A DNA stretch of 64,000 nt, taken from the NCBI GenBank assembly GCA_010909165.1, contig MU008182.1, forward strand, positions 744,001 to 808,000, in the 5' to 3' direction. Each line of letters starts with the position of its first letter. Within the stretch, counting starts at the first letter, position 1. The DNA is from Anthoceros angustus. Lineage: Eukaryota; Plantae; Anthocerotophyta. A program made the translations under genes and the position numbers. This document shows positions 1 through 64,000 of this stretch, piece after piece. The notes beneath the pieces were generated by a model. It ran no database searches, was not told the DNA's origin, and saw only the letters and a program-made list of their open reading frames with translations.

Positions 1-1
1 C

Positions 2-3000
2 AAGGAGACGGGGGGGCCGGGGGAGCGGGATGGCGCCTACGTCACCCCGGACATGGTGAGCCCGCAGTACTACTACAGCGGGATTCTGCGGCTTTCGAGC
101 TTCAGGGCCGGGGGAACGCCCACCGGGGTCCAGTTTTTGCTGGAGTCGCCGAGGATGTCCAGCATTGCGCTGGACTCGCCCCGGGTGTCGCTGGCGTCGG
201 GGGAGTTCAGGCTGGCGGGGGGTTCTCCCCGGGTGTCTGCGGATGTGGGTGATACGGGGACGTTGAACGCGCTGCTGAATCGGTCGAGGCAGAGCCGGGG
301 GATGCTGTTGCAGGGGCCGGGGCCGGGGCCGGGGCAGGAGCAGGGGCAGGGGCAGGGGAGGAGCGGGAAGAGCCTGCAGCAGGGGCGGGGCCGAGAGTGG
401 CAGGACTGTGTACTCCGCGGAGCTGAGCTCGTCGCAGCGGCTGGCGGCCACCAACATTCTCGAGTGCCGGGACAGCCACAGCAAGCAGCACTGCATCTGC
501 TGCACCGACTGCGGGTCCCGGAAGCTCGCCAAGTGCCGGGACTGCGGCTCGCACAAGCTCTCCGTCTGCCCCATGTGCGACAACAGGATTCCCAGGTGCG
601 GGGAGTGCAGGTTCGGGAGGCCGCTCAGCTGCGGGGCGTGTGGTTCTACTAGGCTTGCCAGCTCGCTGCAGATCGAGGCGGGGAAGATCAATTGCGGGGT
701 GTGCGGGGCCGCTATGCTCGCCAGCTGCGACCGCTGCAGCACCAGGTTCAAGCGGACTACGTGCGGGCAGTGCGGGCGGGCTAGCACGGACGTTGAGTCG
801 CGGGAGGAGTTGGAGGAGTTTAGCGAATTCGGGCTGGATCAGTCCGGGGGGGAGATGGATTCTAGTGTTGAGTTTCTGGAGCTCACTGCTGGGGTGTTTG
901 AGATGAGGAGGAAGCCTCCCCATCCTCCTCCTCGCTCCCGCCTCCAGCAACCCAGGCTTCAGCAGCAGCAACAGCAGCGTCAGCCTGCTGGGTTGGTGAA
1001 TCCTCCTGCCAGTGACATGTCGGAAGAACCTGCTGCTGTTCCTGTCCCTGATCCTGAGATTGCTCCTTCCCCTACTCCTGCTGCTGCTGCTGTTGCTGCT
1101 GGAACTGTTTCCGGTGATGAAAATGCGAGCTCTACCTTTGCATCTCCTTCTGCCAGAAGTGGCATCCAGGAGGAGGTGGACATGGAGCTCGCCACCCCTG
1201 ATGGCAACCACTCCCGTGGTTTAGGAGGAGAAGGATTCGAGCTGGACGGGACGGAGGGCCAAGACTCCATGAGCAGCAACGAAGGGCAGATAATGGAGAA
1301 TGGGCAGGCAGAAGAGCTTCAGGAGGAGTTATCATCGTCTCCTGTGGAGGAGTCCACCCCCGAGGCTGACAGCTCGCTGGAGGTTGATGATGCGCCAGCG
1401 GCATCAGCCTCCGACCAGGGTCACCATACGCGGAACATCAGCTTTGGGATGTATGTCCCAGATGTGACCACCTCTTCTGCAGCAGCGCCAGCGGAGTCCG
1501 GGAGTAGCAGTGGCAGTGGGGGTAGCGGCGCCAACAAGCAGCAGCTTCTGAGTCAGGTTCTGTATGGAGACGTGTCCTTCTCATCCTTTCTGACGGGGCC
1601 TGGGATGGCGGATACGGCAACTTTGAGTGACAGCTTGGACGAGCTCACTCTGCAGGAGTTCAGCCAGCAGTTCGAAAATGTTGCCAAGACGTATGCAGAG
1701 GCTGCAGCCATGGCTGCTGCTCGAGATGCTTTTGGTTTCAGAGAGGAGAATGATGCGTCCCTCACCTTTCCTAGGTTGTTCGAGACGCAGGGGCAAGGAG
1801 GTGGTAGCACTCCTGAGGTGGGCCAGTGGCAGGTTCCCTTTCTGTCTCTCGAGTCGGATTCTGTGCCAGGATCGGCTGATCAGGCTGCTGGGAAGACGGC
1901 GAATGGGGCAGGTTATTTGGTGAATGATGTCTCTCAGCAGCAGTCTGTCATGTTTTCGGACAGGGCCCAGGCATCGGCGTTGCCTTCTGCATCCGGATCA
2001 GCCACTCAAGTGCCTGCTGGACCAGGTGGCTCCGTGCATGAGATTGAGGCAGGTGTTGACCAGGAGCAGCGTAGGTCTAAGATTATGGACCGGATGGAGG
2101 AGCGGTTCATCAAAGCACAGCTGCATACACACGGTTTCCTGCTGGATTCGTTGACGAAGGAGGAGTTTGCTGATCAGCTGCGGCTGCGGCATGCCGCCCT
2201 GCGAAGTAAGCTTGCAAATGGCAGTGCTGGGGCAGGCAGTGCTGGGGCAGGCGGTGCCATGGCAGGTGCTGGGGAGAAGATCACCCGAAATTTGCAGAGG
2301 AAGTCAGCCGAATTCTCCAGAACCTCAATCAAGGAGGTGGCTGGGTCCGAAATAGAGTCTGAGATTGAGGTGGTGGCTGACAGAAAGTGGAAGGGCAAGG
2401 GCAAGGAGTTCGAGGACTTGCTGTTCCCTAGTAAATACAAACAGCAGGGGCACGGGGCTGTAGTCGAGGACATGCCGTTCCCTAGTAAACATAAACAGCA
2501 GGGTGACGGGGTTGTGGGAAATGGCAAGGAGAAGGTAGTTATGCCTGACAGCATTCCTGCTAGCCTGCAGGAGAAGGTGTGGGCTACAGAGAGAGCTTTC
2601 AATAAGCGCAAGGAGGAAATCCAATCCATATGGGAAGAGGCTGAGAGAGAGCGAGATGAAGGACAATTCAACAGGGCAGCATTTATCGAATCCTGGAAAG
2701 CTAGCTCCTCCAAAATGCCTAGCAGTTACCCTCAGCCCATCAGCTTGTCCTCTCCCGGGGTAAGATATGCTAATGGTTCGGAGTCGGAGCCACACAGGTT
2801 GTCAACTCTAAAGGATGGGTCCAGGAAAGCAGGGCCAGGTGGTCCAGGCAAGCCACCAATGAGGGTTTCTTGGGGGTATGTCGTTAGGGAGCCGAGATCC
2901 AGGTCGTTTGAGGAAGCCAGACCACGGTATCTGGCTTTCGGGGAGGATGCAGGCCGAAGGCGTCGGTACAGCTTGGAGTCACAGGCAAATGTGGTGGTGA

Positions 3001-5603
3001 GAGACTCGGACTTGAAGTCATGCCTGAAGAAGTCCAGTGCCAGTGACCCAGCTGTCCACATGGGCTCCAAGGAACCCTGGTATCCTGCCCCTGGCAGGCC
3101 TGGGAGAGTGCCTCTTACCTTCCCTGGTGGAGTGTCCGCACCAGCTCCCCCTCCCTACAAGGGCGAGTCAGACCATCTTCCGGCTTCCAGGGAAATTCCT
3201 ATCCCTCCCAAGAACCGCAGAAAGTCCAGCGAGTCTTTCAAGTACGAGTCACTGGCAGCCTTCAGCATGGTCCAGGACTACGACTCAGATGCGTCATCAG
3301 TCACGGGCAGACCAGTGGCTGCTCCTGAACACCATAATGTGAACGGCATTCATCACAGGTTGAGGCATGCTCCTACTGTCATGCTTGACTGTGCAGGGCA
3401 GCTCGGCAGGTCCGCTTGCAGAGGAATGAGCTCGGTTGAGACCAGAGATCAGGTATTCGGTGGAGCTTCACATCATGGTTCTCATTCCCATTCCAGGTCT
3501 GAGGCTCGTGGAACACGGAAGTCAGGTTATGGAGTATCAGGAGAACACCGTGACGGTGGCTTCAGCAGAGGGAGGGAGAGCCCGGAGCATGTGTCTGTAC
3601 AGGACTTATGTGACGTCCTCATCACTGAGCACCCTGCTCCTTACCATGACAGGATTCCACCCGAGTTCCCCAGGCGTCGAAGCTCTGAAGACACGAAGAG
3701 GGGGAGTGTCTCCTCCACAGCAGCCTTCCCCGACAGAATCATGCAAGATGAAGGCTACGGCATGAGTCTGGGCTCAGAGACCGCACCCTTCTCCGGCAGA
3801 ATCTCTCCTGACCACCGAAGCTCCAGGAGCCACTCCTCGGAGTCAGAACCCACCACTCTGCGGAGGAGCCTGTCTTCTGGAAGGATGTCGGCCATGGGGG
3901 TGGAGTCATCAGCATCAGGGCTGAGGGCACTGGGAGCCCTGGGGGTAATGGAGGAGGAGATCGAACAGTTTCTGGGTGCCTCACCCATCCACAGCAAGAG
4001 CACCAGGAAGGCAGAAGTGCAGCGCAAGGTGAACCAAATCACAAGTCTTGCCCACCTGAAGAAGCAGCAGCAGCGTTCAGAAGACGGCACCAACAGCACC
4101 GATAAAGTTGAGCATCGGCGAGGGAAGTCTTCGGTCATTATGGACGATCTCCGCGTCCGAGAAGAGGAAGCCGCGGCCTCCATGGTGGAGTCCCGGAAAG
4201 CCGCCGCCCTCGCCGGCGCCACCGCCTACAATGAAGTGGGCAGCCCTTCATCCACCATCGAGGAAGAGGTGGAGAAATTCGTGATTGCAGGCATGGATGG
4301 AATGAGCTTCAAGTCCTCAAACGGCCATGGATCGGAGGGGATGGAAGAGGAGCCTCCAATCCCTCAACCTCAACTAACCAGAAACCGCACCAGCGCCAGC
4401 ACGGTGGACGGGCTCCCAGACTGGCTGGGCGCGGTGGGCTATGGGTCAGCATTCGGGTCCCCTCTCGATCCCGTCACTCCCTTTCGCAGCGATGTCTTCG
4501 GGGGAGGCGACAAGGCCGGGCCGGATCAGAGGAGAACGTTCCAGGGCACCATCACCTACGGGCTCCCCGCCTTCTACAGCTCGCAGAAGGAGAAGAATGG
4601 AGCCGGCAGGTCCTTCTCCGGGAGGTACACCGTCTCCTTCGTCGACCCCAGGAGCAGGGCCGCTGCTGCTGCAGCTCAGGAGGAACACCATCAGCAGCAG
4701 CATCAGCAACAGCGTCATCAGCACCACAGGAGATCGGCAGCAGCAGCAGGGAAAGGGAATGACTCGGAGGACGAAGGGGACTCCAGCTCCGATCTCTTCG
4801 AGATCGAGAGCCTGGCGGGCACGGATTCCGTCACCGGGGCCTCCCCCAGGCCCCAGGACAAGCACCGCCGACAGGGCGTGGACAGGGCGTGCGAAGTCAT
4901 CGACGTCTCCATGTTCGAGGAGTTCGCTGAAGCCAGTCCCATGTCGCTCACGGTGTCTCTCAACTCCATGGAATGCTTCAACGGCTCCGACATGAACCTG
5001 AGCATCAACTTCTCCGAGGACGAGACGGACGACATCCTGGTCTACCCGAGGGTGTCAGCACAGGGCTTGTCTTCTCACATGGAGGGGGACAGCAACAGCG
5101 AGGAGGAGGAGACGACGACGGAGCGGGAATCGGAGCGTGATTTCTACCGCTATTCCCGGGACCGGGACGACGCCTACCGCTGGTCCAGCTCCCTGAGCGG
5201 GAGCAGCGACATGAGTCATCTCCACCTCCACCCGGGTGCCGCCCGGCACGGTCGCCCCTCCCCGCAGCCGCAGACGCATAAGGACCTGGCCCAGCAGCTG
5301 CTCAAATCCGCCCACGACCGGCGGAAGGACTTCTACGGCGGGACGCTGGCGCGGCTGGGCATCCGCGACTCGGAGCTGCAGCGACCGCCCATGTCCGTGT
5401 CCCGGGACGCGGACGTCGGGGAGCTGCAACCGCCCGCCAACGGCATCAACGGCAACGGCATCCCCGACTCCGGCGCCCTTTACGAGGCCAGGAAGCACAT
5501 GCTCCGAGGCCGATCCCGCCAGGTGCACAACTGCCGGCCCGGCCCTGGCCCTGGTCCTGGCGCGGGGGCTCGCTCTCGCCGGCATCTCAATGCCCGACGC
5601 TGA
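2..5603 (+). CDS. Very large (>1860 aa, 5'-partial) near-intronless protein: 8xCxxC zinc-ribbon array, long S/E/Q-rich disordered region, and a PKS/BIG GRAIN-like DSSSDLFEIESL motif
   Basis: The ORF 408-5603 is open for 1731 codons. The frame of ORF 53-652 is open from position 2 (KETGGPGERDGAYVTPDMVSPQYYYSG...) and joins the long ORF if one G is removed from the G-run at 382-385. CxxC pairs CTDC, CRDC, CPMC, CGEC, CGAC, CGVC, CDRC and CGQC lie within 492-773. The motif is at 4758-4820. Confidence 0.75.
2412..2519 (+). repeat. In-frame 54-bp tandem duplication (EDLLFPSKYKQQGHGAVV / EDMPFPSKHKQQGDGVVG)
   Basis: Two 54-bp units that differ only by substitutions and keep the reading frame. Confidence 0.85.
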
Positions 5604-6202
5604 GCTCGTCTCCCCAACAGCAGCAGCAGCGTATCTCGTCCTTGCCTTTTCCTTTTTCATTTCTGTTCCTTTTGCTTTTGCTTTCGCTTTTGCTTTGCTT
5701 GCCTCCCTGCCTGCCTGCTGCTCGCATGCTGCTGCTGCTGGCTTCGGCAAGGCTGCTGCACTTTGTGTGGCTGCTGTAAATACAAGAGTCGTTTGTCTGT
5801 CCTGGTCCTGGCTTGCGGCAAGCACCATTTTATGCCGCCATAATTTTTGTAGCCCTAGGTAGGCATGTAGGCATGGCAGTAAGCTAAAGACGTGGGATTT
5901 CGGAATAAACCCACTCTATCTTTGTACCTATATTAGGAGCTCACCTACAGAAATAATTCTTTGCGTAGCGTGAAACCTAATTACCCTTCTACTTGAACAG
6001 CAGAAAGAAAGAGTGTACATGGGTCGAAAGGATTCTCTCTTGAACGGATTGGGATTAGCGTAGGTGATAGAAACTTAAACGAACGAGGTCATCTAAACAC
6101 GAACGCAATAACGTTCGGATGGCAGTCCATAAGTAAATGTTTTCTATTTCGCGGCGAGCGAGGGTGGCGGTGCCGAGGGAGAGACGTCAACGCCGACGCC
6201 TT

Positions 6203-6313
6203 CCCAACGGTCACACAGTAACGGCTACTTTGACGGCGCAGCCCCGCCGTCCGATCTCGCATCGGCCGTGCAGCGCGCGCCACCTCCGCCCTAGCGTCGT
6301 CAGCTGCCGTTGG
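6203..6313. promoter_or_regulatory. Cluster of three MSA (MYB3R-binding, AACGG core) elements upstream of the GRAS gene
   Basis: CCCAACGGTCA at 6203-6213 matches YCYAACGGYYA fully. AGTAACGGCTA is at 6217-6227, and CCAACGGC is on the minus strand at 6306-6313. Confidence 0.65.
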
Positions 6314-6427
6314 TGTGTCCCCGAGCCATGACAGCCCACCAAGTCTCGGCACCCGGCCAAGCGCTCCCCTGCAGGTGCTCGCTGGGCTGTGGAAGGTGAA
6401 GGCACGGCTTGTCCTGCCGCTCTCGCG

Positions 6428-9400
6428 ATGCCCGATGCCCACGCTGGTGCACGAGCTCGAGAGCCTCCTTGCTCGGATGCAGTGCGGCTGCCGCCGGAAA
6501 GGGAATGCCATGCTGTGCCGGGCAGGGCAGGGGAGCGCGTCCTCGCAGTCCGCCGTCTCTGCTGCTGCTGCTGTTTTCGTGGGTTGCCGGGGAATGAATG
6601 GTTGGCAATGCCGGCAACGAGAGACGCTGTGGTGATGCATGAGCGTCCTGCGCTGGTGTGTGCCAATCGGGGAGGCTGGGGGAGCTCGCCGGGAGGGGGA
6701 GGGATCGGGGCAGTCCCCGGGCGGCTCGGACTGAAGCAGAGCAGCTGGGAAGGGGAGCAGGAGCACGGATTCGCAGGGCTGGACGGGAGCCCGAGTCGGG
6801 GGAGGAGGATTTGCGAGAGATTCGACTCCGATTTGCAGAACCAGGACCCGCGGACTCCTCCTGGGTGGGGTGTGGGCGCAGGCTTCCACATGAGCTCGGC
6901 GGTGACAGACCGGGGGAGCTTCTCCGCGACCGCCCACCTGGGCCTGCCCAAGTTCAACCACGCGGAAATGGAGCAGCTGCTAAGCCGGTTCGGGAACGAG
7001 CAGTGTGGCCAGAGTCCGGCAGGGCCTCCTGCACCTCCGCATTTCGGCACCGCCATGGCCAGCAGCCTGCAACACAGTGGCACTGTCAACCACTTCACTC
7101 GGAGCGCAGTGGGGTATGCTGGAGCCAGTCTGCACATCCCGAGCTCTAGTGGGCTCCTGGATTGCTCCGCCGGCCTGCTCACCGACCCCCAGACGCCGCC
7201 CCGCTTCGCCACCCACCCGGACAGGATGAGCTCCTTCGTGCAAGACTCGCCGGGGCCCGCCTCCTCGCACTTCCTCAGCGCCAGCCCGCACTTCGTCTCC
7301 AGCCCCAAGAGGATGCAGAGCCCGTTTCTGGCCGATCCCGCAGGGTCGTCCCAGTTCCTCCGCAGCCCGAAGCGGGCCACTCCCTTCTCCAACGACGCGC
7401 AGAGTGCGCCCATGACCTTCGGCAGTGCAAGGAGGCTGAATCTCTTCGGTGACCCGGCGCCTTCCACTTCAGGCCATGGCCACGGTGCTTCCAGGATGAG
7501 CGCTCTGGCCAACACCGACTCCAGCCCATTTGTGGCCGAGCTGGAGAGGCTGGGGTCCTTCGGGAGCGATCCTGCCACGTCCTGCCACTTCGTCAGCGAC
7601 CTGGACCGCCTCACGTCCTTCATCAACGACACCCCCAGCTCCTCCGCATTTGTCTCCGACCTGGACAGGCTGGGTCCTTTGGTGGGCGACCTGCAGAGCT
7701 CCTCCCACTTCATGTCCGAGTCGGAAAGGCTGGGGAACCTCGTCACGGCTGCCAATCCGTTTGTGGGCGATTCGGAAAGCTTGAGCAGGTTTGTGAGCGA
7801 TCCGGAGAGCCTGAGCACGTTTGTGGGCGATCCCCAGGTGTCAGGAAGGTTCGAGTGCGATCCCGAGGGACTGAGCCATTTTGTGACTGACGGGCCCAGC
7901 TCCAGCGAGATGGTGAGCGACTCCGAGAGGTTCAGCTCTCTGACCTGCGATGCCAAACAGTCCTTCAGGGAGCAGCAGGAGGAGAAGCAAGGCAATGACA
8001 CCGCTCTGACAGATAGGAATGCCCGCCTGGTGAGCGGGGCTCAAGCCTGCTCCAGTCGCTTTGCGGGGGAAGTGCGAGGACCAAGCAGGAACAATGCCGT
8101 CTCCAGGGAGGAGGCCATTGGCCATGGCCATGCCCAGCTGAAGAGTGCAAGAAAGGAGTCTGCTGCTGCAGGAGAGGCGGCTTCGTGTGATGACCACGAG
8201 CCTGTGAGGAGCAGTGACAGGCACAGCGGCTCCAACTGCACTCTGGTGGCGGCATCCGACGAGCTCCAGGTTCTGGACTCGCTGGAGAGCAGCGGGGACG
8301 AGCAGGAAAGGGAAGGAGGTCCCGGGGTGGAGCTCATCGATCTGGTGCTGGCTTGCACGCAGGCGGTGTCCGGCAGCAACCTGAGCAGGGTGAATCCTCT
8401 TCTTGCTCGGCTGGGGAAGTTGGCGTCTCCGGAAGGAACCTCCATCCAGAGAGTGGCGGCCTACTTCACCGAGGGCCTGGCGTACCGGATTGCGGATACC
8501 TGGCCGCAAGTGTACCAGCCGATGCCGGCCAATCTGGAGCTTTGCGAAGACGATCTCCTGGCGGCCTACCACATCCTCAACCACGTCTGCCCCTACACTA
8601 AGTTCTCGCACTTCACGGCCAACGAGGCCATCCTGCAGGTGTTCGAGGGCAGGACAGAGTCCATGTCATCGACTTCGACATCCAGCAGGGGCTGCAGTGG
8701 CCTGCACTCTTCCAGAGCCTGGCGTCCTGCCCGGATGGCCCGCCGCATGTGAGGATCACGGGCATCGGGGAGTGCAAGGAGGAGCTCCAGGATACGGGAG
8801 ATAGGCTTTGGAATTCGCCCAAGACCTGCACCTGCCGTTCGAGTTCCATGCTGTGATCGATACCCTGGAGGAGGTCCGGCTGTGGATGCTGCATGTGAAG
8901 GAGAAGGAGGCGGTGGCGGTGAACTGCGAGCTGCTGCAGGAGAGGCGGCTTCGTGTGATGACCACGAGCCTGTGAGGAGCAGTGACAGGCACAGCGGCTC
9001 CAACTGCACTCTGGTGGCGGCATCCGACGAGCTCCAGGTTCTGGACTCGCTGGAGAGCAGCGGGGACGAGCAGGAAAGGGAAGGAGGTCCCGGGTGGAGC
9101 TCATCGATCTGGTGCTGGCTTGCACGCAGGCGGTGTCCGGCAACCTGAGCAGGGTGAATCCTCTTCTTGCTCGGCTGGGGAAGTTGGCGTCTCCGGAAGG
9201 AACCTCCATCCAGAGTGGCGGCCTACTTCACCGAGGGCCTGGCGTACCGGATTGCGGATACCTGGCCGCAAGTGTACCAGCCGATGCCGGCCAATCTGGA
9301 GCTTTGCGAAGACGATCTCCTGGCGGCCTACCACATCCTCAACCACGTCTGCCCCTACACTAAGTTCTCGCACTTCACGGCCAACGAGGCCATCCTGCAG

Positions 9401-10228
9401 GTGTTCGAGGGGCAGGACAGAGTCCATGTCATCGACTTCGACATCCAGCAGGGGCTGCAGTGGCCCGCACTCTTCCAGAGCCTGGCGTCCCGCCCGGATG
9501 GCCCGCCGCATGTGAGGATCACGGGCATCGGGGAGTGCAAGGAGGAGCTCCAGGATACGGGAGATAGGCTTGCGGAATTCGCCCAAGACCTGCACCTGCC
9601 GTTCGAGTTCCATGCTGTGATCGATACCCTGGAGGAGGTCCGGCTGTGGATGCTGCATGTGAAGGAGAAGGAGGCGGTGGCGGTGAACTGCGTGTCGCAG
9701 CTGCATCGTGCTTTGCACGATGAGTCTGGGGGGGCCATCCAGGATGTGCTGAGCGTGATTAAGAGCGCTAAACCTAAGGTGGTTGTGATGGTGGAGCAGG
9801 AGGCCAGCCACAACGGGCCCTTCGAGGCCCGGGTGCTGGAAGCTCTGCAGTACTACTCTGCTGTGTTTGATTCCATCGACTCCAGCCTGCCTCCGGAGAG
9901 CGAGGCCCGGCTCAAGCTGGAGCAGCTCTTTGCGCGGGAGATTAGGAATATTGTTGCTTGCGAGGGGCTGGACAGGACGGAGAGGCATGAGAAGATGGAG
10001 AGATGGCGGGACATCTTCGGCCGAGGAGGGTTTCAGCCTGTGCCCCTTGGCCACCGAGCTGCCAGTCAAGCAAAGCTGCTGCTCTACATGTTCACCAACC
10101 AAGGGTACCGGCTGGAGGAGGACAAGGGTGCTCTCATCCTCAGTTGGCTGGATCGGCCCCTCTATTCTGTCTCCGCCTGGAATGTTGTCCAAGAGCCGGC
10201 ACTGTCTGAACCAAAGAAGCATGAATGA
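6428..10228 (+). CDS. SCL28: GRAS transcription factor, DLT/SCL28 subfamily (intronless; interrupted in this assembly by a ~765-bp tandem duplication)
   Basis: [77 protein letters not shown] and LYSVSAW closely resemble Arabidopsis SCL28/rice DLT. Joining the 5' part of copy 1 to the 3' part of copy 2 gives one intact ORF. The start codon is uncertain (in-frame ATGs at 6428, 6608 and 6635). Confidence 0.88.
7529..7942 (+). repeat. Degenerate 30-bp (10-aa) coding repeat, about 14 units, F-V-x-D-x-E/D-R/S-L-x-x, in the GRAS N-terminal region
   Basis: [70 protein letters not shown]/.../[60 protein letters not shown]. Confidence 0.8.
8162..9692. repeat. Tandem duplication inside the GRAS CDS (8162-8928 and 8930-9692)
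   Basis: Near-identical copies of 767 and 763 bp that differ mostly by 1-3 bp indels in homopolymers or short repeats. Confidence 0.95.
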
Positions 10229-11191
10229 TGATCACTCACACCTTCCCTGCCATTGCTTCTTCCTACACCGATTTTGGACCCAGGCTTGTTACCTCGCTCG
10301 CTGTGTATATAGGTTTATCTGCATGCGTGGATGAGGTTTTTTTTGTCCAGCATCACACGATGCAGTCCACAGCTTGCCTTCACCATTTCAATGAAAGTAG
10401 CTGTGAACATCAACGTTCTTGCTTCTCTCCGCATTCACGCAATGGGGGTAGATCTCGGAGCTCCCAGAGCGCACAAAGCATGTGTATTTCATCTGTGTAA
10501 TCCAACTCCATCAGCAGCATCAAGATGTCAGACTGCCATTTCTCTGTGTGCTGACAACGTAAATCGAAAGGTTAAGATCGCTCCTCCGGACACTGTCATC
10601 GTTCATGTATTTTGCTAACCCTAGCAAAGTCATTCGGCAATGGTAGAGATGTCATAAGGCACATCATACCCTACCTTGATATCGTTCACTGCCGCTAAGC
10701 AAGCTGGATTCCCAAGGACATACCTATTCCAAGCACATTCCAAAGCCTCTCTAGAACATCTCTTGCACCGGCGACTTTGGCCTTGCAGGTTGCCCCTGTT
10801 TGATTTGAACTCTCTCCACTATCTCTGTTTTTCGCTTGAAGATCGCCCCTTGTTTCATTAGCACTCTCCTGGAGAGATTGCTCTCGCTGCTTGTACAACT
10901 AAGGTCCTATAATGAGGTCTCAGTGCAAGACGACCCACCAATTACAGACTACCATATTCTGAATCGTGGAAAGCCACAACACGCTTGCAAAGCAAAATAA
11001 AGTTGAGACCAACAGATAACGTTAGGCAACACTGTTGCCAGAGCGCTGAAGTGCATGACATGTTTGTCCACTGCCACATTGTGAGCACCTCCCATCCTTC
11101 ATAATTGACATCATTTTAAGGGTGGTCTCGCGCGGAAAAATTCTTGTAGGGCAACCCAGCACGCCCACCCCAGGCTTAACTACAAATTCCT

Positions 11192-11251
11192 ATCTCTGCT
11201 GCATGTTTGTGTGCACCTAAGACACTTCTGTGCACACAAATATGCAGAGAT
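11192..11251. other. Short hairpin (about 16-24 bp stem, 13-nt loop) between the GRAS and ferritin genes
   Basis: ATCTCTGCTGCATGTTTGTGTGCAC (11192-11216) pairs with GTGCACACAAATATGCAGAGAT (11230-11251), with one G:U pair and a 3-nt bulge. Confidence 0.6.
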
Positions 11252-11768
11252 CAGGGCACACAACAGCCACTGGTGCAACTGGAGTCTTTTACAAACACCG
11301 AACTTGACCTAGACTACATATACAGGATGGAAGGTGCCAGAGAATGTAAGTCGCTCAACCACTTTGCTTGTTAAGCCACCTGTGTGAAAGGGGATAACTA
11401 CGGCGCGTGGTGGCCACGCGCTGAAGGTGGCCTGACCAGTGACGTGGAGATAATTCATATGCAGTGTGTCGGCCACATGATGGAGCCCGGTCATTTACTG
11501 GTCAAGTCACAATGCGTTACCATCTCTGCATGCACCGGATGGGCGACACATGGCCAATCCAACGGCACAGTGAGGCAGGGCACCTGCCTTTCCTTGAAAA
11601 GGCTCAGTTCCGGGCGTGAGTTCGCCACACTCCCTCCCTGCATCTCCGCCACTCCCTTCTGCCAGACGCTTGGCTGCTTGCTCACCTCGTATCCGCGATT
11701 CGCCACCCCGCCGTCGCGCCGCTTCTGCTATTCGGACTCACGCCTTGGCTGGCGGTGGTCGTGATCAG

Positions 11769-12481
11769 GCATGCCCTCCTACCCGCCCTCCCCGTTTGCT
11801 TGTTTGCTGCTCGCTTTTGCTTGTTTGCCTGCGCCATGAGCTGTTTTCCGCTTTCTAACGTACTCTCTTTGTAGGCAGTTTGAAGAAGTTCCGAGGACAG
11901 CTTGTGAGCGCAAAGCTTCGCTTACACGGTAAGGAGTTTGGTTAGGGAAATGCGGGGGCTGTCTCTGATGTACGCTTTGGTAGTATTTAAAGAGTGCGAG
12001 GGGACGAATCATACAGTCAGGTGGTCCGGCCTGATGACTTGCTTAGCTTTGCAATCTGAATGTTGCCTGCCGGTGTTTTTGTTGTTGTTTTCCTTCTGAA
12101 GCATCCCCCTTGGAGCTGATCGGTGTGTCCCCTCCCGCACTTGCTTGGCTTTGGCGGATGTGCTGGCGGCTTTCCTTAATTATTGTGTAGTGGAAGCCTT
12201 TGTTAGGCGGTTAGTTGCTGTTGGCCCTGATCGAGGTAGCCAAGGTATCCTCCATTTCTTCTCTTGGTTTGATGACTGGATATCTCTTACTTCGCCAGCT
12301 TTGCGCTTGTTCCGTCGGTCTTTGTTGTCAAGCGGCGGTCAGGCATTGTAGGAGAGTAGGTTTTTGAAGCGTGCCTTTCGGTTCCTTGTTCCTCTCACGG
12401 TCGCCAGGGTCTTCAGGTTACGATCGATCTCTTGAGTGCTGCACTCGCTCTACTTATCCGCTTTTGGTTTTCCTGTGACAG
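11769..12481 (+). other. Predicted ferritin 5'UTR introns (GC-AG 11769-11874; GT-AG 11929-12481) flanking a 54-bp non-coding exon
   Basis: CAG|GCATGC donor, CTAAC branch point with a pyrimidine tract and TAG acceptor at 11874, G|GTAAGG donor at 11929, and a TTTTCCTGTGACAG acceptor 13 nt before the ATG. Confidence 0.55.
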
Positions 12482-12494
12482 CTAGCGGTTCAGC

Positions 12495-13271
12495 ATGATG
12501 CTGCGCACCAGCACTGGTACGGCCACGTCCTTGGCCGCCTGCATTGGAGGCTCGTCTCTGAATGCTAAGAACGGAGTAGTTCCAGCTCCATCTGCTGCTC
12601 GGCCCGGCAAGTCCCGGCCACCGTCCAGGGGTGTTTCCGCTGCTCTCACCTCAAATAACAGTGCCTTGACAGGGGTTGTTTTTGAGCCATTTGCGGAGGT
12701 GAAGAGCCAGCTGGAGCAGGTGCCTGATACATCTTCTGTGTCCTTCGCACGCCAGCGTTTCAGTCCCGCCTGCGAAGCGGCGCTGAATGAACAGATCAAT
12801 GTGGAGTACAATGTGTCCTACATCTACCATGCCTTGTTCGCCTACTTTGACAGGGACAACGTGGGCTTGCCTGGCTTAGCTAAGTACTTCAAGGATGGCA
12901 GTGATGAGGAGCGGACGCATGCGGAACTTCTGATGCAGTACCAGAACAAGCGAGGAGGGAAGGTGAAGTTGCAGTCCATCCTTATGCCGGTGATGGAGTT
13001 CGATCATATTGAGAAGGGGGATGCTTTGTACGCTATGGAATTATCCCTGTCACTGGAGAAGCTCACCAATGACAAGCTGCTCAACCTTCACAAGGTTGCT
13101 GTGGAGAGTGATGATCCACAGATGACCGACTTTATTGAGGGCACGTTCTTGGGCGAGCAGGTAGAGGCCATCAAGAAGGTATCAGAGTACGTCGCTCAAC
13201 TTCGCAGAGTTGGCAAGGGCCACGGGGTCTACCACTTCGACCGTGCTCTTCAAGGTGCTGGCCCGGCTTGA
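12495..13271 (+). CDS. FER: Plastid ferritin (transit peptide + extension peptide + ferritin core), intronless CDS, 258 aa
   Basis: [13 protein letters not shown] extension peptide, [52 protein letters not shown] and [29 protein letters not shown]. Confidence 0.98.
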
Positions 13272-14211
13272 CTTCCAGGCGCAGGTTTCCGTCACGACGC
13301 CTGGCGGTATGTTCTGCAAGTTGCCTACATATGTAGCTAGCTATCTACATGTCGGAGCCCGGAGTGGAGGCGGGGAATCTTGAGCTAGGAAATGTCTTCC
13401 TCCCAGCATCCTTTGACTCGTGTCCAGACAGTACCCGAAAGGGCCGAAGGCACAATGATCCTTGCCTGTTTCTTAGAGTGTTGCCTGGAAGCCAGGCACG
13501 ACAAACCAAAGCTGGTTAGGAATGTCTGAGAAATGAGGTAGATAGGAAACCAGCAGAATGCGGTCTTATCACAGATGAGTGAGTTATCGATCGTCTGAAG
13601 ATAACTTTTAATAATGTGCAAGAATCCTGAAAAGCTTTTTCTATGTACCACTTTGGAGCCGGCATGTATCCTGAAAAGTATTCTCGTTGTAACATTGAGC
13701 AGAGTGCATGCGTGTAGCTGCCCTAGAACCGAATATTGTTACAGTTAGAAAGTCTTGACTGGTTAGACCACAAGCTTTGAATGGATTTCGATCTGACAAG
13801 ATCTGACTACTTGGTTGCATGTAGAGGATTCGAGAGTGTAGCTTGTCTGCCCAGACGCAAAGTAGGGCTCCAACATCTGAAGCAGAGGTGCAACACCTTT
13901 CCTCAACTCCGTGTACAAGTTCGCGCCAGGAAACACATCCTCCTGCATATGTAAACAAACAAAGTAAAATCAAAAGCCCGAGCTGAGTGCTGGTGTAGTG
14001 TCACTCTTCAGAAACGTACTGAGCAGTGAGCACTGTCAGCGAGCAGTCGCAAAAACAATACTCCACTCCTTCACATTGAAAGCGTGACCATGTCCGTGCC
14101 AACACCTGACAGCTCAGCTGTGTGTAACAATTCTCAAAACGCAAAGACAGCTGACCATGTGTCGACAAATTGATCCTATGACGCACTTGAGGACGGAATC
14201 GGAGATGAGAT

Positions 14212-14538
14212 GCCTCAAGAGCTGAAGTTCAGTCTGTTCAGAGAACTCGACCGACAAAGCTCATACACGACGTTGATGGAGAGGCCTCAAGAGCTGAACT
14301 TCAGTCTGTCCAGAGCAGCTCCTACAAGACGATAAGAGGCCTCAAGAGCTTGAGTTCAATCTGTTCAGAGAACTCCAGCAGAGCTCCTACAAGACGATGA
14401 GAGGCCTAAAGAGCTTGAGTTCAATTTGTTCAGAGAACTCCAGCAGAGCTCCTACAAGACGATGAGAGGCCTCAAGAGCTTGAGTTCAATCTGTTCAGAG
14501 AACTCCAGCAGAGCTCCTACAAGACGTTGAGAGTCCTC
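14212..14538. repeat. Minisatellite, about 5 units (periods 72, 55, 65, 65, 65 bp)
   Basis: Core GAGGCCTCAAGAGCTTGAGTTCAATCTGTTCAGAGAACTCCAGCAGAGCTCCTACAAGACGATGA repeated head-to-tail without unique spacers. Confidence 0.92.
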
Positions 14539-15114
14539 GTGCATGCACATACTGTTGTTCACATCTACCGCTGGCAGCGGAAAATGAAGCTTTTCAGCAC
14601 GGAGGATGCGCCTCGTGCTGGCAGGCCAGAAGCGCATCATGCATGGAGACCCGCCAATGCTGACACCACTATGCAGCGCAGCACGCTGGCTCAACTTCAG
14701 GAATTTGCTGAAGCATCCAATTGCAGAGTACTCCTCTTCCGAGTGGCATGTCTTGTGTAACAGCCGCGGTGACGATCAACAGATGCATCCACAAAAAGGC
14801 AGGGGCTTCATCCTCTCCCACAGAGGCTTCTAAACTCAATTAAGCTGCATCATGGTTTTGGAAGCCTTTGAGGGAGAGGAAAAAGAAACTGCCTTGAGCA
14901 CCTCCAGCAGCTGCCAGCTCGCGTGTACATCTCTTCTGGTAGTGCTTCAAACGAAAACACAGAACAAGCAGCATAAGGAGCCTGGTTGCTACGAGAAGTA
15001 GAGTGAGAAGGCAACCAATTTTTGAACGAGGTGGATCCAACACGCGAGCAACAGGAAAGGGCAGGAGAAGAGGGGAGCGGAGGTGTGTACTTGGGAGCGG
15101 CAGGGGAGGGCGGG

Positions 15115-15121
15115 ATTTATA
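15115..15121 (-). promoter_or_regulatory. Candidate TATA box (TATAAAT) followed by a CT-rich leader on the minus strand
   Basis: CTATAAATCC on the minus strand, then a pyrimidine-rich stretch starting about 30 nt downstream. No recognisable CDS follows. Confidence 0.35.
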
Positions 15122-16665
15122 GCGCGTGAAGGGCGGGGATTGGGTGCGAAACAAATGGGCACGAGCATGCGCTGCGGCCGCTTGGCGGTACAAGCGGTCA
15201 CATGACACGCCGGTGGGGGCCGCCAGCCTGTTAATATTCTGCACAGCTCTCTTCCGGTGCTGCATGATCAGATTCTCACGGTTGTCTCATTACAGCGGAG
15301 ATACAAATGTTCGCGAGGCGTGGAGACAAGAACAACCCACCAAAATCCGCAAATACCTTCCCGCTTCACACCCCCTTAAATCTGTCCTCCAAGAGCCAAG
15401 GCCAACCTGCCCGGGGCTTCGGCATCCACATTCCAGACAAACAACAAGCCACCAAAACTCTTTTCCTTTCAACCTTCCAGCCCATTCTAATCCCAACATC
15501 ACTTCCACCTCCTCTTACTTAGCTCACCTCTAACACGTGAGTCGCGCTCCTAGGTACATATCTTACCAACTCTTATGTAATCTATTTCACGAGCACATTA
15601 CGCTCAATAAACTCTTTTTATTATGATATGAATATTATACGTTAATATATATATTAATTTGAATCATAAAAAACCTATCTTAACCATTGGGCTGGATGAA
15701 AATCATGATAACACGTGCACTTAATTAAACACCATCCTACCGAGATTCTAATATGCGCATACAAACAAAGCTGAATATTCGGAATATCTTGTACAATCCT
15801 TCATCATACTATTAGAATAATCTACATGTTAGGATATTAAAATAATAATTATATTATTAAGTAACATATGTATATAAGTTGTGCTTGCCAAGACACACAA
15901 GAGGGTGATGACGAGGCACAACACATTTCATGCTTTTTACTCCCAGGCTCATGTCGTAAAGAAAGAAGATTTAAGAAAGGGTTTGAACAGCTTTACCTTT
16001 TGGTACGGGGTACACCTGTACTAAAACTCGCCTTAACTCTGCTCTGACAGCAATATCCGTCCGTTGAGGATGCTGAGCCGTGGGATAGCCACGAGGTAGA
16101 GCATCGAACGGGGTTGCCAAGCGCACGGCATATGCAAAGGCGTGGCAGAAGTCGAGCGGGACAAACGACTCCTGTAACACTGACTGTTCACGGAAATCTG
16201 GTCCGAGGGACACGAGACAAACAAACGGAATGGCCCTTGCAGAGGGCCAGGCATGTCATGAGCCATGCAACGTGGGGGGCTGTCAGTACCAGGCTACAAT
16301 CCGCTATTCCTACTGTATGCATTGGCGTCTCTTCTTCAGAGGCTGAAAGGCCGAAAGGAAGACGACAGGTAGAGACAGATCCGCAAGATAGCCATTCCGT
16401 CTGCGAGAGACACTGGCGCACATTGGAGCTTGTGCAACCACAATATACAGCACACTTGTAGTAGTATCTGCAACGGCTCTGTTGTCGTTCCTCTTCTCTG
16501 TTTCAGAATGACCAGAATCTCGCCTGAAGCGTCGCGGCCAGTGGGAGGTGATGGTCATGCAGAAACAGATAGCAAATTTCACTCTCGCTGTAAATCAAAA
16601 AGAACATCAAGTGGGTGCCAAGACACCCGCCGTATCTAACAACGTCTACGACTGCTGCCTTGACT

Positions 16666-19600
16666 CTAGTCGTCGCCGTCATCTTCCTCTGCCTCCTGAA
16701 GCCACTGCATGTTCACCAATTGCATCCACATCAACGGCGGGCCTATCCATACACCATGGTAATACTGAGAGGGCACGTGTTTTGATCCAGACGCAAACCT
16801 TAATGAATGGCTGACATTGGTTCAAGAAAACCCGATCAGATTCGTCTGCATCCGTTTTCTCCTCCGCCCATGTTATGATAGACGTTTCTGATATCAGATC
16901 TTTATCATAAAGGACTCGCAAAATCTGGAACAAGCTGCCATGGATCAGACTTCAAGGTCACGATTCCTAATCGAATGAGCATTACTGAAATCACGGCTAC
17001 TTACGTCTGAAAACAGGTTTGCGAACTCTTTACTGGACTCGAGGCATACTTCCTCGAACACTAGGAGTACTTCCACCTGCACATCGAAACAAACAAGCAA
17101 CCCTTAGACCCCAGTACGGGCCTTCCAAGTTTGCAGAGTTGTGCAGCAAAACAGAGAGATACCTCCTCCTCCTCCGCTTTTACATAGTTCTTGAGCAACG
17201 GTCCCCATCGAGTAAGCACCTTATAAGTGCTATTAAGCAGCTCTTCTGTTGAAAGGTGTAACCATGTGTGTTAACGCAAGAAAAAACTTCCGCGTCTACT
17301 AACTTCTTGAACAAGCTCAAAGCATTCTACCTCAGACAACTATGTCTAGAAAGAATCAACCGACAACATACTTGCCGACTGATGAGGAGCCTCCAAAGCC
17401 AAGTTCAAGAGAGCTTTGAATAACGCTCCAGCACAGTCGCTAAAAGTCCGGTTGTACGCAAGCCTGATTGCACCAAACGTTCAAACTGTGACTCCTGCCA
17501 TTGATAAAAGTAACAACTCCTCCTGCAGTCCATGCAACAAGCTTCCAGACACATATGAACAGATGAACATTGTGACAGCTGTCTTACTTCAAAGAGTTCA
17601 CTTCAATAACCACGTGTTCCTGTCTAACACCCTCTACCATGACGGCCCTCCTAAACGTTTCCTCCACCTGTTTTTGACACACAGTTCCATTAAACGACTC
17701 CAATACACTCGATAAGCTGTCAATTTACTAAACTGACCCTACTCAGAAGAAAGAGGCAATAAAGCAATGATCTCTTGGCAACAACCCTGAAATAGTTCAC
17801 AATATCTCCTTCAGCCTAAACACAACCCTAAACACCAGAATCCCGTGACTCACTCACTCACCTCCTTGTCAAAATCATCCTCAGCCTCCTGGTCCTCATC
17901 ATCAACTTCGCTGTCTACTTCATTGTCCGCTTGCTGACGAATGACAGTGCCATCATCTTGAACGGCAGCCTCGATTAACAGCTGTTCGTCCTTCAGTAGA
18001 ATTTCACGGACCCTTCCACGCGGGATAGGAGCCACTGAATGTCTCCACTCCTCTTCCTGGCCACCTCCTTTAATAGACCACCTATAACCAGCACCCGTGA
18101 CACCTACCTGAAAGGCACCCGCATGTTTAGATGACAAAAATTTGGACCACACTTTTCTGAGAAACTCTAGATACGAGCTGACTCACCTCTTCAATGTCCC
18201 ACTCACAGTGCTTGCCACTTTGACCTGATGCAGATCCAGCTACTGTCTGCTGCTCTGCATAATGTAACAACAATTTTTAAGAACGTAGGTGCAGGTGCCT
18301 TGCACTTGCCTATGTCCAATTGGGTGGCTCCAATAGCACCAATAGTACTATAGCCCCTCACCAACAGCACTATAGTGAACTGTCTAAGTACCTGCCAGGT
18401 GAGTGTCTTGTGGACTACCAATCGCTGAATCAACATACTCAAGTTCCTCATCACTGCTGTCTTCTTCAGTGGGCTGAGGAAGAAGTGATATTTTTGAATA
18501 CTCCGGAACTACAAAATTGGGCCCGATGACCGCCTGCAGCGATTACATCTCACTGAATAAACAGGCAAGACCTCAGAAAGTGAGGGCAAAATCCTGAGTT
18601 CCAGTCTGGAACAAGCTGGTACTTACATTGAAGGAGAGCACAACGCCTGGCTCTAAAACTGCCTGTGTCTTTACGATAGCACCGTCACATACCACTGCCT
18701 GGTACAGCTTAGCATTATCATGAACGGTAACATTATCCCATACATGGCTGCCCTCAATTATAACATTCCTTCCAATTGTACAACCCCTTCCGACTACAGA
18801 TTTCCGGATAACCGTGTTTTCCCCAACAGTGGTTCCCTCACCCACAACCGTACTTTCCCCAATAACAGCAGTCCGAGCCAGCACCACTCCTGCAAGAAAT
18901 CACTGAAACCAGCGTGACGTGCTAACCAGTACATCATGGAAAATTCAAGCACATTGAGAAACACAGACAACCAAAGTCCAAATGAACGCTGCAATCATAA
19001 AACCGCTCACAGCACAAGCACACCAGTTTGAGGCCTGTGCTGACATACCATCTGCCTTGTACACATTGCACCGATCAACCGTGACCCTTGCATCATTCTT
19101 ATGCTTGAGAAGCTGGCTATCTGGCACCAGTGGGTACGCCCACCTATGGATGATATCTTGAGCGACCACATCATATGCACGGAGGTTGTCAATTCGTGCT
19201 GCATATTCTCCAGAAATCTCATAGGTGAATATTTTGTTTCCCATCACCTGTGTATGCCAGTCAACAAAGAAACAACAATAATCAAATTCCACAGAGCTTC
19301 TAGGAGTGTCAACAACAATCTCAACATGGCTGAATCCTTCAGTTCTCTACGCATGTAAAGTACAAAACTTCACCAAATACCTCGTCGCCAAGAACACCCC
19401 GCACAAAATCCCGCCGAAGCTGCTGATAGTCAAAATTGTCTGTGAACAAGTATAGGACCTCAGGTGAGCAGATGTCGATGTGACAGTCCTGAAATCACAC
19501 AGAGCAATGCAACATGTCACCACACTGTTCTCATCTGATCACGGAATTTGCAAATGGACAGGCGACAAACAACTCTTGACCACCCTACTTCTCACTGAAT

Positions 19601-21651
19601 AAACAGGCAAGACCTCAGAAAGTGAGGGCAAAATCCTGAGTTCCAGTCTGGAACAAGCTGGTACTTACATTGAAGGAGAGCACAACGCCTGGCTCTAAAA
19701 CTGCCTGTGTCTTTACGATAGCACCGTCACATACCACTGCCTGGTACAGCTTAGCATTATCATGAACGGTAACATTATCCCATACATGGCTGCCCTCAAT
19801 TATAACATTCCTTCCAATTGTACAACCCTTCCGACTACAGATTTCCGGATAACCGTGTTTCCCCAACAGTGGTTCCTCACCCACAACCGTATTTTCCCCA
19901 ATAACAGCAGTCCGAGCCAGCACCACTCCTGCAAGAAATCACTGAAACCAGCGTGACGTGCTAACCAGTACATCATGGAAAATTCAAGCACATTGAGAAA
20001 CACAGACAACCAAAGTCCAAATGAACGCTGCAATCATAAAACCGCTCACAGCACAAGCACACCAGTTTGAGGCCTGTGCTGACATACCATCTGCCTTGTA
20101 CACATTGCACCGATCAACCGTGACCCTTGCATCATTCTTATGCTTGAGAAGCTGGCTATCTGGCACCAGTGGGTACGCCCACCTATGGATGATATCTTGA
20201 GCGACCACATCATATGCACGGAGGTTGTCAATTCGTGCTGCATATTCTCCAGAAATCTCATAGGTGAATATTTTGTTTCCCATCACCTGTGTATGCCAGT
20301 CAACAAAGAAACAACAATAATCAAATTCCACAGAGCTTCTAGGAGTGTCAACAACAATCTCAACATGGCTGAATCCTTCAGTTCTCTACGCATGTAAAGT
20401 ACAAAACTTCACCAAATACCTCGTCGCCAAGAACACCCCGCACAAAATCCCGCCGAAGCTGCTGATAGTCAAAATTGTCTGTGAACAAGTATAGGACCTC
20501 AGGTGAGCAGATGTCGATGTGACAGTCCTGAAATCACACAGAGCAATGCAACATGTCACCACACTGTTCTCATCTGATCACGGAATTTGCAAATGGACAG
20601 GCGACAAACAACTCTTGACCACCCTACTTCTCACTCTAGCAACAGCACAAGTGCGTATAAACCAGCCCACACATTAACACAAACCTGCAGATCAATGCAT
20701 AGCTGTACAGCCGGATTTTCAGAGAAAAGAGACCAATCTAGGGCAATGTCAGGCTTTGTTGCATCTACACTAGTGGAATCCTTTCCCGCATCATAATAGA
20801 GGAGCTGTTTCGTGTTCGGATTGATGGCCAACACCAGCTCATTGTTACCGAGCCGACTTTGGTGTGTCAAGGGATTCGGCTTTGACCTCTTGACAACCAA
20901 GGTCATCACCGCCAGCTTGTCCTGCTTTCGTCTCTCTTGGTGTTGCTCCACTACTTCCTTGAGAGACATATTGCTGACGGTGTCGCCGCTTACAAGGACA
21001 AAATCACCACGAACCTAGGGAAACAGAAAAACACATTATTGTCTTGAAACAAACCCGACGCTGCGATGATGACAACAATGAGAATTGGGTATCTGCAAGC
21101 CTGGGATGTAAACGACTCATTTAACGGAACGTACGACGCCTTGTTGTTCGATAAGTCTCAATGCATCACCGGCACTGACACAATCGTGAGACTCTATGAC
21201 AGTCACGTTGAAATTGGGTTGTGACTTCCAGTTGTAGCGCTCCAAATAGCTGATGACCTGATTAGCGTGGGAACAGCAGAACACAAAAACCTCTTTCACA
21301 CCCCCGGACGCCAGCCATTGCAGCGTGTACTCAATCATAGGAACGTTGACGAGCGGCAGCAACACCTTCACAACGGCATAGAAACCAACGACATTGAATT
21401 CAGTGAGCTGAAGAAAACCCTGACCCTTGCTGAGATCTCAAGCTCGGAAGTGCAACACGCATCCTGGCACCAATACAATCCAGAGTAGCATCCCTCCGAC
21501 GGAGGCATTTCAGCTGATCTACCTTGGGCCGCTCGAGTGTGATAGGGCGAAATTTTTGAGCAAAACTGTCAGCCAAGAGCACGGCCTGCAGCGGGGTGAT
21601 GGCTTCATCGTCGGCAACATCCGTGGCCTTCGAGGCCCGCTTGCTACCCAT
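16666..21651 (-). CDS. eIF2Bepsilon: Translation initiation factor eIF2B epsilon subunit, about 735 aa after collapsing a duplicated exon block
   Basis: Exons 21651-21523, 21365-21135, 21014-20685, [20527-20420, 20286-20088, 19928-19669 duplicated as 19488-19381, 19247-19049, 18889-18627], 18533-18392, 18254-18187, 18107-17862, 17667-17588, 17463-17372, 17245-17163, 17076-17005, 16924-16799 and 16704-16666. All introns are GT-AG and phases are consistent. Motifs: [21 protein letters not shown], hexapeptide LbH repeats, and a W2 domain ending [12 protein letters not shown]. Confidence 0.95.
18548..20635. repeat. Tandem duplication of eIF2B-epsilon coding exons 4-6 (units of 1042 and 1039 bp) bounded by TCTCACT microhomology
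   Basis: TCTCACT occurs at 18548-18554, 19590-19596 and 20629-20635. The copies differ by three homopolymer deletions and one substitution. Confidence 0.95.
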
Positions 21652-21883
21652 ACCAACCTGAATTGCAGCTCAGAAAGAATGCAGCACAGCGCTAAGAGGA
21701 CAAGGACACAGAAATCCGCAGCATGGAGACGCACAAATGCTGGACACAAATAAGCGTAGCAGCAGAGACCCAACTGGCACACGGTGAGGAATTCGCTTCT
21801 TGAGGCTGTCCCGTAACAGGGATGCCAGGAAAACCTCAAACCTGTTTAGAGCAGTCAAATTTGCTTGGTAACTCCAGGTACAT

Positions 21884-21897
21884 AAACCCTAAACCCT
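21884..21897. promoter_or_regulatory. Telo-box (AAACCCTAAACCCT) in the short divergent promoter between eIF2B-epsilon and PyrD
   Basis: Exact AAACCCTA motif between two ATGs 375 bp apart. Telo-boxes are typical of plant translation-machinery promoters. Confidence 0.6.
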
Positions 21898-22026
21898 GAC
21901 AGTCGTTTCACCCTTTTTCGGGGTTCAGAGTCAATGTGAAGAGCTTGCAAGCCTTCCTATTTGCGCTCACGTTCCCTTCTTCCATGCCTTCATTCCCCTG
22001 ATACCTGGAGCAGCGCAGAGGAGACT

Positions 22027-23667
22027 ATGGCTGTGGCAATGACTGCAGCTGTGTCTTATGGGCCATTTCATCCTTTAGTTCCGAGCTTCCGGTGCAAGGA
22101 AGGTAGTGCACTGCTGGGCAGGAATCCTGGCAAGGACGTTCTCACTGCGCACTGGAGGTTCAGATCAGGGATGATGCGGTACAGGCAGCAGTTGAGTGTT
22201 GAGAGGAGTACGTTTGCAGTGACATGACAATTCACCTGTGCTGTGCTGTGCTGTGCTTTCCGGGATGTCCTTGAGACAGCAGGTGTGGGTCCAGCCACTG
22301 ACAAAGGTGTAATGCAGCATGGATCCAGGCGGGTGTGCTTCCTCACCAGTGCTGCGATGCGCAAGCGCACAGCCTCTTGTTGTGGTGGAGGATGCTAGGA
22401 ATTTGGACGAGTACTACATGAGGATGTGTGTGGAATTGGCCAAAAGCGCACTAGGCCATACTTCCCCCAACCCCTTGGTAGGATGCGTGATTGTGAAAGA
22501 CGGTGAAATCGTGGGCCGTGGATTTCATCCTCGAGCAGGGGAGCCTCACGCCGAGGTACCGTAGTAACTCCATGCCCTGCCCTGAATGATCCTGTTTTGC
22601 CAGAATTCAGGTGAAGCGTGTTGAGCGTGCGTATCAGGTGTTTGCCTTGCGGGAAGCTGGAAGCAAGGCCCACGGGGCTACGGCGTATGTGAGTCTGGAG
22701 CCTTGTAATCACGTAGGAAGAACGCCACCCTGCAGCCAGGCTTTAGTGAGAGCCAAAGTTAAGAAGGTGGTGGTAGGCATGGTGGATCCTAACCCGTTGG
22801 TGGCTGGCAAAGGTGTTCGAACCCTTGAAAAGGCAGGAATTGAAGTTGTGGTAGGGGTTGAGGAAGAACTATGTCGCGCTACCAACAGCGTTTTCCTTCA
22901 CAACATACTTACCGGCAAGCCCTTTGTGGCTCTCAGGTGAGAGACAGAGTCGCTGTCCGTTTGTGGAAAAGCGTAGGGTGTAGCCTGTTACAAGTTGACG
23001 TAAACTTTGGGCCATCAGGTACTCCTTGTCGTTAGATGGAGCTTTCTTGGGGAGCACTGCGATGCCTGGAGAGCCTGGAAGTTATTACAGCCAGTTACTC
23101 CAAGAGTATGACGCGGTGGTGGTAACAGATGCAGCTGTCTACGATAACCCCCTCTTGCTCTCGAGTGAGCCAGGGGCAAAGCAGCCACTTAGAGTGGTAC
23201 TCGCACGGTCGTTACAGCTTCCAGTAGACTCGCCAGTGTTTAACACTGCCTTGGGTCCTACTCTCGTCTTTACAGATGGCAATGCACTGGTGGCAGATGT
23301 GCAGAGCGCAAGCCAGAAGTTTGGTGAATCCATGGAGTCTCGACTCGTAGCCAAGGGTGTTCAGGTAGTGGCCATGGAGTCCTTGAATCTTGACGCAGTC
23401 CTAGACACTTTATACACAAGGGGTGTTTGTTCTGTGCTCCTGGATGCTCGCGGCCCCGACCAGTCAGGGCTGGAAAGCTTTCTAGGAATTCAGGCCTTTG
23501 CTGAAGAGGTTCCTCAGAAGTTGATTGTTGCTCTTTCACCGTGCCTAGCTGGGGAAAAAGCAGCCCGTCCTTCTTTTCCTGTCACACAGCAACTCTCAAG
23601 CTTGGGTAAGTTGACGACCAGAATATCGGAAGGGGTTGTCATCATCGAGGGATATTTTCCCCAATAA
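22027..23667 (+). CDS. PYRD: Riboflavin biosynthesis PyrD (RibD-type pyrimidine deaminase with a degenerate reductase domain), plastid-targeted, 445 aa
   Basis: Exons 22027-22178, 22318-22555, 22638-22936 and 23019-23667. Intact zinc motif GEPHAE...[23 protein letters not shown] and [12 protein letters not shown] resemble Arabidopsis PyrD. Confidence 0.95.
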
Positions 23668-23941
23668 CTGGTTAGCCCTTCTCTGAACAGACGGCTGTAT
23701 TGTGGAAATTCTCGCATATATTCCAGGCACATGCCAAAGGATGGTGAAAAGTTTAATCATTTGTAAACTTGAGGACTCGGAATCGAGTGAAAATATGTAA
23801 AATGGGCCCCGAATAATGTACAATAAAGGTACGTCTAGTCATAGATCTCGGCGCAAGGCATCTAAGCATACTTCTCTTCGAGGTTCTCTGCCAAATGAGG
23901 AGAACTGAATACAGTCATATGTGTGTGGGCAGCTAAATGGC

Positions 23942-24251
23942 TCAACTCAGGAGAACCGAAGGTGAAGGAGAAGTTCTCACACAATGGATTCTGTCCAAGC
24001 TTCTTGGCCTCCGATAGGAACTAAGCAACAAAGAAGAGCACACGACGCTGACAAAGCCATTGCTGATCCTGCAACCCACGGCGGAAGACAGAATCTTGTG
24101 AAGTGTACAAAGCACCAGATGCCAGAGGGATACCAACCACATTGTATCCCAATGACAACGTATAGTTCACCCTAATTTGCCTAAATGTCTTGCGCGACAA
24201 GTCAATTGCTGTAATAACGTCCTCCAAATTGTTTCGCATGAGGACGATATC
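23942..24251 (-). pseudogene. HMA5: C-terminal fragment of a P1B heavy-metal ATPase (HMA5-like, TM7-TM8)
   Basis: DIVLMRNNLEDVITAIDLSRKTFRQIRVNYTLSLGYNVVGIPLASGALY / RFCLPPWVAGSAMALS / VSVVCSSLLLSSYRRP, with two frameshifts. No upstream HMA exons are adjacent. Confidence 0.85.
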
Positions 24252-24622
24252 ACGGATCTGTACTAACTAGCTCGAAGATATGTACTAGCTCGAAGGCACT
24301 CAAAATTCCGGAACTCTGGGAGTCTCCAAGCTTGCGTGATTGGCAATCGAGCCAGATCAGATCAGTCGACGAAACCCGGATCATTCAGTTCAATTTCATC
24401 CAAGCAGGGCAAAGGTGAGCACAGCTTGGGAATTGCTTCTTCGATGAAGAAGGAGAATGCCACGACCTGCCATGCCATTGACTCGCCTCCTGTTCCGGCT
24501 CTTGCCAATGAGGTGCCCTGCCAAGAACAAGAAAGAGAGCCCCTGCCCGACACCTTGCTGGCACCAAGAATTTCAGGAAGCGAGACAAAGGAACAAGCAA
24601 GCACCACCACCGGGCCCAGTTA

Positions 24623-25443
24623 TCAAGCAGCTTTCTCTTTGCGCCCGGCGGCAGGCTTGTACAGCAAGGCGAAGATGGAGGAGGCGAGCCAGGTTGCGAG
24701 CAGCGGCGTGAGCCAGTACACGTAGTAGTGCTCCCAGTCCAAATGGCCGCTCCTCAAGAAGGCCCAGGCGAAGGCGTTGGCAGGGTTCATGGCAGGGCCG
24801 GTGTAGGCCTGCCCTAATCCCACCAGCACGATGGTGGCGACGACGATGAGGGCAGTCTTGCCGTGGTCACTCTTAGGACCCTTGAGGACAGCGCCCAGCA
24901 CCGCCAGCGTCATGAGGAAGGTGAGCCCGGCTTCGATGGCGGCCCCCGTGTGCAAGTCCACTTTCAGCTCGGGCCCCCCCAGGTAGTGCTGGTAGTAGTG
25001 CGGCGTGAATTCCCTTGCTGCCAAGGCTCCGCCTGCTGCTCCCACAGCCTGTCAACCACAGCCACAGCTGCTCAGCCAACGGCCATGCCCTAGCTCTCGC
25101 TCGCATGAAGTGATAGCGAGAGCGGGTACCATGTTTCCCTTCCCTTCCCTACCTGAGCCGGGAACCGGACTGCGAAATCCAGCAAGGTGAGGTTGCTCAG
25201 TCCCACCGCCCAGAAGGCCAGCAGGGACGTCGGATTCCAGCTGGCCCCTCCCAATTGCTGCCCCACGGCCGAGAAGATGGTGATGAGCAAAAATATGATA
25301 AAGGCGACGAGAAAGACGGAGGAATTGGCAGACAAGCCCAGAGGCCTGGCCAGCCAGTCCACCACGGCGCCCAGCGGCCCCGTCAAGAGCACCCACAGAA
25401 ACGTCAGACCGGCATCTGCCAGCGCCAGCTTTACGAGCCCCAT
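24623..25443 (-). CDS. SIP1: Small basic intrinsic protein (SIP1-type aquaporin), 238 aa
   Basis: Exons 25443-25153 and 25048-24623. GGASWNPT and GPAMNPANAFAWA loops, GGPELKVDLHTGA, and a C-terminal KEKAA dilysine-like ER signal. Confidence 0.95.
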
Positions 25444-27826
25444 GGACCAAGCAACGACAACGAGCAGTTTGCCGGAGCCTGTCAAGCGAGGCGAAGTTCA
25501 ATCTACATACACTGCACATTTAGACTCTTTCTGGCCTTTATCACACTTTGCATGGCTCAAAATCTCCGTATCAGCAAATCTCCAGCTTCTAAAATGGTTT
25601 GTCTTGAAAAAGATACTCCACTGAACATATCTTAACCCTAAAAGTCATGCTCAACGTGACGGTGTTGGGCACAGCATGCTCTTGGTGTGTGTCCGCAAGC
25701 TGCTACTGGTGTTACACAACACGCCATCGCCATTGCCTAACAAACAATAATCGGTTTTATCCTTGCAACTACTTCAACGTCTCCGCCACAGCCTGCGGCA
25801 TGGTCAGCCGCACAGAAATCTGCACATGGTGCCGCGCGCTAGTGTTGAAGGACCTCCTTCAACAAAGCGAGCATTGCTTGCTTCTCCAAAAGGGAAAGGA
25901 GTAACAGGTCCAAACTAGACAACATTGCCAAGATATTGTATATCTGCAACAAAGGGTCCTTCGGTCCTTCCCCCTTAATTGAAGACCGAGAGTTCGGCGA
26001 AGCTTCTTGATGCCTCGGAGCGCTAGCTCCATCAATTGATGAAGCAACATATTTTGGTTGTTGATGAAGAGAGGTCTTGATCAGGTGAAGAGACAGAGAG
26101 GATTGAGCACGCTCGAAGGGCAAGTCAGGGAAGGCTTCATTTTTCCTTGAATTCCGTCCTTTGGACATTCGACAACAAGAAGAGGGTCGTTTACAACGAG
26201 TATTACTAACTGACAAGGTAAACAACTTGGTGTACTGCAGCAGAACCTCGGGCAGTGAAGACGTTAGGCGTGAGGAATCTTCACTGGAGCTAGCACAGCC
26301 AGCTACATCTACTATGGCGACAACAAGGGTCAAGACTCCTGTTTTGGCAGTTGCTCCTGCCGAATCTGGGGAGGTGGAGACCGAGCCTCAGGGCCTCCAT
26401 TCAGGTGATGACTCGTCGGGTTGATCCTTGGACTCATGGGCCTGAGCCTACAACGGTTGATTAGAGACTCATGACTCCACCGCACCAACGGATCCGGATG
26501 CTGTCACGGCAAGGAGTCATATTCAAGGCTCTCCTCTGCAAAAATGTTAGGTCAGTTTCTAACCCAACCCCGTCCTCTAAGGCCGACAGTCAGTTATCGC
26601 CCTTTGTCCAACCCTCCCCCCTAATAATGCCTTTAGCACGTCGTGCTGATGCTGTATCTCCTCCTCACCCTCCCCATGTCCCTGCATCTGAGTTTTCCAA
26701 TTAGTTAAGGGCAAAAATGTTATGGAATCCTTTTATAAGGATCTGGATGAGGGCACTAGTAAGAGCAGTTTTTCCTTGGTTGTTTGTCTTTTTTGGGCAC
26801 ACTAATCTGACTATTGTTTATTTTTTGTGCATGATGGGCTAAAAGGTTGGTTGAGCTTTCTAAACCCTAAACCAACCTCTTAACAAGAACTCGTGAGCGG
26901 TCGTGGAGTTACAGCCACGAGCATGAGAGGGGGAAGGACGGCCTCCACCCGCCATGGACAAATACCCTAAACCCTAAAGAGAATGCACGAGCGAAGAAGC
27001 AAGCGGAGGCGGGATGGAAGGAAGCGACGGAAGGGGCGGGACGGAAGAAGCGGAGTCGGGGTGGGAGGAAGTAGCAGCGGAAGGAAAGAAGAGAGAACTG
27101 AGGGCAAAGCCTTAACCTAAGGCTGGGTGACTGGGTTCGCATGAACCCGAACCCGGAGAGTGAAGTCCGGGCCGGAGTTGGGGTGCACGGTTCACATGTG
27201 CCCCGATGAGAGCCCGGATTTTCCATCTTTTACCTGGTATTAATGGTTTACGTGACCGGTTGTGCCTGTCGGTCCGTAGAAACTCCAAACCTTAGTGGTC
27301 GGGAGTACTTTTGGCTAATATTTAACGAAGATAATATGTATTAAATTTTAATATAAACTTTTTAATTTTAATTTTAATTTTTTTTTAAATCCTTGAAATA
27401 AATATGTTAAATTGGCCTAAAGAAATTTGTGAGTGAGGTCTGCCTCAGCTCATTTCTTAAGTAATTACGCATATCCCTCTCTATAACATGTAATTTTCTC
27501 ATGGTGTCAAATATATTAACCTCACGCTCCCTCAAAAATGTGTGTTAGACCTCTATTGCTACCTGCACTTGAGTTGAAGAAAAAACACCTGAATGGGAGC
27601 AGCCACAACATCATCACGAACATCAGCATCCTCTGCTTCATGACCATCATTTTCATCTTCAATCGGAGGAAGGATAGATGCCCAAATCAATTCGTCCAAA
27701 GGATGAATGAAGTCTAGAACCCATATTAGAACCTCTTGTGTGAGCAAGATTGAAAAGGGCACCAGCCAACCGGCGCCCTCCCCTTTGTTCCTTTGTGGTG
27801 TTGACTAACAATCGTGTGATTGGCAG

Positions 27827-27922
27827 CAACTCAAGGATATTAAAGTTCTATCAAAACTTCCAGATGTCTTCCAACATTTCATTTTTGAGGTTAATAATTG
27901 GAAAGGACTGGAGGACGAGCAG
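27827..27922 (+). pseudogene. 5' part of the interrupted beta-class DNA methyltransferase exon (upstream of the LTR insertion)
   Basis: CTAAC branch point and GGCAG acceptor at 27826, then 32 open codons QLKDIKVLSKLPDVFQHFIFEVNNWKGLEDEQ ending in the TSD AGCAG. It continues in frame at 40130. Confidence 0.7.
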
Positions 27923-29310
27923 TGTGGCGGGACTTTTGCTGATGGCCAGCCGGGCGCGCACAATCCCGTGTCGTTGTAGGAAGGAGTCCGTTCCCAAGGG
28001 AATGATAGGCCTGCATCGCGTTTCGTGTTTCTACCGTCCTTAGCGCTGCTCGCCTCAACACACATACTCCTAATCGCCACAACGTTTCACCGCAGCCGGT
28101 ATGGCCAAGCGTTTAAGGACCAAGGCCAGTCGATTGCTCACATACATCCTCACGCATCCGCCCTTTCCTCTCTCCTCACGCTACACTCTTCGCCTTAGAA
28201 AAGACGCTGGTTACGCAGATCGACCTCCTCCGCTGCTCCGGGCCTCTCCGTCTGTGCTCTACACGCCTCCGAGTTCCTCCGCCACGCGGCCTCGGTCGGA
28301 TCGCTTCGGACGAGCACGGTCATCACCCCACCTTCCCCGCACACACCACAACGCTAAGTCCGTCACGTGACCTTGATCAATCTCCCGAGTTCCTCCGCTG
28401 CTCGCCGACTCAGACTCACGTTAGCAAGAAGACTCACAAAGGTCTGCAAGAACGCGCATCAACACCAAGAGAAAGATGCTTTACTAGAGCACCATATCGC
28501 GCCCAAGGTGGCGCCTTTATTACACCCCCTATTCGAGCCGATAGCGCCGATACCCTAATCGGCCGCCTACCACCTATCCCCTATCTCCTTCGCCGACTGG
28601 CTGGGAAGGTCCTGGCCCCGCCGGAATGGGTGGTCCAACTTCGTCCCGACAGCCAGTGGTGCACCCAATCGGATGATCCGTGAGGCGGGCCCTCCTCTCC
28701 CGAATCGCCGTTGTTACGGCGGCGGTTCGACAACCGCTACCACGACGTCATCCTCCCCTCCCTCCTCCCAATCTCCTGTTATACTGGCGGTTCGACAACC
28801 GCTACCACGACGTCATCCTCCCTCCTCCTCCTTGGCCGCTTGTGGAAGTAACCGGGCTGAAGGCGCTGTCCGTAGAATCGCCAGGGGTCTGCATGGCTTA
28901 CTCGACCCTACGCCCGCTTACTCGCCTTACGCTGCAGCTCGTGAATACCGCTATAACGGCCTGCAAGGTTACGGCCCCGCCTACTGCATGCCCGACCTCC
29001 ACTGTGGCCCACGTGGCGCCGCCTCGTCATCCTCACGCCCGCCTCCTAGGTCGCGCATTTATCCTATTTTGACTGGAGTGGGTTCCGGACTTATCCTATT
29101 TTGACACAGGTGGGTTCGGACTTATCCGTTACTCGGCGTAGTCCGAGCTTGCCATAGTGGTACCGGGTCCGTTGTTCACTCCGAGTCCGAGTATACTCCG
29201 AGCCTCGTCCGGCGCTACCCCAATTTATTCCTCCTTTCCGCCTTATTTATCCTTCAATCCTAAAAACAAACCCTACTTATTTCTTAACTCCTGGAAGTGC
29301 ATAGCCCACA
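27923..29310 (-). repeat. 3' LTR of gypsy element 1
   Basis: Homologous to 38869-40124, TG...CA termini, adjacent PPT. Confidence 0.9.
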
Positions 29311-31562
29311 TACTCCCTTCTCATCTCACATGCCTCGCCAACACTAAGCATGATACTTCTTCACCCGCCACCCGCTCACCCGAGTGGGCAATCTCCATCT
29401 AGCCGTCAGAATGGACGGACCCGTTGTCATATACTTGCACCACTTGGTACGGACCCATCCATCTCGTGAAGTTTGCTCGAAAATGCATGTCGACTATCAT
29501 AAAGGAGGGCCAGTCCCTTCCTTTACATACTCCCGATTCATGATCGGCGATCGTGCCAAATCTTCACCGGTTTTGCACCAATGCATCTTCACCGAGCTTC
29601 TTCCCCGTCCTCCGTAGGCCGACAAACCCCAAGAGTCGCCGAGCTGGCTTTCCTCCTCCTCCCTTCCATCATTACTCGAAAAGTGGGCACTTCAAACTCA
29701 CCGGCATTACGGAGAGTGTCCGAGGTCAAGAAGCAGGTCCGTGTGGTCACCGCCGTCCGAACGCCCACAGGCGGATGGCGGGTATCCTACCATGGGCGTA
29801 GTTCATCGTGAGTTTATTCAGATCCCGCAGATGAGCCCATTTGTCTTCTCTGTCACCCATTGGCCTTAGGATTGTAGGGTGCTCATGATTGATGCCGAAA
29901 TACTCCGTCATGGCGGCCACCACATCATTAAGGAAATGGGTTCCCCTATCACTTACCAACCGCAGCGACATCCGCATCGGGTTATGATGTTCTCGACAGA
30001 ATTTGGCCACGATTTGCGGAGTCCGTTCTTGTCGCCACCGCCTCTACCCACCGGTGCGAGTCCGCCACCGTGATGTATCTCCTTTGTGTGTGTCTTGTCG
30101 AGGTCAGAGTAGGTCCAACAAAGTCAATACCCCACTTTTCGAAGGTGCGGTGCCAATATCGGTACTAGCGGCCACCGTGTCGCCGGGTTGGCTTTCCGAT
30201 CCGCCGACAAGCATCACACTTCTTCACAAACCGGTGGGTGTCCCCATACATTGTTGGCCACCAAGATCCCGCCCAAATCTTTTGGTGGTGACTGTCTTTG
30301 CGTAGTGTCCACCCCAATCCTTCGTGCATTCCTCGACGACCGCCTCCTGCTCTCCGGCAAGTACCTTCGCTCTACCGGCCCTAATTTGAACACACACCGT
30401 TGTACATTCTCAAGGGTCGAGCATAGTGCACGAATGCCTCCTCCGTCCACGAGTCGATTTTCGGAAGCTCCATTCCCAGGTACCGCCTATTTCTTCGTAG
30501 GTTTGACGACCGCGCCTCCCTTCTCCGCTCGCTAAGGCCGCTCGTAGCTTGGGGTTCGGTGGGCTCCGGTTGTACTTTTATCGCGGCAACCAATGTCTCA
30601 TCCGGAACGCATCTTCCCGATCTCTCAACACCGCCTGCTTTCAATCGTGATGAAATCGCATTTTGGTGCCGCCTCCCTTGTCTTGTTTCCACTTCAACGT
30701 GAACTCCTCGCAACAATATCCACCTTGCTATCCGTCCGACAGTCCGCCTTTATTCACCGGATGCTTCAACAAGAAGTGGTCTACATAGAACACAAACTCA
30801 CCGGTAGTAGGTAGTGTCGAATTTCTTGACAAGATATACCATACCCGGCTTCGGCCTGTAGTTGTGTATTTTCGCGTGGGTGAGCCGTCAGTAGTATACG
30901 GATAATCCGCTTGTCGTCCTTCCGCTCAAGACTACTCCGATAGCAAAAGCGGACACATCTACATACACATGAAATTTCTGCTCGATCCGGTCCTCTTAGA
31001 ACCGGCGCTTACCAAGGTGTTCTCAGAATCAAAGGCCTCCTCTCGCCTCCGTGACTGTGTCCAAACCTCCTCCTTCCGCAGAGTTCGCCAACTTAGCCCT
31101 CTTCGCAAAGTCCTTAATAAACCGCGTAGTATCCCACCATTCCTGTGAAACCTCTCACCTCCTTTAGGTCTGCGGGGAGAGACTGGATGACCGGACCTTG
31201 TCCCGTCCACCTCGATTCCCCGCCGACACCCGATGTCCCAAAGAAGATTCCCTCCGTCATTCCAAAGTAGCATTTCTCGGTGTAGGCTCAATTGAGTCTC
31301 CTGCGCCTCAAGCACCTTCTTAGATGCCCAAGGTGTTTGTCCCGCTCCCCATGCACACAAAATCATCCAGAATATCTCCATGAAGTCCCTCGAAGTCACC
31401 AAGACGTTGGTCACCATACGCATGAACGACTCGGCCCGGCCATCCCAAAGGCACTTCTCTTGTAGGCAAACGCACAGTAGGTGAAGGTCGCCTTGTCCCA
31501 TCACTCCCTTAGGTGCAATTGGTTATATCCGAGTAGCCATCCAGAAGGAGTAAGTAGTCCGT

Positions 31563-33205
31563 CCACCACCTTGTCCAAAATGTCTCACGAATGGCATCGG
31601 AAGTGGTCCTTCTCCGCTATGCGTTGAGCTTCCTCCAATCTTGGCATACCCGAATTTGGCCGCTTTCTTGGGAACCACCACACCCGACCCACTCACTGCT
31701 GACGATGGGGAAAATGATGTCTGCCTCGGTACTTATCAAGGACCTCCTTCACCTTGATCGAATACTTGGGGTTGAGCTTGTATTGGATTCGACCGCACCG
31801 CCTCCGGCTTCAAATCGATCTTATGCTCTCCCACTTCTTCTAATGCCCTTCATGTCCGTGACCTTGAAGGCGAACACCTCAAACTCCCCAAGAATGCTTT
31901 AGTCCTTCCTTCAGTCCGAGGCATGCCTTTCTTAAACTTCGTGAATTTGGCCGGACCTCCACTTCTTCCACGCCGTCCGGGTTCACTGCCTCCTCCTCTC
32001 GCCTCCGTGACTGTGTCCAAACCCCTCGCCTCCTCCTGGGATCGCCCTCTCGCATCCCCATTCTCAAGAGCTCGTCGGAGGTGAATCGTGTTACTCCTTC
32101 GATGTCCGCTTCCTTGGTCCGACTCACTGCCTCCCCAGCCGGGTCCGACCTCCTCTTCACTTCCTTCCTCCATTTGTGGCGACTCAAAACAATCAACCAC
32201 TTCCGCCAAAGGCATCCCCAGAGTCCATCTCCTCCTCGGACCGGATCTTGGCGAAAGGGTACGCCTCCTGAACTATCTTGTTCGTCGCCGGTGGAGTCCT
32301 CCACGAGGTATACCCTTCTAGTGCTCAGCTTCCCACAATAGGTGTCCTTGCTCCGTGATAGCAACCTCCCTTCTCGCACCTTAGGGTCCCACCACCTTGT
32401 CCAAAATGTCTCACGAATGGCATCGGAAGTGGTCCTTCTCCGCTTGCTGAGCTTCCTCCAATCTTGGCATCATGAATTTGTCTGGCTTTTGGGAACCACC
32501 ACAATCGGCGCGACCCACTCGTTGACGATGGGGAAAATGATGTCCGCCTGTACTTATCAAGGACCTCCTTCACCTTGATCGAATACTTGGGGTTGAGCTT
32601 GTATTGTCGGATTCGACCGCACCGCCTCGGCTTCAAATCGATCTTATGCTCTCCCACTTCTAATGCCCTTCATGTCCGTGACCTTGAAGGCGAACACCTC
32701 ATAAAACTCCCCAGTGCTTTAGTCCTTCCTTCAGTCCGGAGGCATGCCTTTCTTAAACTTCGAATTTGCTGGCCGGACCTCCACTTCTTCCACGCCGTCC
32801 GGGTTCACCGCCTCCTGCTCGCCTCGGCCCAAACCCCTCGTCCTCCTCGGGATCGCCCTCTCGCATCCCCATTCTCAAGAGCTCGTCGAGGTGAATCGTG
32901 TTACTCCTTCGATGTCCGCTGGTCCGACTCTTCACTGCCTCCCCCCGGTCCGACCTCCTCTTCACTTCCTTCCTCCGGCCCGTTGTGGCGTTTACTCAAA
33001 ACAATCAACCACTTCCGCCAAAGGCATCCACGGTAGTCCATCTCCTCCTCGGACCGGATCTTGGCGAAAGGGTACGCCTCCTGAACTATCTTGTTCCGCT
33101 GGAGTCCTCCACGAGGTATACCCTTCGGTAGTGCTCAGCCCCACAATAGGTGTCCTTGCTCCGGTGATAGCAACCTCCCTTCTCGCACCTTAGGGTCCCA
33201 CCACC
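31563..33205. repeat. Tandem duplication in gypsy-1 pol (units of 826 and 809 bp) bounded by CCACCACC microhomology
   Basis: CCACCACC occurs at 31563-31570, 32389-32396 and 33198-33205. Confidence 0.85.
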
Positions 33206-36200
33206 GGCTTGAAGTGAATCTCCTTCCTTCCAAAGTGTAGTGTCTGGCCAACCCACCATGGCCGCCCAAAGAACACCTCATACCCTAATGGTCCGGCCGG
33301 TTTGATCACAACAAAATCCAGCTTTGTAGGGTGCGCTATGGTGGCCAAGACTCTGCTAACTCCTCACGGATCTCTTCTTGACATGTCCGCCATTCTCGAG
33401 TCTTCGTTGAGGGTTCAAGGATGTGAAGCCCAATCGTGCTTCGTGATGAGGTTGACTCGGACCCGTGTCCAACGGTACATCCTTGATGATACATCCAAAT
33501 CTCCACTTGTACCATCGGGCGCCTGGGTCCGTATGGGACACCACCCTCACTTCCACTGTATACCCTTCCGGCTTTGGTGCTCCGAGGCTGGTTTCCCTAA
33601 CGGCCCGACGGACCTCCGGTATTTCGGGTTATCCTCGGCCCGAAGACACAAGGTGCCGATTCATCATCGTCCACATTAAAGGCGAGGCTTCTACCCCAAT
33701 CGAGGATCCTCGGCCCTCATCCTCTCCCGGTCACTGTTCGGTATTCTCCGGATGCTTGCGCATTTCCTCCGCAACATCTCGGTCACCTCCGGACTACGTC
33801 CGGTGGAAATCGGCGGCCGCGGAGGCACCGCTCCTTCTCCTGTCTGACGAGAACTTCCTTCGGTAATCCCTCCCAGAGCTGCGTCCACCTCCTTCATGGC
33901 CGGATCCTCTCGGTATTTCCGCTTGATTGCCTTCCTCGGCCCGTGACCTCCTCTTGTTCTTCTTCAATCGGCGCCTTTCTCGCCGCTCCTTCCTTCGGCC
34001 ACGAGTAGACACCTCCAAGATTTCCACGCCCGACTCCTTCCTTTCTACCCCAATCGAGGATCCTCCGGCCCTCATCCTCCCGGTCACTTGTTCGTATTCT
34101 CCGGATGCTTGCGCATTTCCTCCCGCAACATCTCGCACCTCCTGACCACGTCCGGTGGAAATCGGCTGCCGCGGAGGCACCGCTCCTTCTCCTGTCTGCG
34201 GAGAACTTCCTTCGGTAATCCCTCCCAGAGCCGCCCGCCTCCTTCATCGGTCGGATCCTCCCGGTATTTCCGCTTGATTGCCTTCCTCGGCCCGTGACGC
34301 TTCTCCATCTTGTTCTTTCGCGCCTTTCGCCGCCTCCTTCCTTCGGCCACGAGTAGACACCTCCAAGATTTCCACGCCCGACTCCCTTCCTTTCGACCCC
34401 CACCGCACCTTCTTGTTCTTTCCATCTCGCACTGGAATCTCTTCCCACTCCGCCAATCGAGCATCTTCGACTTGCAGTCTTAGGAGGTGGCGTTGGTGGT
34501 CGGGTTCTTGGTGGCATATCGTACCGCCTTGTGCGGGGTTGGGACATAGCGCATCTCATATATGCCCACCGCTTGCCGCCACACTCAAGTCCCCATTACC
34601 CCGCCTGGGTACGGACACGCGTTGGAGTAATGGCGATTCCCAGCCCAGCACACTACCGACGGAGGATACGAAGGCTCCCATGCGGTCTTTGCATCGGTGG
34701 GGCCCGTTGTATTGACGGACCTCCGGACTACGTCCGGTGGAAGCTGCGTCGCCGTCGCGGAGGCACCGTTCCTTCTCACATCTGGGAGAACTTCCTTGGG
34801 TAATCCCTCCGTGAGCTGCCGTCCAGCCCTCCTTCATCGGTCGGATCCTCTGCTATTTCCGTTTGATTGCCTTCCTCGGCGTCGTGGCGCTTCGATCTTG
34901 TTCTTCTTGGCGCCTTTCTCGTCGCTCCTTCCTTGACTCTGATGACACCTCAAGATTTCCCCGACTCCCTTCCTTTCGACACCACCGTACCTTCTTGTTC
35001 TTTCCATCTCGCGTACCTCACAGGGATCTCTTCCCACTCCATGGAGCATCTTGACTTGCCGTCTGTACGGTCTTAGGAGGTGGCGTTGGTGGTCGGGTTC
35101 TCCGCTTGGTGTGGCATATCGCCGTCCTTGTCGGGGTTGGGACATAGCGTCTTGCATGCCATGCCACCTTGCGATCGCCACCGGGCTCGAAGTCCCCATT
35201 ACCACCTCGTTGGAGTACGGACGCGTTGGAGTAATGGCGAGATTCGCGGTTCCAAGACCACGGCCGTCGGAGGATACGAAGGGCTCCCATGCGGTCTTTG
35301 CATCGGTGGGGCCCGTTGTGGACCTCCGGTTGGCGGATACATGGTTTTGGGATATCGCGCCCCGGAGGGGCTTCTGCACTGATAGGCCTCTTCCCATTGC
35401 TCCTCGCCTCCTCCTCGTATTCGTAGTCCACTTGATGCACCGGCCTTGAGGCGCTTGATTTCGAATGGCCGTGTTGCCGCACGGCACACCGTAGATGCTC
35501 GCACCGTAGTCGGTGTTTTCCGCCTTGGCCCCTTAACTGGTTTATCGCTGTCCTCTACTCTCTTTATCACTTTTTCCAGTCCTCCTGCACTGCCACCTCC
35601 TTGAGGGAGTCGGGTCCGGAGCTTCTGACCGGCTGGTGTCACCACCTCCTTCTTACCCCGCTTTTTAGCCGGGCCTTCTTGCTCTTCTTCTGGGATACTC
35701 TTCCTCGCTAGAGACCTCTCCTTCTTCTGACGCTCCTCCTCCAAGACACCTCCGATTGGTCTTCCTCCTCCTCAAGACTCTTCCTCCTGAGTCCGAACCC
35801 CGCTTCTTCTTCTTCTTGCCTCCTTGAGCGGATTTCTTTATCCTCCGATGTAGCGATTCCTCGTAGTTTTCGGCCGCCTCGACCGCCTTGCCCACGCCCT
35901 TCTCGGCCAGGCAGGACGTGCTCGCCATGGGTTTGGCTAGACCGGCCGAACCACCGCTTGCATCGTGGTATGGGTTGGATGCCGATCCTCGGGCATAGAA
36001 CCGATGTACGAGCCCATTTCTCCTTCTTCCTCGCCTGATTTTCCAACTTTGATAATACATACCCTCCCGGTCGATCCTCGAAACCGCTCTAAGAAGGCAT
36101 TTTCAAAGCTTCAAACGAGGCGGGTGGGGCATTCTCCTGGTCGGTACTTTCTCCGATACCATTGAGCACCGTCCCTGAGAACCCCTTGAAAAGCTGGATG

Positions 36201-38868
36201 AGCTCGCCTCCTCTCCGCTTGGTGTGGCATATCGCCGTCCTTGTCGGGGTTGGGACATAGCGTCTTGCATGCCATGCCACCTTGCGATCGCCACCGGGCT
36301 CGAAGTCCCCATTACCACCTCGTTGGAGTACGGACGCGTTGGAGTAATGGCGAGATTCGCGGTTCCAAGACCACGGCCGTCGGAGGATACGAAGGGCTCC
36401 CATGCGGTCTTTGCATCGGTGGGGCCCGTTGTGGACCTCCGGTTGGCGGATACATGGTTTTGGGATATCGCGGCCCGGAGGGCTTCACTGATAGGCCTCT
36501 TCCCATTGCTCCTCGGCCTCCTCCTCGTATTCGTAGTCCACTTGATGCCGGCCTTGAGGCGGTTGGACTTCGAATGGCCGTGTTCTTGGCACACACGGCG
36601 TTCGCCGTGGTCGGTGTTTTCCGCTCTCGGTCCTTACACAGTTTATCGCGGGTCCTCTACTCTCTTTATCACTTTTTCCGGGTCCTCCGGACACACTACC
36701 TCCTTTGAGGGAGTCGGGTCCGGAGCTTCTCGGACGGTCTTGGTGTCACCACCTCCTTCTTACCACCTTCTTTTAGCGGGGCTTTCTTGCTCTTCTTCTT
36801 GCGGGGATACTCTTCCTCGCTAGAGACCTCCGTCTCTTCTTGGACGGGCTCCTCCTCCGAAGACACCTCGATTGGTCTTCCTCCTCCTCGAAGACTCTTC
36901 CTCCTCAGTCGAACCCGTTTCTTCTTCTTCTTGCCTCCTTGAGCGGATTTCTTTATCCTCGATGTAGCGATTCCTCGTAGTTTTCGGCCGCTCGACCGCC
37001 TTGCCCACGTCCTTCTCGGCGGCGGGGCGTGCACAGCCATGGGTTTGGCTAGACCGGCGCGAACCACCGTACCGCTTGCATCGTGGTATGGGTTGGATCG
37101 ATCCTCGGGCATAGAACCGCTCGATGTCTGAGCCCGGCTTCTCCTTCTTCCTCGCTTGATTTTCCAACTTTGATAATACATACCCCTCACTGGTGATCCT
37201 CGAAACCGTTCTAAGAAGGCATTTTCAAAGCTTCAAGCGAGGCGGGTGGGGCATTCTCGGTGGTCGGTACTTTCTCCGATACCATTGAGCGTCCTCGGAG
37301 AACCCCTTGGAAAAGCTGGATGAGCGTCGACTCCCTCTCCGTTGAAGTTGGCTTTGGACATGAAGTCCTCCACAAAGGTCTCCGCATCCGCTCCTTCTTC
37401 CCTCCGAATATGGAGTACGCTTGTTTGGTCGAGGTAGGGGCCATGGTCACGCCATCGATGGGTTAGGCGTCGCCCTACCTTCTTCCGTTACGCCCCTCGC
37501 ACCTGACTGCCTTGGTCCGACACCGACCACGTTCTCCTCCGATCGACGGTGCTCTCTCGTTGGGTTTGACGCCTCCTCTCCCGGCTCGGAGAGCACGCGA
37601 GGTGACCACGTCCGATCCTCCCGACGGTTCACTCTTGACCGCCGCCGACCGCCACGCATTCACTTACCTTCTCTTCCTAAGGACGCACTTGACCACGCAC
37701 GATTTCATTCCCGAACGCGCCAAAATGTGGCGGACTTTTGCCGATGGCGGCGCGCGACAATCCCGTGTCGTTGTAGGAAGAAGTCCTCCCAAGGGAATGA
37801 TAGGCCCGTTTACGCGTTTGGTGATTCCTACCGCCCTTAGCGCCTGCTCGCCTCAACACACACATACTCCTAACTACTCACAACGTTTCACCGTGACAGC
37901 CCGGTATGGCCAAACGTTAAGGACCCGTCGTCGTGATTCACATACATCCTCACGCATCCCCTTTCCTCTCTCCCTCACGCTACACTCTTCGCCTTAGAAA
38001 AGACGCTGGTTACGCCCGACCTCCTCCCGTTCCGGGCCTCCGTCCGGCTCTACACGCCTCCCGAGTTCCTCCTCCGATCGACGGTTCACTCTTGACCGCC
38101 GCCGACCGCGGCTCGAGCACGGTCACCCTTCCCCGCACACACCACAACGCTAAGTCCGCCACGGACCTTGATCAATCTCCCGAGCCGCCGTGCTCGCCAT
38201 GGGTTTGGCTAGACCGCCACAACCACCGCATCATTTGCATCGTGGTATGGGTTGATGCCGATCCTCGGCATAGAACCGCTGGCTCAGAGCTTCTCCTTCT
38301 TCCTCGCCTGATTTTCCAACTTTGATAATACATACCCTCCCGGTCGATCCTCGAAACCGCTCTAAGAAGGCATTTTCAAAGCTTCAAACGAGGCGGGGCA
38401 TTCTCCTGGTCGGTACTTTCTCCGATACCATTGAGCACTGTCCCCTGAGAACCCCTTGAAAAGCTGGAGCCGCCGCCTCCTCTCGCTGAAGTTGGCTTTG
38501 GACACGAAGTCCTCCACAAAGGTCTCCGCATCCCGCCTCCTTCTTCCCTCCGAATATGGAGTACGCTTGTTTGGTCGAGGTAGGGGCCATGGCCGCCATC
38601 GGTTAGGCGTCGCCCTACCTTCTTCCGCTGCCCCTCGCACTCTGTGACTGCCTTGGTCCGACACCACCACGCCTCCTCCTCCGATCGACGGTGCTCTCTC
38701 GCTGGGTTTGACGCCTCCTCCTCTCCTGAGAGCACGCGAGGTGACCACGTCCGATCCTCCCGACGGTTCACTTGACCGCCGCCGACCGCCACGCATTCAC
38801 TTACCTTCTTCCTAAGGACGCACTTTGCAAAGACCACGCATCGATTTCATTCAAGAACGGCGCCAAAA

Positions 38869-40124
38869 TGTGGCGGGACTTTTGGCTACCGGCCGACAAT
38901 CTGTCGTTGTAGGAAGAAGTCCGCTCCCAAGGGAATGATAGGCTGCCACTGCTGCTTGTGTGATTCTACCGCCCTTAGCGCCTGCTCGCCTCAACACACA
39001 CATACTCCTAACTACTCACAACGTTTCACCGTGACAGCCCTATGGCTAAACGCTTAGGACCCGCTCACCTCAGATCGCTCACATACATCCTCACGATCCG
39101 CCCTTTCCTCTCCTCACGCTACACTCGCCTTAGAAAAGACGCTGGTTACGCAGGACCTCCTCCGCTGCTCCGCCGGCCTCCGTCCGGCTCTACACGCCTC
39201 CCGAGTTCCTCCGGCTCACGCTGCCCTCCGGTGACCGGCCCGGACGAGCACGGTCACCCTTCCCCGCACACACCACAACGCTAAGTCCGCCACGGGACCT
39301 TGATCAATCTCCCGACTGCCGCGGACTCAGACTCACGTTAGCAAGAAGACTCACAAAGGTCCGCAAGAACGCGCATCAACACCAAGAGAAAGATGCTTTA
39401 CTAGAGCAAACTCTTATATCTGCGCCCAAGGTGGCGCTTTATTACACCTATTCGAAATGATAGCCACCGCAGATACCCTAATCGGCCCCTCCCCTATCCC
39501 CTATCTCCTTCACGGATCGGGCTGGAAGGTCCCGGCCCGCCTCGGAATGGGTGGTCCAATCCCCCGAGTGCACTAATCGGATGATCCGAGGCGGGGCCCC
39601 TCCTCTCCCGGAACTCGTCGGGTTCTGCGGCATTCGACAACCACCATCATCCCCACGGCCCCTCCTCCTGGCCACAGCCGCTCGGAAGGCGCTGGCCGGG
39701 AAGGGGGTCCGTATGGCTTACTCGACCCCACGCTGCTACTCCGCCTTACGCCGGCAGCCAGGCGTGAATACGCCTGCGGCCTCGGCAAGTACGGTCCTGG
39801 CCTCGCAAGGGTCTGGCACGCCTCTGCATGCCCGACCTCCACTCGGGTCACGTGGCGCCGCCGTCATCCTCACGCCTCGCCTCCTAGGTTACTTCTGGCG
39901 TACTTATCCTATTTTGACTGGGTCCGACTTCACATCCGGCGTAGTCCGGAGCTTGCCATAATGGTACCGGGGTCCGTTGTTCACTCGAGTCCGAGTATAC
40001 TCCGAGCCTCGTCCAAGCGCTACCCCAATTTATTCCTCCCTTTCCGCCTTATTTATCCTTCAATCCTAAAAAAAACAGAAACCCTACTTATTTCCTAACT
40101 CCCCAGGGAAGTGCATAGCCCACA
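38869..40124 (-). repeat. 5' LTR of gypsy element 1 (an extra partial copy at about 37724-38185 belongs to a tandem duplication)
   Basis: TG...CA termini, adjacent tRNA-Asp PBS. Confidence 0.9.
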
Positions 40125-40129
40125 AGCAG

Positions 40130-40863
40130 CGTGCTTTGGCGGACAAGGACCTTGTGGAAGGATTGGAGGTGTTCATTGTTCCATCCTCAGAAAAACAGGT
40201 ACAATACCAAGTGGAGAGCATAGATGTTTTAGACATGCGAGGGTTTCTCACAGGACGGAAATACACACTTCTGGTGATGGACGTTCCAAGGGGATTTCAA
40301 ATCGGGCCAATGGACAAACGAGTGGACAAGCAGATGATGGATACTGTTTTGCAGAGCTTTGTTGAGAAAACCACTAGCGATGAGCTGAGGATGATTGTAA
40401 TACATGGTGTCAAGAAGGCACACACTGTTAGGGAGTCCATGCAGAAGTGGAGCAGGAAAGGGGGCTTGGTCTCATTTGTGTGGGACAAGACGAACATGAA
40501 CAATGACAAGGGTGGATTTGAAACCGTGGAGTACGTGACACTGGGTTGGGGAGTGAAAAATGTGTGCACAAGGGATAGGGTTGCAACGATGCCAAATGCC
40601 ATGCACGCTACTTTGAACAATGGGAGGTCTATCATCGCTCATGACACTGTTGTAAGAAACAGGTGTACATGTCACATGACAAGTTGGTGGTATGCTCATA
40701 TCAGAGGCCTCTGGGGCTAATGATGAAACTTATCAAAACCTTCTCCGAAAAGGGAGATTGGGTTTTAGATGCTTGCTCTGGCAGTGGGACAACTTTATTG
40801 GCAGCCCTATTGTGCGGATGAAATTGTATCGCTATTGAGGCTGACTTGAGGTGTGCAGGATAA
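40130..40863 (+). pseudogene. Beta-class N4-cytosine/N6-adenine DNA methyltransferase (N6_N4_Mtase-like) catalytic domain, inactivated
   Basis: Motif order IV then I: KYTLLVMDVPRG (DPPY-like), FVWDKTN, ETVEYVTLGW. After a frameshift near 40660: SYQRPLGLMMKLIKTFSEKGDWVLDACSGSGTTLLAALLCG*NCIAIEAD, with a premature TGA at 40819-40821. Confidence 0.85.
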
Positions 40864-41070
40864 TTCCACAACGGATCCATGGGTATGAGGTTCTGCCAGA
40901 TGCTGACGAACAATTGACCTTCGAGGCCCACCGCAGAGGACTTGCGCAATTGTGGGCAAAGGAAGATGTATCAGCGAGAAGAACTCTTTGAAAGCGCAAG
41001 TGGTTTCTTTGAGTTCTCGTCGAATGAAGACCAAAACTTGAGTGTTCTTCATGTAGGGCTCCAAACCCTT

Positions 41071-41478
41071 TGTAACTGGCCCAAAGATCAAGTTCTATGC
41101 CCAGAGATCTTCCAGACATAGTCTTGGTTTCTCGAAGGAGCTCACGAAAGTGGTCATTGTGCCTTTGGTCTGCGGATATATAAGGCCAGAACGGTTTCCG
41201 CTTTGGCCTATTTCAATTGAGCACGTTTCTTGTTCATGTAACCACTATTTACCCTATTTCTACCTATCCGCTAATTAGGATTAATATTCCTATCTATCCG
41301 CTAATTAGGATTAATTCTACTTAATGCCTACGCTCCTAACGCTACATAATTAACCAAGTTTCTTATACACGCTGCTTTATGAAACGGGCATCGTCGCTAA
41401 TCGGCCCGCCGGCTCACTCTTTGGTAGCATGCTTGTGCCCCTGCTTGGCGGCAGCGTGTTCCGCCTCCCGCCGCAACA
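41071..41478 (-). repeat. 3' LTR of gypsy element 2
   Basis: Matches 48763-49184. Both LTRs share an internal CTATCCGCTAATTAGGATTAAT duplication. Confidence 0.92.
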
Positions 41479-44400
41479 TCCTCCCCACTTAAGAGGCTCG
41501 GTCCTCCGTGCCTCGATCCGCCGGCTTAGGCGAGGAAACCGGGCAAAAATCTTGGCTCCCAAGGGTCAAGAATCGGGTTCGTGGCTCCACCCAACAAGGT
41601 AATCTGATCCCTGCTTCAAGCTTGCGAGCTCGTTCTGAAGGATTCTGCTTGGAAGGAGGAGAGGTCTGCACGCCGGTAGGCTGGTCGACGGTGATGGGTG
41701 GAAACCGATGGTGGTGTGGATCGGGATGGGGAAACTGGAAGAAGGGAATGGAGTGGCCGGAGGATCGAGGAGATGGGCCGGGAATAACAGCTTCAACATA
41801 CTAACATGGAAGGTCCGCACATGCGCCACTTGGAAGGTCGAGGTATAAGCCACAAGATTCACTTGGCGAAGATGGGGAAGGGTCCCGCAAAACGGTATGC
41901 GAGTTTGTGATGGGCCGGATCGTGTGGGTACTGTGGGGACGGACACGTAACTGCACTCTGCCCCACCGCATATGTGACCTCACGGCGTTGTTTGTTCTGA
42001 TCTTGCGCCACTGCCTCAGGCCGCAAGTAGATTCTTCTTAGCCTGGCCGACTGTGGTATATGTCTTCACCGCGGCACTCCTCCACTTTTCTGCTACTGCT
42101 GGCCATAATCCTCGAGGTGGTGGGTTGGCTCCATACAAGAATTTGAAGGGTGAGGCACTGCAAGATGCTTGGAGGTATTGTAAGCAAACTCCAACATAGG
42201 TCTGTGTCCTCCCATAATCCTTGCTTCTCCTGCATAGTGACGCAACATGTCTTCTAGCACTTGTATTCGCGGATCGACCACCTGATTCGGATGGCGGTGG
42301 TGGACAGCTCGATGAATGCCGAGGGTCTCTGAATGTCTTCCAACCTGCTGGAATTTCGGATCCTCGTCCAAACGATGTCTATGGCATCCATGTAGCTCAA
42401 AATCTCGCGGACGAAGATGCCACTGGCCGTGACCTTGAATGGACGGTATAAAATGACAAGATTAAAGTCCGGCCCATGACGACCCATATGGCGTCCTTTC
42501 CAGCTGCTGCACGTGACAAAGTCCATAGAACGGATCGAATCGCCTTGTATGTGTAAGGGTAACAACCCGGCGATTGATTCGGTTTTGCCTTTTGGCGAGA
42601 CACACGAACCCACTGGATACGATCCCCGCCGCATGTTGGTCCAAGAGAAGTGTGTCTTCACGCCATACGCCTTATCTATTCCGAGATGTCCCGAGATGGG
42701 AGAATCGCAAATCGTGCATGATTCCCCGCTTAAGTTCCATCATGTGTCCTCGATAACCACCGCCTTACGGTAAACGCACGCATCCTTCAGTTGGTAGGTT
42801 TGCATAAGGGCTGTCGGAACTCCCGCTGTTGCATCCTGGACTAACTGGTCGTATATGGTTTGCAGGGTAGGATCATCTGGAATCGCATCACGGACCGCCT
42901 GGATGGTTTCGGACTGTGATTTCATCGTGGTCCGGCCCTCGCCGAGAGAGCATCCGAATCAGTATTTGCCGAGCTGCGAGGTACTTGATTTCCATGTCAA
43001 AGTCTCGCCAAGTACTCGCCAGCCAACCGCCTAGCGTTGAGATTTGGGCTTGAAGAAGTGTTGTAGCGACGTGGTCCGTGTGAACTACAAACCTCGTCCG
43101 AGGAGGTAGTGGCGCCACACTTTCGTGGCATGGACGATCGCAAACATCTCCTTGTCGTGGCAGGTGGTAATTTAATTGTGCCCCGGAGTTTGTGAGACTC
43201 GTGAGGCTATCACCTCCCTTGCGAGACAAAGATCGCACCAATGGCACCATCTCGATGCATCTGTGTAGCGTAGGTTCCCCTGCTGGTCGGCCATCGCGAG
43301 CACCGCCTGCTCAAGGCTACCTTCGCCTCAAGGCTCGGACCGCCTGCCACCGGAACTCCCCGGGTGGATCGCTTGAGGGCTTCGCCAAAGGAAGAGCAAT
43401 TTGATCAAGCTCTTGATAAACCTCGATAGAAGCCCGCTAGCCCCAGGAAGCCCCTTAGTTGGGTGATGTCCTTGGGAGCGCCACCAGCTGCCACAGAGGA
43501 GATCCATCACGATGCCCTTGGCACTAACGATGTGTCCAAGATACTCAACTTCTTCTCGCATGAAGGTACACTTGCTCCTCTTGGCCAGCAGCTTGATGCT
43601 TCAAGAAGAGTGAATACCTTCCCGACGAGTTCGATGTGGGTGGCTTGGTCCGCAGAGTGGATCAAGATATCATCTAGGAAGACCTCGACCCCTTGCCTAG
43701 CAAAGGTCAAGAATGTCTTGCATGAGACATTGAAGGTCACGGGCATTTAGAAGTCTCGAACGGCATCACTACAAACTCGTAGTGACCATGCCGTGTTCTA
43801 AATGCGGTCTTGGGCTCATCCCCTCCTTGAGTCGAATTTGGTGAAAACTCGATCGCGGTCGATTTTGGTGAACCAAGCGACCCATGCTGGGTCCAAAATC
43901 TCATCGATGCGGCATCCGTAGACATTCCCTCGATGGTGGCCCGATTCAATCCTCGTAGTCGATGCAGAGTCTCCAGCCCACCGCCGTTTCGCCACCAACA
44001 ACACGGCGCTCCATAAGGTGAGGTGCTTGGCCTCACAAACCCCTTGTCCAGAATTCATCTACCGCTTTTGATCTCCTCATTTTCCACATACCGACGCGGT
44101 ATGGTTGTTGATTTACATGTGCCGATGCCTGTGCACTAGCTCGATCTTGATGGGTCTGCCTTGGTGGTAGGGCGGTGGATCCGCAAATAACCCATCACCC
44201 GCCACAGAGCCTTAAACTCTTCTGTAAGAGTTCCTCCGATTGCTTCGCCGCCTGCTCATGTGCCTCCAGAGGAACTACCCGCTCACCAGCGATGTACGTA
44301 AAGCTTCCTTGGTGGATTTATGCAAGGCACGCAAAAGGTGCTTGTCCAAGGTAAGTTTCTTCCAAAGACATACGATCCGTCTGCACCCCTAGGGTTACTA

Positions 44401-47400
44401 AGTTCTTTTCCACCTATATGAAGTTGGTGAGAATGGGCCACCACTGCTTCCCACAATCACGCCATGTGCCAAGCTTGGCATGACTATGCATTCAAAGACT
44501 TCTACGAAACCTCCGTGGAAGGTAAGAGTCGCTCGTCTAATCGCCGTCCTCACATCCTTGCTTCCTCACTGACGAATCGAGAAGTCTCGACCCGAGTGTT
44601 GGATGTGCAGCCCGCCCGCTTGGACTGAGATGTAGTGGTGGCTAGCACCGAGTCTAGGAGCGGGCAACATGTCCCGCTATGTGAACCTTTAGCTTGATCG
44701 GGACATGGGTCTTGCTACATGCATTCAAACGCAAAGACCCATTGCAAGACCTAGGGTTTTGAGCGGTGTTCGCTTCCGATTCTCTCTAAAACCACCGAGT
44801 GGTTGCTTTTGCGTGGGTTTGAGAAGAAGGGTTGGCGCGGTGGAATTTCGCCTCCTTCACCATGCGATGAAGTCCCTCCGTGAGGGCAACGTGAACCATG
44901 GTCGAGTCGCAGGTAAAGCACTTCCTTTTTCTCTCAGATTCCTTCTTCTTCTTCGAGGATTTTAAAGTCGGGTCCTTCACCGCTAATGACTTCCCCATTT
45001 CGATTCTTTGGAAGGGTTGGAGGTGCCCAAGTGTTTATACTTGTTCCGCCATAGTTCATGGCGCTTTCATGGCATCAACCAGGTGTTGGGGTTGGTCCGT
45101 TGACATCGCCAAGTTCGAATCAAGGCCATCAATGAACTTCTCCACTTTTTGTTCTTCATCGAGGCGGGAAGATCCAGTGAGTCAGAAGAACTTGTCGCAG
45201 ATTCTCGCATGCATCCTCGCCGATAGATTTTAAAACCGATACAGTCTGTGATTTGGTGTGGAGGAAATGCTCTAAGAACACTTGCTCAACATCGCAAGTG
45301 TATATGGCGCCTCCATACCCAGATCGACTTGCCCCGCTGCTCCACCAACGATACGATAACCCTCGAGCGACATGACGCAAAACCGTATGCGTTGGAGATC
45401 ATCCTTCTCACCGCCAGGTATTTCTCCATCTTGTCTGTCCAACAGAGACGCTTGAGCTTGGCACCCAAAGTCGTGGTTTTATCTTCCGCAACTCCTTGTC
45501 AAGTAGTGGGCGGGTTTGAAGGGCTCGTCTCCCTCCAACAACGACTCTTCCTTGGCCTTGGCTTGCTCCCACTCCTCATGGAGGCGTCCGCCAAGGCCTT
45601 GATGTCCTTGTTTTTCGCCCGCAACAACCTCGACCACCAACCTCTGGACTCGTCCTCACGAGCTCGTCCTACCGACTGCACGTGACCCTCGACCCTCTTC
45701 CTCATCTCTTCGCCATCCAGCCCCGGAGTGAGGGCCTCTTTCTCTGCACACCGTGGTGGTGAGGATTGCGGTGGTGGGTTCACCGGCCTTCCGACTGTGT
45801 CCCTTTGTGTTGCTCTGAACCGGACGGGTCCGCCTCCAACAATTGCGGCCGCATGGCTTGTCCCTCCAACTTGCTCGATTGTTTCGACACAACGTGCCGA
45901 GCTCCGCAGTTATTCTCCACACCACACCGGTCGACTTGGGCAAAGAACCTTGCTCAAGTGTCGCCCAAAGAAAATTTCGAGGCGGAGATCCTCTCGTTCA
46001 TGTCCTCGTTCCCGACCACCGGGCATGGCCATTCACTCCGCCTGCTGGGCCGTGCTGCCAGTGTCGGGGAACGGCCTGCACGAGGCCGGCCTCGCCTTGG
46101 TGCCGGATCATGATGTTCTCGGCCACAGTCGCCCTGTCTTCCTGCTCGATTCGAACGGTCCAGACTTCCGATCGTTTCTTCCGCCGCTTGTCGCCTCCGC
46201 TCTTCCAGGATCGGCGGGCTTGACCAATCACCGGATTTCGCCTCCTCGATTGGACCCGGCAGAGGTCTCCTACCTCCTCGACTGCACTCTTCGCCAATGC
46301 TTTCCACCGCCGGCCTTCATCAGGTGAGCTCCCGCCTCCATTTCCCTTTGTGCGCGGTCTCCCATGTCGTAAATTCCACGCAACTCCTTGCGTGATGTGG
46401 GTCCGGATGGTCTCTAATGAGCTCAAAGATTCGATCGAGATGTGAGAACTCAAGGTATGCCCAGTGTCCGAACTACCATGCGATGAAGTCCCTCCGTGAG
46501 GGCAAACGTGAACCATGGTCGAGTGCACGTAAAGCACTTCCTTTTTCTCTCAGATTCCTTCTTCTTCGAGGATTTTAAAGTCGGGTTTTTCATGCGCTGA
46601 CTTCCCCATTTCGATTCTTTGGAAGGGTTGGAGGTGCCCAAGTGTTTATACTTGTTCTCGCCATAGTTCATGGCGGCTTTCATGGCATCAACCGTGGTGT
46701 TGGGGTTGGTCCGTTGACATCGCCAAGTTCGAACCAAGGCCATCAATGAACTTCTCCACTTTTTGTTCTTCATCGAGGCGGGAAGATCCAGAGTGAGTCA
46801 GAAGAACTTGTCGCAGATTCTCGCATGCATCCTCGCCGATAGATTTTGCGAACCATCTGTCTCTGTGATTTGCGGGAGGAAATGCTCTAAGAACACTTGC
46901 TCGAACACCGCCCAAGTGTATATGGCGCCTCCATACCCAGATCGATCGGCTCCCGCTGTTTCCACCAACGATACGCATAACCCTCGAGCGACATGACGAA
47001 ACCATGCGTTGGAGATCATCCTTCTCACCGCCAGGTATTTCTCCATCTTGTCCAGCCCCGAGGCTTGAGCTTCTCGCCCCGTCGTGTGGTTTTATCTTCC
47101 GCCGCAACTCCTTGTCAAGTAGTGGGCGGGGTTTGAAGGGTCGCCTCCCTCCAACAAATCGACTCTTCCTTGGCCTTGGCTTGCTCCCACCGTACCTCAT
47201 GAGCTGGAGGCCCGCCAAGGCCTTGATGTCCTTGTTTTTCGCCGGCAACAACTCGACCACCAACCTCTTGAGGACTCGTCCTCACGAGCCCCGGCTGACC
47301 TCGTGACCCTCGACCCTCTTCCTCATCTCTTCGCCATCCAGCCCCGGAGTGGGTGCCAGGGCCGGTCTTTGCTGCACAACCGGTGGTGAGGAGGTGGTGG

Positions 47401-48762
47401 GTTCACCGGCCTTCCGACCGTGTCCCTTTGTGTTGCGGTGTTCGAACCGGACGGTAGTCTGCCCAATTGCAAGACGCCGCATGCTTGTCCCTCCAACTTG
47501 CTCGATTGTTTCGACAAGCCGAGCTCGCAGTTATTCTCCACACCACACCGGTCGACTTGGCGGCAACCTTGCCTCAAGTGTCGCCCAAAGAAAATTTCGA
47601 GGCGGAGATCCTCCGGTTCATGTCCTCGTTCCCGACCACCGGGCATGGCCATTCACTCCGCCTGCTGGGCCGTGCTGCCAGTGTCGGGGAACGGCCTGCA
47701 CGAGGCCGGCCTCGCCTTGGTGCCGGATCATGATGTTCTCGGCCACAGTCGCCCTGTCTTCCTGCTCGATTCGAACGGTCCAGACTTCCGATCGTCTTTC
47801 CGCCGTCGGTGTCGCCTCCGCTCTTCCAGGATCGGCGGGCTTGACCAATCACCGGATTTCGCCTCCTCGATTGGACCCGGCAGAGGTCTCCTACCTCCTC
47901 GACTGCACTCTTTCGCCAATGCTTTCCACCGCCGGCCTTCCGACCGTGTCCCTTTGTGTTGCGGTGTTCGAACCGGACGGTAGTCTGCCCAATTGCAAGA
48001 CGCCGCATGCTTGTCCCTCCAACTTGCTCGATTGTTTCGACAAGCCGAGCTCGCAGTTATTCTCCACACCACACCGGTCGACTTGGGCAAAGAACCTTGC
48101 TCAAGTGTCGCCCAAAGAAAATTTCGAGGCGGAGATCCTCCGGTTCATGTCCTCGCGGTTCTAACGGGGCATGGCCATTCACTCGCTGGCCGTGCGGTGT
48201 GTCGGGGAACGGGCGGCGAGGCCGAGGCCTCGCCTTGGTGCCGGATCAGGCGATTGATCTTGGCCAACCGCTGCGCCGGCCGCTCCGGTTCTTCGCTCGG
48301 ATTCGAACGGTCCAGACTTCCGATCGTCTTTCCGCCGTCGGTGTCGCCTCCGCTCTTCCAGGATCGGCGGGCTTGACCAATCACCGGATTTCGGCCTCCG
48401 ATTGGACCCGCAGGAGGTCTCCTACCTCCTCGACCTCGCACTCTTTCGCCAATGCTTTCCAACGGTCTTCATCGCCGCTGCTGGTGAGCTCCCGCCTCCA
48501 TTTCCCTTTGTGCGCGGTCTCCCATGTCGTAAATTCCACGCAACTCCTTGCGTGATGTGGGTCCGGATGGTCTCTAATGAGCTCAAAGATTCTGATCGAG
48601 ATGTGAGAACTCAAGGTATGCCCAGTGTCCGAACTACCTCGCGAGCCTCAATTCACTCCTTCGTCCGAATCGATCCTCGCTGGAATTGTTCTGCGGTTCC
48701 ACCGATTGACTCCACGCCAGGACCTCACGCTTGCGCAGTGTGATTCTCTGCTCGATACCAAA

Positions 48763-49184
48763 TGTAACGCGCCCAAGATCAAGTTCTATGCCCAGCCAGA
48801 TCTTCCAGACATAGTCTTGGTTTCGCTAGAAGGAGCTCACGAAGTGGTGCTTGTGCCTTTGGTCTTACATAGCTCGCGCCAGAACGTTTCCGCTTTTGGC
48901 CCAATAATTGAGCACGCTTTCTTGTTCATGTAACCACTATTTACCCTATTTCTACCTATCCGCTAATTAGGATTAATATTCCTATCTATCCGCTAATTAG
49001 GATTAATTCTGTAATGCCTACGTTCCTAACGTTACATAATTAACCAAGTTTCTTATACACGCGTTTCTATGAAGCGGCGGGCATCGTCGCCTAATCGGCA
49101 AGCGTCGCGGCGGCTCACTCTTTGGTAGCATGCTTCAGGCCACAGCCGGTGTCTTTGACGGCGTGTTCGCTCGCCGCCGTAACA
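48763..49184 (-). repeat. 5' LTR of gypsy element 2
   Basis: Adjacent iMet PBS and TSD. Confidence 0.92.
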
Positions 49185-49189
49185 CCCTT

Positions 49190-50043
49190 GATAATGTTTG
49201 GCAGCCTTCCCCGACTTCTGATGATGCAAGCTCTCTTCTCAAGTACAGTTTGTGGAGGAGAGGCGTCCATGCGCCATCTGCAAGATGAAAATGTCTTGTG
49301 CACGAGATGGTTGTAGCGGGCTGATGTGATTCCCTGTGAAGCTGATTATTACATCTGTAGATAAGATGACATGTCCAAGTTGTGTATGGCTAAGATTTCT
49401 CGGGTCTTTGGTGGCTTGTGTGCACCCGCTGGAGATGCGGATAAGGGAAAAAGCGAATAGGCCCGACAAAGACACGGTATGTATTTTCTTTGTCATTCGA
49501 TGAATCCTTAGAATATGTCCAGAGGTGATAAAGGCTAACATGAGTTTCCACTTGCATAAATTGCAGATGCAGCTTACTCAAAATGTAACAGGAGAAATGC
49601 TAATATCCCAACATGCAGAAACGTGGGCTACTACAAACCAAGCTTGTTGCCCCTAGGAGACCATGAGAAGAAAGTCTATGTTGTTACCCTAGAGAAGGAA
49701 ACTAGTCGAGGTGATGTGCCAAAAGCCTATGTTTGCGAGGAAACAGGGATCCATATGATGAAGATAGCCTGTCTGCCATGTGAGGAATTTCCAGGGCACA
49801 TGAAACACGTGTTTCGTAAGTGCCTCTGGTGTTAAGCTAATCTCGTTACTATAAAACTTTATTATATTACATATATATTATTTTATTATATTTAATATTA
49901 TATATGCCAAGAACTATAATGGCATTTTTGCAGGATGTGTGTGGACAATTAACGAGGAGGCTGAAAAAGATGACAACTCCCATTTCGAAATAGGAAGGCG
50001 GGAAAATGAAAAAATCCATTGGCACACTACAACTGGTCCATAA
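49190..50043 (+). pseudogene. Downstream spliced remnants of the host gene: Cys-rich PHD-like segment and further exons
   Basis: CAICKMKMSCARDGCSGLM*FPV...KMTCPSC at 49270-49383. Donor ACG|GTATGT at 49477, an exon about 49620-49815 (YYKPSLLPLGDHEKKVYVVTLEK...HVF|GTAAGT), and a TTTTTGCAG acceptor about 49933. Confidence 0.45.
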
Positions 50044-50329
50044 TTTATAACGAACAATGAGAATAAGCACATCTAGGTGCCCATAACTCATCAGGGCTAA
50101 CTTGTGACTCATCTGGTGCCTAGGCGGACTCCGAATCCATCACGATGGCCAAATTTTGAATCCACTCTAGTTCCCGTTCATCGAAGCTATTGTTCTCACC
50201 CAAAGCCCTTGAGTCTTCGTTCACGCTAGTGTCTGGACATTTATGAAGAGGAATAAACTTAAGTAATATTCCTGGGCTGTAATTATGAAATTAACTTAAT
50301 TCCGCCCACTAGCTGCTATGTGTGAGGTT

Positions 50330-51960
50330 AAGGTAGGGGTTTGGACATTAAGTCCATAATACCTAGACACTTCATGTGTTTCCTATGCAACTCACGACCT
50401 AATGATTTTATTAATAAATCAGCAGCATTATCTTTGGTTTGAATATAACTAATGTCTATTGTATTATCTTCTAACTTCTCTCTTATAAAATGATACTCAA
50501 CACCTACATGTTATGTCCTGGAGTGAAAAACAGGGTTTCTAGCTAATGCAATAGCACCCTGACTATCACTAAATAAAATTGTAGGCTTAAGTTGAAGATG
50601 CTGGAGTTCGCCTAAAATTAATCGACTCCACACTATATCCTTAGTTGCTGAGGTTAATACTCTATACTCAGATTCAGTACTAGATAGGGCAATGGTAAGA
50701 TGTTTCTTCTTGACCAGGATATGGGAGCTCCTCCTAAAAGTAATACATAACCTGATACGGATTTGCGTGAGTCAGGATTACCAGCATAGTCAGCATCAGC
50801 ATAAGCTGTTAATATTAACTTCTCAATGCCGGGTGTATGGTTGAACATTAGTCCTATCTGCATAGTCCTCTTCAAATATCTGAAGATGCGCTTAACTGTT
50901 GTCCAATGCTCACGTCCGGGATTCTCCAAAAATTGAGAGCAGGAGCTTACTTCAAAAGCAATATCTGGTCTAGTAAAATTACTCAAATATATAAGGGTGC
51001 CAATAGCATGTCGATATGGAACTACTGACATCTCTAACTTCTCTTCGGCTGTCTTGGGACTCATATTAGAAGTAAGCCTAACTCCACTAGCAAAAGGTGT
51101 AGGGGCCGAATTAGCATCCTCAAGACCAAACTTAACTAAACATTCTTTAATGTACTTAGTTTGTACAATGCTTAAAGTCTTATCATTACGACTTCTAATG
51201 ATATTAACTCCTAATGCAAATGTCATCTCTCCTAAATCAGACATTTCAAACAGAGTCCTCAACCAGGTCTTTGTTTCTGCTAGGAGAGTAGGAGAGGATG
51301 TGGCCATAAACACATCATCAACATATAATAGGAGATAAAATATATCTTTACCAAATATAAGAATATATAAACAAGCGTCGGCTTGACTGTGTTTAAATCC
51401 TCTGCCGACAAGTTGCACATGAATAGTTAAGTTCCAATTCTTGCCTGAATGCTTGAGGGCATAAAGGCCTTTAATAAGTCGGCATACCCAATCCTCTTTG
51501 TCTTTAACTTCGTAACCCTCAGGTTGTCTCATGTATATTTCTTCTTTCAAGCGCCCATATAAATATGCCTCTTTACATCCATCATATGGAGTTCAAGATC
51601 AAATTGGGTAGTTAAAGCAAATATCATTCGAAGTGTGGCAAACTTGGCTACTGGGGCATAAGTAGCCCAAGGTATGTAATCCAAACCAGGAACTTGAGTA
51701 AAACCTCTGGCAACTAAACGTGCCTTATATCTCTCAATGGAACCATCTCCTTTTCTCTTAGTTTTAAATACCCATTCTAGTAACTATCTTCCTTTCATTA
51801 GGTGGTTTGACTAATTTCTATGTTGAGTTATTAATTAAGGAATTATACTCAGAATCTACAGCTATCTTCCATAAGTCTTTTTCAGGAGAAGAGAAAGCTT
51901 GTTTTAAGGTAAGTGGTTCTTATGGGTTAAGAGTAACTTTATAGATAGCTTGAGCATAAT
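50330..51960 (-). mobile_element. Ty1/copia pol remnant (RT + RNase H), degenerate, LTRs not identified
   Basis: RYKARLVARGFTQVPG, EEIYMRQPEGY, LLLYVDD, YADADYAGNPDSRKSVSGY, IALSSTESEY and NPVFHSRT*HV, with stops and frameshifts. Confidence 0.95.
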
Positions 51961-52494
51961 GGGATAATGGAAGGATAGGATCATCAAAGATTCCGTGTGG
52001 CCTGCAACGGCCGTGTTATTAGCCGGCCTTTGCATGTTCATCCTTCACGCTCGAAGGACATCCTATGAAGACTGTAACAATTGAGATGTACTTTCAACTC
52101 AAGTTTTCATTTCAGTTTTTAGGCTCCTATTTCTCATTACGTGGGAATTATGCTTACCTGCCTAGTTCGTTAGGTAGCTAGTTTTTCACCCCTACTTCAT
52201 AGTGAGTGGGAGTGATGAAATACTTTAATTATTAGGGCACTATTCATTAGGGCTCTTATAAATCCCTAGAATTAATAATTAATTAATTCTTAGGGTTAGA
52301 AGTAGTTTCATTAGTTATTTATGGTTAATTGGTTACAACAACCTATAACAACCTACTTCATATAAACTCAATGTACTTTCTATTATGTTGATCAATGCAT
52401 AAGATCCTTTGAAAGTCCTTAATTCTCTTCAATAAGGGGGTTCAGAATCCAAAAATGGGGTTCTGATATTCACCCCCTTCAAAAAAAATACCCT

Positions 52495-53040
52495 GTCTAG
52501 TCCAGAAACATCGCAATGTATGAGCTATGGATCCAAACTATACAGTGTCCAACTTTACAACTTCTCCCAAATAATACTGGATTTCCTCGAAATCCTGTCT
52601 CAGTTCAACCCTTTAATCCATATGAGAATCTACATTCTCAATCAAATATCCACATTCCTTCGTTTGGTGTCTTTGTATGAAATTCAAGATCCTTATCAGT
52701 TCATAAAATAATGATGACCTACAGTCCATCAATCCTCTTCCTCCCGGCCATAAATTGCCCTTGGCATTCCCATCCAGCTATCACAACGTCAATCTCTTCG
52801 ATCAACTGAAATTGTTTTGGCCCAACAAGTCTTATATCTTGAAGCCAGATAAAAAAAGATTGTTGTGCAGCTTCAAATCATGTGGGTAGGGTACTTCCTA
52901 GACAACTCTACCACCCTAGTTTTTGCAATAGCCTGGCAGAATTCATCAGGATCACAATAAATAAATTGCTTCACTACATAACCAGCAGCGAAGATAGCTT
53001 CTAATCCAAATGGAATTCTAGCAAAAAGTTCAAGGACAAT
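52495..53040 (-). pseudogene. C5-cytosine DNA methyltransferase relic with a WECQ catalytic motif (candidate transposon-borne DNMT)
   Basis: Motif I IVLELFARIPFGLEAIFAAGYVVKQFIYCDPD from 53040. Motif IV IDVVIAGWECQG (WECQ at 52772-52761), then GLMDCRSSLFYELIRIL. Motif VI GYLIENV (52639-52631). Motif VIII-like LDTV*FGSIAHTLRCFW. Two frameshifts and two in-frame stops. Confidence 0.85.
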
Positions 53041-53632
53041 CAGTGCATGCACAGACGAACAGGTTCAAGCCTACAAATTATTTGCTTGGTACAAGTTTGG
53101 ATCTTTTCATCCAATCGCAATTCATTTTGCCGTTTCTCAAGCTCTCTAAATAAGCTGGCTAAAGCATTACTGACATCTGTCTTCATTCTATCATCAAGAG
53201 TCTCAATACTACAACATTCCTTGTAATCTTCAAGCTTATGCATGTCTTGCATTATGTACAATAAATTTTCTCATTCATCGTCATCTTCTCTATCAAACAA
53301 ACTCACCATGTTGGCTACACATACCTCATGCTCTTCGTCTTTCCATTGTAGATCAAGTGGTATTGTTGCCAAAGTTGTTCCATCACCTGCTTGCCAACCA
53401 TGTCGATAGTACAAATTCTCAATCCATAGGTCTACACCTCTTCCAGGTGCGTACATACATATAGCTTATGTTCCTAAGATGACATCAAAGTTTAAGACCT
53501 CACCACCAAACATCTAACACACAATTGTAAGTTCTCTTCTGTTCTTGGCTTGAAACACAAGTGTAATTTTCTTCTAGTTTCCCCCATAACTGCCTCTAAC
53601 CTTCCATTAGCCGTTTTAATCTTCCACTTTGT

Positions 53633-54625
53633 CAATCATAGCCCAAATAGGTACCATGCCTACCATGTACAAGGCCAGCTTGTTTACGAATCTAGGACAT
53701 GGGCCATCGAGAAAGAAATAGGGCATTGCCGAATTTCCTTTGGGTCGGTCTTCGCCAGCCTCTCTTTCTCCTCTCTATGGTGTTTAAATATATTCTTGTA
53801 CTTGGGCATGGCCTGGATAAGAAGGTGGTCAACATGTTAAACATTGGAGAGAGATTCTGAGGTGGTTTTTGTCTACCCTTCGTTCAATTTTACGATTCTA
53901 TGTGGGAGCTTACAAATCACTTGGTCATGGATCTGCAAACATGATGTGCTAATCGCTCTTGGTATAAGTGTTGCTTACTTTAATTCCATTTATGTTGTTC
54001 TTGATACAGAGACCTCTCAAACTTTGCAGCACCGATTTTTGACACTAATGCCATGCTTATCTCCTTCATACTCCGTGGGAAGTACTAGGAGATTCTTGCC
54101 AAGGAAAACCTTAGAAGAGTATGCTCACGGAGAACCAAGGCCGGTGCAAAGGTGGTTGGTGACAAGGTTATGGGTGGTACCATGAGCGAGAATGGGGTGC
54201 TATTTAAGGGCCACCCATGTTGGTTCGAGACCTTATCACGATAGTGAGGCTGGTGGAGACAACAGATGGCAAAGGCATCGGGTACACAAGCTGCGGATCG
54301 GATCTCAAGTATTTTGTACCGGTAAGCATGATTTGCTAAAAGTTTTCATTTCATGTTTACGCAAGAATGGCCGACGTGAACTATCCAAGTCTCTATGGCG
54401 AAAGGCATCGTTGTGTTTTGGAGTTGATAAAACAAGAACTAATGAGCCATTCTTGTGGTGAAGGTAGTAGTGGTGCATTCTTTACATGGTCAATGGTATG
54501 TAGGGGAAGGTGGCTCTTACCAAGTCTTGGATCCCATCGTCTATGTATGAGTTTGAGGTGGTACTTCAATACGGAATCTCGGTATTAGTCATTGCGTGTT
54601 GTGTGCCTTGGGTTTGGCTACATCA
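53633..54625 (+). pseudogene. HMA5: HMA5-like ATPase N-terminal/TM1-TM6 fragment in the left arm of the inverted repeat
   Basis: DVLIALGISVAYF, GDKV.GGT, KLADRISKYFVP|intron and GISVLVIAC.CALGLAT, with many frameshifts. Confidence 0.8.
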
Positions 54626-55184
54626 AGCTGTATGAGAAAAGACATGAAAGTGAGACCTAGACTACCTTATATTTTGTACGTGCGAAAGAGCGGTACGATT
54701 TATAATTATGATCACTGGGCACATAATAACACAACTTTTCACATATTTCCATCCTCATGGTTGTACACAGTACAATTAAAGAATCCTATATACTTGATCG
54801 AAATGATTTTTCCTAGCAATAGGTTAAGCTTTATTATGCAAATCATACAAGACAGAAAGCTCAACAACTAGCTACTAGCCTTCAAGAAAGCGTAAAGAGG
54901 ATCTCCCTCTTTTGCGTTATCGAACTCAAAAGAAACAAAGCCGCAAATTTAAGTGTGAGCGTCCAACAACTTTAGGGGTTAGGTAGGATCGCAGGCCCAT
55001 TGAGAAATTTCTCAACTAGTTTCTCGAGCAAAAGAACTCTAGACACCTATCACTTAATCAAGGAAAATTTGGAATTTAATGAATCAAGTTATTCCACTTA
55101 GTTTTGATTATCTTTGCATTGAAAGTTATCATCATCATTGCATTGATTTATTTTTGCGGCGTCGTGTTGCATCCCTTAGTGCAG

Positions 55185-56375
55185 GATGCTTGCCTAATAT
55201 ATATGACGATATTCTTCAATTTTAGTCATTTCAAGCACGTTTGGGTTGCACATGTCATCCAAATATAGTTCTAGTGGAAAATTTAAGATGATCTTATACG
55301 GCTCATTGGCACGTGATCTCGTCCATCATTAACTCGTATTCCACATAGATACATCTTAATTTTCATCTTATCGATGCATATGCAGCTTGTTTTGGCGTAT
55401 GTAGCGCCACAATAACATTGTTTCCCAAATGATTTCGTTTTCACATGGTTGTACACTTTGGTTGCAACTTCTTCTTGTTGACGACTTGAGGAGATGAATG
55501 TTCCTCATCGGTTGAAGTAGGGCACCATATATAACAATCAAATGTGCCAATATTTTTATTGACACTAACTCCTTGATATTGTTCCTCATCTTCATTGACA
55601 CTTTTTATTAGTGCATATTTTGTGTCAACCATTTCACGCATGTGGTTCCGGATAGATGCCCTTAGACTAATATCTTGACGGACCTAGTTGGCCTAATAGG
55701 CTTCAATTGTTACAGGCGTCTTTGGACTGCACTTTCTTTATATTCGATCCAATTGCAAGGTGATTGGATGAAGTTGATGCTTCGTCTAATATATATTGTG
55801 ATATTCTTCAATTTTAGTCATTTCAAGCACGTTTGGGTTGCACATGTCATCCAAATATAGTTCTAGTGGAAAATTTAAGATGATCTTATACGGCTCATTG
55901 GCACGTGATCTCGTCCATCATTAACTTTACTCCACATAGATACATCTTAATTTTCATCTTATCGATGCATATGCAGCTTGTTTTGCGGGGCGATGCTTCC
56001 CACAATAGCATTGTTTCCCAAATGATTTCGTTTTCACACATGGTTGTACACTTTGGTTGCAACTTCTTCTTGTTAGACGACTTGAGGAGATGAATGTTCC
56101 TCATCGGTTGAAGTAGGGCACCATATATAACAATCAAATGTGCCAATATTTTTATTGACACTAACTCCTTGATATTGTTCCTCATCTTCATTGACACTTT
56201 TTATTAGTGCATATTTTGTGTCAACCATTTCACGCATGTGGTTCGAGATAGATGCCCTTAGACTAATATCTTGACTTGACCTAGTTGGCCTAATAGGCTT
56301 CAATTGTTACAGGCGTCTTTGGACTTCCCGTGCACTTTCTTTATATTCGATCCAATTGCAATTTGGATGAAGTTA
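55185..56375. repeat. Tandem duplication (about 590-600 bp units) within the left arm
   Basis: Junction at about 55776 (GTTGATGCTTCGT) falls on a GAYGCTTCGT microhomology visible in the single-copy right arm. Confidence 0.8.
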
Positions 56376-59300
56376 GCAACCGTGTGCTCAAGTTTGGATG
56401 GTTGGTATACTTGATCCATGGATTCAAAATGCACATCGGTGCATTCGCGATCCACGTTCTTTCTGCATGACTTGGGTCCTTTACCCACTCGGCATGTGAA
56501 ACACGAATTGTTAGAGGCTCATTCATGGATGCAAGTGTTGAAATAATCTTTGGTTACAATATCTATAAATTCCCGACTAGATGGTGGTATATAGTCGATC
56601 CGGGGCAAACATCCTTGTGGACATTTCTACGTGTCTAAGTCGATGTATACATATACTCATCGTTTGATATGTACTCTTCTTCCTTTGATTCCTCGCTATC
56701 CAAGCGCCCTTTTCCCTTTGATTCTCGACAAGCGCCTTTTCCTTTGATTCCTCGACAAGCCCCTTTTCCTGATTCTTCCTCGCCGCCTCGACAAGCCCCT
56801 TTTCTGTGATTCCTCCTCGCTCGACAAGCACCCTTTTCCTTGATTCCTCGTCGACAAGCACCCTTTTCCCTTTGATTCCGCCCCGACAGCGCCCTTTTCC
56901 CTTTGATTCTCTGCGATAAGCGCCCTTTTCCCTTTGATTCACTGTCTAACAAGCGCCCTTTTCCTTTGATTCCTCGACAAGCGCCCTTTTCCCTTTGATT
57001 CTCGTACGATAAGCGCCCTTTTCCTTTGATTCCTCATAACAGCGCCCTTTTCCTTTGATTCCTCATTGTCGACAAGCCCCTTTTCCTGTGATTCCTCACC
57101 ATGTTCCATGTTGCACCCTCCTTCCTGATTCTCGCTTGACATGTACCCTTTTCCTTTAATTCCTTGATGTCAAACATCCTCCACGCTCTTTCCTCCGATA
57201 CCTCAGTCGTCACACCCTTTTCCCTCTCGATTCCCGGGTGATTTACAAGTAATATTATGCTACGGTTTCACGCTAAAATGGAGTGAGAAGGAATTCTAGT
57301 AAAGACCAATGGGCGAGTCACTTGTCCCTTAATTAAAAGTAATGCCTAATGATGCATACATATAATAGTGATTGTTTTAAGAATTAGTGAAAATCTCAAA
57401 ATTCAAGCTCATGTAGTCACTTGTACTTTGTCTTAATAAGTAGTGCCTAAGGATACACACATATATAGTGGTCTTTTTAAGTTTACCAAAAATCTCGGAT
57501 CCAAGGCCATATCGAGAAGTTCTTAATGTAAATATATCGAACTCAAGGACCATTTTACGAGGACTTTGACAAATTCACAAGTCTTGTGCCAAAGCTTACC
57601 ATGCGAGACATAGTGTGAATCCCTCTCTTACAGATACTGACGGGGTTTCTATTGCTCTTCAAGCGCTCTCAAGCGATTCTCCATAAGGCGGCGGTGGGTG
57701 ATTCCTTTTCTTCTTCCTCCGTGGTTTGCGGGCCGTTTATTCTACCTACATATGACATTGTGGGTGCATTGGTCACTTTAGGTAGGGAGCTCGGTTGCTC
57801 CTCTTCACTCCGACCCCGGTCCCCATTTGTTGTCCCTCCTAGATGGTCTCTTTCCATTGTTTCCCAAATGATTTCGTTTTCACACATGGTTGTACACTTT
57901 GGTTGCAACTTCTTCTTGTTGACGACTTGAGGAGATGAATGTTCCTCATCGGTTGAAGTAGGGCACCATATATAACAATCAAATGTGCCAATATTTTTAT
58001 TGACACTAACTCCTTGATATTGTTCCTCATCTTCATTGACACTTTTTATTAGTGCATATTTTGTGTCAACCATTTCACGCATGTGGTTCCGGATAGATGC
58101 CCTTAGACTAATATCTTGACTTGACCTAGTTGGCCTAATAGGCTTCAATTGTTACAGGCGTCTTTGGACTTCCCACTTTCTTTATATTCGATCCAATTGG
58201 TGATTGGATGAAGTTAGCAACCGTGTGCTCCAAGTTTGGATGGTTGGTATACTTGATCCATGGATTCAAAATGCACATCGGTGCATTCGCGATCCACGTT
58301 CTTTACTGCAGACTTGGGTCCTTTACCCACTCGGCATGTGAAACACGAATTGTTAGAGGCTCATTCATGGATGCAAGTGTTGAAATAATCTTTGGATTTA
58401 CAATATCTATAAATTCCCGACTAGATGGTGGTATAGTCGATCCGGGCGCAAACATCCTTGTGGACATTTCTACGTGTCTAAGTCGATGTATACATATACT
58501 CATCGTTTGATATGTACTCTTCTTTGATTCCTCGCTATCCAAGCGCCTTTTCCCTTTGATTCCTCGTCGACAAGCGCCCTTTTCCTTGATTCTCGTCGAC
58601 AAGCCCCCCTGATTCTTCCTCGTCGACAAGCCCCTTCCTCCGTCGACCCCACCCTTTTCCTTGATTCCTCGGTCGACAAGCACCCTTTTCCCTTTGATTC
58701 CTCGACAAGCGCCCTTTTCCCTTTGATTCCTCGACGATAAGCGCCCTTTTCCCTTTGATTCCTCATGTCTAACAAGCGCCCTTTTCCCTTTGATTCCTCG
58801 CCGACAAGCCCCTTTTCCTGTGATTCCTCACCATGTTCCATGTTGCACCCTCCTTCCTCGGATTCCTCGCCGCTTGACATGTACCCTTTTCCCTTTAATT
58901 CCTTGATGTCAAACATCCTCCACGCTCTTTCCTCCGATACCTCGCTGTCTGACCGTCACCCTTTTCCCTCTGATTCCCAGGTGATTTACAAAGTAATATT
59001 ATGCTACAGGTTTCACGCGCTAAAATGGAGTGAGAAGGAATTCTAGCAAAGACCAATGGGCAGAGTCACTTGTCCCTTAATTAAAAGTAATGCCTAATGA
59101 TGCATACATATAATAGTGATTGTTTTAAGAATTAGTGAAAATCTCAAAATTCAAGCTCATGTAGTCACTTGTACTTTGTCTTAATAAGTAGTGCCTAAGG
59201 ATACACACATATATAGTGGTCTTTTTAAGTTTACCAAAAATCTCGGATCCAAGGCCATATCGAGAAGTTCTTAATGTAAATATATCGAAACTCAAGGACC

Positions 59301-59619
59301 ATTTTTACTGAGGACTTTGACAAATTCACAAGTCTTGTGCCAAAGCTTACCATGCGAGACATAGTGTGAATCCCTCTCTTACAGATACTGACGGGGTTTC
59401 TATTGCTCTTCAAGCGCTCTCAAGCGATTCTCCATAAGGCGGCGACGGTGGGTGATTCCTTTTCTTCTTCCTCCGTGGTTTGCAGGCCGTTTATTCTACC
59501 TACATATGACATTGTGGGTGCAGTTGGTCACTTTAGGTAGGGAGCTCAGTTGCTCCTCTTCACTCCGACCCCCGGGTCCCCATTTGTTGTCCCCTCCTAG
59601 ATGGTCTCTTTCCATTGTT
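56009..59619. repeat. Tandem duplication (units of 1846 and 1758 bp) bounded by CATTGTT microhomology
   Basis: CATTGTT occurs at 56009-56015, 57855-57861 and 59613-59619. Confidence 0.88.
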
Positions 59620-60925
59620 CTTTCACCTCAATAAATCATCCACATTTTATACCTAAATACATTAGTAGAAAAGACCATTGTCCTATTGTGGTGGAAACTT
59701 GGTGCAGACTTAGGCGCTGATTCGCTCCAATAACAGATGTTGTTGAGCATTGCGGTCCTCCAGGTACTAGTTGTAAACCAAGCAGCCACATGGTAAGTGG
59801 ATCTGCAAGAAAAGTCCCAAGCACGGAGAAAGGAGAAGCGCGGGCAAGGAGACGCACGACCAAGAAGCTGGGAAGGTACCGCGAAGCGCCATGGGATGCC
59901 CTCAAAAAAATTAGAAGTAAAGGGTTTGATCCAGTTGCCATAGACACCCAACCTATTATTTATCACATGAAATGTGTACGGCATCCGTTACTTGTTCCGG
60001 TGCCTCGACCGACCAAGAAGGCTGGGAAGGTACTGCTGCGCCATGGGATGCCCTCAAAAATTAGAAGTAAAGGGTTTGATCCGGTTGCCATGGACACCCA
60101 ACCTATTATTTATCACATGAAATGTACGGCATCCGTTTTTGCCCCGGTCTCGGCACTGAGAAATTCCATGTTCTTAAAACAAGGACCTAGAGTACACTCA
60201 CCGTAAACGAACATTCATTTACTCATTCTATGATGTTTGAGTTTTTCTCGCCATGTCGGCTTTTCTTCTCAGTTCGGATTCGAATCCATGCTAAGTTGAT
60301 TTTCGAGAAAAGTGGAAGTAAATAAAAAAAGCGGAGAGAACCCAAAATCAAGGAAACTTCACGTTAAGAAGGTCACTTTTGGTCCACAAGCCGAGGGCAG
60401 GTATTATCAAAGGAATATAAAACCTAAATATAGATTATTCTTATTTTAGATATGTTTTGGAACTTTAACAACTTTTAATCCTTGAAATTGAAAATTTTAT
60501 AAAAGTAATATCCAAAATTATTTTCTACCAATTTATTTAGGTATAAATGGTCCTTGAGTTTCGATATATTTACATTAAGAACTTCTCGATATGGCCTTGG
60601 ATCCTGAGATTTTTTGGTAAACTTAAAAAAGACCACTATATATGTGTGTATCCTTAGGCACTACTTATTAAGACAAAGTACAAGTGACTACATGAGCTTG
60701 AATTTTGAGATTTTCACTAATTCTTAAAACAATCACTATTATATGTATGCATCATTAGGCATTACTTTTAATTAAGGGACAAGTGACTCACGCCCATTGG
60801 TCTTGGCTAGAATTCCTTCTCACTCCATTTTAGCGTGAAACCTGAGCATAATATTACTTTGTAAATCACACAGGAATGAGGAAAAGGGTGCCAGTCGAGA
60901 GGTATCGGAGGAAAGAGCGTGGAGG

Positions 60926-62326
60926 ATGTTTGACATCAAGGAATTAAAGGGAAAAGGGTACATGTCAAGCGGCGAGGAGTCGGAGGAAGGAGGGTGCAAC
61001 ATGGAACATGGTGAGGAATCACAGGAAAAGGGGCTTGTCGACAATGAGAATCACAGGAAAAGGCGCTTGTTGCGAGGAATCAAAGGAAAAGGGCGCCATC
61101 GGCTGAGGAATCAAAGGAAAAGGCGCTTGTCGACGAGGAATCAAAGGAAAAGGGTGCTTGTCGACAATGAGGAATCAAAGGAAAAGGGTGCTTGTCGACG
61201 AGGAGGAATCACAGGAAAAGGGGCTTGTCGACCGAGGAATCAAGGAATCAAGGAAAAGGGGCTTGTCGCCGAGGAATCAAAGGGAAAAGGGCGCTTGTCG
61301 GATAGCGAGGAATCAAAGGGAAAAGGGTGCTTGTCAGACAACGAGGAATCAAAGGAAGAAGAGTACATATCAAATGATGAGTATATGTATACATCTGACT
61401 TAGACACAGAGAAATGTTCACAAGGATGTTTGCGGCCCTGGATCGACTATATACCACCATCTAGTCGGGAATTTATAGATATTGTAAATCCAGCATTATT
61501 TCAACACGGTGCATCCATGAATGAGCCTCTAACAATTCGTGTTTCACATGCTGAGTGGGTAAAGGACCCAAGTCGTTGCGTAAAGAACGTGGATCGCGAA
61601 TGCACTGATGTGCATTTTGAATCCATGGATCAAGTATACCAACCATCCAAACTTGGAGCACACGAAGCGTCAACTTCATCCAATCAGCCCGCAATTGGAT
61701 CGGAATATAAAGAAAGTGCACAGGGAAGTCCAGCACGCCCAGAACAATTGAAGCCTATTAGGCCAACTAGGTCAAGTCAAGATATTAGTCTAAGGGCATC
61801 TATCTGGAACCACATGCAGGAAATGGTTGACACAAAATATGCACAGATAAAAAGTGTCAATGAAGATGAGGAACAATATCAAGGAGTTAGTGTCAATAAA
61901 AATATTGGCACATTTGATTGTTATATATGGTGCCCTACTTCAACTGATGAGGAACATTCATCTCCCTCAAGTCGTCCAACAAGAAGAAGTTGCAACCAAA
62001 GTGTACAACCATGTGTCAAAACGAAATCATTTGGGAAACAATGCTATTGTGGCAGCTACACGTCTGCAAAACAAGCTGCATATGCATCGGATAAGATGAA
62101 AATTAAGATGTATCTATGTGGAGTACGAGTTAATGATGGGCGTAGATCACGTGCCAATGAGCCGTATAAGATCATCTTAAATTTTCCACTAGAACTATAT
62201 TTGGATGACATGTGCAACCCAAACGTGCTTGAAATGACTAAAATTGAAGAATATCGTCAATATATATTAGACGAAGCATCTGCACTAAGGGATGCAACAC
62301 CACAAAAAATAAATCAATGCAACTGA
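60926..62326 (+). CDS. Hypothetical ORF of about 466 aa with a repeat-derived charged N-terminus; no recognised domain
   Basis: Long open frame in about 40% GC sequence. The inverted copies are broken by indels, and frames differ between copies near 61970. Confidence 0.35.
   Translation: MFDIKELKGKGYMSSGEESEEGGCNMEHGEESQEKGLVDNENHRKRRLLRGIKGKGRHRLRNQRKRRLSTRNQRKRVLVDNEESKEKGACRRGGITGKGACRPRNQGIKEKGLVAEESKGKGRLSDSEESKGKGCLSDNEESKEEEYISNDEYMYTSDLDTEKCSQGCLRPWIDYIPPSSREFIDIVNPALFQHGASMNEPLTIRVSHAEWVKDPSRCVKNVDRECTDVHFESMDQVYQPSKLGAHEASTSSNQPAIGSEYKESAQGSPARPEQLKPIRPTRSSQDISLRASIWNHMQEMVDTKYAQIKSVNEDEEQYQGVSVNKNIGTFDCYIWCPTSTDEEHSSPSSRPTRRSCNQSVQPCVKTKSFGKQCYCGSYTSAKQAAYASDKMKIKMYLCGVRVNDGRRSRANEPYKIILNFPLELYLDDMCNPNVLEMTKIEEYRQYILDEASALRDATPQKINQCN
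61010..61360 (+). repeat. 33-36 bp minisatellite (GAGGAATCAAAGGGAAAAGGGCGCTTGTCG...) encoding EESKGKGxLxDx; inverted copies at about 56670-57090 and 58520-58830
   Basis: About 10 head-to-tail units, noisy. Confidence 0.85.
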
Positions 62327-62844
62327 TGATGATAACTTTCCAATGCAGCATAATCAAAACTAAGTGGAATAACTTGATTCATTAAATTCCAAATTTTCCT
62401 TGATTAAGTGATAGGTGTCTAGAGTTCGTTTGCTCCTGAGAAACTAGTTGAGAAATTTCTCAATGGGCCTGTGCGATCCTACCTAGCTTGCCCTGAAGTT
62501 GTTGGACGTCTCACACTTAAATTTGCGGCTTTGTTTCTTTTGAGTTCGATAACTCAAAAGAGGGAGATCCCTCTTTTTTACGTTTGCTGTTGAAGGCTAG
62601 TTGTTGAGCTCTGTCTGGTCTTGTGTGATTTGCATCATAAAGCTTAACCTATTGCTAGGAAAAATCATTTCGATCAAAGTATATAGGATTCTTTAATTGT
62701 ACTCGTGTGTACAACCATGAGGATGGAAATATGTGAAAAGTTGTGTTATTATGTGCCCGGTGATCATAATTATAAATCGTACCCTTGTGCTCAAATACAA
62801 TATAAGGTAGTCTAGGTCTCACTTTCATGTCTTTTTCATAGCAG

Positions 62845-64000
62845 CTTGATGTAGCCAAACCCAAGGCACACAACACGCAATGACTAATACCGAGATTCCG
62901 TGAAGTACCACCTCAAACTCATACATAGGCGATGGGATCCAAGACTTGGTTAGAGCCACCTTCCACTACATACCAGCCCGCCACGTAAAGAATGCAGCCA
63001 CTACTACCTTCACCACAAGAATGGCTTCATTAGTTCCTGTTTTATCAACTCCAAAAAACACAACGATGCCCTTTCTGCCATAGAGACTTGGATAGATCAC
63101 GTCGGCCATTCTTGCAGAAACATGAAATGAAAAAAATTTTAGCAAATCATGCTTACCAGAGGTACAAAATACTTCGAGATCCGATCCGCAAGCTTGTGTA
63201 CTCGATGCCTTTGCCATCTGTGTTGTCTCCACCAGCCTCACTATTTGTGATAAGGCTGTCTCTGAACCAACATGGGTGGCCCTTAAAAGTAGCACCCCAT
63301 TCTCGTTCAGGGTACCACCCATAACCTTGTCACCAACCACCTTTTGCACTGGCCTTGGTTCTCCGTGAGCATACTCTTCTAAGGTTTTCCCCTTGGCAAG
63401 AATCTCCTAGTACTTCACGGAGTATGAAGGAGATAAGCATGGCATTAGTGTCAAAAAAATCTTCCGCAAAGTTTGAGAGGTTTTGACTTAAGAACAACAT
63501 AAATGGAATTAAAGTAAGCAACACTTATACCAAGAGCATTAGCACATCATGTTTGCATATCCATGACCAAGTGATTTGTAAGCTCCCACATAGAATCGTA
63601 AAACTGAACGAAGGGTAGACAAAACCACCTTTAATCTCTCAATGTTTAACATGTTGACCACCTTCTTATCCAGGCCATGCCCAAGTACAGGAATATATTT
63701 AAACACCATAGAGAGGAGAAAGAGAGGAACTATGAAGACACAGCTCCAAAGGAAATTCGTCAAGTAATGCCCTATTTCCTTTCTCTGATCAGGGCCCACA
63801 TGTCCTAGATTCGTAAACAAGCTGGCCTTGTACATGGCAAGCATGGTACATATTTGTGCTATGATTTCGATGAAGTACCTAGGCCTAGTTTTGTTTGGAT
63901 CATACTAGATCAACACGTTTTCCCCATTCTCAATTATCTCGACTGACTTCAGACCCTGCAGACGTTGCAGTGATACCTTAAGGTCCTTATTCGCAGCTTG
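62845..64000 (-). pseudogene. HMA5: HMA5-like ATPase fragment (end of metal-binding domain through TM6), extends beyond the window end
   Basis: FLWSCVFIVPLFLLSMVFKYIP, FYVGAYKSLGHGYANM, GDKVMGGTLNENGVLLLRATHVGSETALSQIVRLVETTQMAKA. An internal deletion in the actuator domain is shared with the left-arm copy. Confidence 0.85.

Follow-up and report, generated by a model that had tools for sequence, protein, structure and literature searches.

Accessory genes that join a ParB-like domain to a methyltransferase have been described in Sola1 transposons (Sola1-1_Ec32 of Ectocarpus; PMC12477816) and in Plavaka transposons of Bostrychia and Chondrus (10.1101/2025.02.11.637652), and ParB-like and methyltransferase genes accessory to eukaryotic DNA transposons had been noted earlier by Iyer et al. 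(PMC4738411). Another point of reference is MpDN4MT1, for which the Marchantia paper gives TSPPY at motif IV. Here, we analyzed a stretch of 64,000 nucleotides from Anthoceros angustus (contig MU008182.1, positions 744,001 to 808,000), referred to as the window. A preliminary description of it had proposed a hidden bacterial-type DNA methyltransferase gene that is restored when a retrotransposon is excised. In our analysis, the locus is very probably the solitary, dead relic of a eukaryotic, circularly permuted methyltransferase of the PF01555 type, belonging to a family that is an accessory gene of DNA transposons marked by the putative transposase DUF7869.

Results

The surviving pieces of the gene, its splice boundary, the insert and the lesions are the following.

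27780 to 27826, plus strand: 3' end of an intron, with a pyrimidine-rich tract, a CTAAC branch-like site (27805-27809) and an AG acceptor (27825-27826)
27827 to 27922, plus strand: coding piece A, 32 codons, QLKDIK...GLEDEQ
27918 to 27922, strand not applicable: target-site duplication, copy 1, AGCAG
27923 to 40124, minus strand: inserted LTR-type retroelement, 12,202 bp, TG...CA ends
40125 to 40129, strand not applicable: target-site duplication, copy 2, AGCAG
40130 to 40651, plus strand: coding piece B, the catalytic lobe, frame 1, 174 codons
40649 to 40657, plus strand: change of the coding sequence from frame 1 to frame 3
40654 to 40818, plus strand: coding piece C, frame 3
40819 to 40821, plus strand: in-frame TGA at a nearly invariant Arg (homologues R-N-x-x-A-V-D)
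40822 to 40863, plus strand: 13 homologous codons, NCIAIEADLRCAG, then TAA
40845 to 40988, plus strand: C-terminal tail, probably continued here in a different frame, ...RIHGYEVLPDADEQL..., a weak match

The 3' splice site proposed earlier at 27826 coincides with a phase-0 intron verified in two homologues (GT-AG). Compared with L006, homologue L003 has a 112-nt GTAAGT...TGCAG stretch at this position, and L001 carries a GTGAGT...GCCAG intron of the same position and phase. Within the window, a TAA at 27806-27808 shuts the reading frame six codons upstream of piece A. This piece is homologous to residues 14-45 of the homologue P0004 (26.9 bits, ungapped and colinear) and matches the N-terminal end of that protein best among all six-frame translations of the window (E 0.002). 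Its frame (...GLEDEQ) resumes in phase across the insert at 40130 (RALADK...), and both halves are colinear with intact homologues. The earlier claim that an LTR element with AGCAG duplications splits a methyltransferase frame is confirmed, including the in-phase join.

The insert has the long terminal direct repeats, the TG...CA ends and the 5-bp target duplication by which LTR retrotransposons are recognized. It begins with TGTGG and ends with CCACA between the two AGCAG copies, and its terminal repeats (27923-29310 and 38869-40124) share 82-91% identity. An additional LTR start lies within it at 37727, and its interior holds tandem duplications of about 1.13 kb each, spanning 35099-39321. 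The element is probably oriented on the minus strand, because a purine-rich tract of that strand (29311-29330) lies where a polypurine tract is expected and a PBS-like TGGCGCC (38859-38865) occupies its expected place beside the LTR, both read by eye. No Pfam family, gag-pol domains included, was found in the six longest internal ORFs; the element is probably decayed or nonautonomous.

The locus is a relic of a beta-class amino-methyltransferase of the PF01555 type. Piece C, part of the rejoined locus for which a PF01555 check had been suggested, scores 35.5 bits (40705-40818) or 37.8 bits (40696-40818) against this profile (N6_N4_Mtase), above its gathering score of 26.7 bits; the N-terminal piece on its own has no match in Pfam. 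In a search of the complete six-frame translation of the window with an HMM of the family, piece B scored 83 bits (E 3e-24) and piece C 66.5 bits (E 3e-19), with the third-best match at E 2, and piece C shares 54.5% identity with the homologue P0009 over 66 residues. The fold was assessed on an AlphaFold model of P0009 (pLDDT 70.8) rather than on the broken product of the relic. Its best Foldseek matches were CcrM, MboIIA, M1.HpyAVI, N4CMT, TTHA0409, RsrI and PvuII, with E 1e-11 to 1e-8 against bacterial and phage amino-methyltransferases. The beta-class identity asserted in the preliminary description is borne out by the profile and by the predicted fold of the homologue. As in the homologues, the motifs are in permuted order, with motif IV (DVPRG, 40280-40294, in piece B) upstream of motif I (CSGSGTT, within VLDACSGSGTT at 40762-40794 in piece C, where YQRP starts at 40699). 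All the motifs quoted previously, including WDK and EYVTLGW, are present, but they do not share one frame, which passes from 1 to 3 at 40649-40657.

Other conceivable sources of these motifs are contaminating bacterial or phage DNA, horizontal transfer in the very recent past, or coincidental similarity; by protein-language features, the closest named relatives of the family are phage PF01555 enzymes. However, the relic sits on a single contig amid two LTR elements and plant-type genes, its spliceosomal intron boundary occurs in eukaryotic homologues as well, and matches to bacterial enzymes are confined to the final 50-70 residues, with E ~1e-9. Chance is excluded by the E-values of the family HMM, and the probability of this group of explanations is negligible.

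The relic is broken well beyond the insertion. Across 40649-40657, the homologues read uninterrupted through ...VELKLVYTT...VVSPYQKP, whereas in the window ...DTVV and KKQVYMSHDKLVVCSYQRP stand in different frames. The TGA at 40819-40821 stands where at least 90% of family members keep an Arg, in line with the preliminary description, which took this stop for a former Arg codon. A second frame change is probable near 40860, to judge from the weak tail match. This tail (40845-40988) is the best six-frame match in the window to that of the Riccia homologue, at a weak E of 0.2, and no match to it was obtained with other homologues. No ATG start codon was found in the relic, and the window holds no trace of the N-terminal domain of the relatives. 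The locus thus lacks an intact ORF through the LTR insertion, the frame change, the TGA and the absent start codon; with the insert removed, the gene is rejoined but not restored, since at least three further lesions remain. We infer that this copy is without present function.

These lesions bear directly on the earlier reading, in which the locus hides an N4C/N6A methylase like MpDN4MT1 or N4CMT that might still function once removal of the insert restores its frame, and which would imply 4mC/6mA marking in this lineage. In favor of that reading, the two sides of the insert join in phase and match homologues across the junction, and the fold class is shared with N4CMT. Against this, the frame certainly changes once and probably a second time, the TGA is premature and there is no start codon, motif IV is DVPRG rather than TSPPY, the family forms a separate clade, and the relic branch measures 2.3-3.0 changes per column. 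A functional enzyme at this locus is highly improbable. Kinship with MpDN4MT1 or N4CMT is not supported either, as those enzymes have TSPPY, whereas the family has D-[ILV]-P-[YR]-G and, in trees made with bacterial enzymes, its own clade.

An exhaustive phmmer search returned only five true homologue clusters, and a profile search of 5.8 billion proteins returned about 25 members (clusters), after which the E-value rises from 1e-48 to 1e-9 at bacterial PF01555 proteins. Intact relatives of the enzyme exist elsewhere, as had been anticipated; an intact paralogue in the A. angustus genome is hypothetical. Set against the sampled bacterial sequences, the family members form one monophyletic group (SH-aLRT 98-100). 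Judged from sequence, these proteins form a small, compact clade of eukaryotic beta-class methyltransferases, unnamed until now and well apart from the bacterial enzymes sampled.

The aromatic residue of motif IV in amino-methyltransferases stacks on the flipped base. The usual catalytic tetrapeptide (D/N/S)-P-P-(Y/F/W) is absent from the relic and from all its R-type relatives, which have D-[LV]-P-R; Y-type relatives carry D-[IV]-P-Y. Across the family, whose motif IV is D-[ILV]-P-[YR]-G, the Asp and the second Pro are retained and the first Pro is lost; the R-type also loses the aromatic residue. The R-type clade, with motif IV D-L/V-P-R-G, has Arg at the position of the base-stacking aromatic, and this Arg is kept in five separate homologues at just 34-55% mutual identity. 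The clade comprises the relic and six spliced paralogues from one organism; these paralogues are expressed, because they are spliced. In the single other sample that contains R-type genes, they are multicopy and some are broken. The relic nested within the R-type clade in an earlier tree (support 87-88) and grouped with it in a tree including Riccia (support 99), both trees being quick searches in which the relic branch is very long (2.3-3.0 changes per column), a length that would be expected under unconstrained decay.

Association of the family with transposons, presumed in the preliminary description, is observed in its relatives. A DUF7869 gene adjoins the methyltransferase gene in five contigs (L004, L008, the Y-type L009, the R-type L010 and L011 of the liverwort Riccia sorocarpa), and every contig of sufficient length shows a family member beside this transposase-like gene. 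Two more ORF families are common to the DUF7869-bearing contigs. DUF7869 proteins occur in multiple copies in Riccia and are found also in the ferns Ceratopteris and Adiantum; a solved structural relative was sought and none was found, and DUF7869 is unmentioned in the literature searched. One contig (L008) holds 17 copies of the 12-bp palindrome GATACCGGTATC, and in L011 a candidate 37-bp inverted pair flanks both genes. An N-terminal domain, 200-300 residues long and bearing the motif G-G-N-H-x-x-R-A, is conserved in the relatives; it scores weakly against ParB (HTH_ParB E 0.038 in one member; hhalign E 0.24), and a fold search with a model of this domain (pLDDT 51) gave no significant match.

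Neither tblastn nor HMM searches detected a DUF7869 relic in the window, which also has no relic of the second conserved ORF of the relatives, no inverted repeat between the flanks of the methyltransferase relic and no palindrome array. The copy is a solitary fragment, and its transposon origin is inferred from the relatives only, because the window is without DUF7869, inverted repeats or palindromes and the relic stands among ordinary host genes. The same solitude, without a transposase relic, inverted repeats or palindromes, would suit a pseudogene of a domesticated host gene, one that left its transposon long ago, served the plant and then died. So would the gene-rich surroundings, the conserved spliceosomal intron and an unusual Arg kept over deep divergence, as a new host function might keep it. 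However, L010, the sole R-type contig long enough to show neighbors, has a DUF7869 gene, and the sole other sample with R-type genes has several copies, some of them broken. Domestication is therefore rather unlikely, and a relic of a transposon accessory gene is the explanation that we prefer.

Discussion

Under the preferred explanation, the family would spread as an accessory gene within DUF7869-marked DNA transposons, and the enzyme of intact relatives would, by analogy with proposals published for similar genes in algal transposons, bind its own element and mark that DNA. The Anthoceros copy retains the methyltransferase core from the conserved intron boundary onward, having lost the upstream N-terminal domain and the start codon. 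After this copy decayed, or while it was decaying, an LTR-type retroelement entered the surviving exon at codon 32/33, duplicating the 5-bp AGCAG; the other damage comprises a certain frame change, a second, probable one and the TGA at the conserved Arg codon. Self-marking activity in the intact relatives is putative, as are any base specificity and any catalysis by R-type proteins.

It is important to consider that the locus is a fossil and brings no change to the epigenome of A. angustus. Its value is that of a pointer to an unnamed clade of eukaryotic beta-class methyltransferases. So far, the published transposons that carry a DNA-marking enzyme of their own come from algae, and with intact land-plant members the idea of element self-methylation could be put to the test in tractable bryophytes. 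The change from Tyr to Arg is conserved and poses a biochemical question, namely, whether the R-type is active, re-targeted or dead. As a more speculative possibility, the R-type clade could be a branch of land-plant transposon methyltransferases that is re-tooled and maintained by selection, with a new substrate or chemistry or as a noncatalytic SAM- or DNA-binding partner, and the elements with DUF7869 in ferns, liverworts and plants of the hornwort lineage could be an undescribed group of self-marking DNA transposons.

Comparison with known systems

As in the algal ParB-methyltransferase genes, an N-terminal domain precedes the methyltransferase in one gene in the family of the relic, and L008 has repeated short palindromes in its element, as do the algal transposons. 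The family differs from the algal systems in its DUF7869 partner gene, in its land-plant hosts (Riccia, ferns and A. angustus) and in an N-terminal domain with weak ParB scores, and the relic itself is reduced to the methyltransferase core alone.

The circular permutation, with motif IV before motif I, is shared with CcrM, M.RsrI, M.MboIIA, M1.HpyAVI and M.PvuII. Bacterial and phage PF01555 enzymes have the same fold as the homologue model and the same SAM-binding module, x-P-x-x-K-P with F/C-x-G-x-G. Nevertheless, identity to them is only about 15-20%, their motif IV is (D/S)-P-P-(Y/F) rather than D-[ILV]-P-[YR]-G, and the family genes, unlike theirs, bear introns and form their own clade.

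The Marchantia enzymes MpDN4MT1a/b and the bdelloid rotifer enzyme N4CMT are likewise eukaryotic, of PF01555 ancestry and of the same fold class. They are host genes with demonstrated activity and have the TSPPY typical of N4C enzymes, whereas the family of the relic, with Asp and either Tyr or Arg in this motif, is linked to transposons and has a putative activity.

A beta-class methyltransferase relic

The homology searches show that the window carries the remains of a beta-class methyltransferase gene, as the preliminary description had proposed. In Pfam, the C-terminal piece by itself matched PF01555 at 35.5-37.8 bits, against a threshold of 26.7. A family HMM scored the window's two pieces at 83 and 66.5 bits, with the rest of the six-frame translation at 5 bits or less. 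The AlphaFold model of the homologous protein P0009 (pLDDT 70.8) found its best fold matches in CcrM, MboIIA, M1.HpyAVI, the rotifer N4CMT, TTHA0409, M.BceJIV, RsrI and PvuII, every one of them beta-class.

The family is small and well separated from the sampled bacterial enzymes. With the 174-codon piece as query, phmmer was run exhaustively against 1.84 billion representatives and found no more than five true homologue clusters, all on Logan contigs. The profile search gathered about 25 family clusters at E values of 1e-48 or lower, and then left a gap down to the bacterial PF01555 enzymes (about 1e-9), which align to the last 50-70 residues only, in this search and in the PDB profile search. 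The SpaA-repeat surface proteins at the top of the phmmer list (P0001-3, 8, 10 and 11) were discarded as repeat-driven artefacts. Such bacterial proteins outscore true homologues through many weak repeat matches to query residues 9-61, which could mislead an automated annotation of the relic.

Insertion of an LTR element into one coding sequence

Features of the relic and of the two LTR-type elements in the window
27827-27922 (+): piece A of the relic
27918-27922 and 40125-40129: target-site duplication AGCAG
Between the AGCAG copies: inserted LTR-type element, 12,202 bases, starting TGTGG and ending CCACA
27923-29310 (left) and 38869-40124 (right): terminal direct repeats of the insert, 82-91% identity with indels
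35099-39321: internal tandem duplications of the insert, unit about 1.13 kb
37727: extra LTR start within the insert
40130-40651 (+): piece B of the relic, with motif IV
40654-40818 (+): piece C of the relic, with motif I
41071-49184: second LTR element, ends TGTAAC...AACA, target-site duplication CCCTT at 41066-70 and 49185-89
41071-41434 and 48763-49135: LTRs of the second element, about 370-420 bp, 88% identity
44859-46318 and 46475-47940: internal tandem duplication of the second element, 90%

The split of the relic by an LTR element was borne out, since the target-site duplication, the TG...CA ends and the terminal direct repeats are all present. By eye, the minus strand of the insert shows a TGG-starting, PBS-like tract after the right LTR and, ahead of the left one, a tract rich in purines; the block's strongly negative GC skew is in keeping with that orientation. 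Pfam detected no domain in ten ORFs from the window's two LTR elements, six of them from the AGCAG-flanked insert, which is an old LTR-type element, decayed or non-autonomous.

The 32 codons of 27827-27922 are in phase with 40130, from which the frame stays open for 174 codons and includes D-V-P-R-G at 40280-94. Piece A gives an ungapped alignment with residues 14-45 of the homologue P0004 and is the window's best match to its N-terminus (E 0.002), and piece B picks up the homology at residue 46. This colinearity indicates that the insertion interrupted one continuous coding sequence. A second frame then carries Y-Q-R-P and the SAM-binding C-S-G-S-G-T-T, meets a TGA at 40819-21, and keeps the homology for thirteen codons beyond it before a TAA.

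The proposed splice acceptor at 27826 was also supported, in phase 0 and at an intron position shared by relatives. Contig L003 (run SRR33208241) contains a 112-nt GTAAGT...TGCAG stretch directly before the codon aligned with the window's first codon, 27827; it is missing in the otherwise identical L006 (run SRR33208242), and the paralogue L001 is interrupted at this position by a GTGAGT...GCCAG intron. The difference between L003 and L006 implies that R-type genes, the subfamily with Arg in motif IV, are transcribed and spliced in the organism of those runs.

Lesions of the relic

Excision of the insert had been expected to restore the gene, yet nothing functional is restored, given a frame change, the TGA, and the missing start and N-terminal domain. 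The frame changes within 40649-40657, where homologues read V-E-L-K-L-V-Y-T-T-...-V-V-S-P-Y-Q-K-P in one frame and the window in two. A 53-nt intron at 40652-40704 was rejected as the cause, as it would remove the Y-Q of the conserved P-Y-Q-K-P. The motifs listed beforehand were all correct, but the list crossed this frame change without mention. The TGA at 40819-21 takes the place of an Arg codon conserved in 90% or more of the family members, and may have arisen by deamination of a CpG, which its GGA-TGA context fits. A further frame with ...L-P-D-A-D... is the window's best match to the tail of the Riccia sorocarpa homologue, though a weak one (E 0.2). Upstream of 27826 a TAA closes the frame and an ATG is absent; the homologues' N-terminal domain, 200-300 residues long, was undetectable anywhere in the window by tblastn or HMM. 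In the homologues, this domain may be ParB-like, but the scores for that identity were weak at best: Pfam gave HTH_ParB at E 0.038 in one member, hhalign with two bacterial ParB-methyltransferases gave E 0.24, a PDB profile search did not establish it, and an AlphaFold model (pLDDT 51) had no significant match in Foldseek.

Placement in the R-type subfamily

The alignment resolves two subfamilies, a Y-type with A-D-I-P-Y-G-F and an R-type with L-D-L-P-R-G-L, and the window's M-D-V-P-R-G-F falls with the latter. Trees were quick maximum-likelihood searches in which the post-insert pieces were read through, with X at each break. In these quick trees, the family forms a single clade relative to the sampled bacterial enzymes (support 98-100). 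Support for joining the window to the R-type clade was 99 in the tree with Riccia, and a place inside that clade had 87-88 in an earlier one. The window's terminal branch measures 2.3-3.0 changes per column, as expected of decaying sequence. Because the Arg is retained in five separate R-type homologues of only 34-55% mutual identity, it is ancestral in this clade and no product of decay.

Relatives and the DUF7869 element

The methyltransferase gene adjoins a gene for DUF7869, a transposase-like partner, in three Y-type contigs (L004, L008 and L009) and one R-type contig (L010), whose DUF7869 proteins share 34-69% mutual identity. Two more ORF families are common to the contigs with both genes, one of them being the methyltransferase gene's own N-terminal or upstream domain. 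Together with the shared intron position, this neighborhood agrees with the earlier suggestion of an intron-bearing, transposon-associated family. Riccia sorocarpa has at least nine DUF7869 proteins related to that of L010, spread over several chromosomes, and others are named in Ceratopteris richardii and Adiantum.

Features of the Riccia sorocarpa locus L011 (CM100796.1)
Gene 1: 603 residues, N-terminal domain and methyltransferase with A-D-V-P-Y-G-F-Q
Gene 2: 946 residues, o599-like region and DUF7869, diverging from gene 1
Gene 3: Peptidase_C48, next along, just outside the candidate inverted pair
5258-5293 / 14518-14554: candidate 37-bp inverted pair, bracketing the methyltransferase and DUF7869 genes

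The Riccia segment 5258-14554 is a land-plant copy of the DUF7869/methyltransferase element. Its methyltransferase has an in-frame stop after Y-Q-K-S, barring an intron there. In L008 (1-9404, ENA ERZ27311014), 17 copies of the 12-bp perfect palindrome GATACCGGTATC lie within and between the element's genes, while another inverted motif, CGATGTTTTGATCG with its complement, recurs in L009. Proteins encoded by the element itself may bind or target these recurring motifs.

The R-type gene of L003/L006 is a transcribed yet apparently broken copy. In the spliced L006 transcript, ...V-E-L-K is still followed by an in-frame TAG, and motif I is degenerate (D-D-G-S-G-P-G-S). About 1.9 kb of other ORFs lie upstream on the same strand in L006, and Peptidase_C48 and RecQ-like genes are also present on L003.

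Surroundings and probable history of the relic

No relic of the DUF7869 gene or of the o599-like ORF was found in the window by tblastn and HMM, nor any inverted repeat between the relic's flanks or palindrome array in the window. The second LTR element begins about 80 bp past the last methyltransferase homology that could be detected, so there is no evidence of the gene continuing beyond; by eye, its minus strand carries remnants of RT- and integrase-like ORFs.

The relic's neighbors in the window are, by eye, ordinary genes. At 18576-20385 (-), a stretch of about 1 kb is tandemly duplicated in near-identical copies (18576-19346 and 19618-20385) and holds two exon-like ORFs whose translations look, by eye, like an eIF2B-epsilon-type gene. 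Two separate fragments, 24024-24266 and 62969-63406 (-), look by eye like C-terminal and middle portions of a heavy-metal P-type ATPase, and may be gene fragments or one gene interrupted by the window's repeat-rich middle. Window GC drops from about 0.5-0.6 to about 0.4 near 50 kb, and the AT-richer right part holds an ORF of 312 codons, 50657-51592 (-), that looks like a Copia-type reverse transcriptase.

In the likeliest history, which is in part inferred, an R-type DUF7869-element methyltransferase gene, as a whole copy or a fragment, landed or was left here; it would then have lost its partner genes and decayed, and the LTR element would have struck it later. Overall, the preliminary description made a real observation and named the right kind of gene, but erred in its headline of restoration and in the nearest relatives.

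Comparison with known systems

The kinship with MpDN4MT1 was not sustained: MpDN4MT1a/b have a TSPPY motif and cluster with prokaryotic N4C enzymes (Marchantia paper), whereas the relic has D-V-P-R-G, and its family is therefore not of the MpDN4MT1 type. The DAM-retrotransposon preprint (10.64898/2026.05.21.726589) was dismissed as a match, as it describes a different, retrotransposon-borne methyltransferase family. The survey of Iyer et al. reports phage ParB-Tls-derived enzymes in algae and no land-plant clade like the relic's family (PMC4738411). No mention of DUF7869 was found in the literature searched. Published analogues of the methyltransferase-DUF7869 gene arrangement are the Sola1 and Plavaka accessory genes. 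In Ectocarpus, Sola1-1_Ec32 carries a ParB-like/methyltransferase gene opposite its transposase, and the authors suggest that such proteins bind the element that encodes them and modify it (PMC12477816). In Bostrychia and Chondrus, Plavaka accessory genes come with inverted-repeat arrays (10.1101/2025.02.11.637652).
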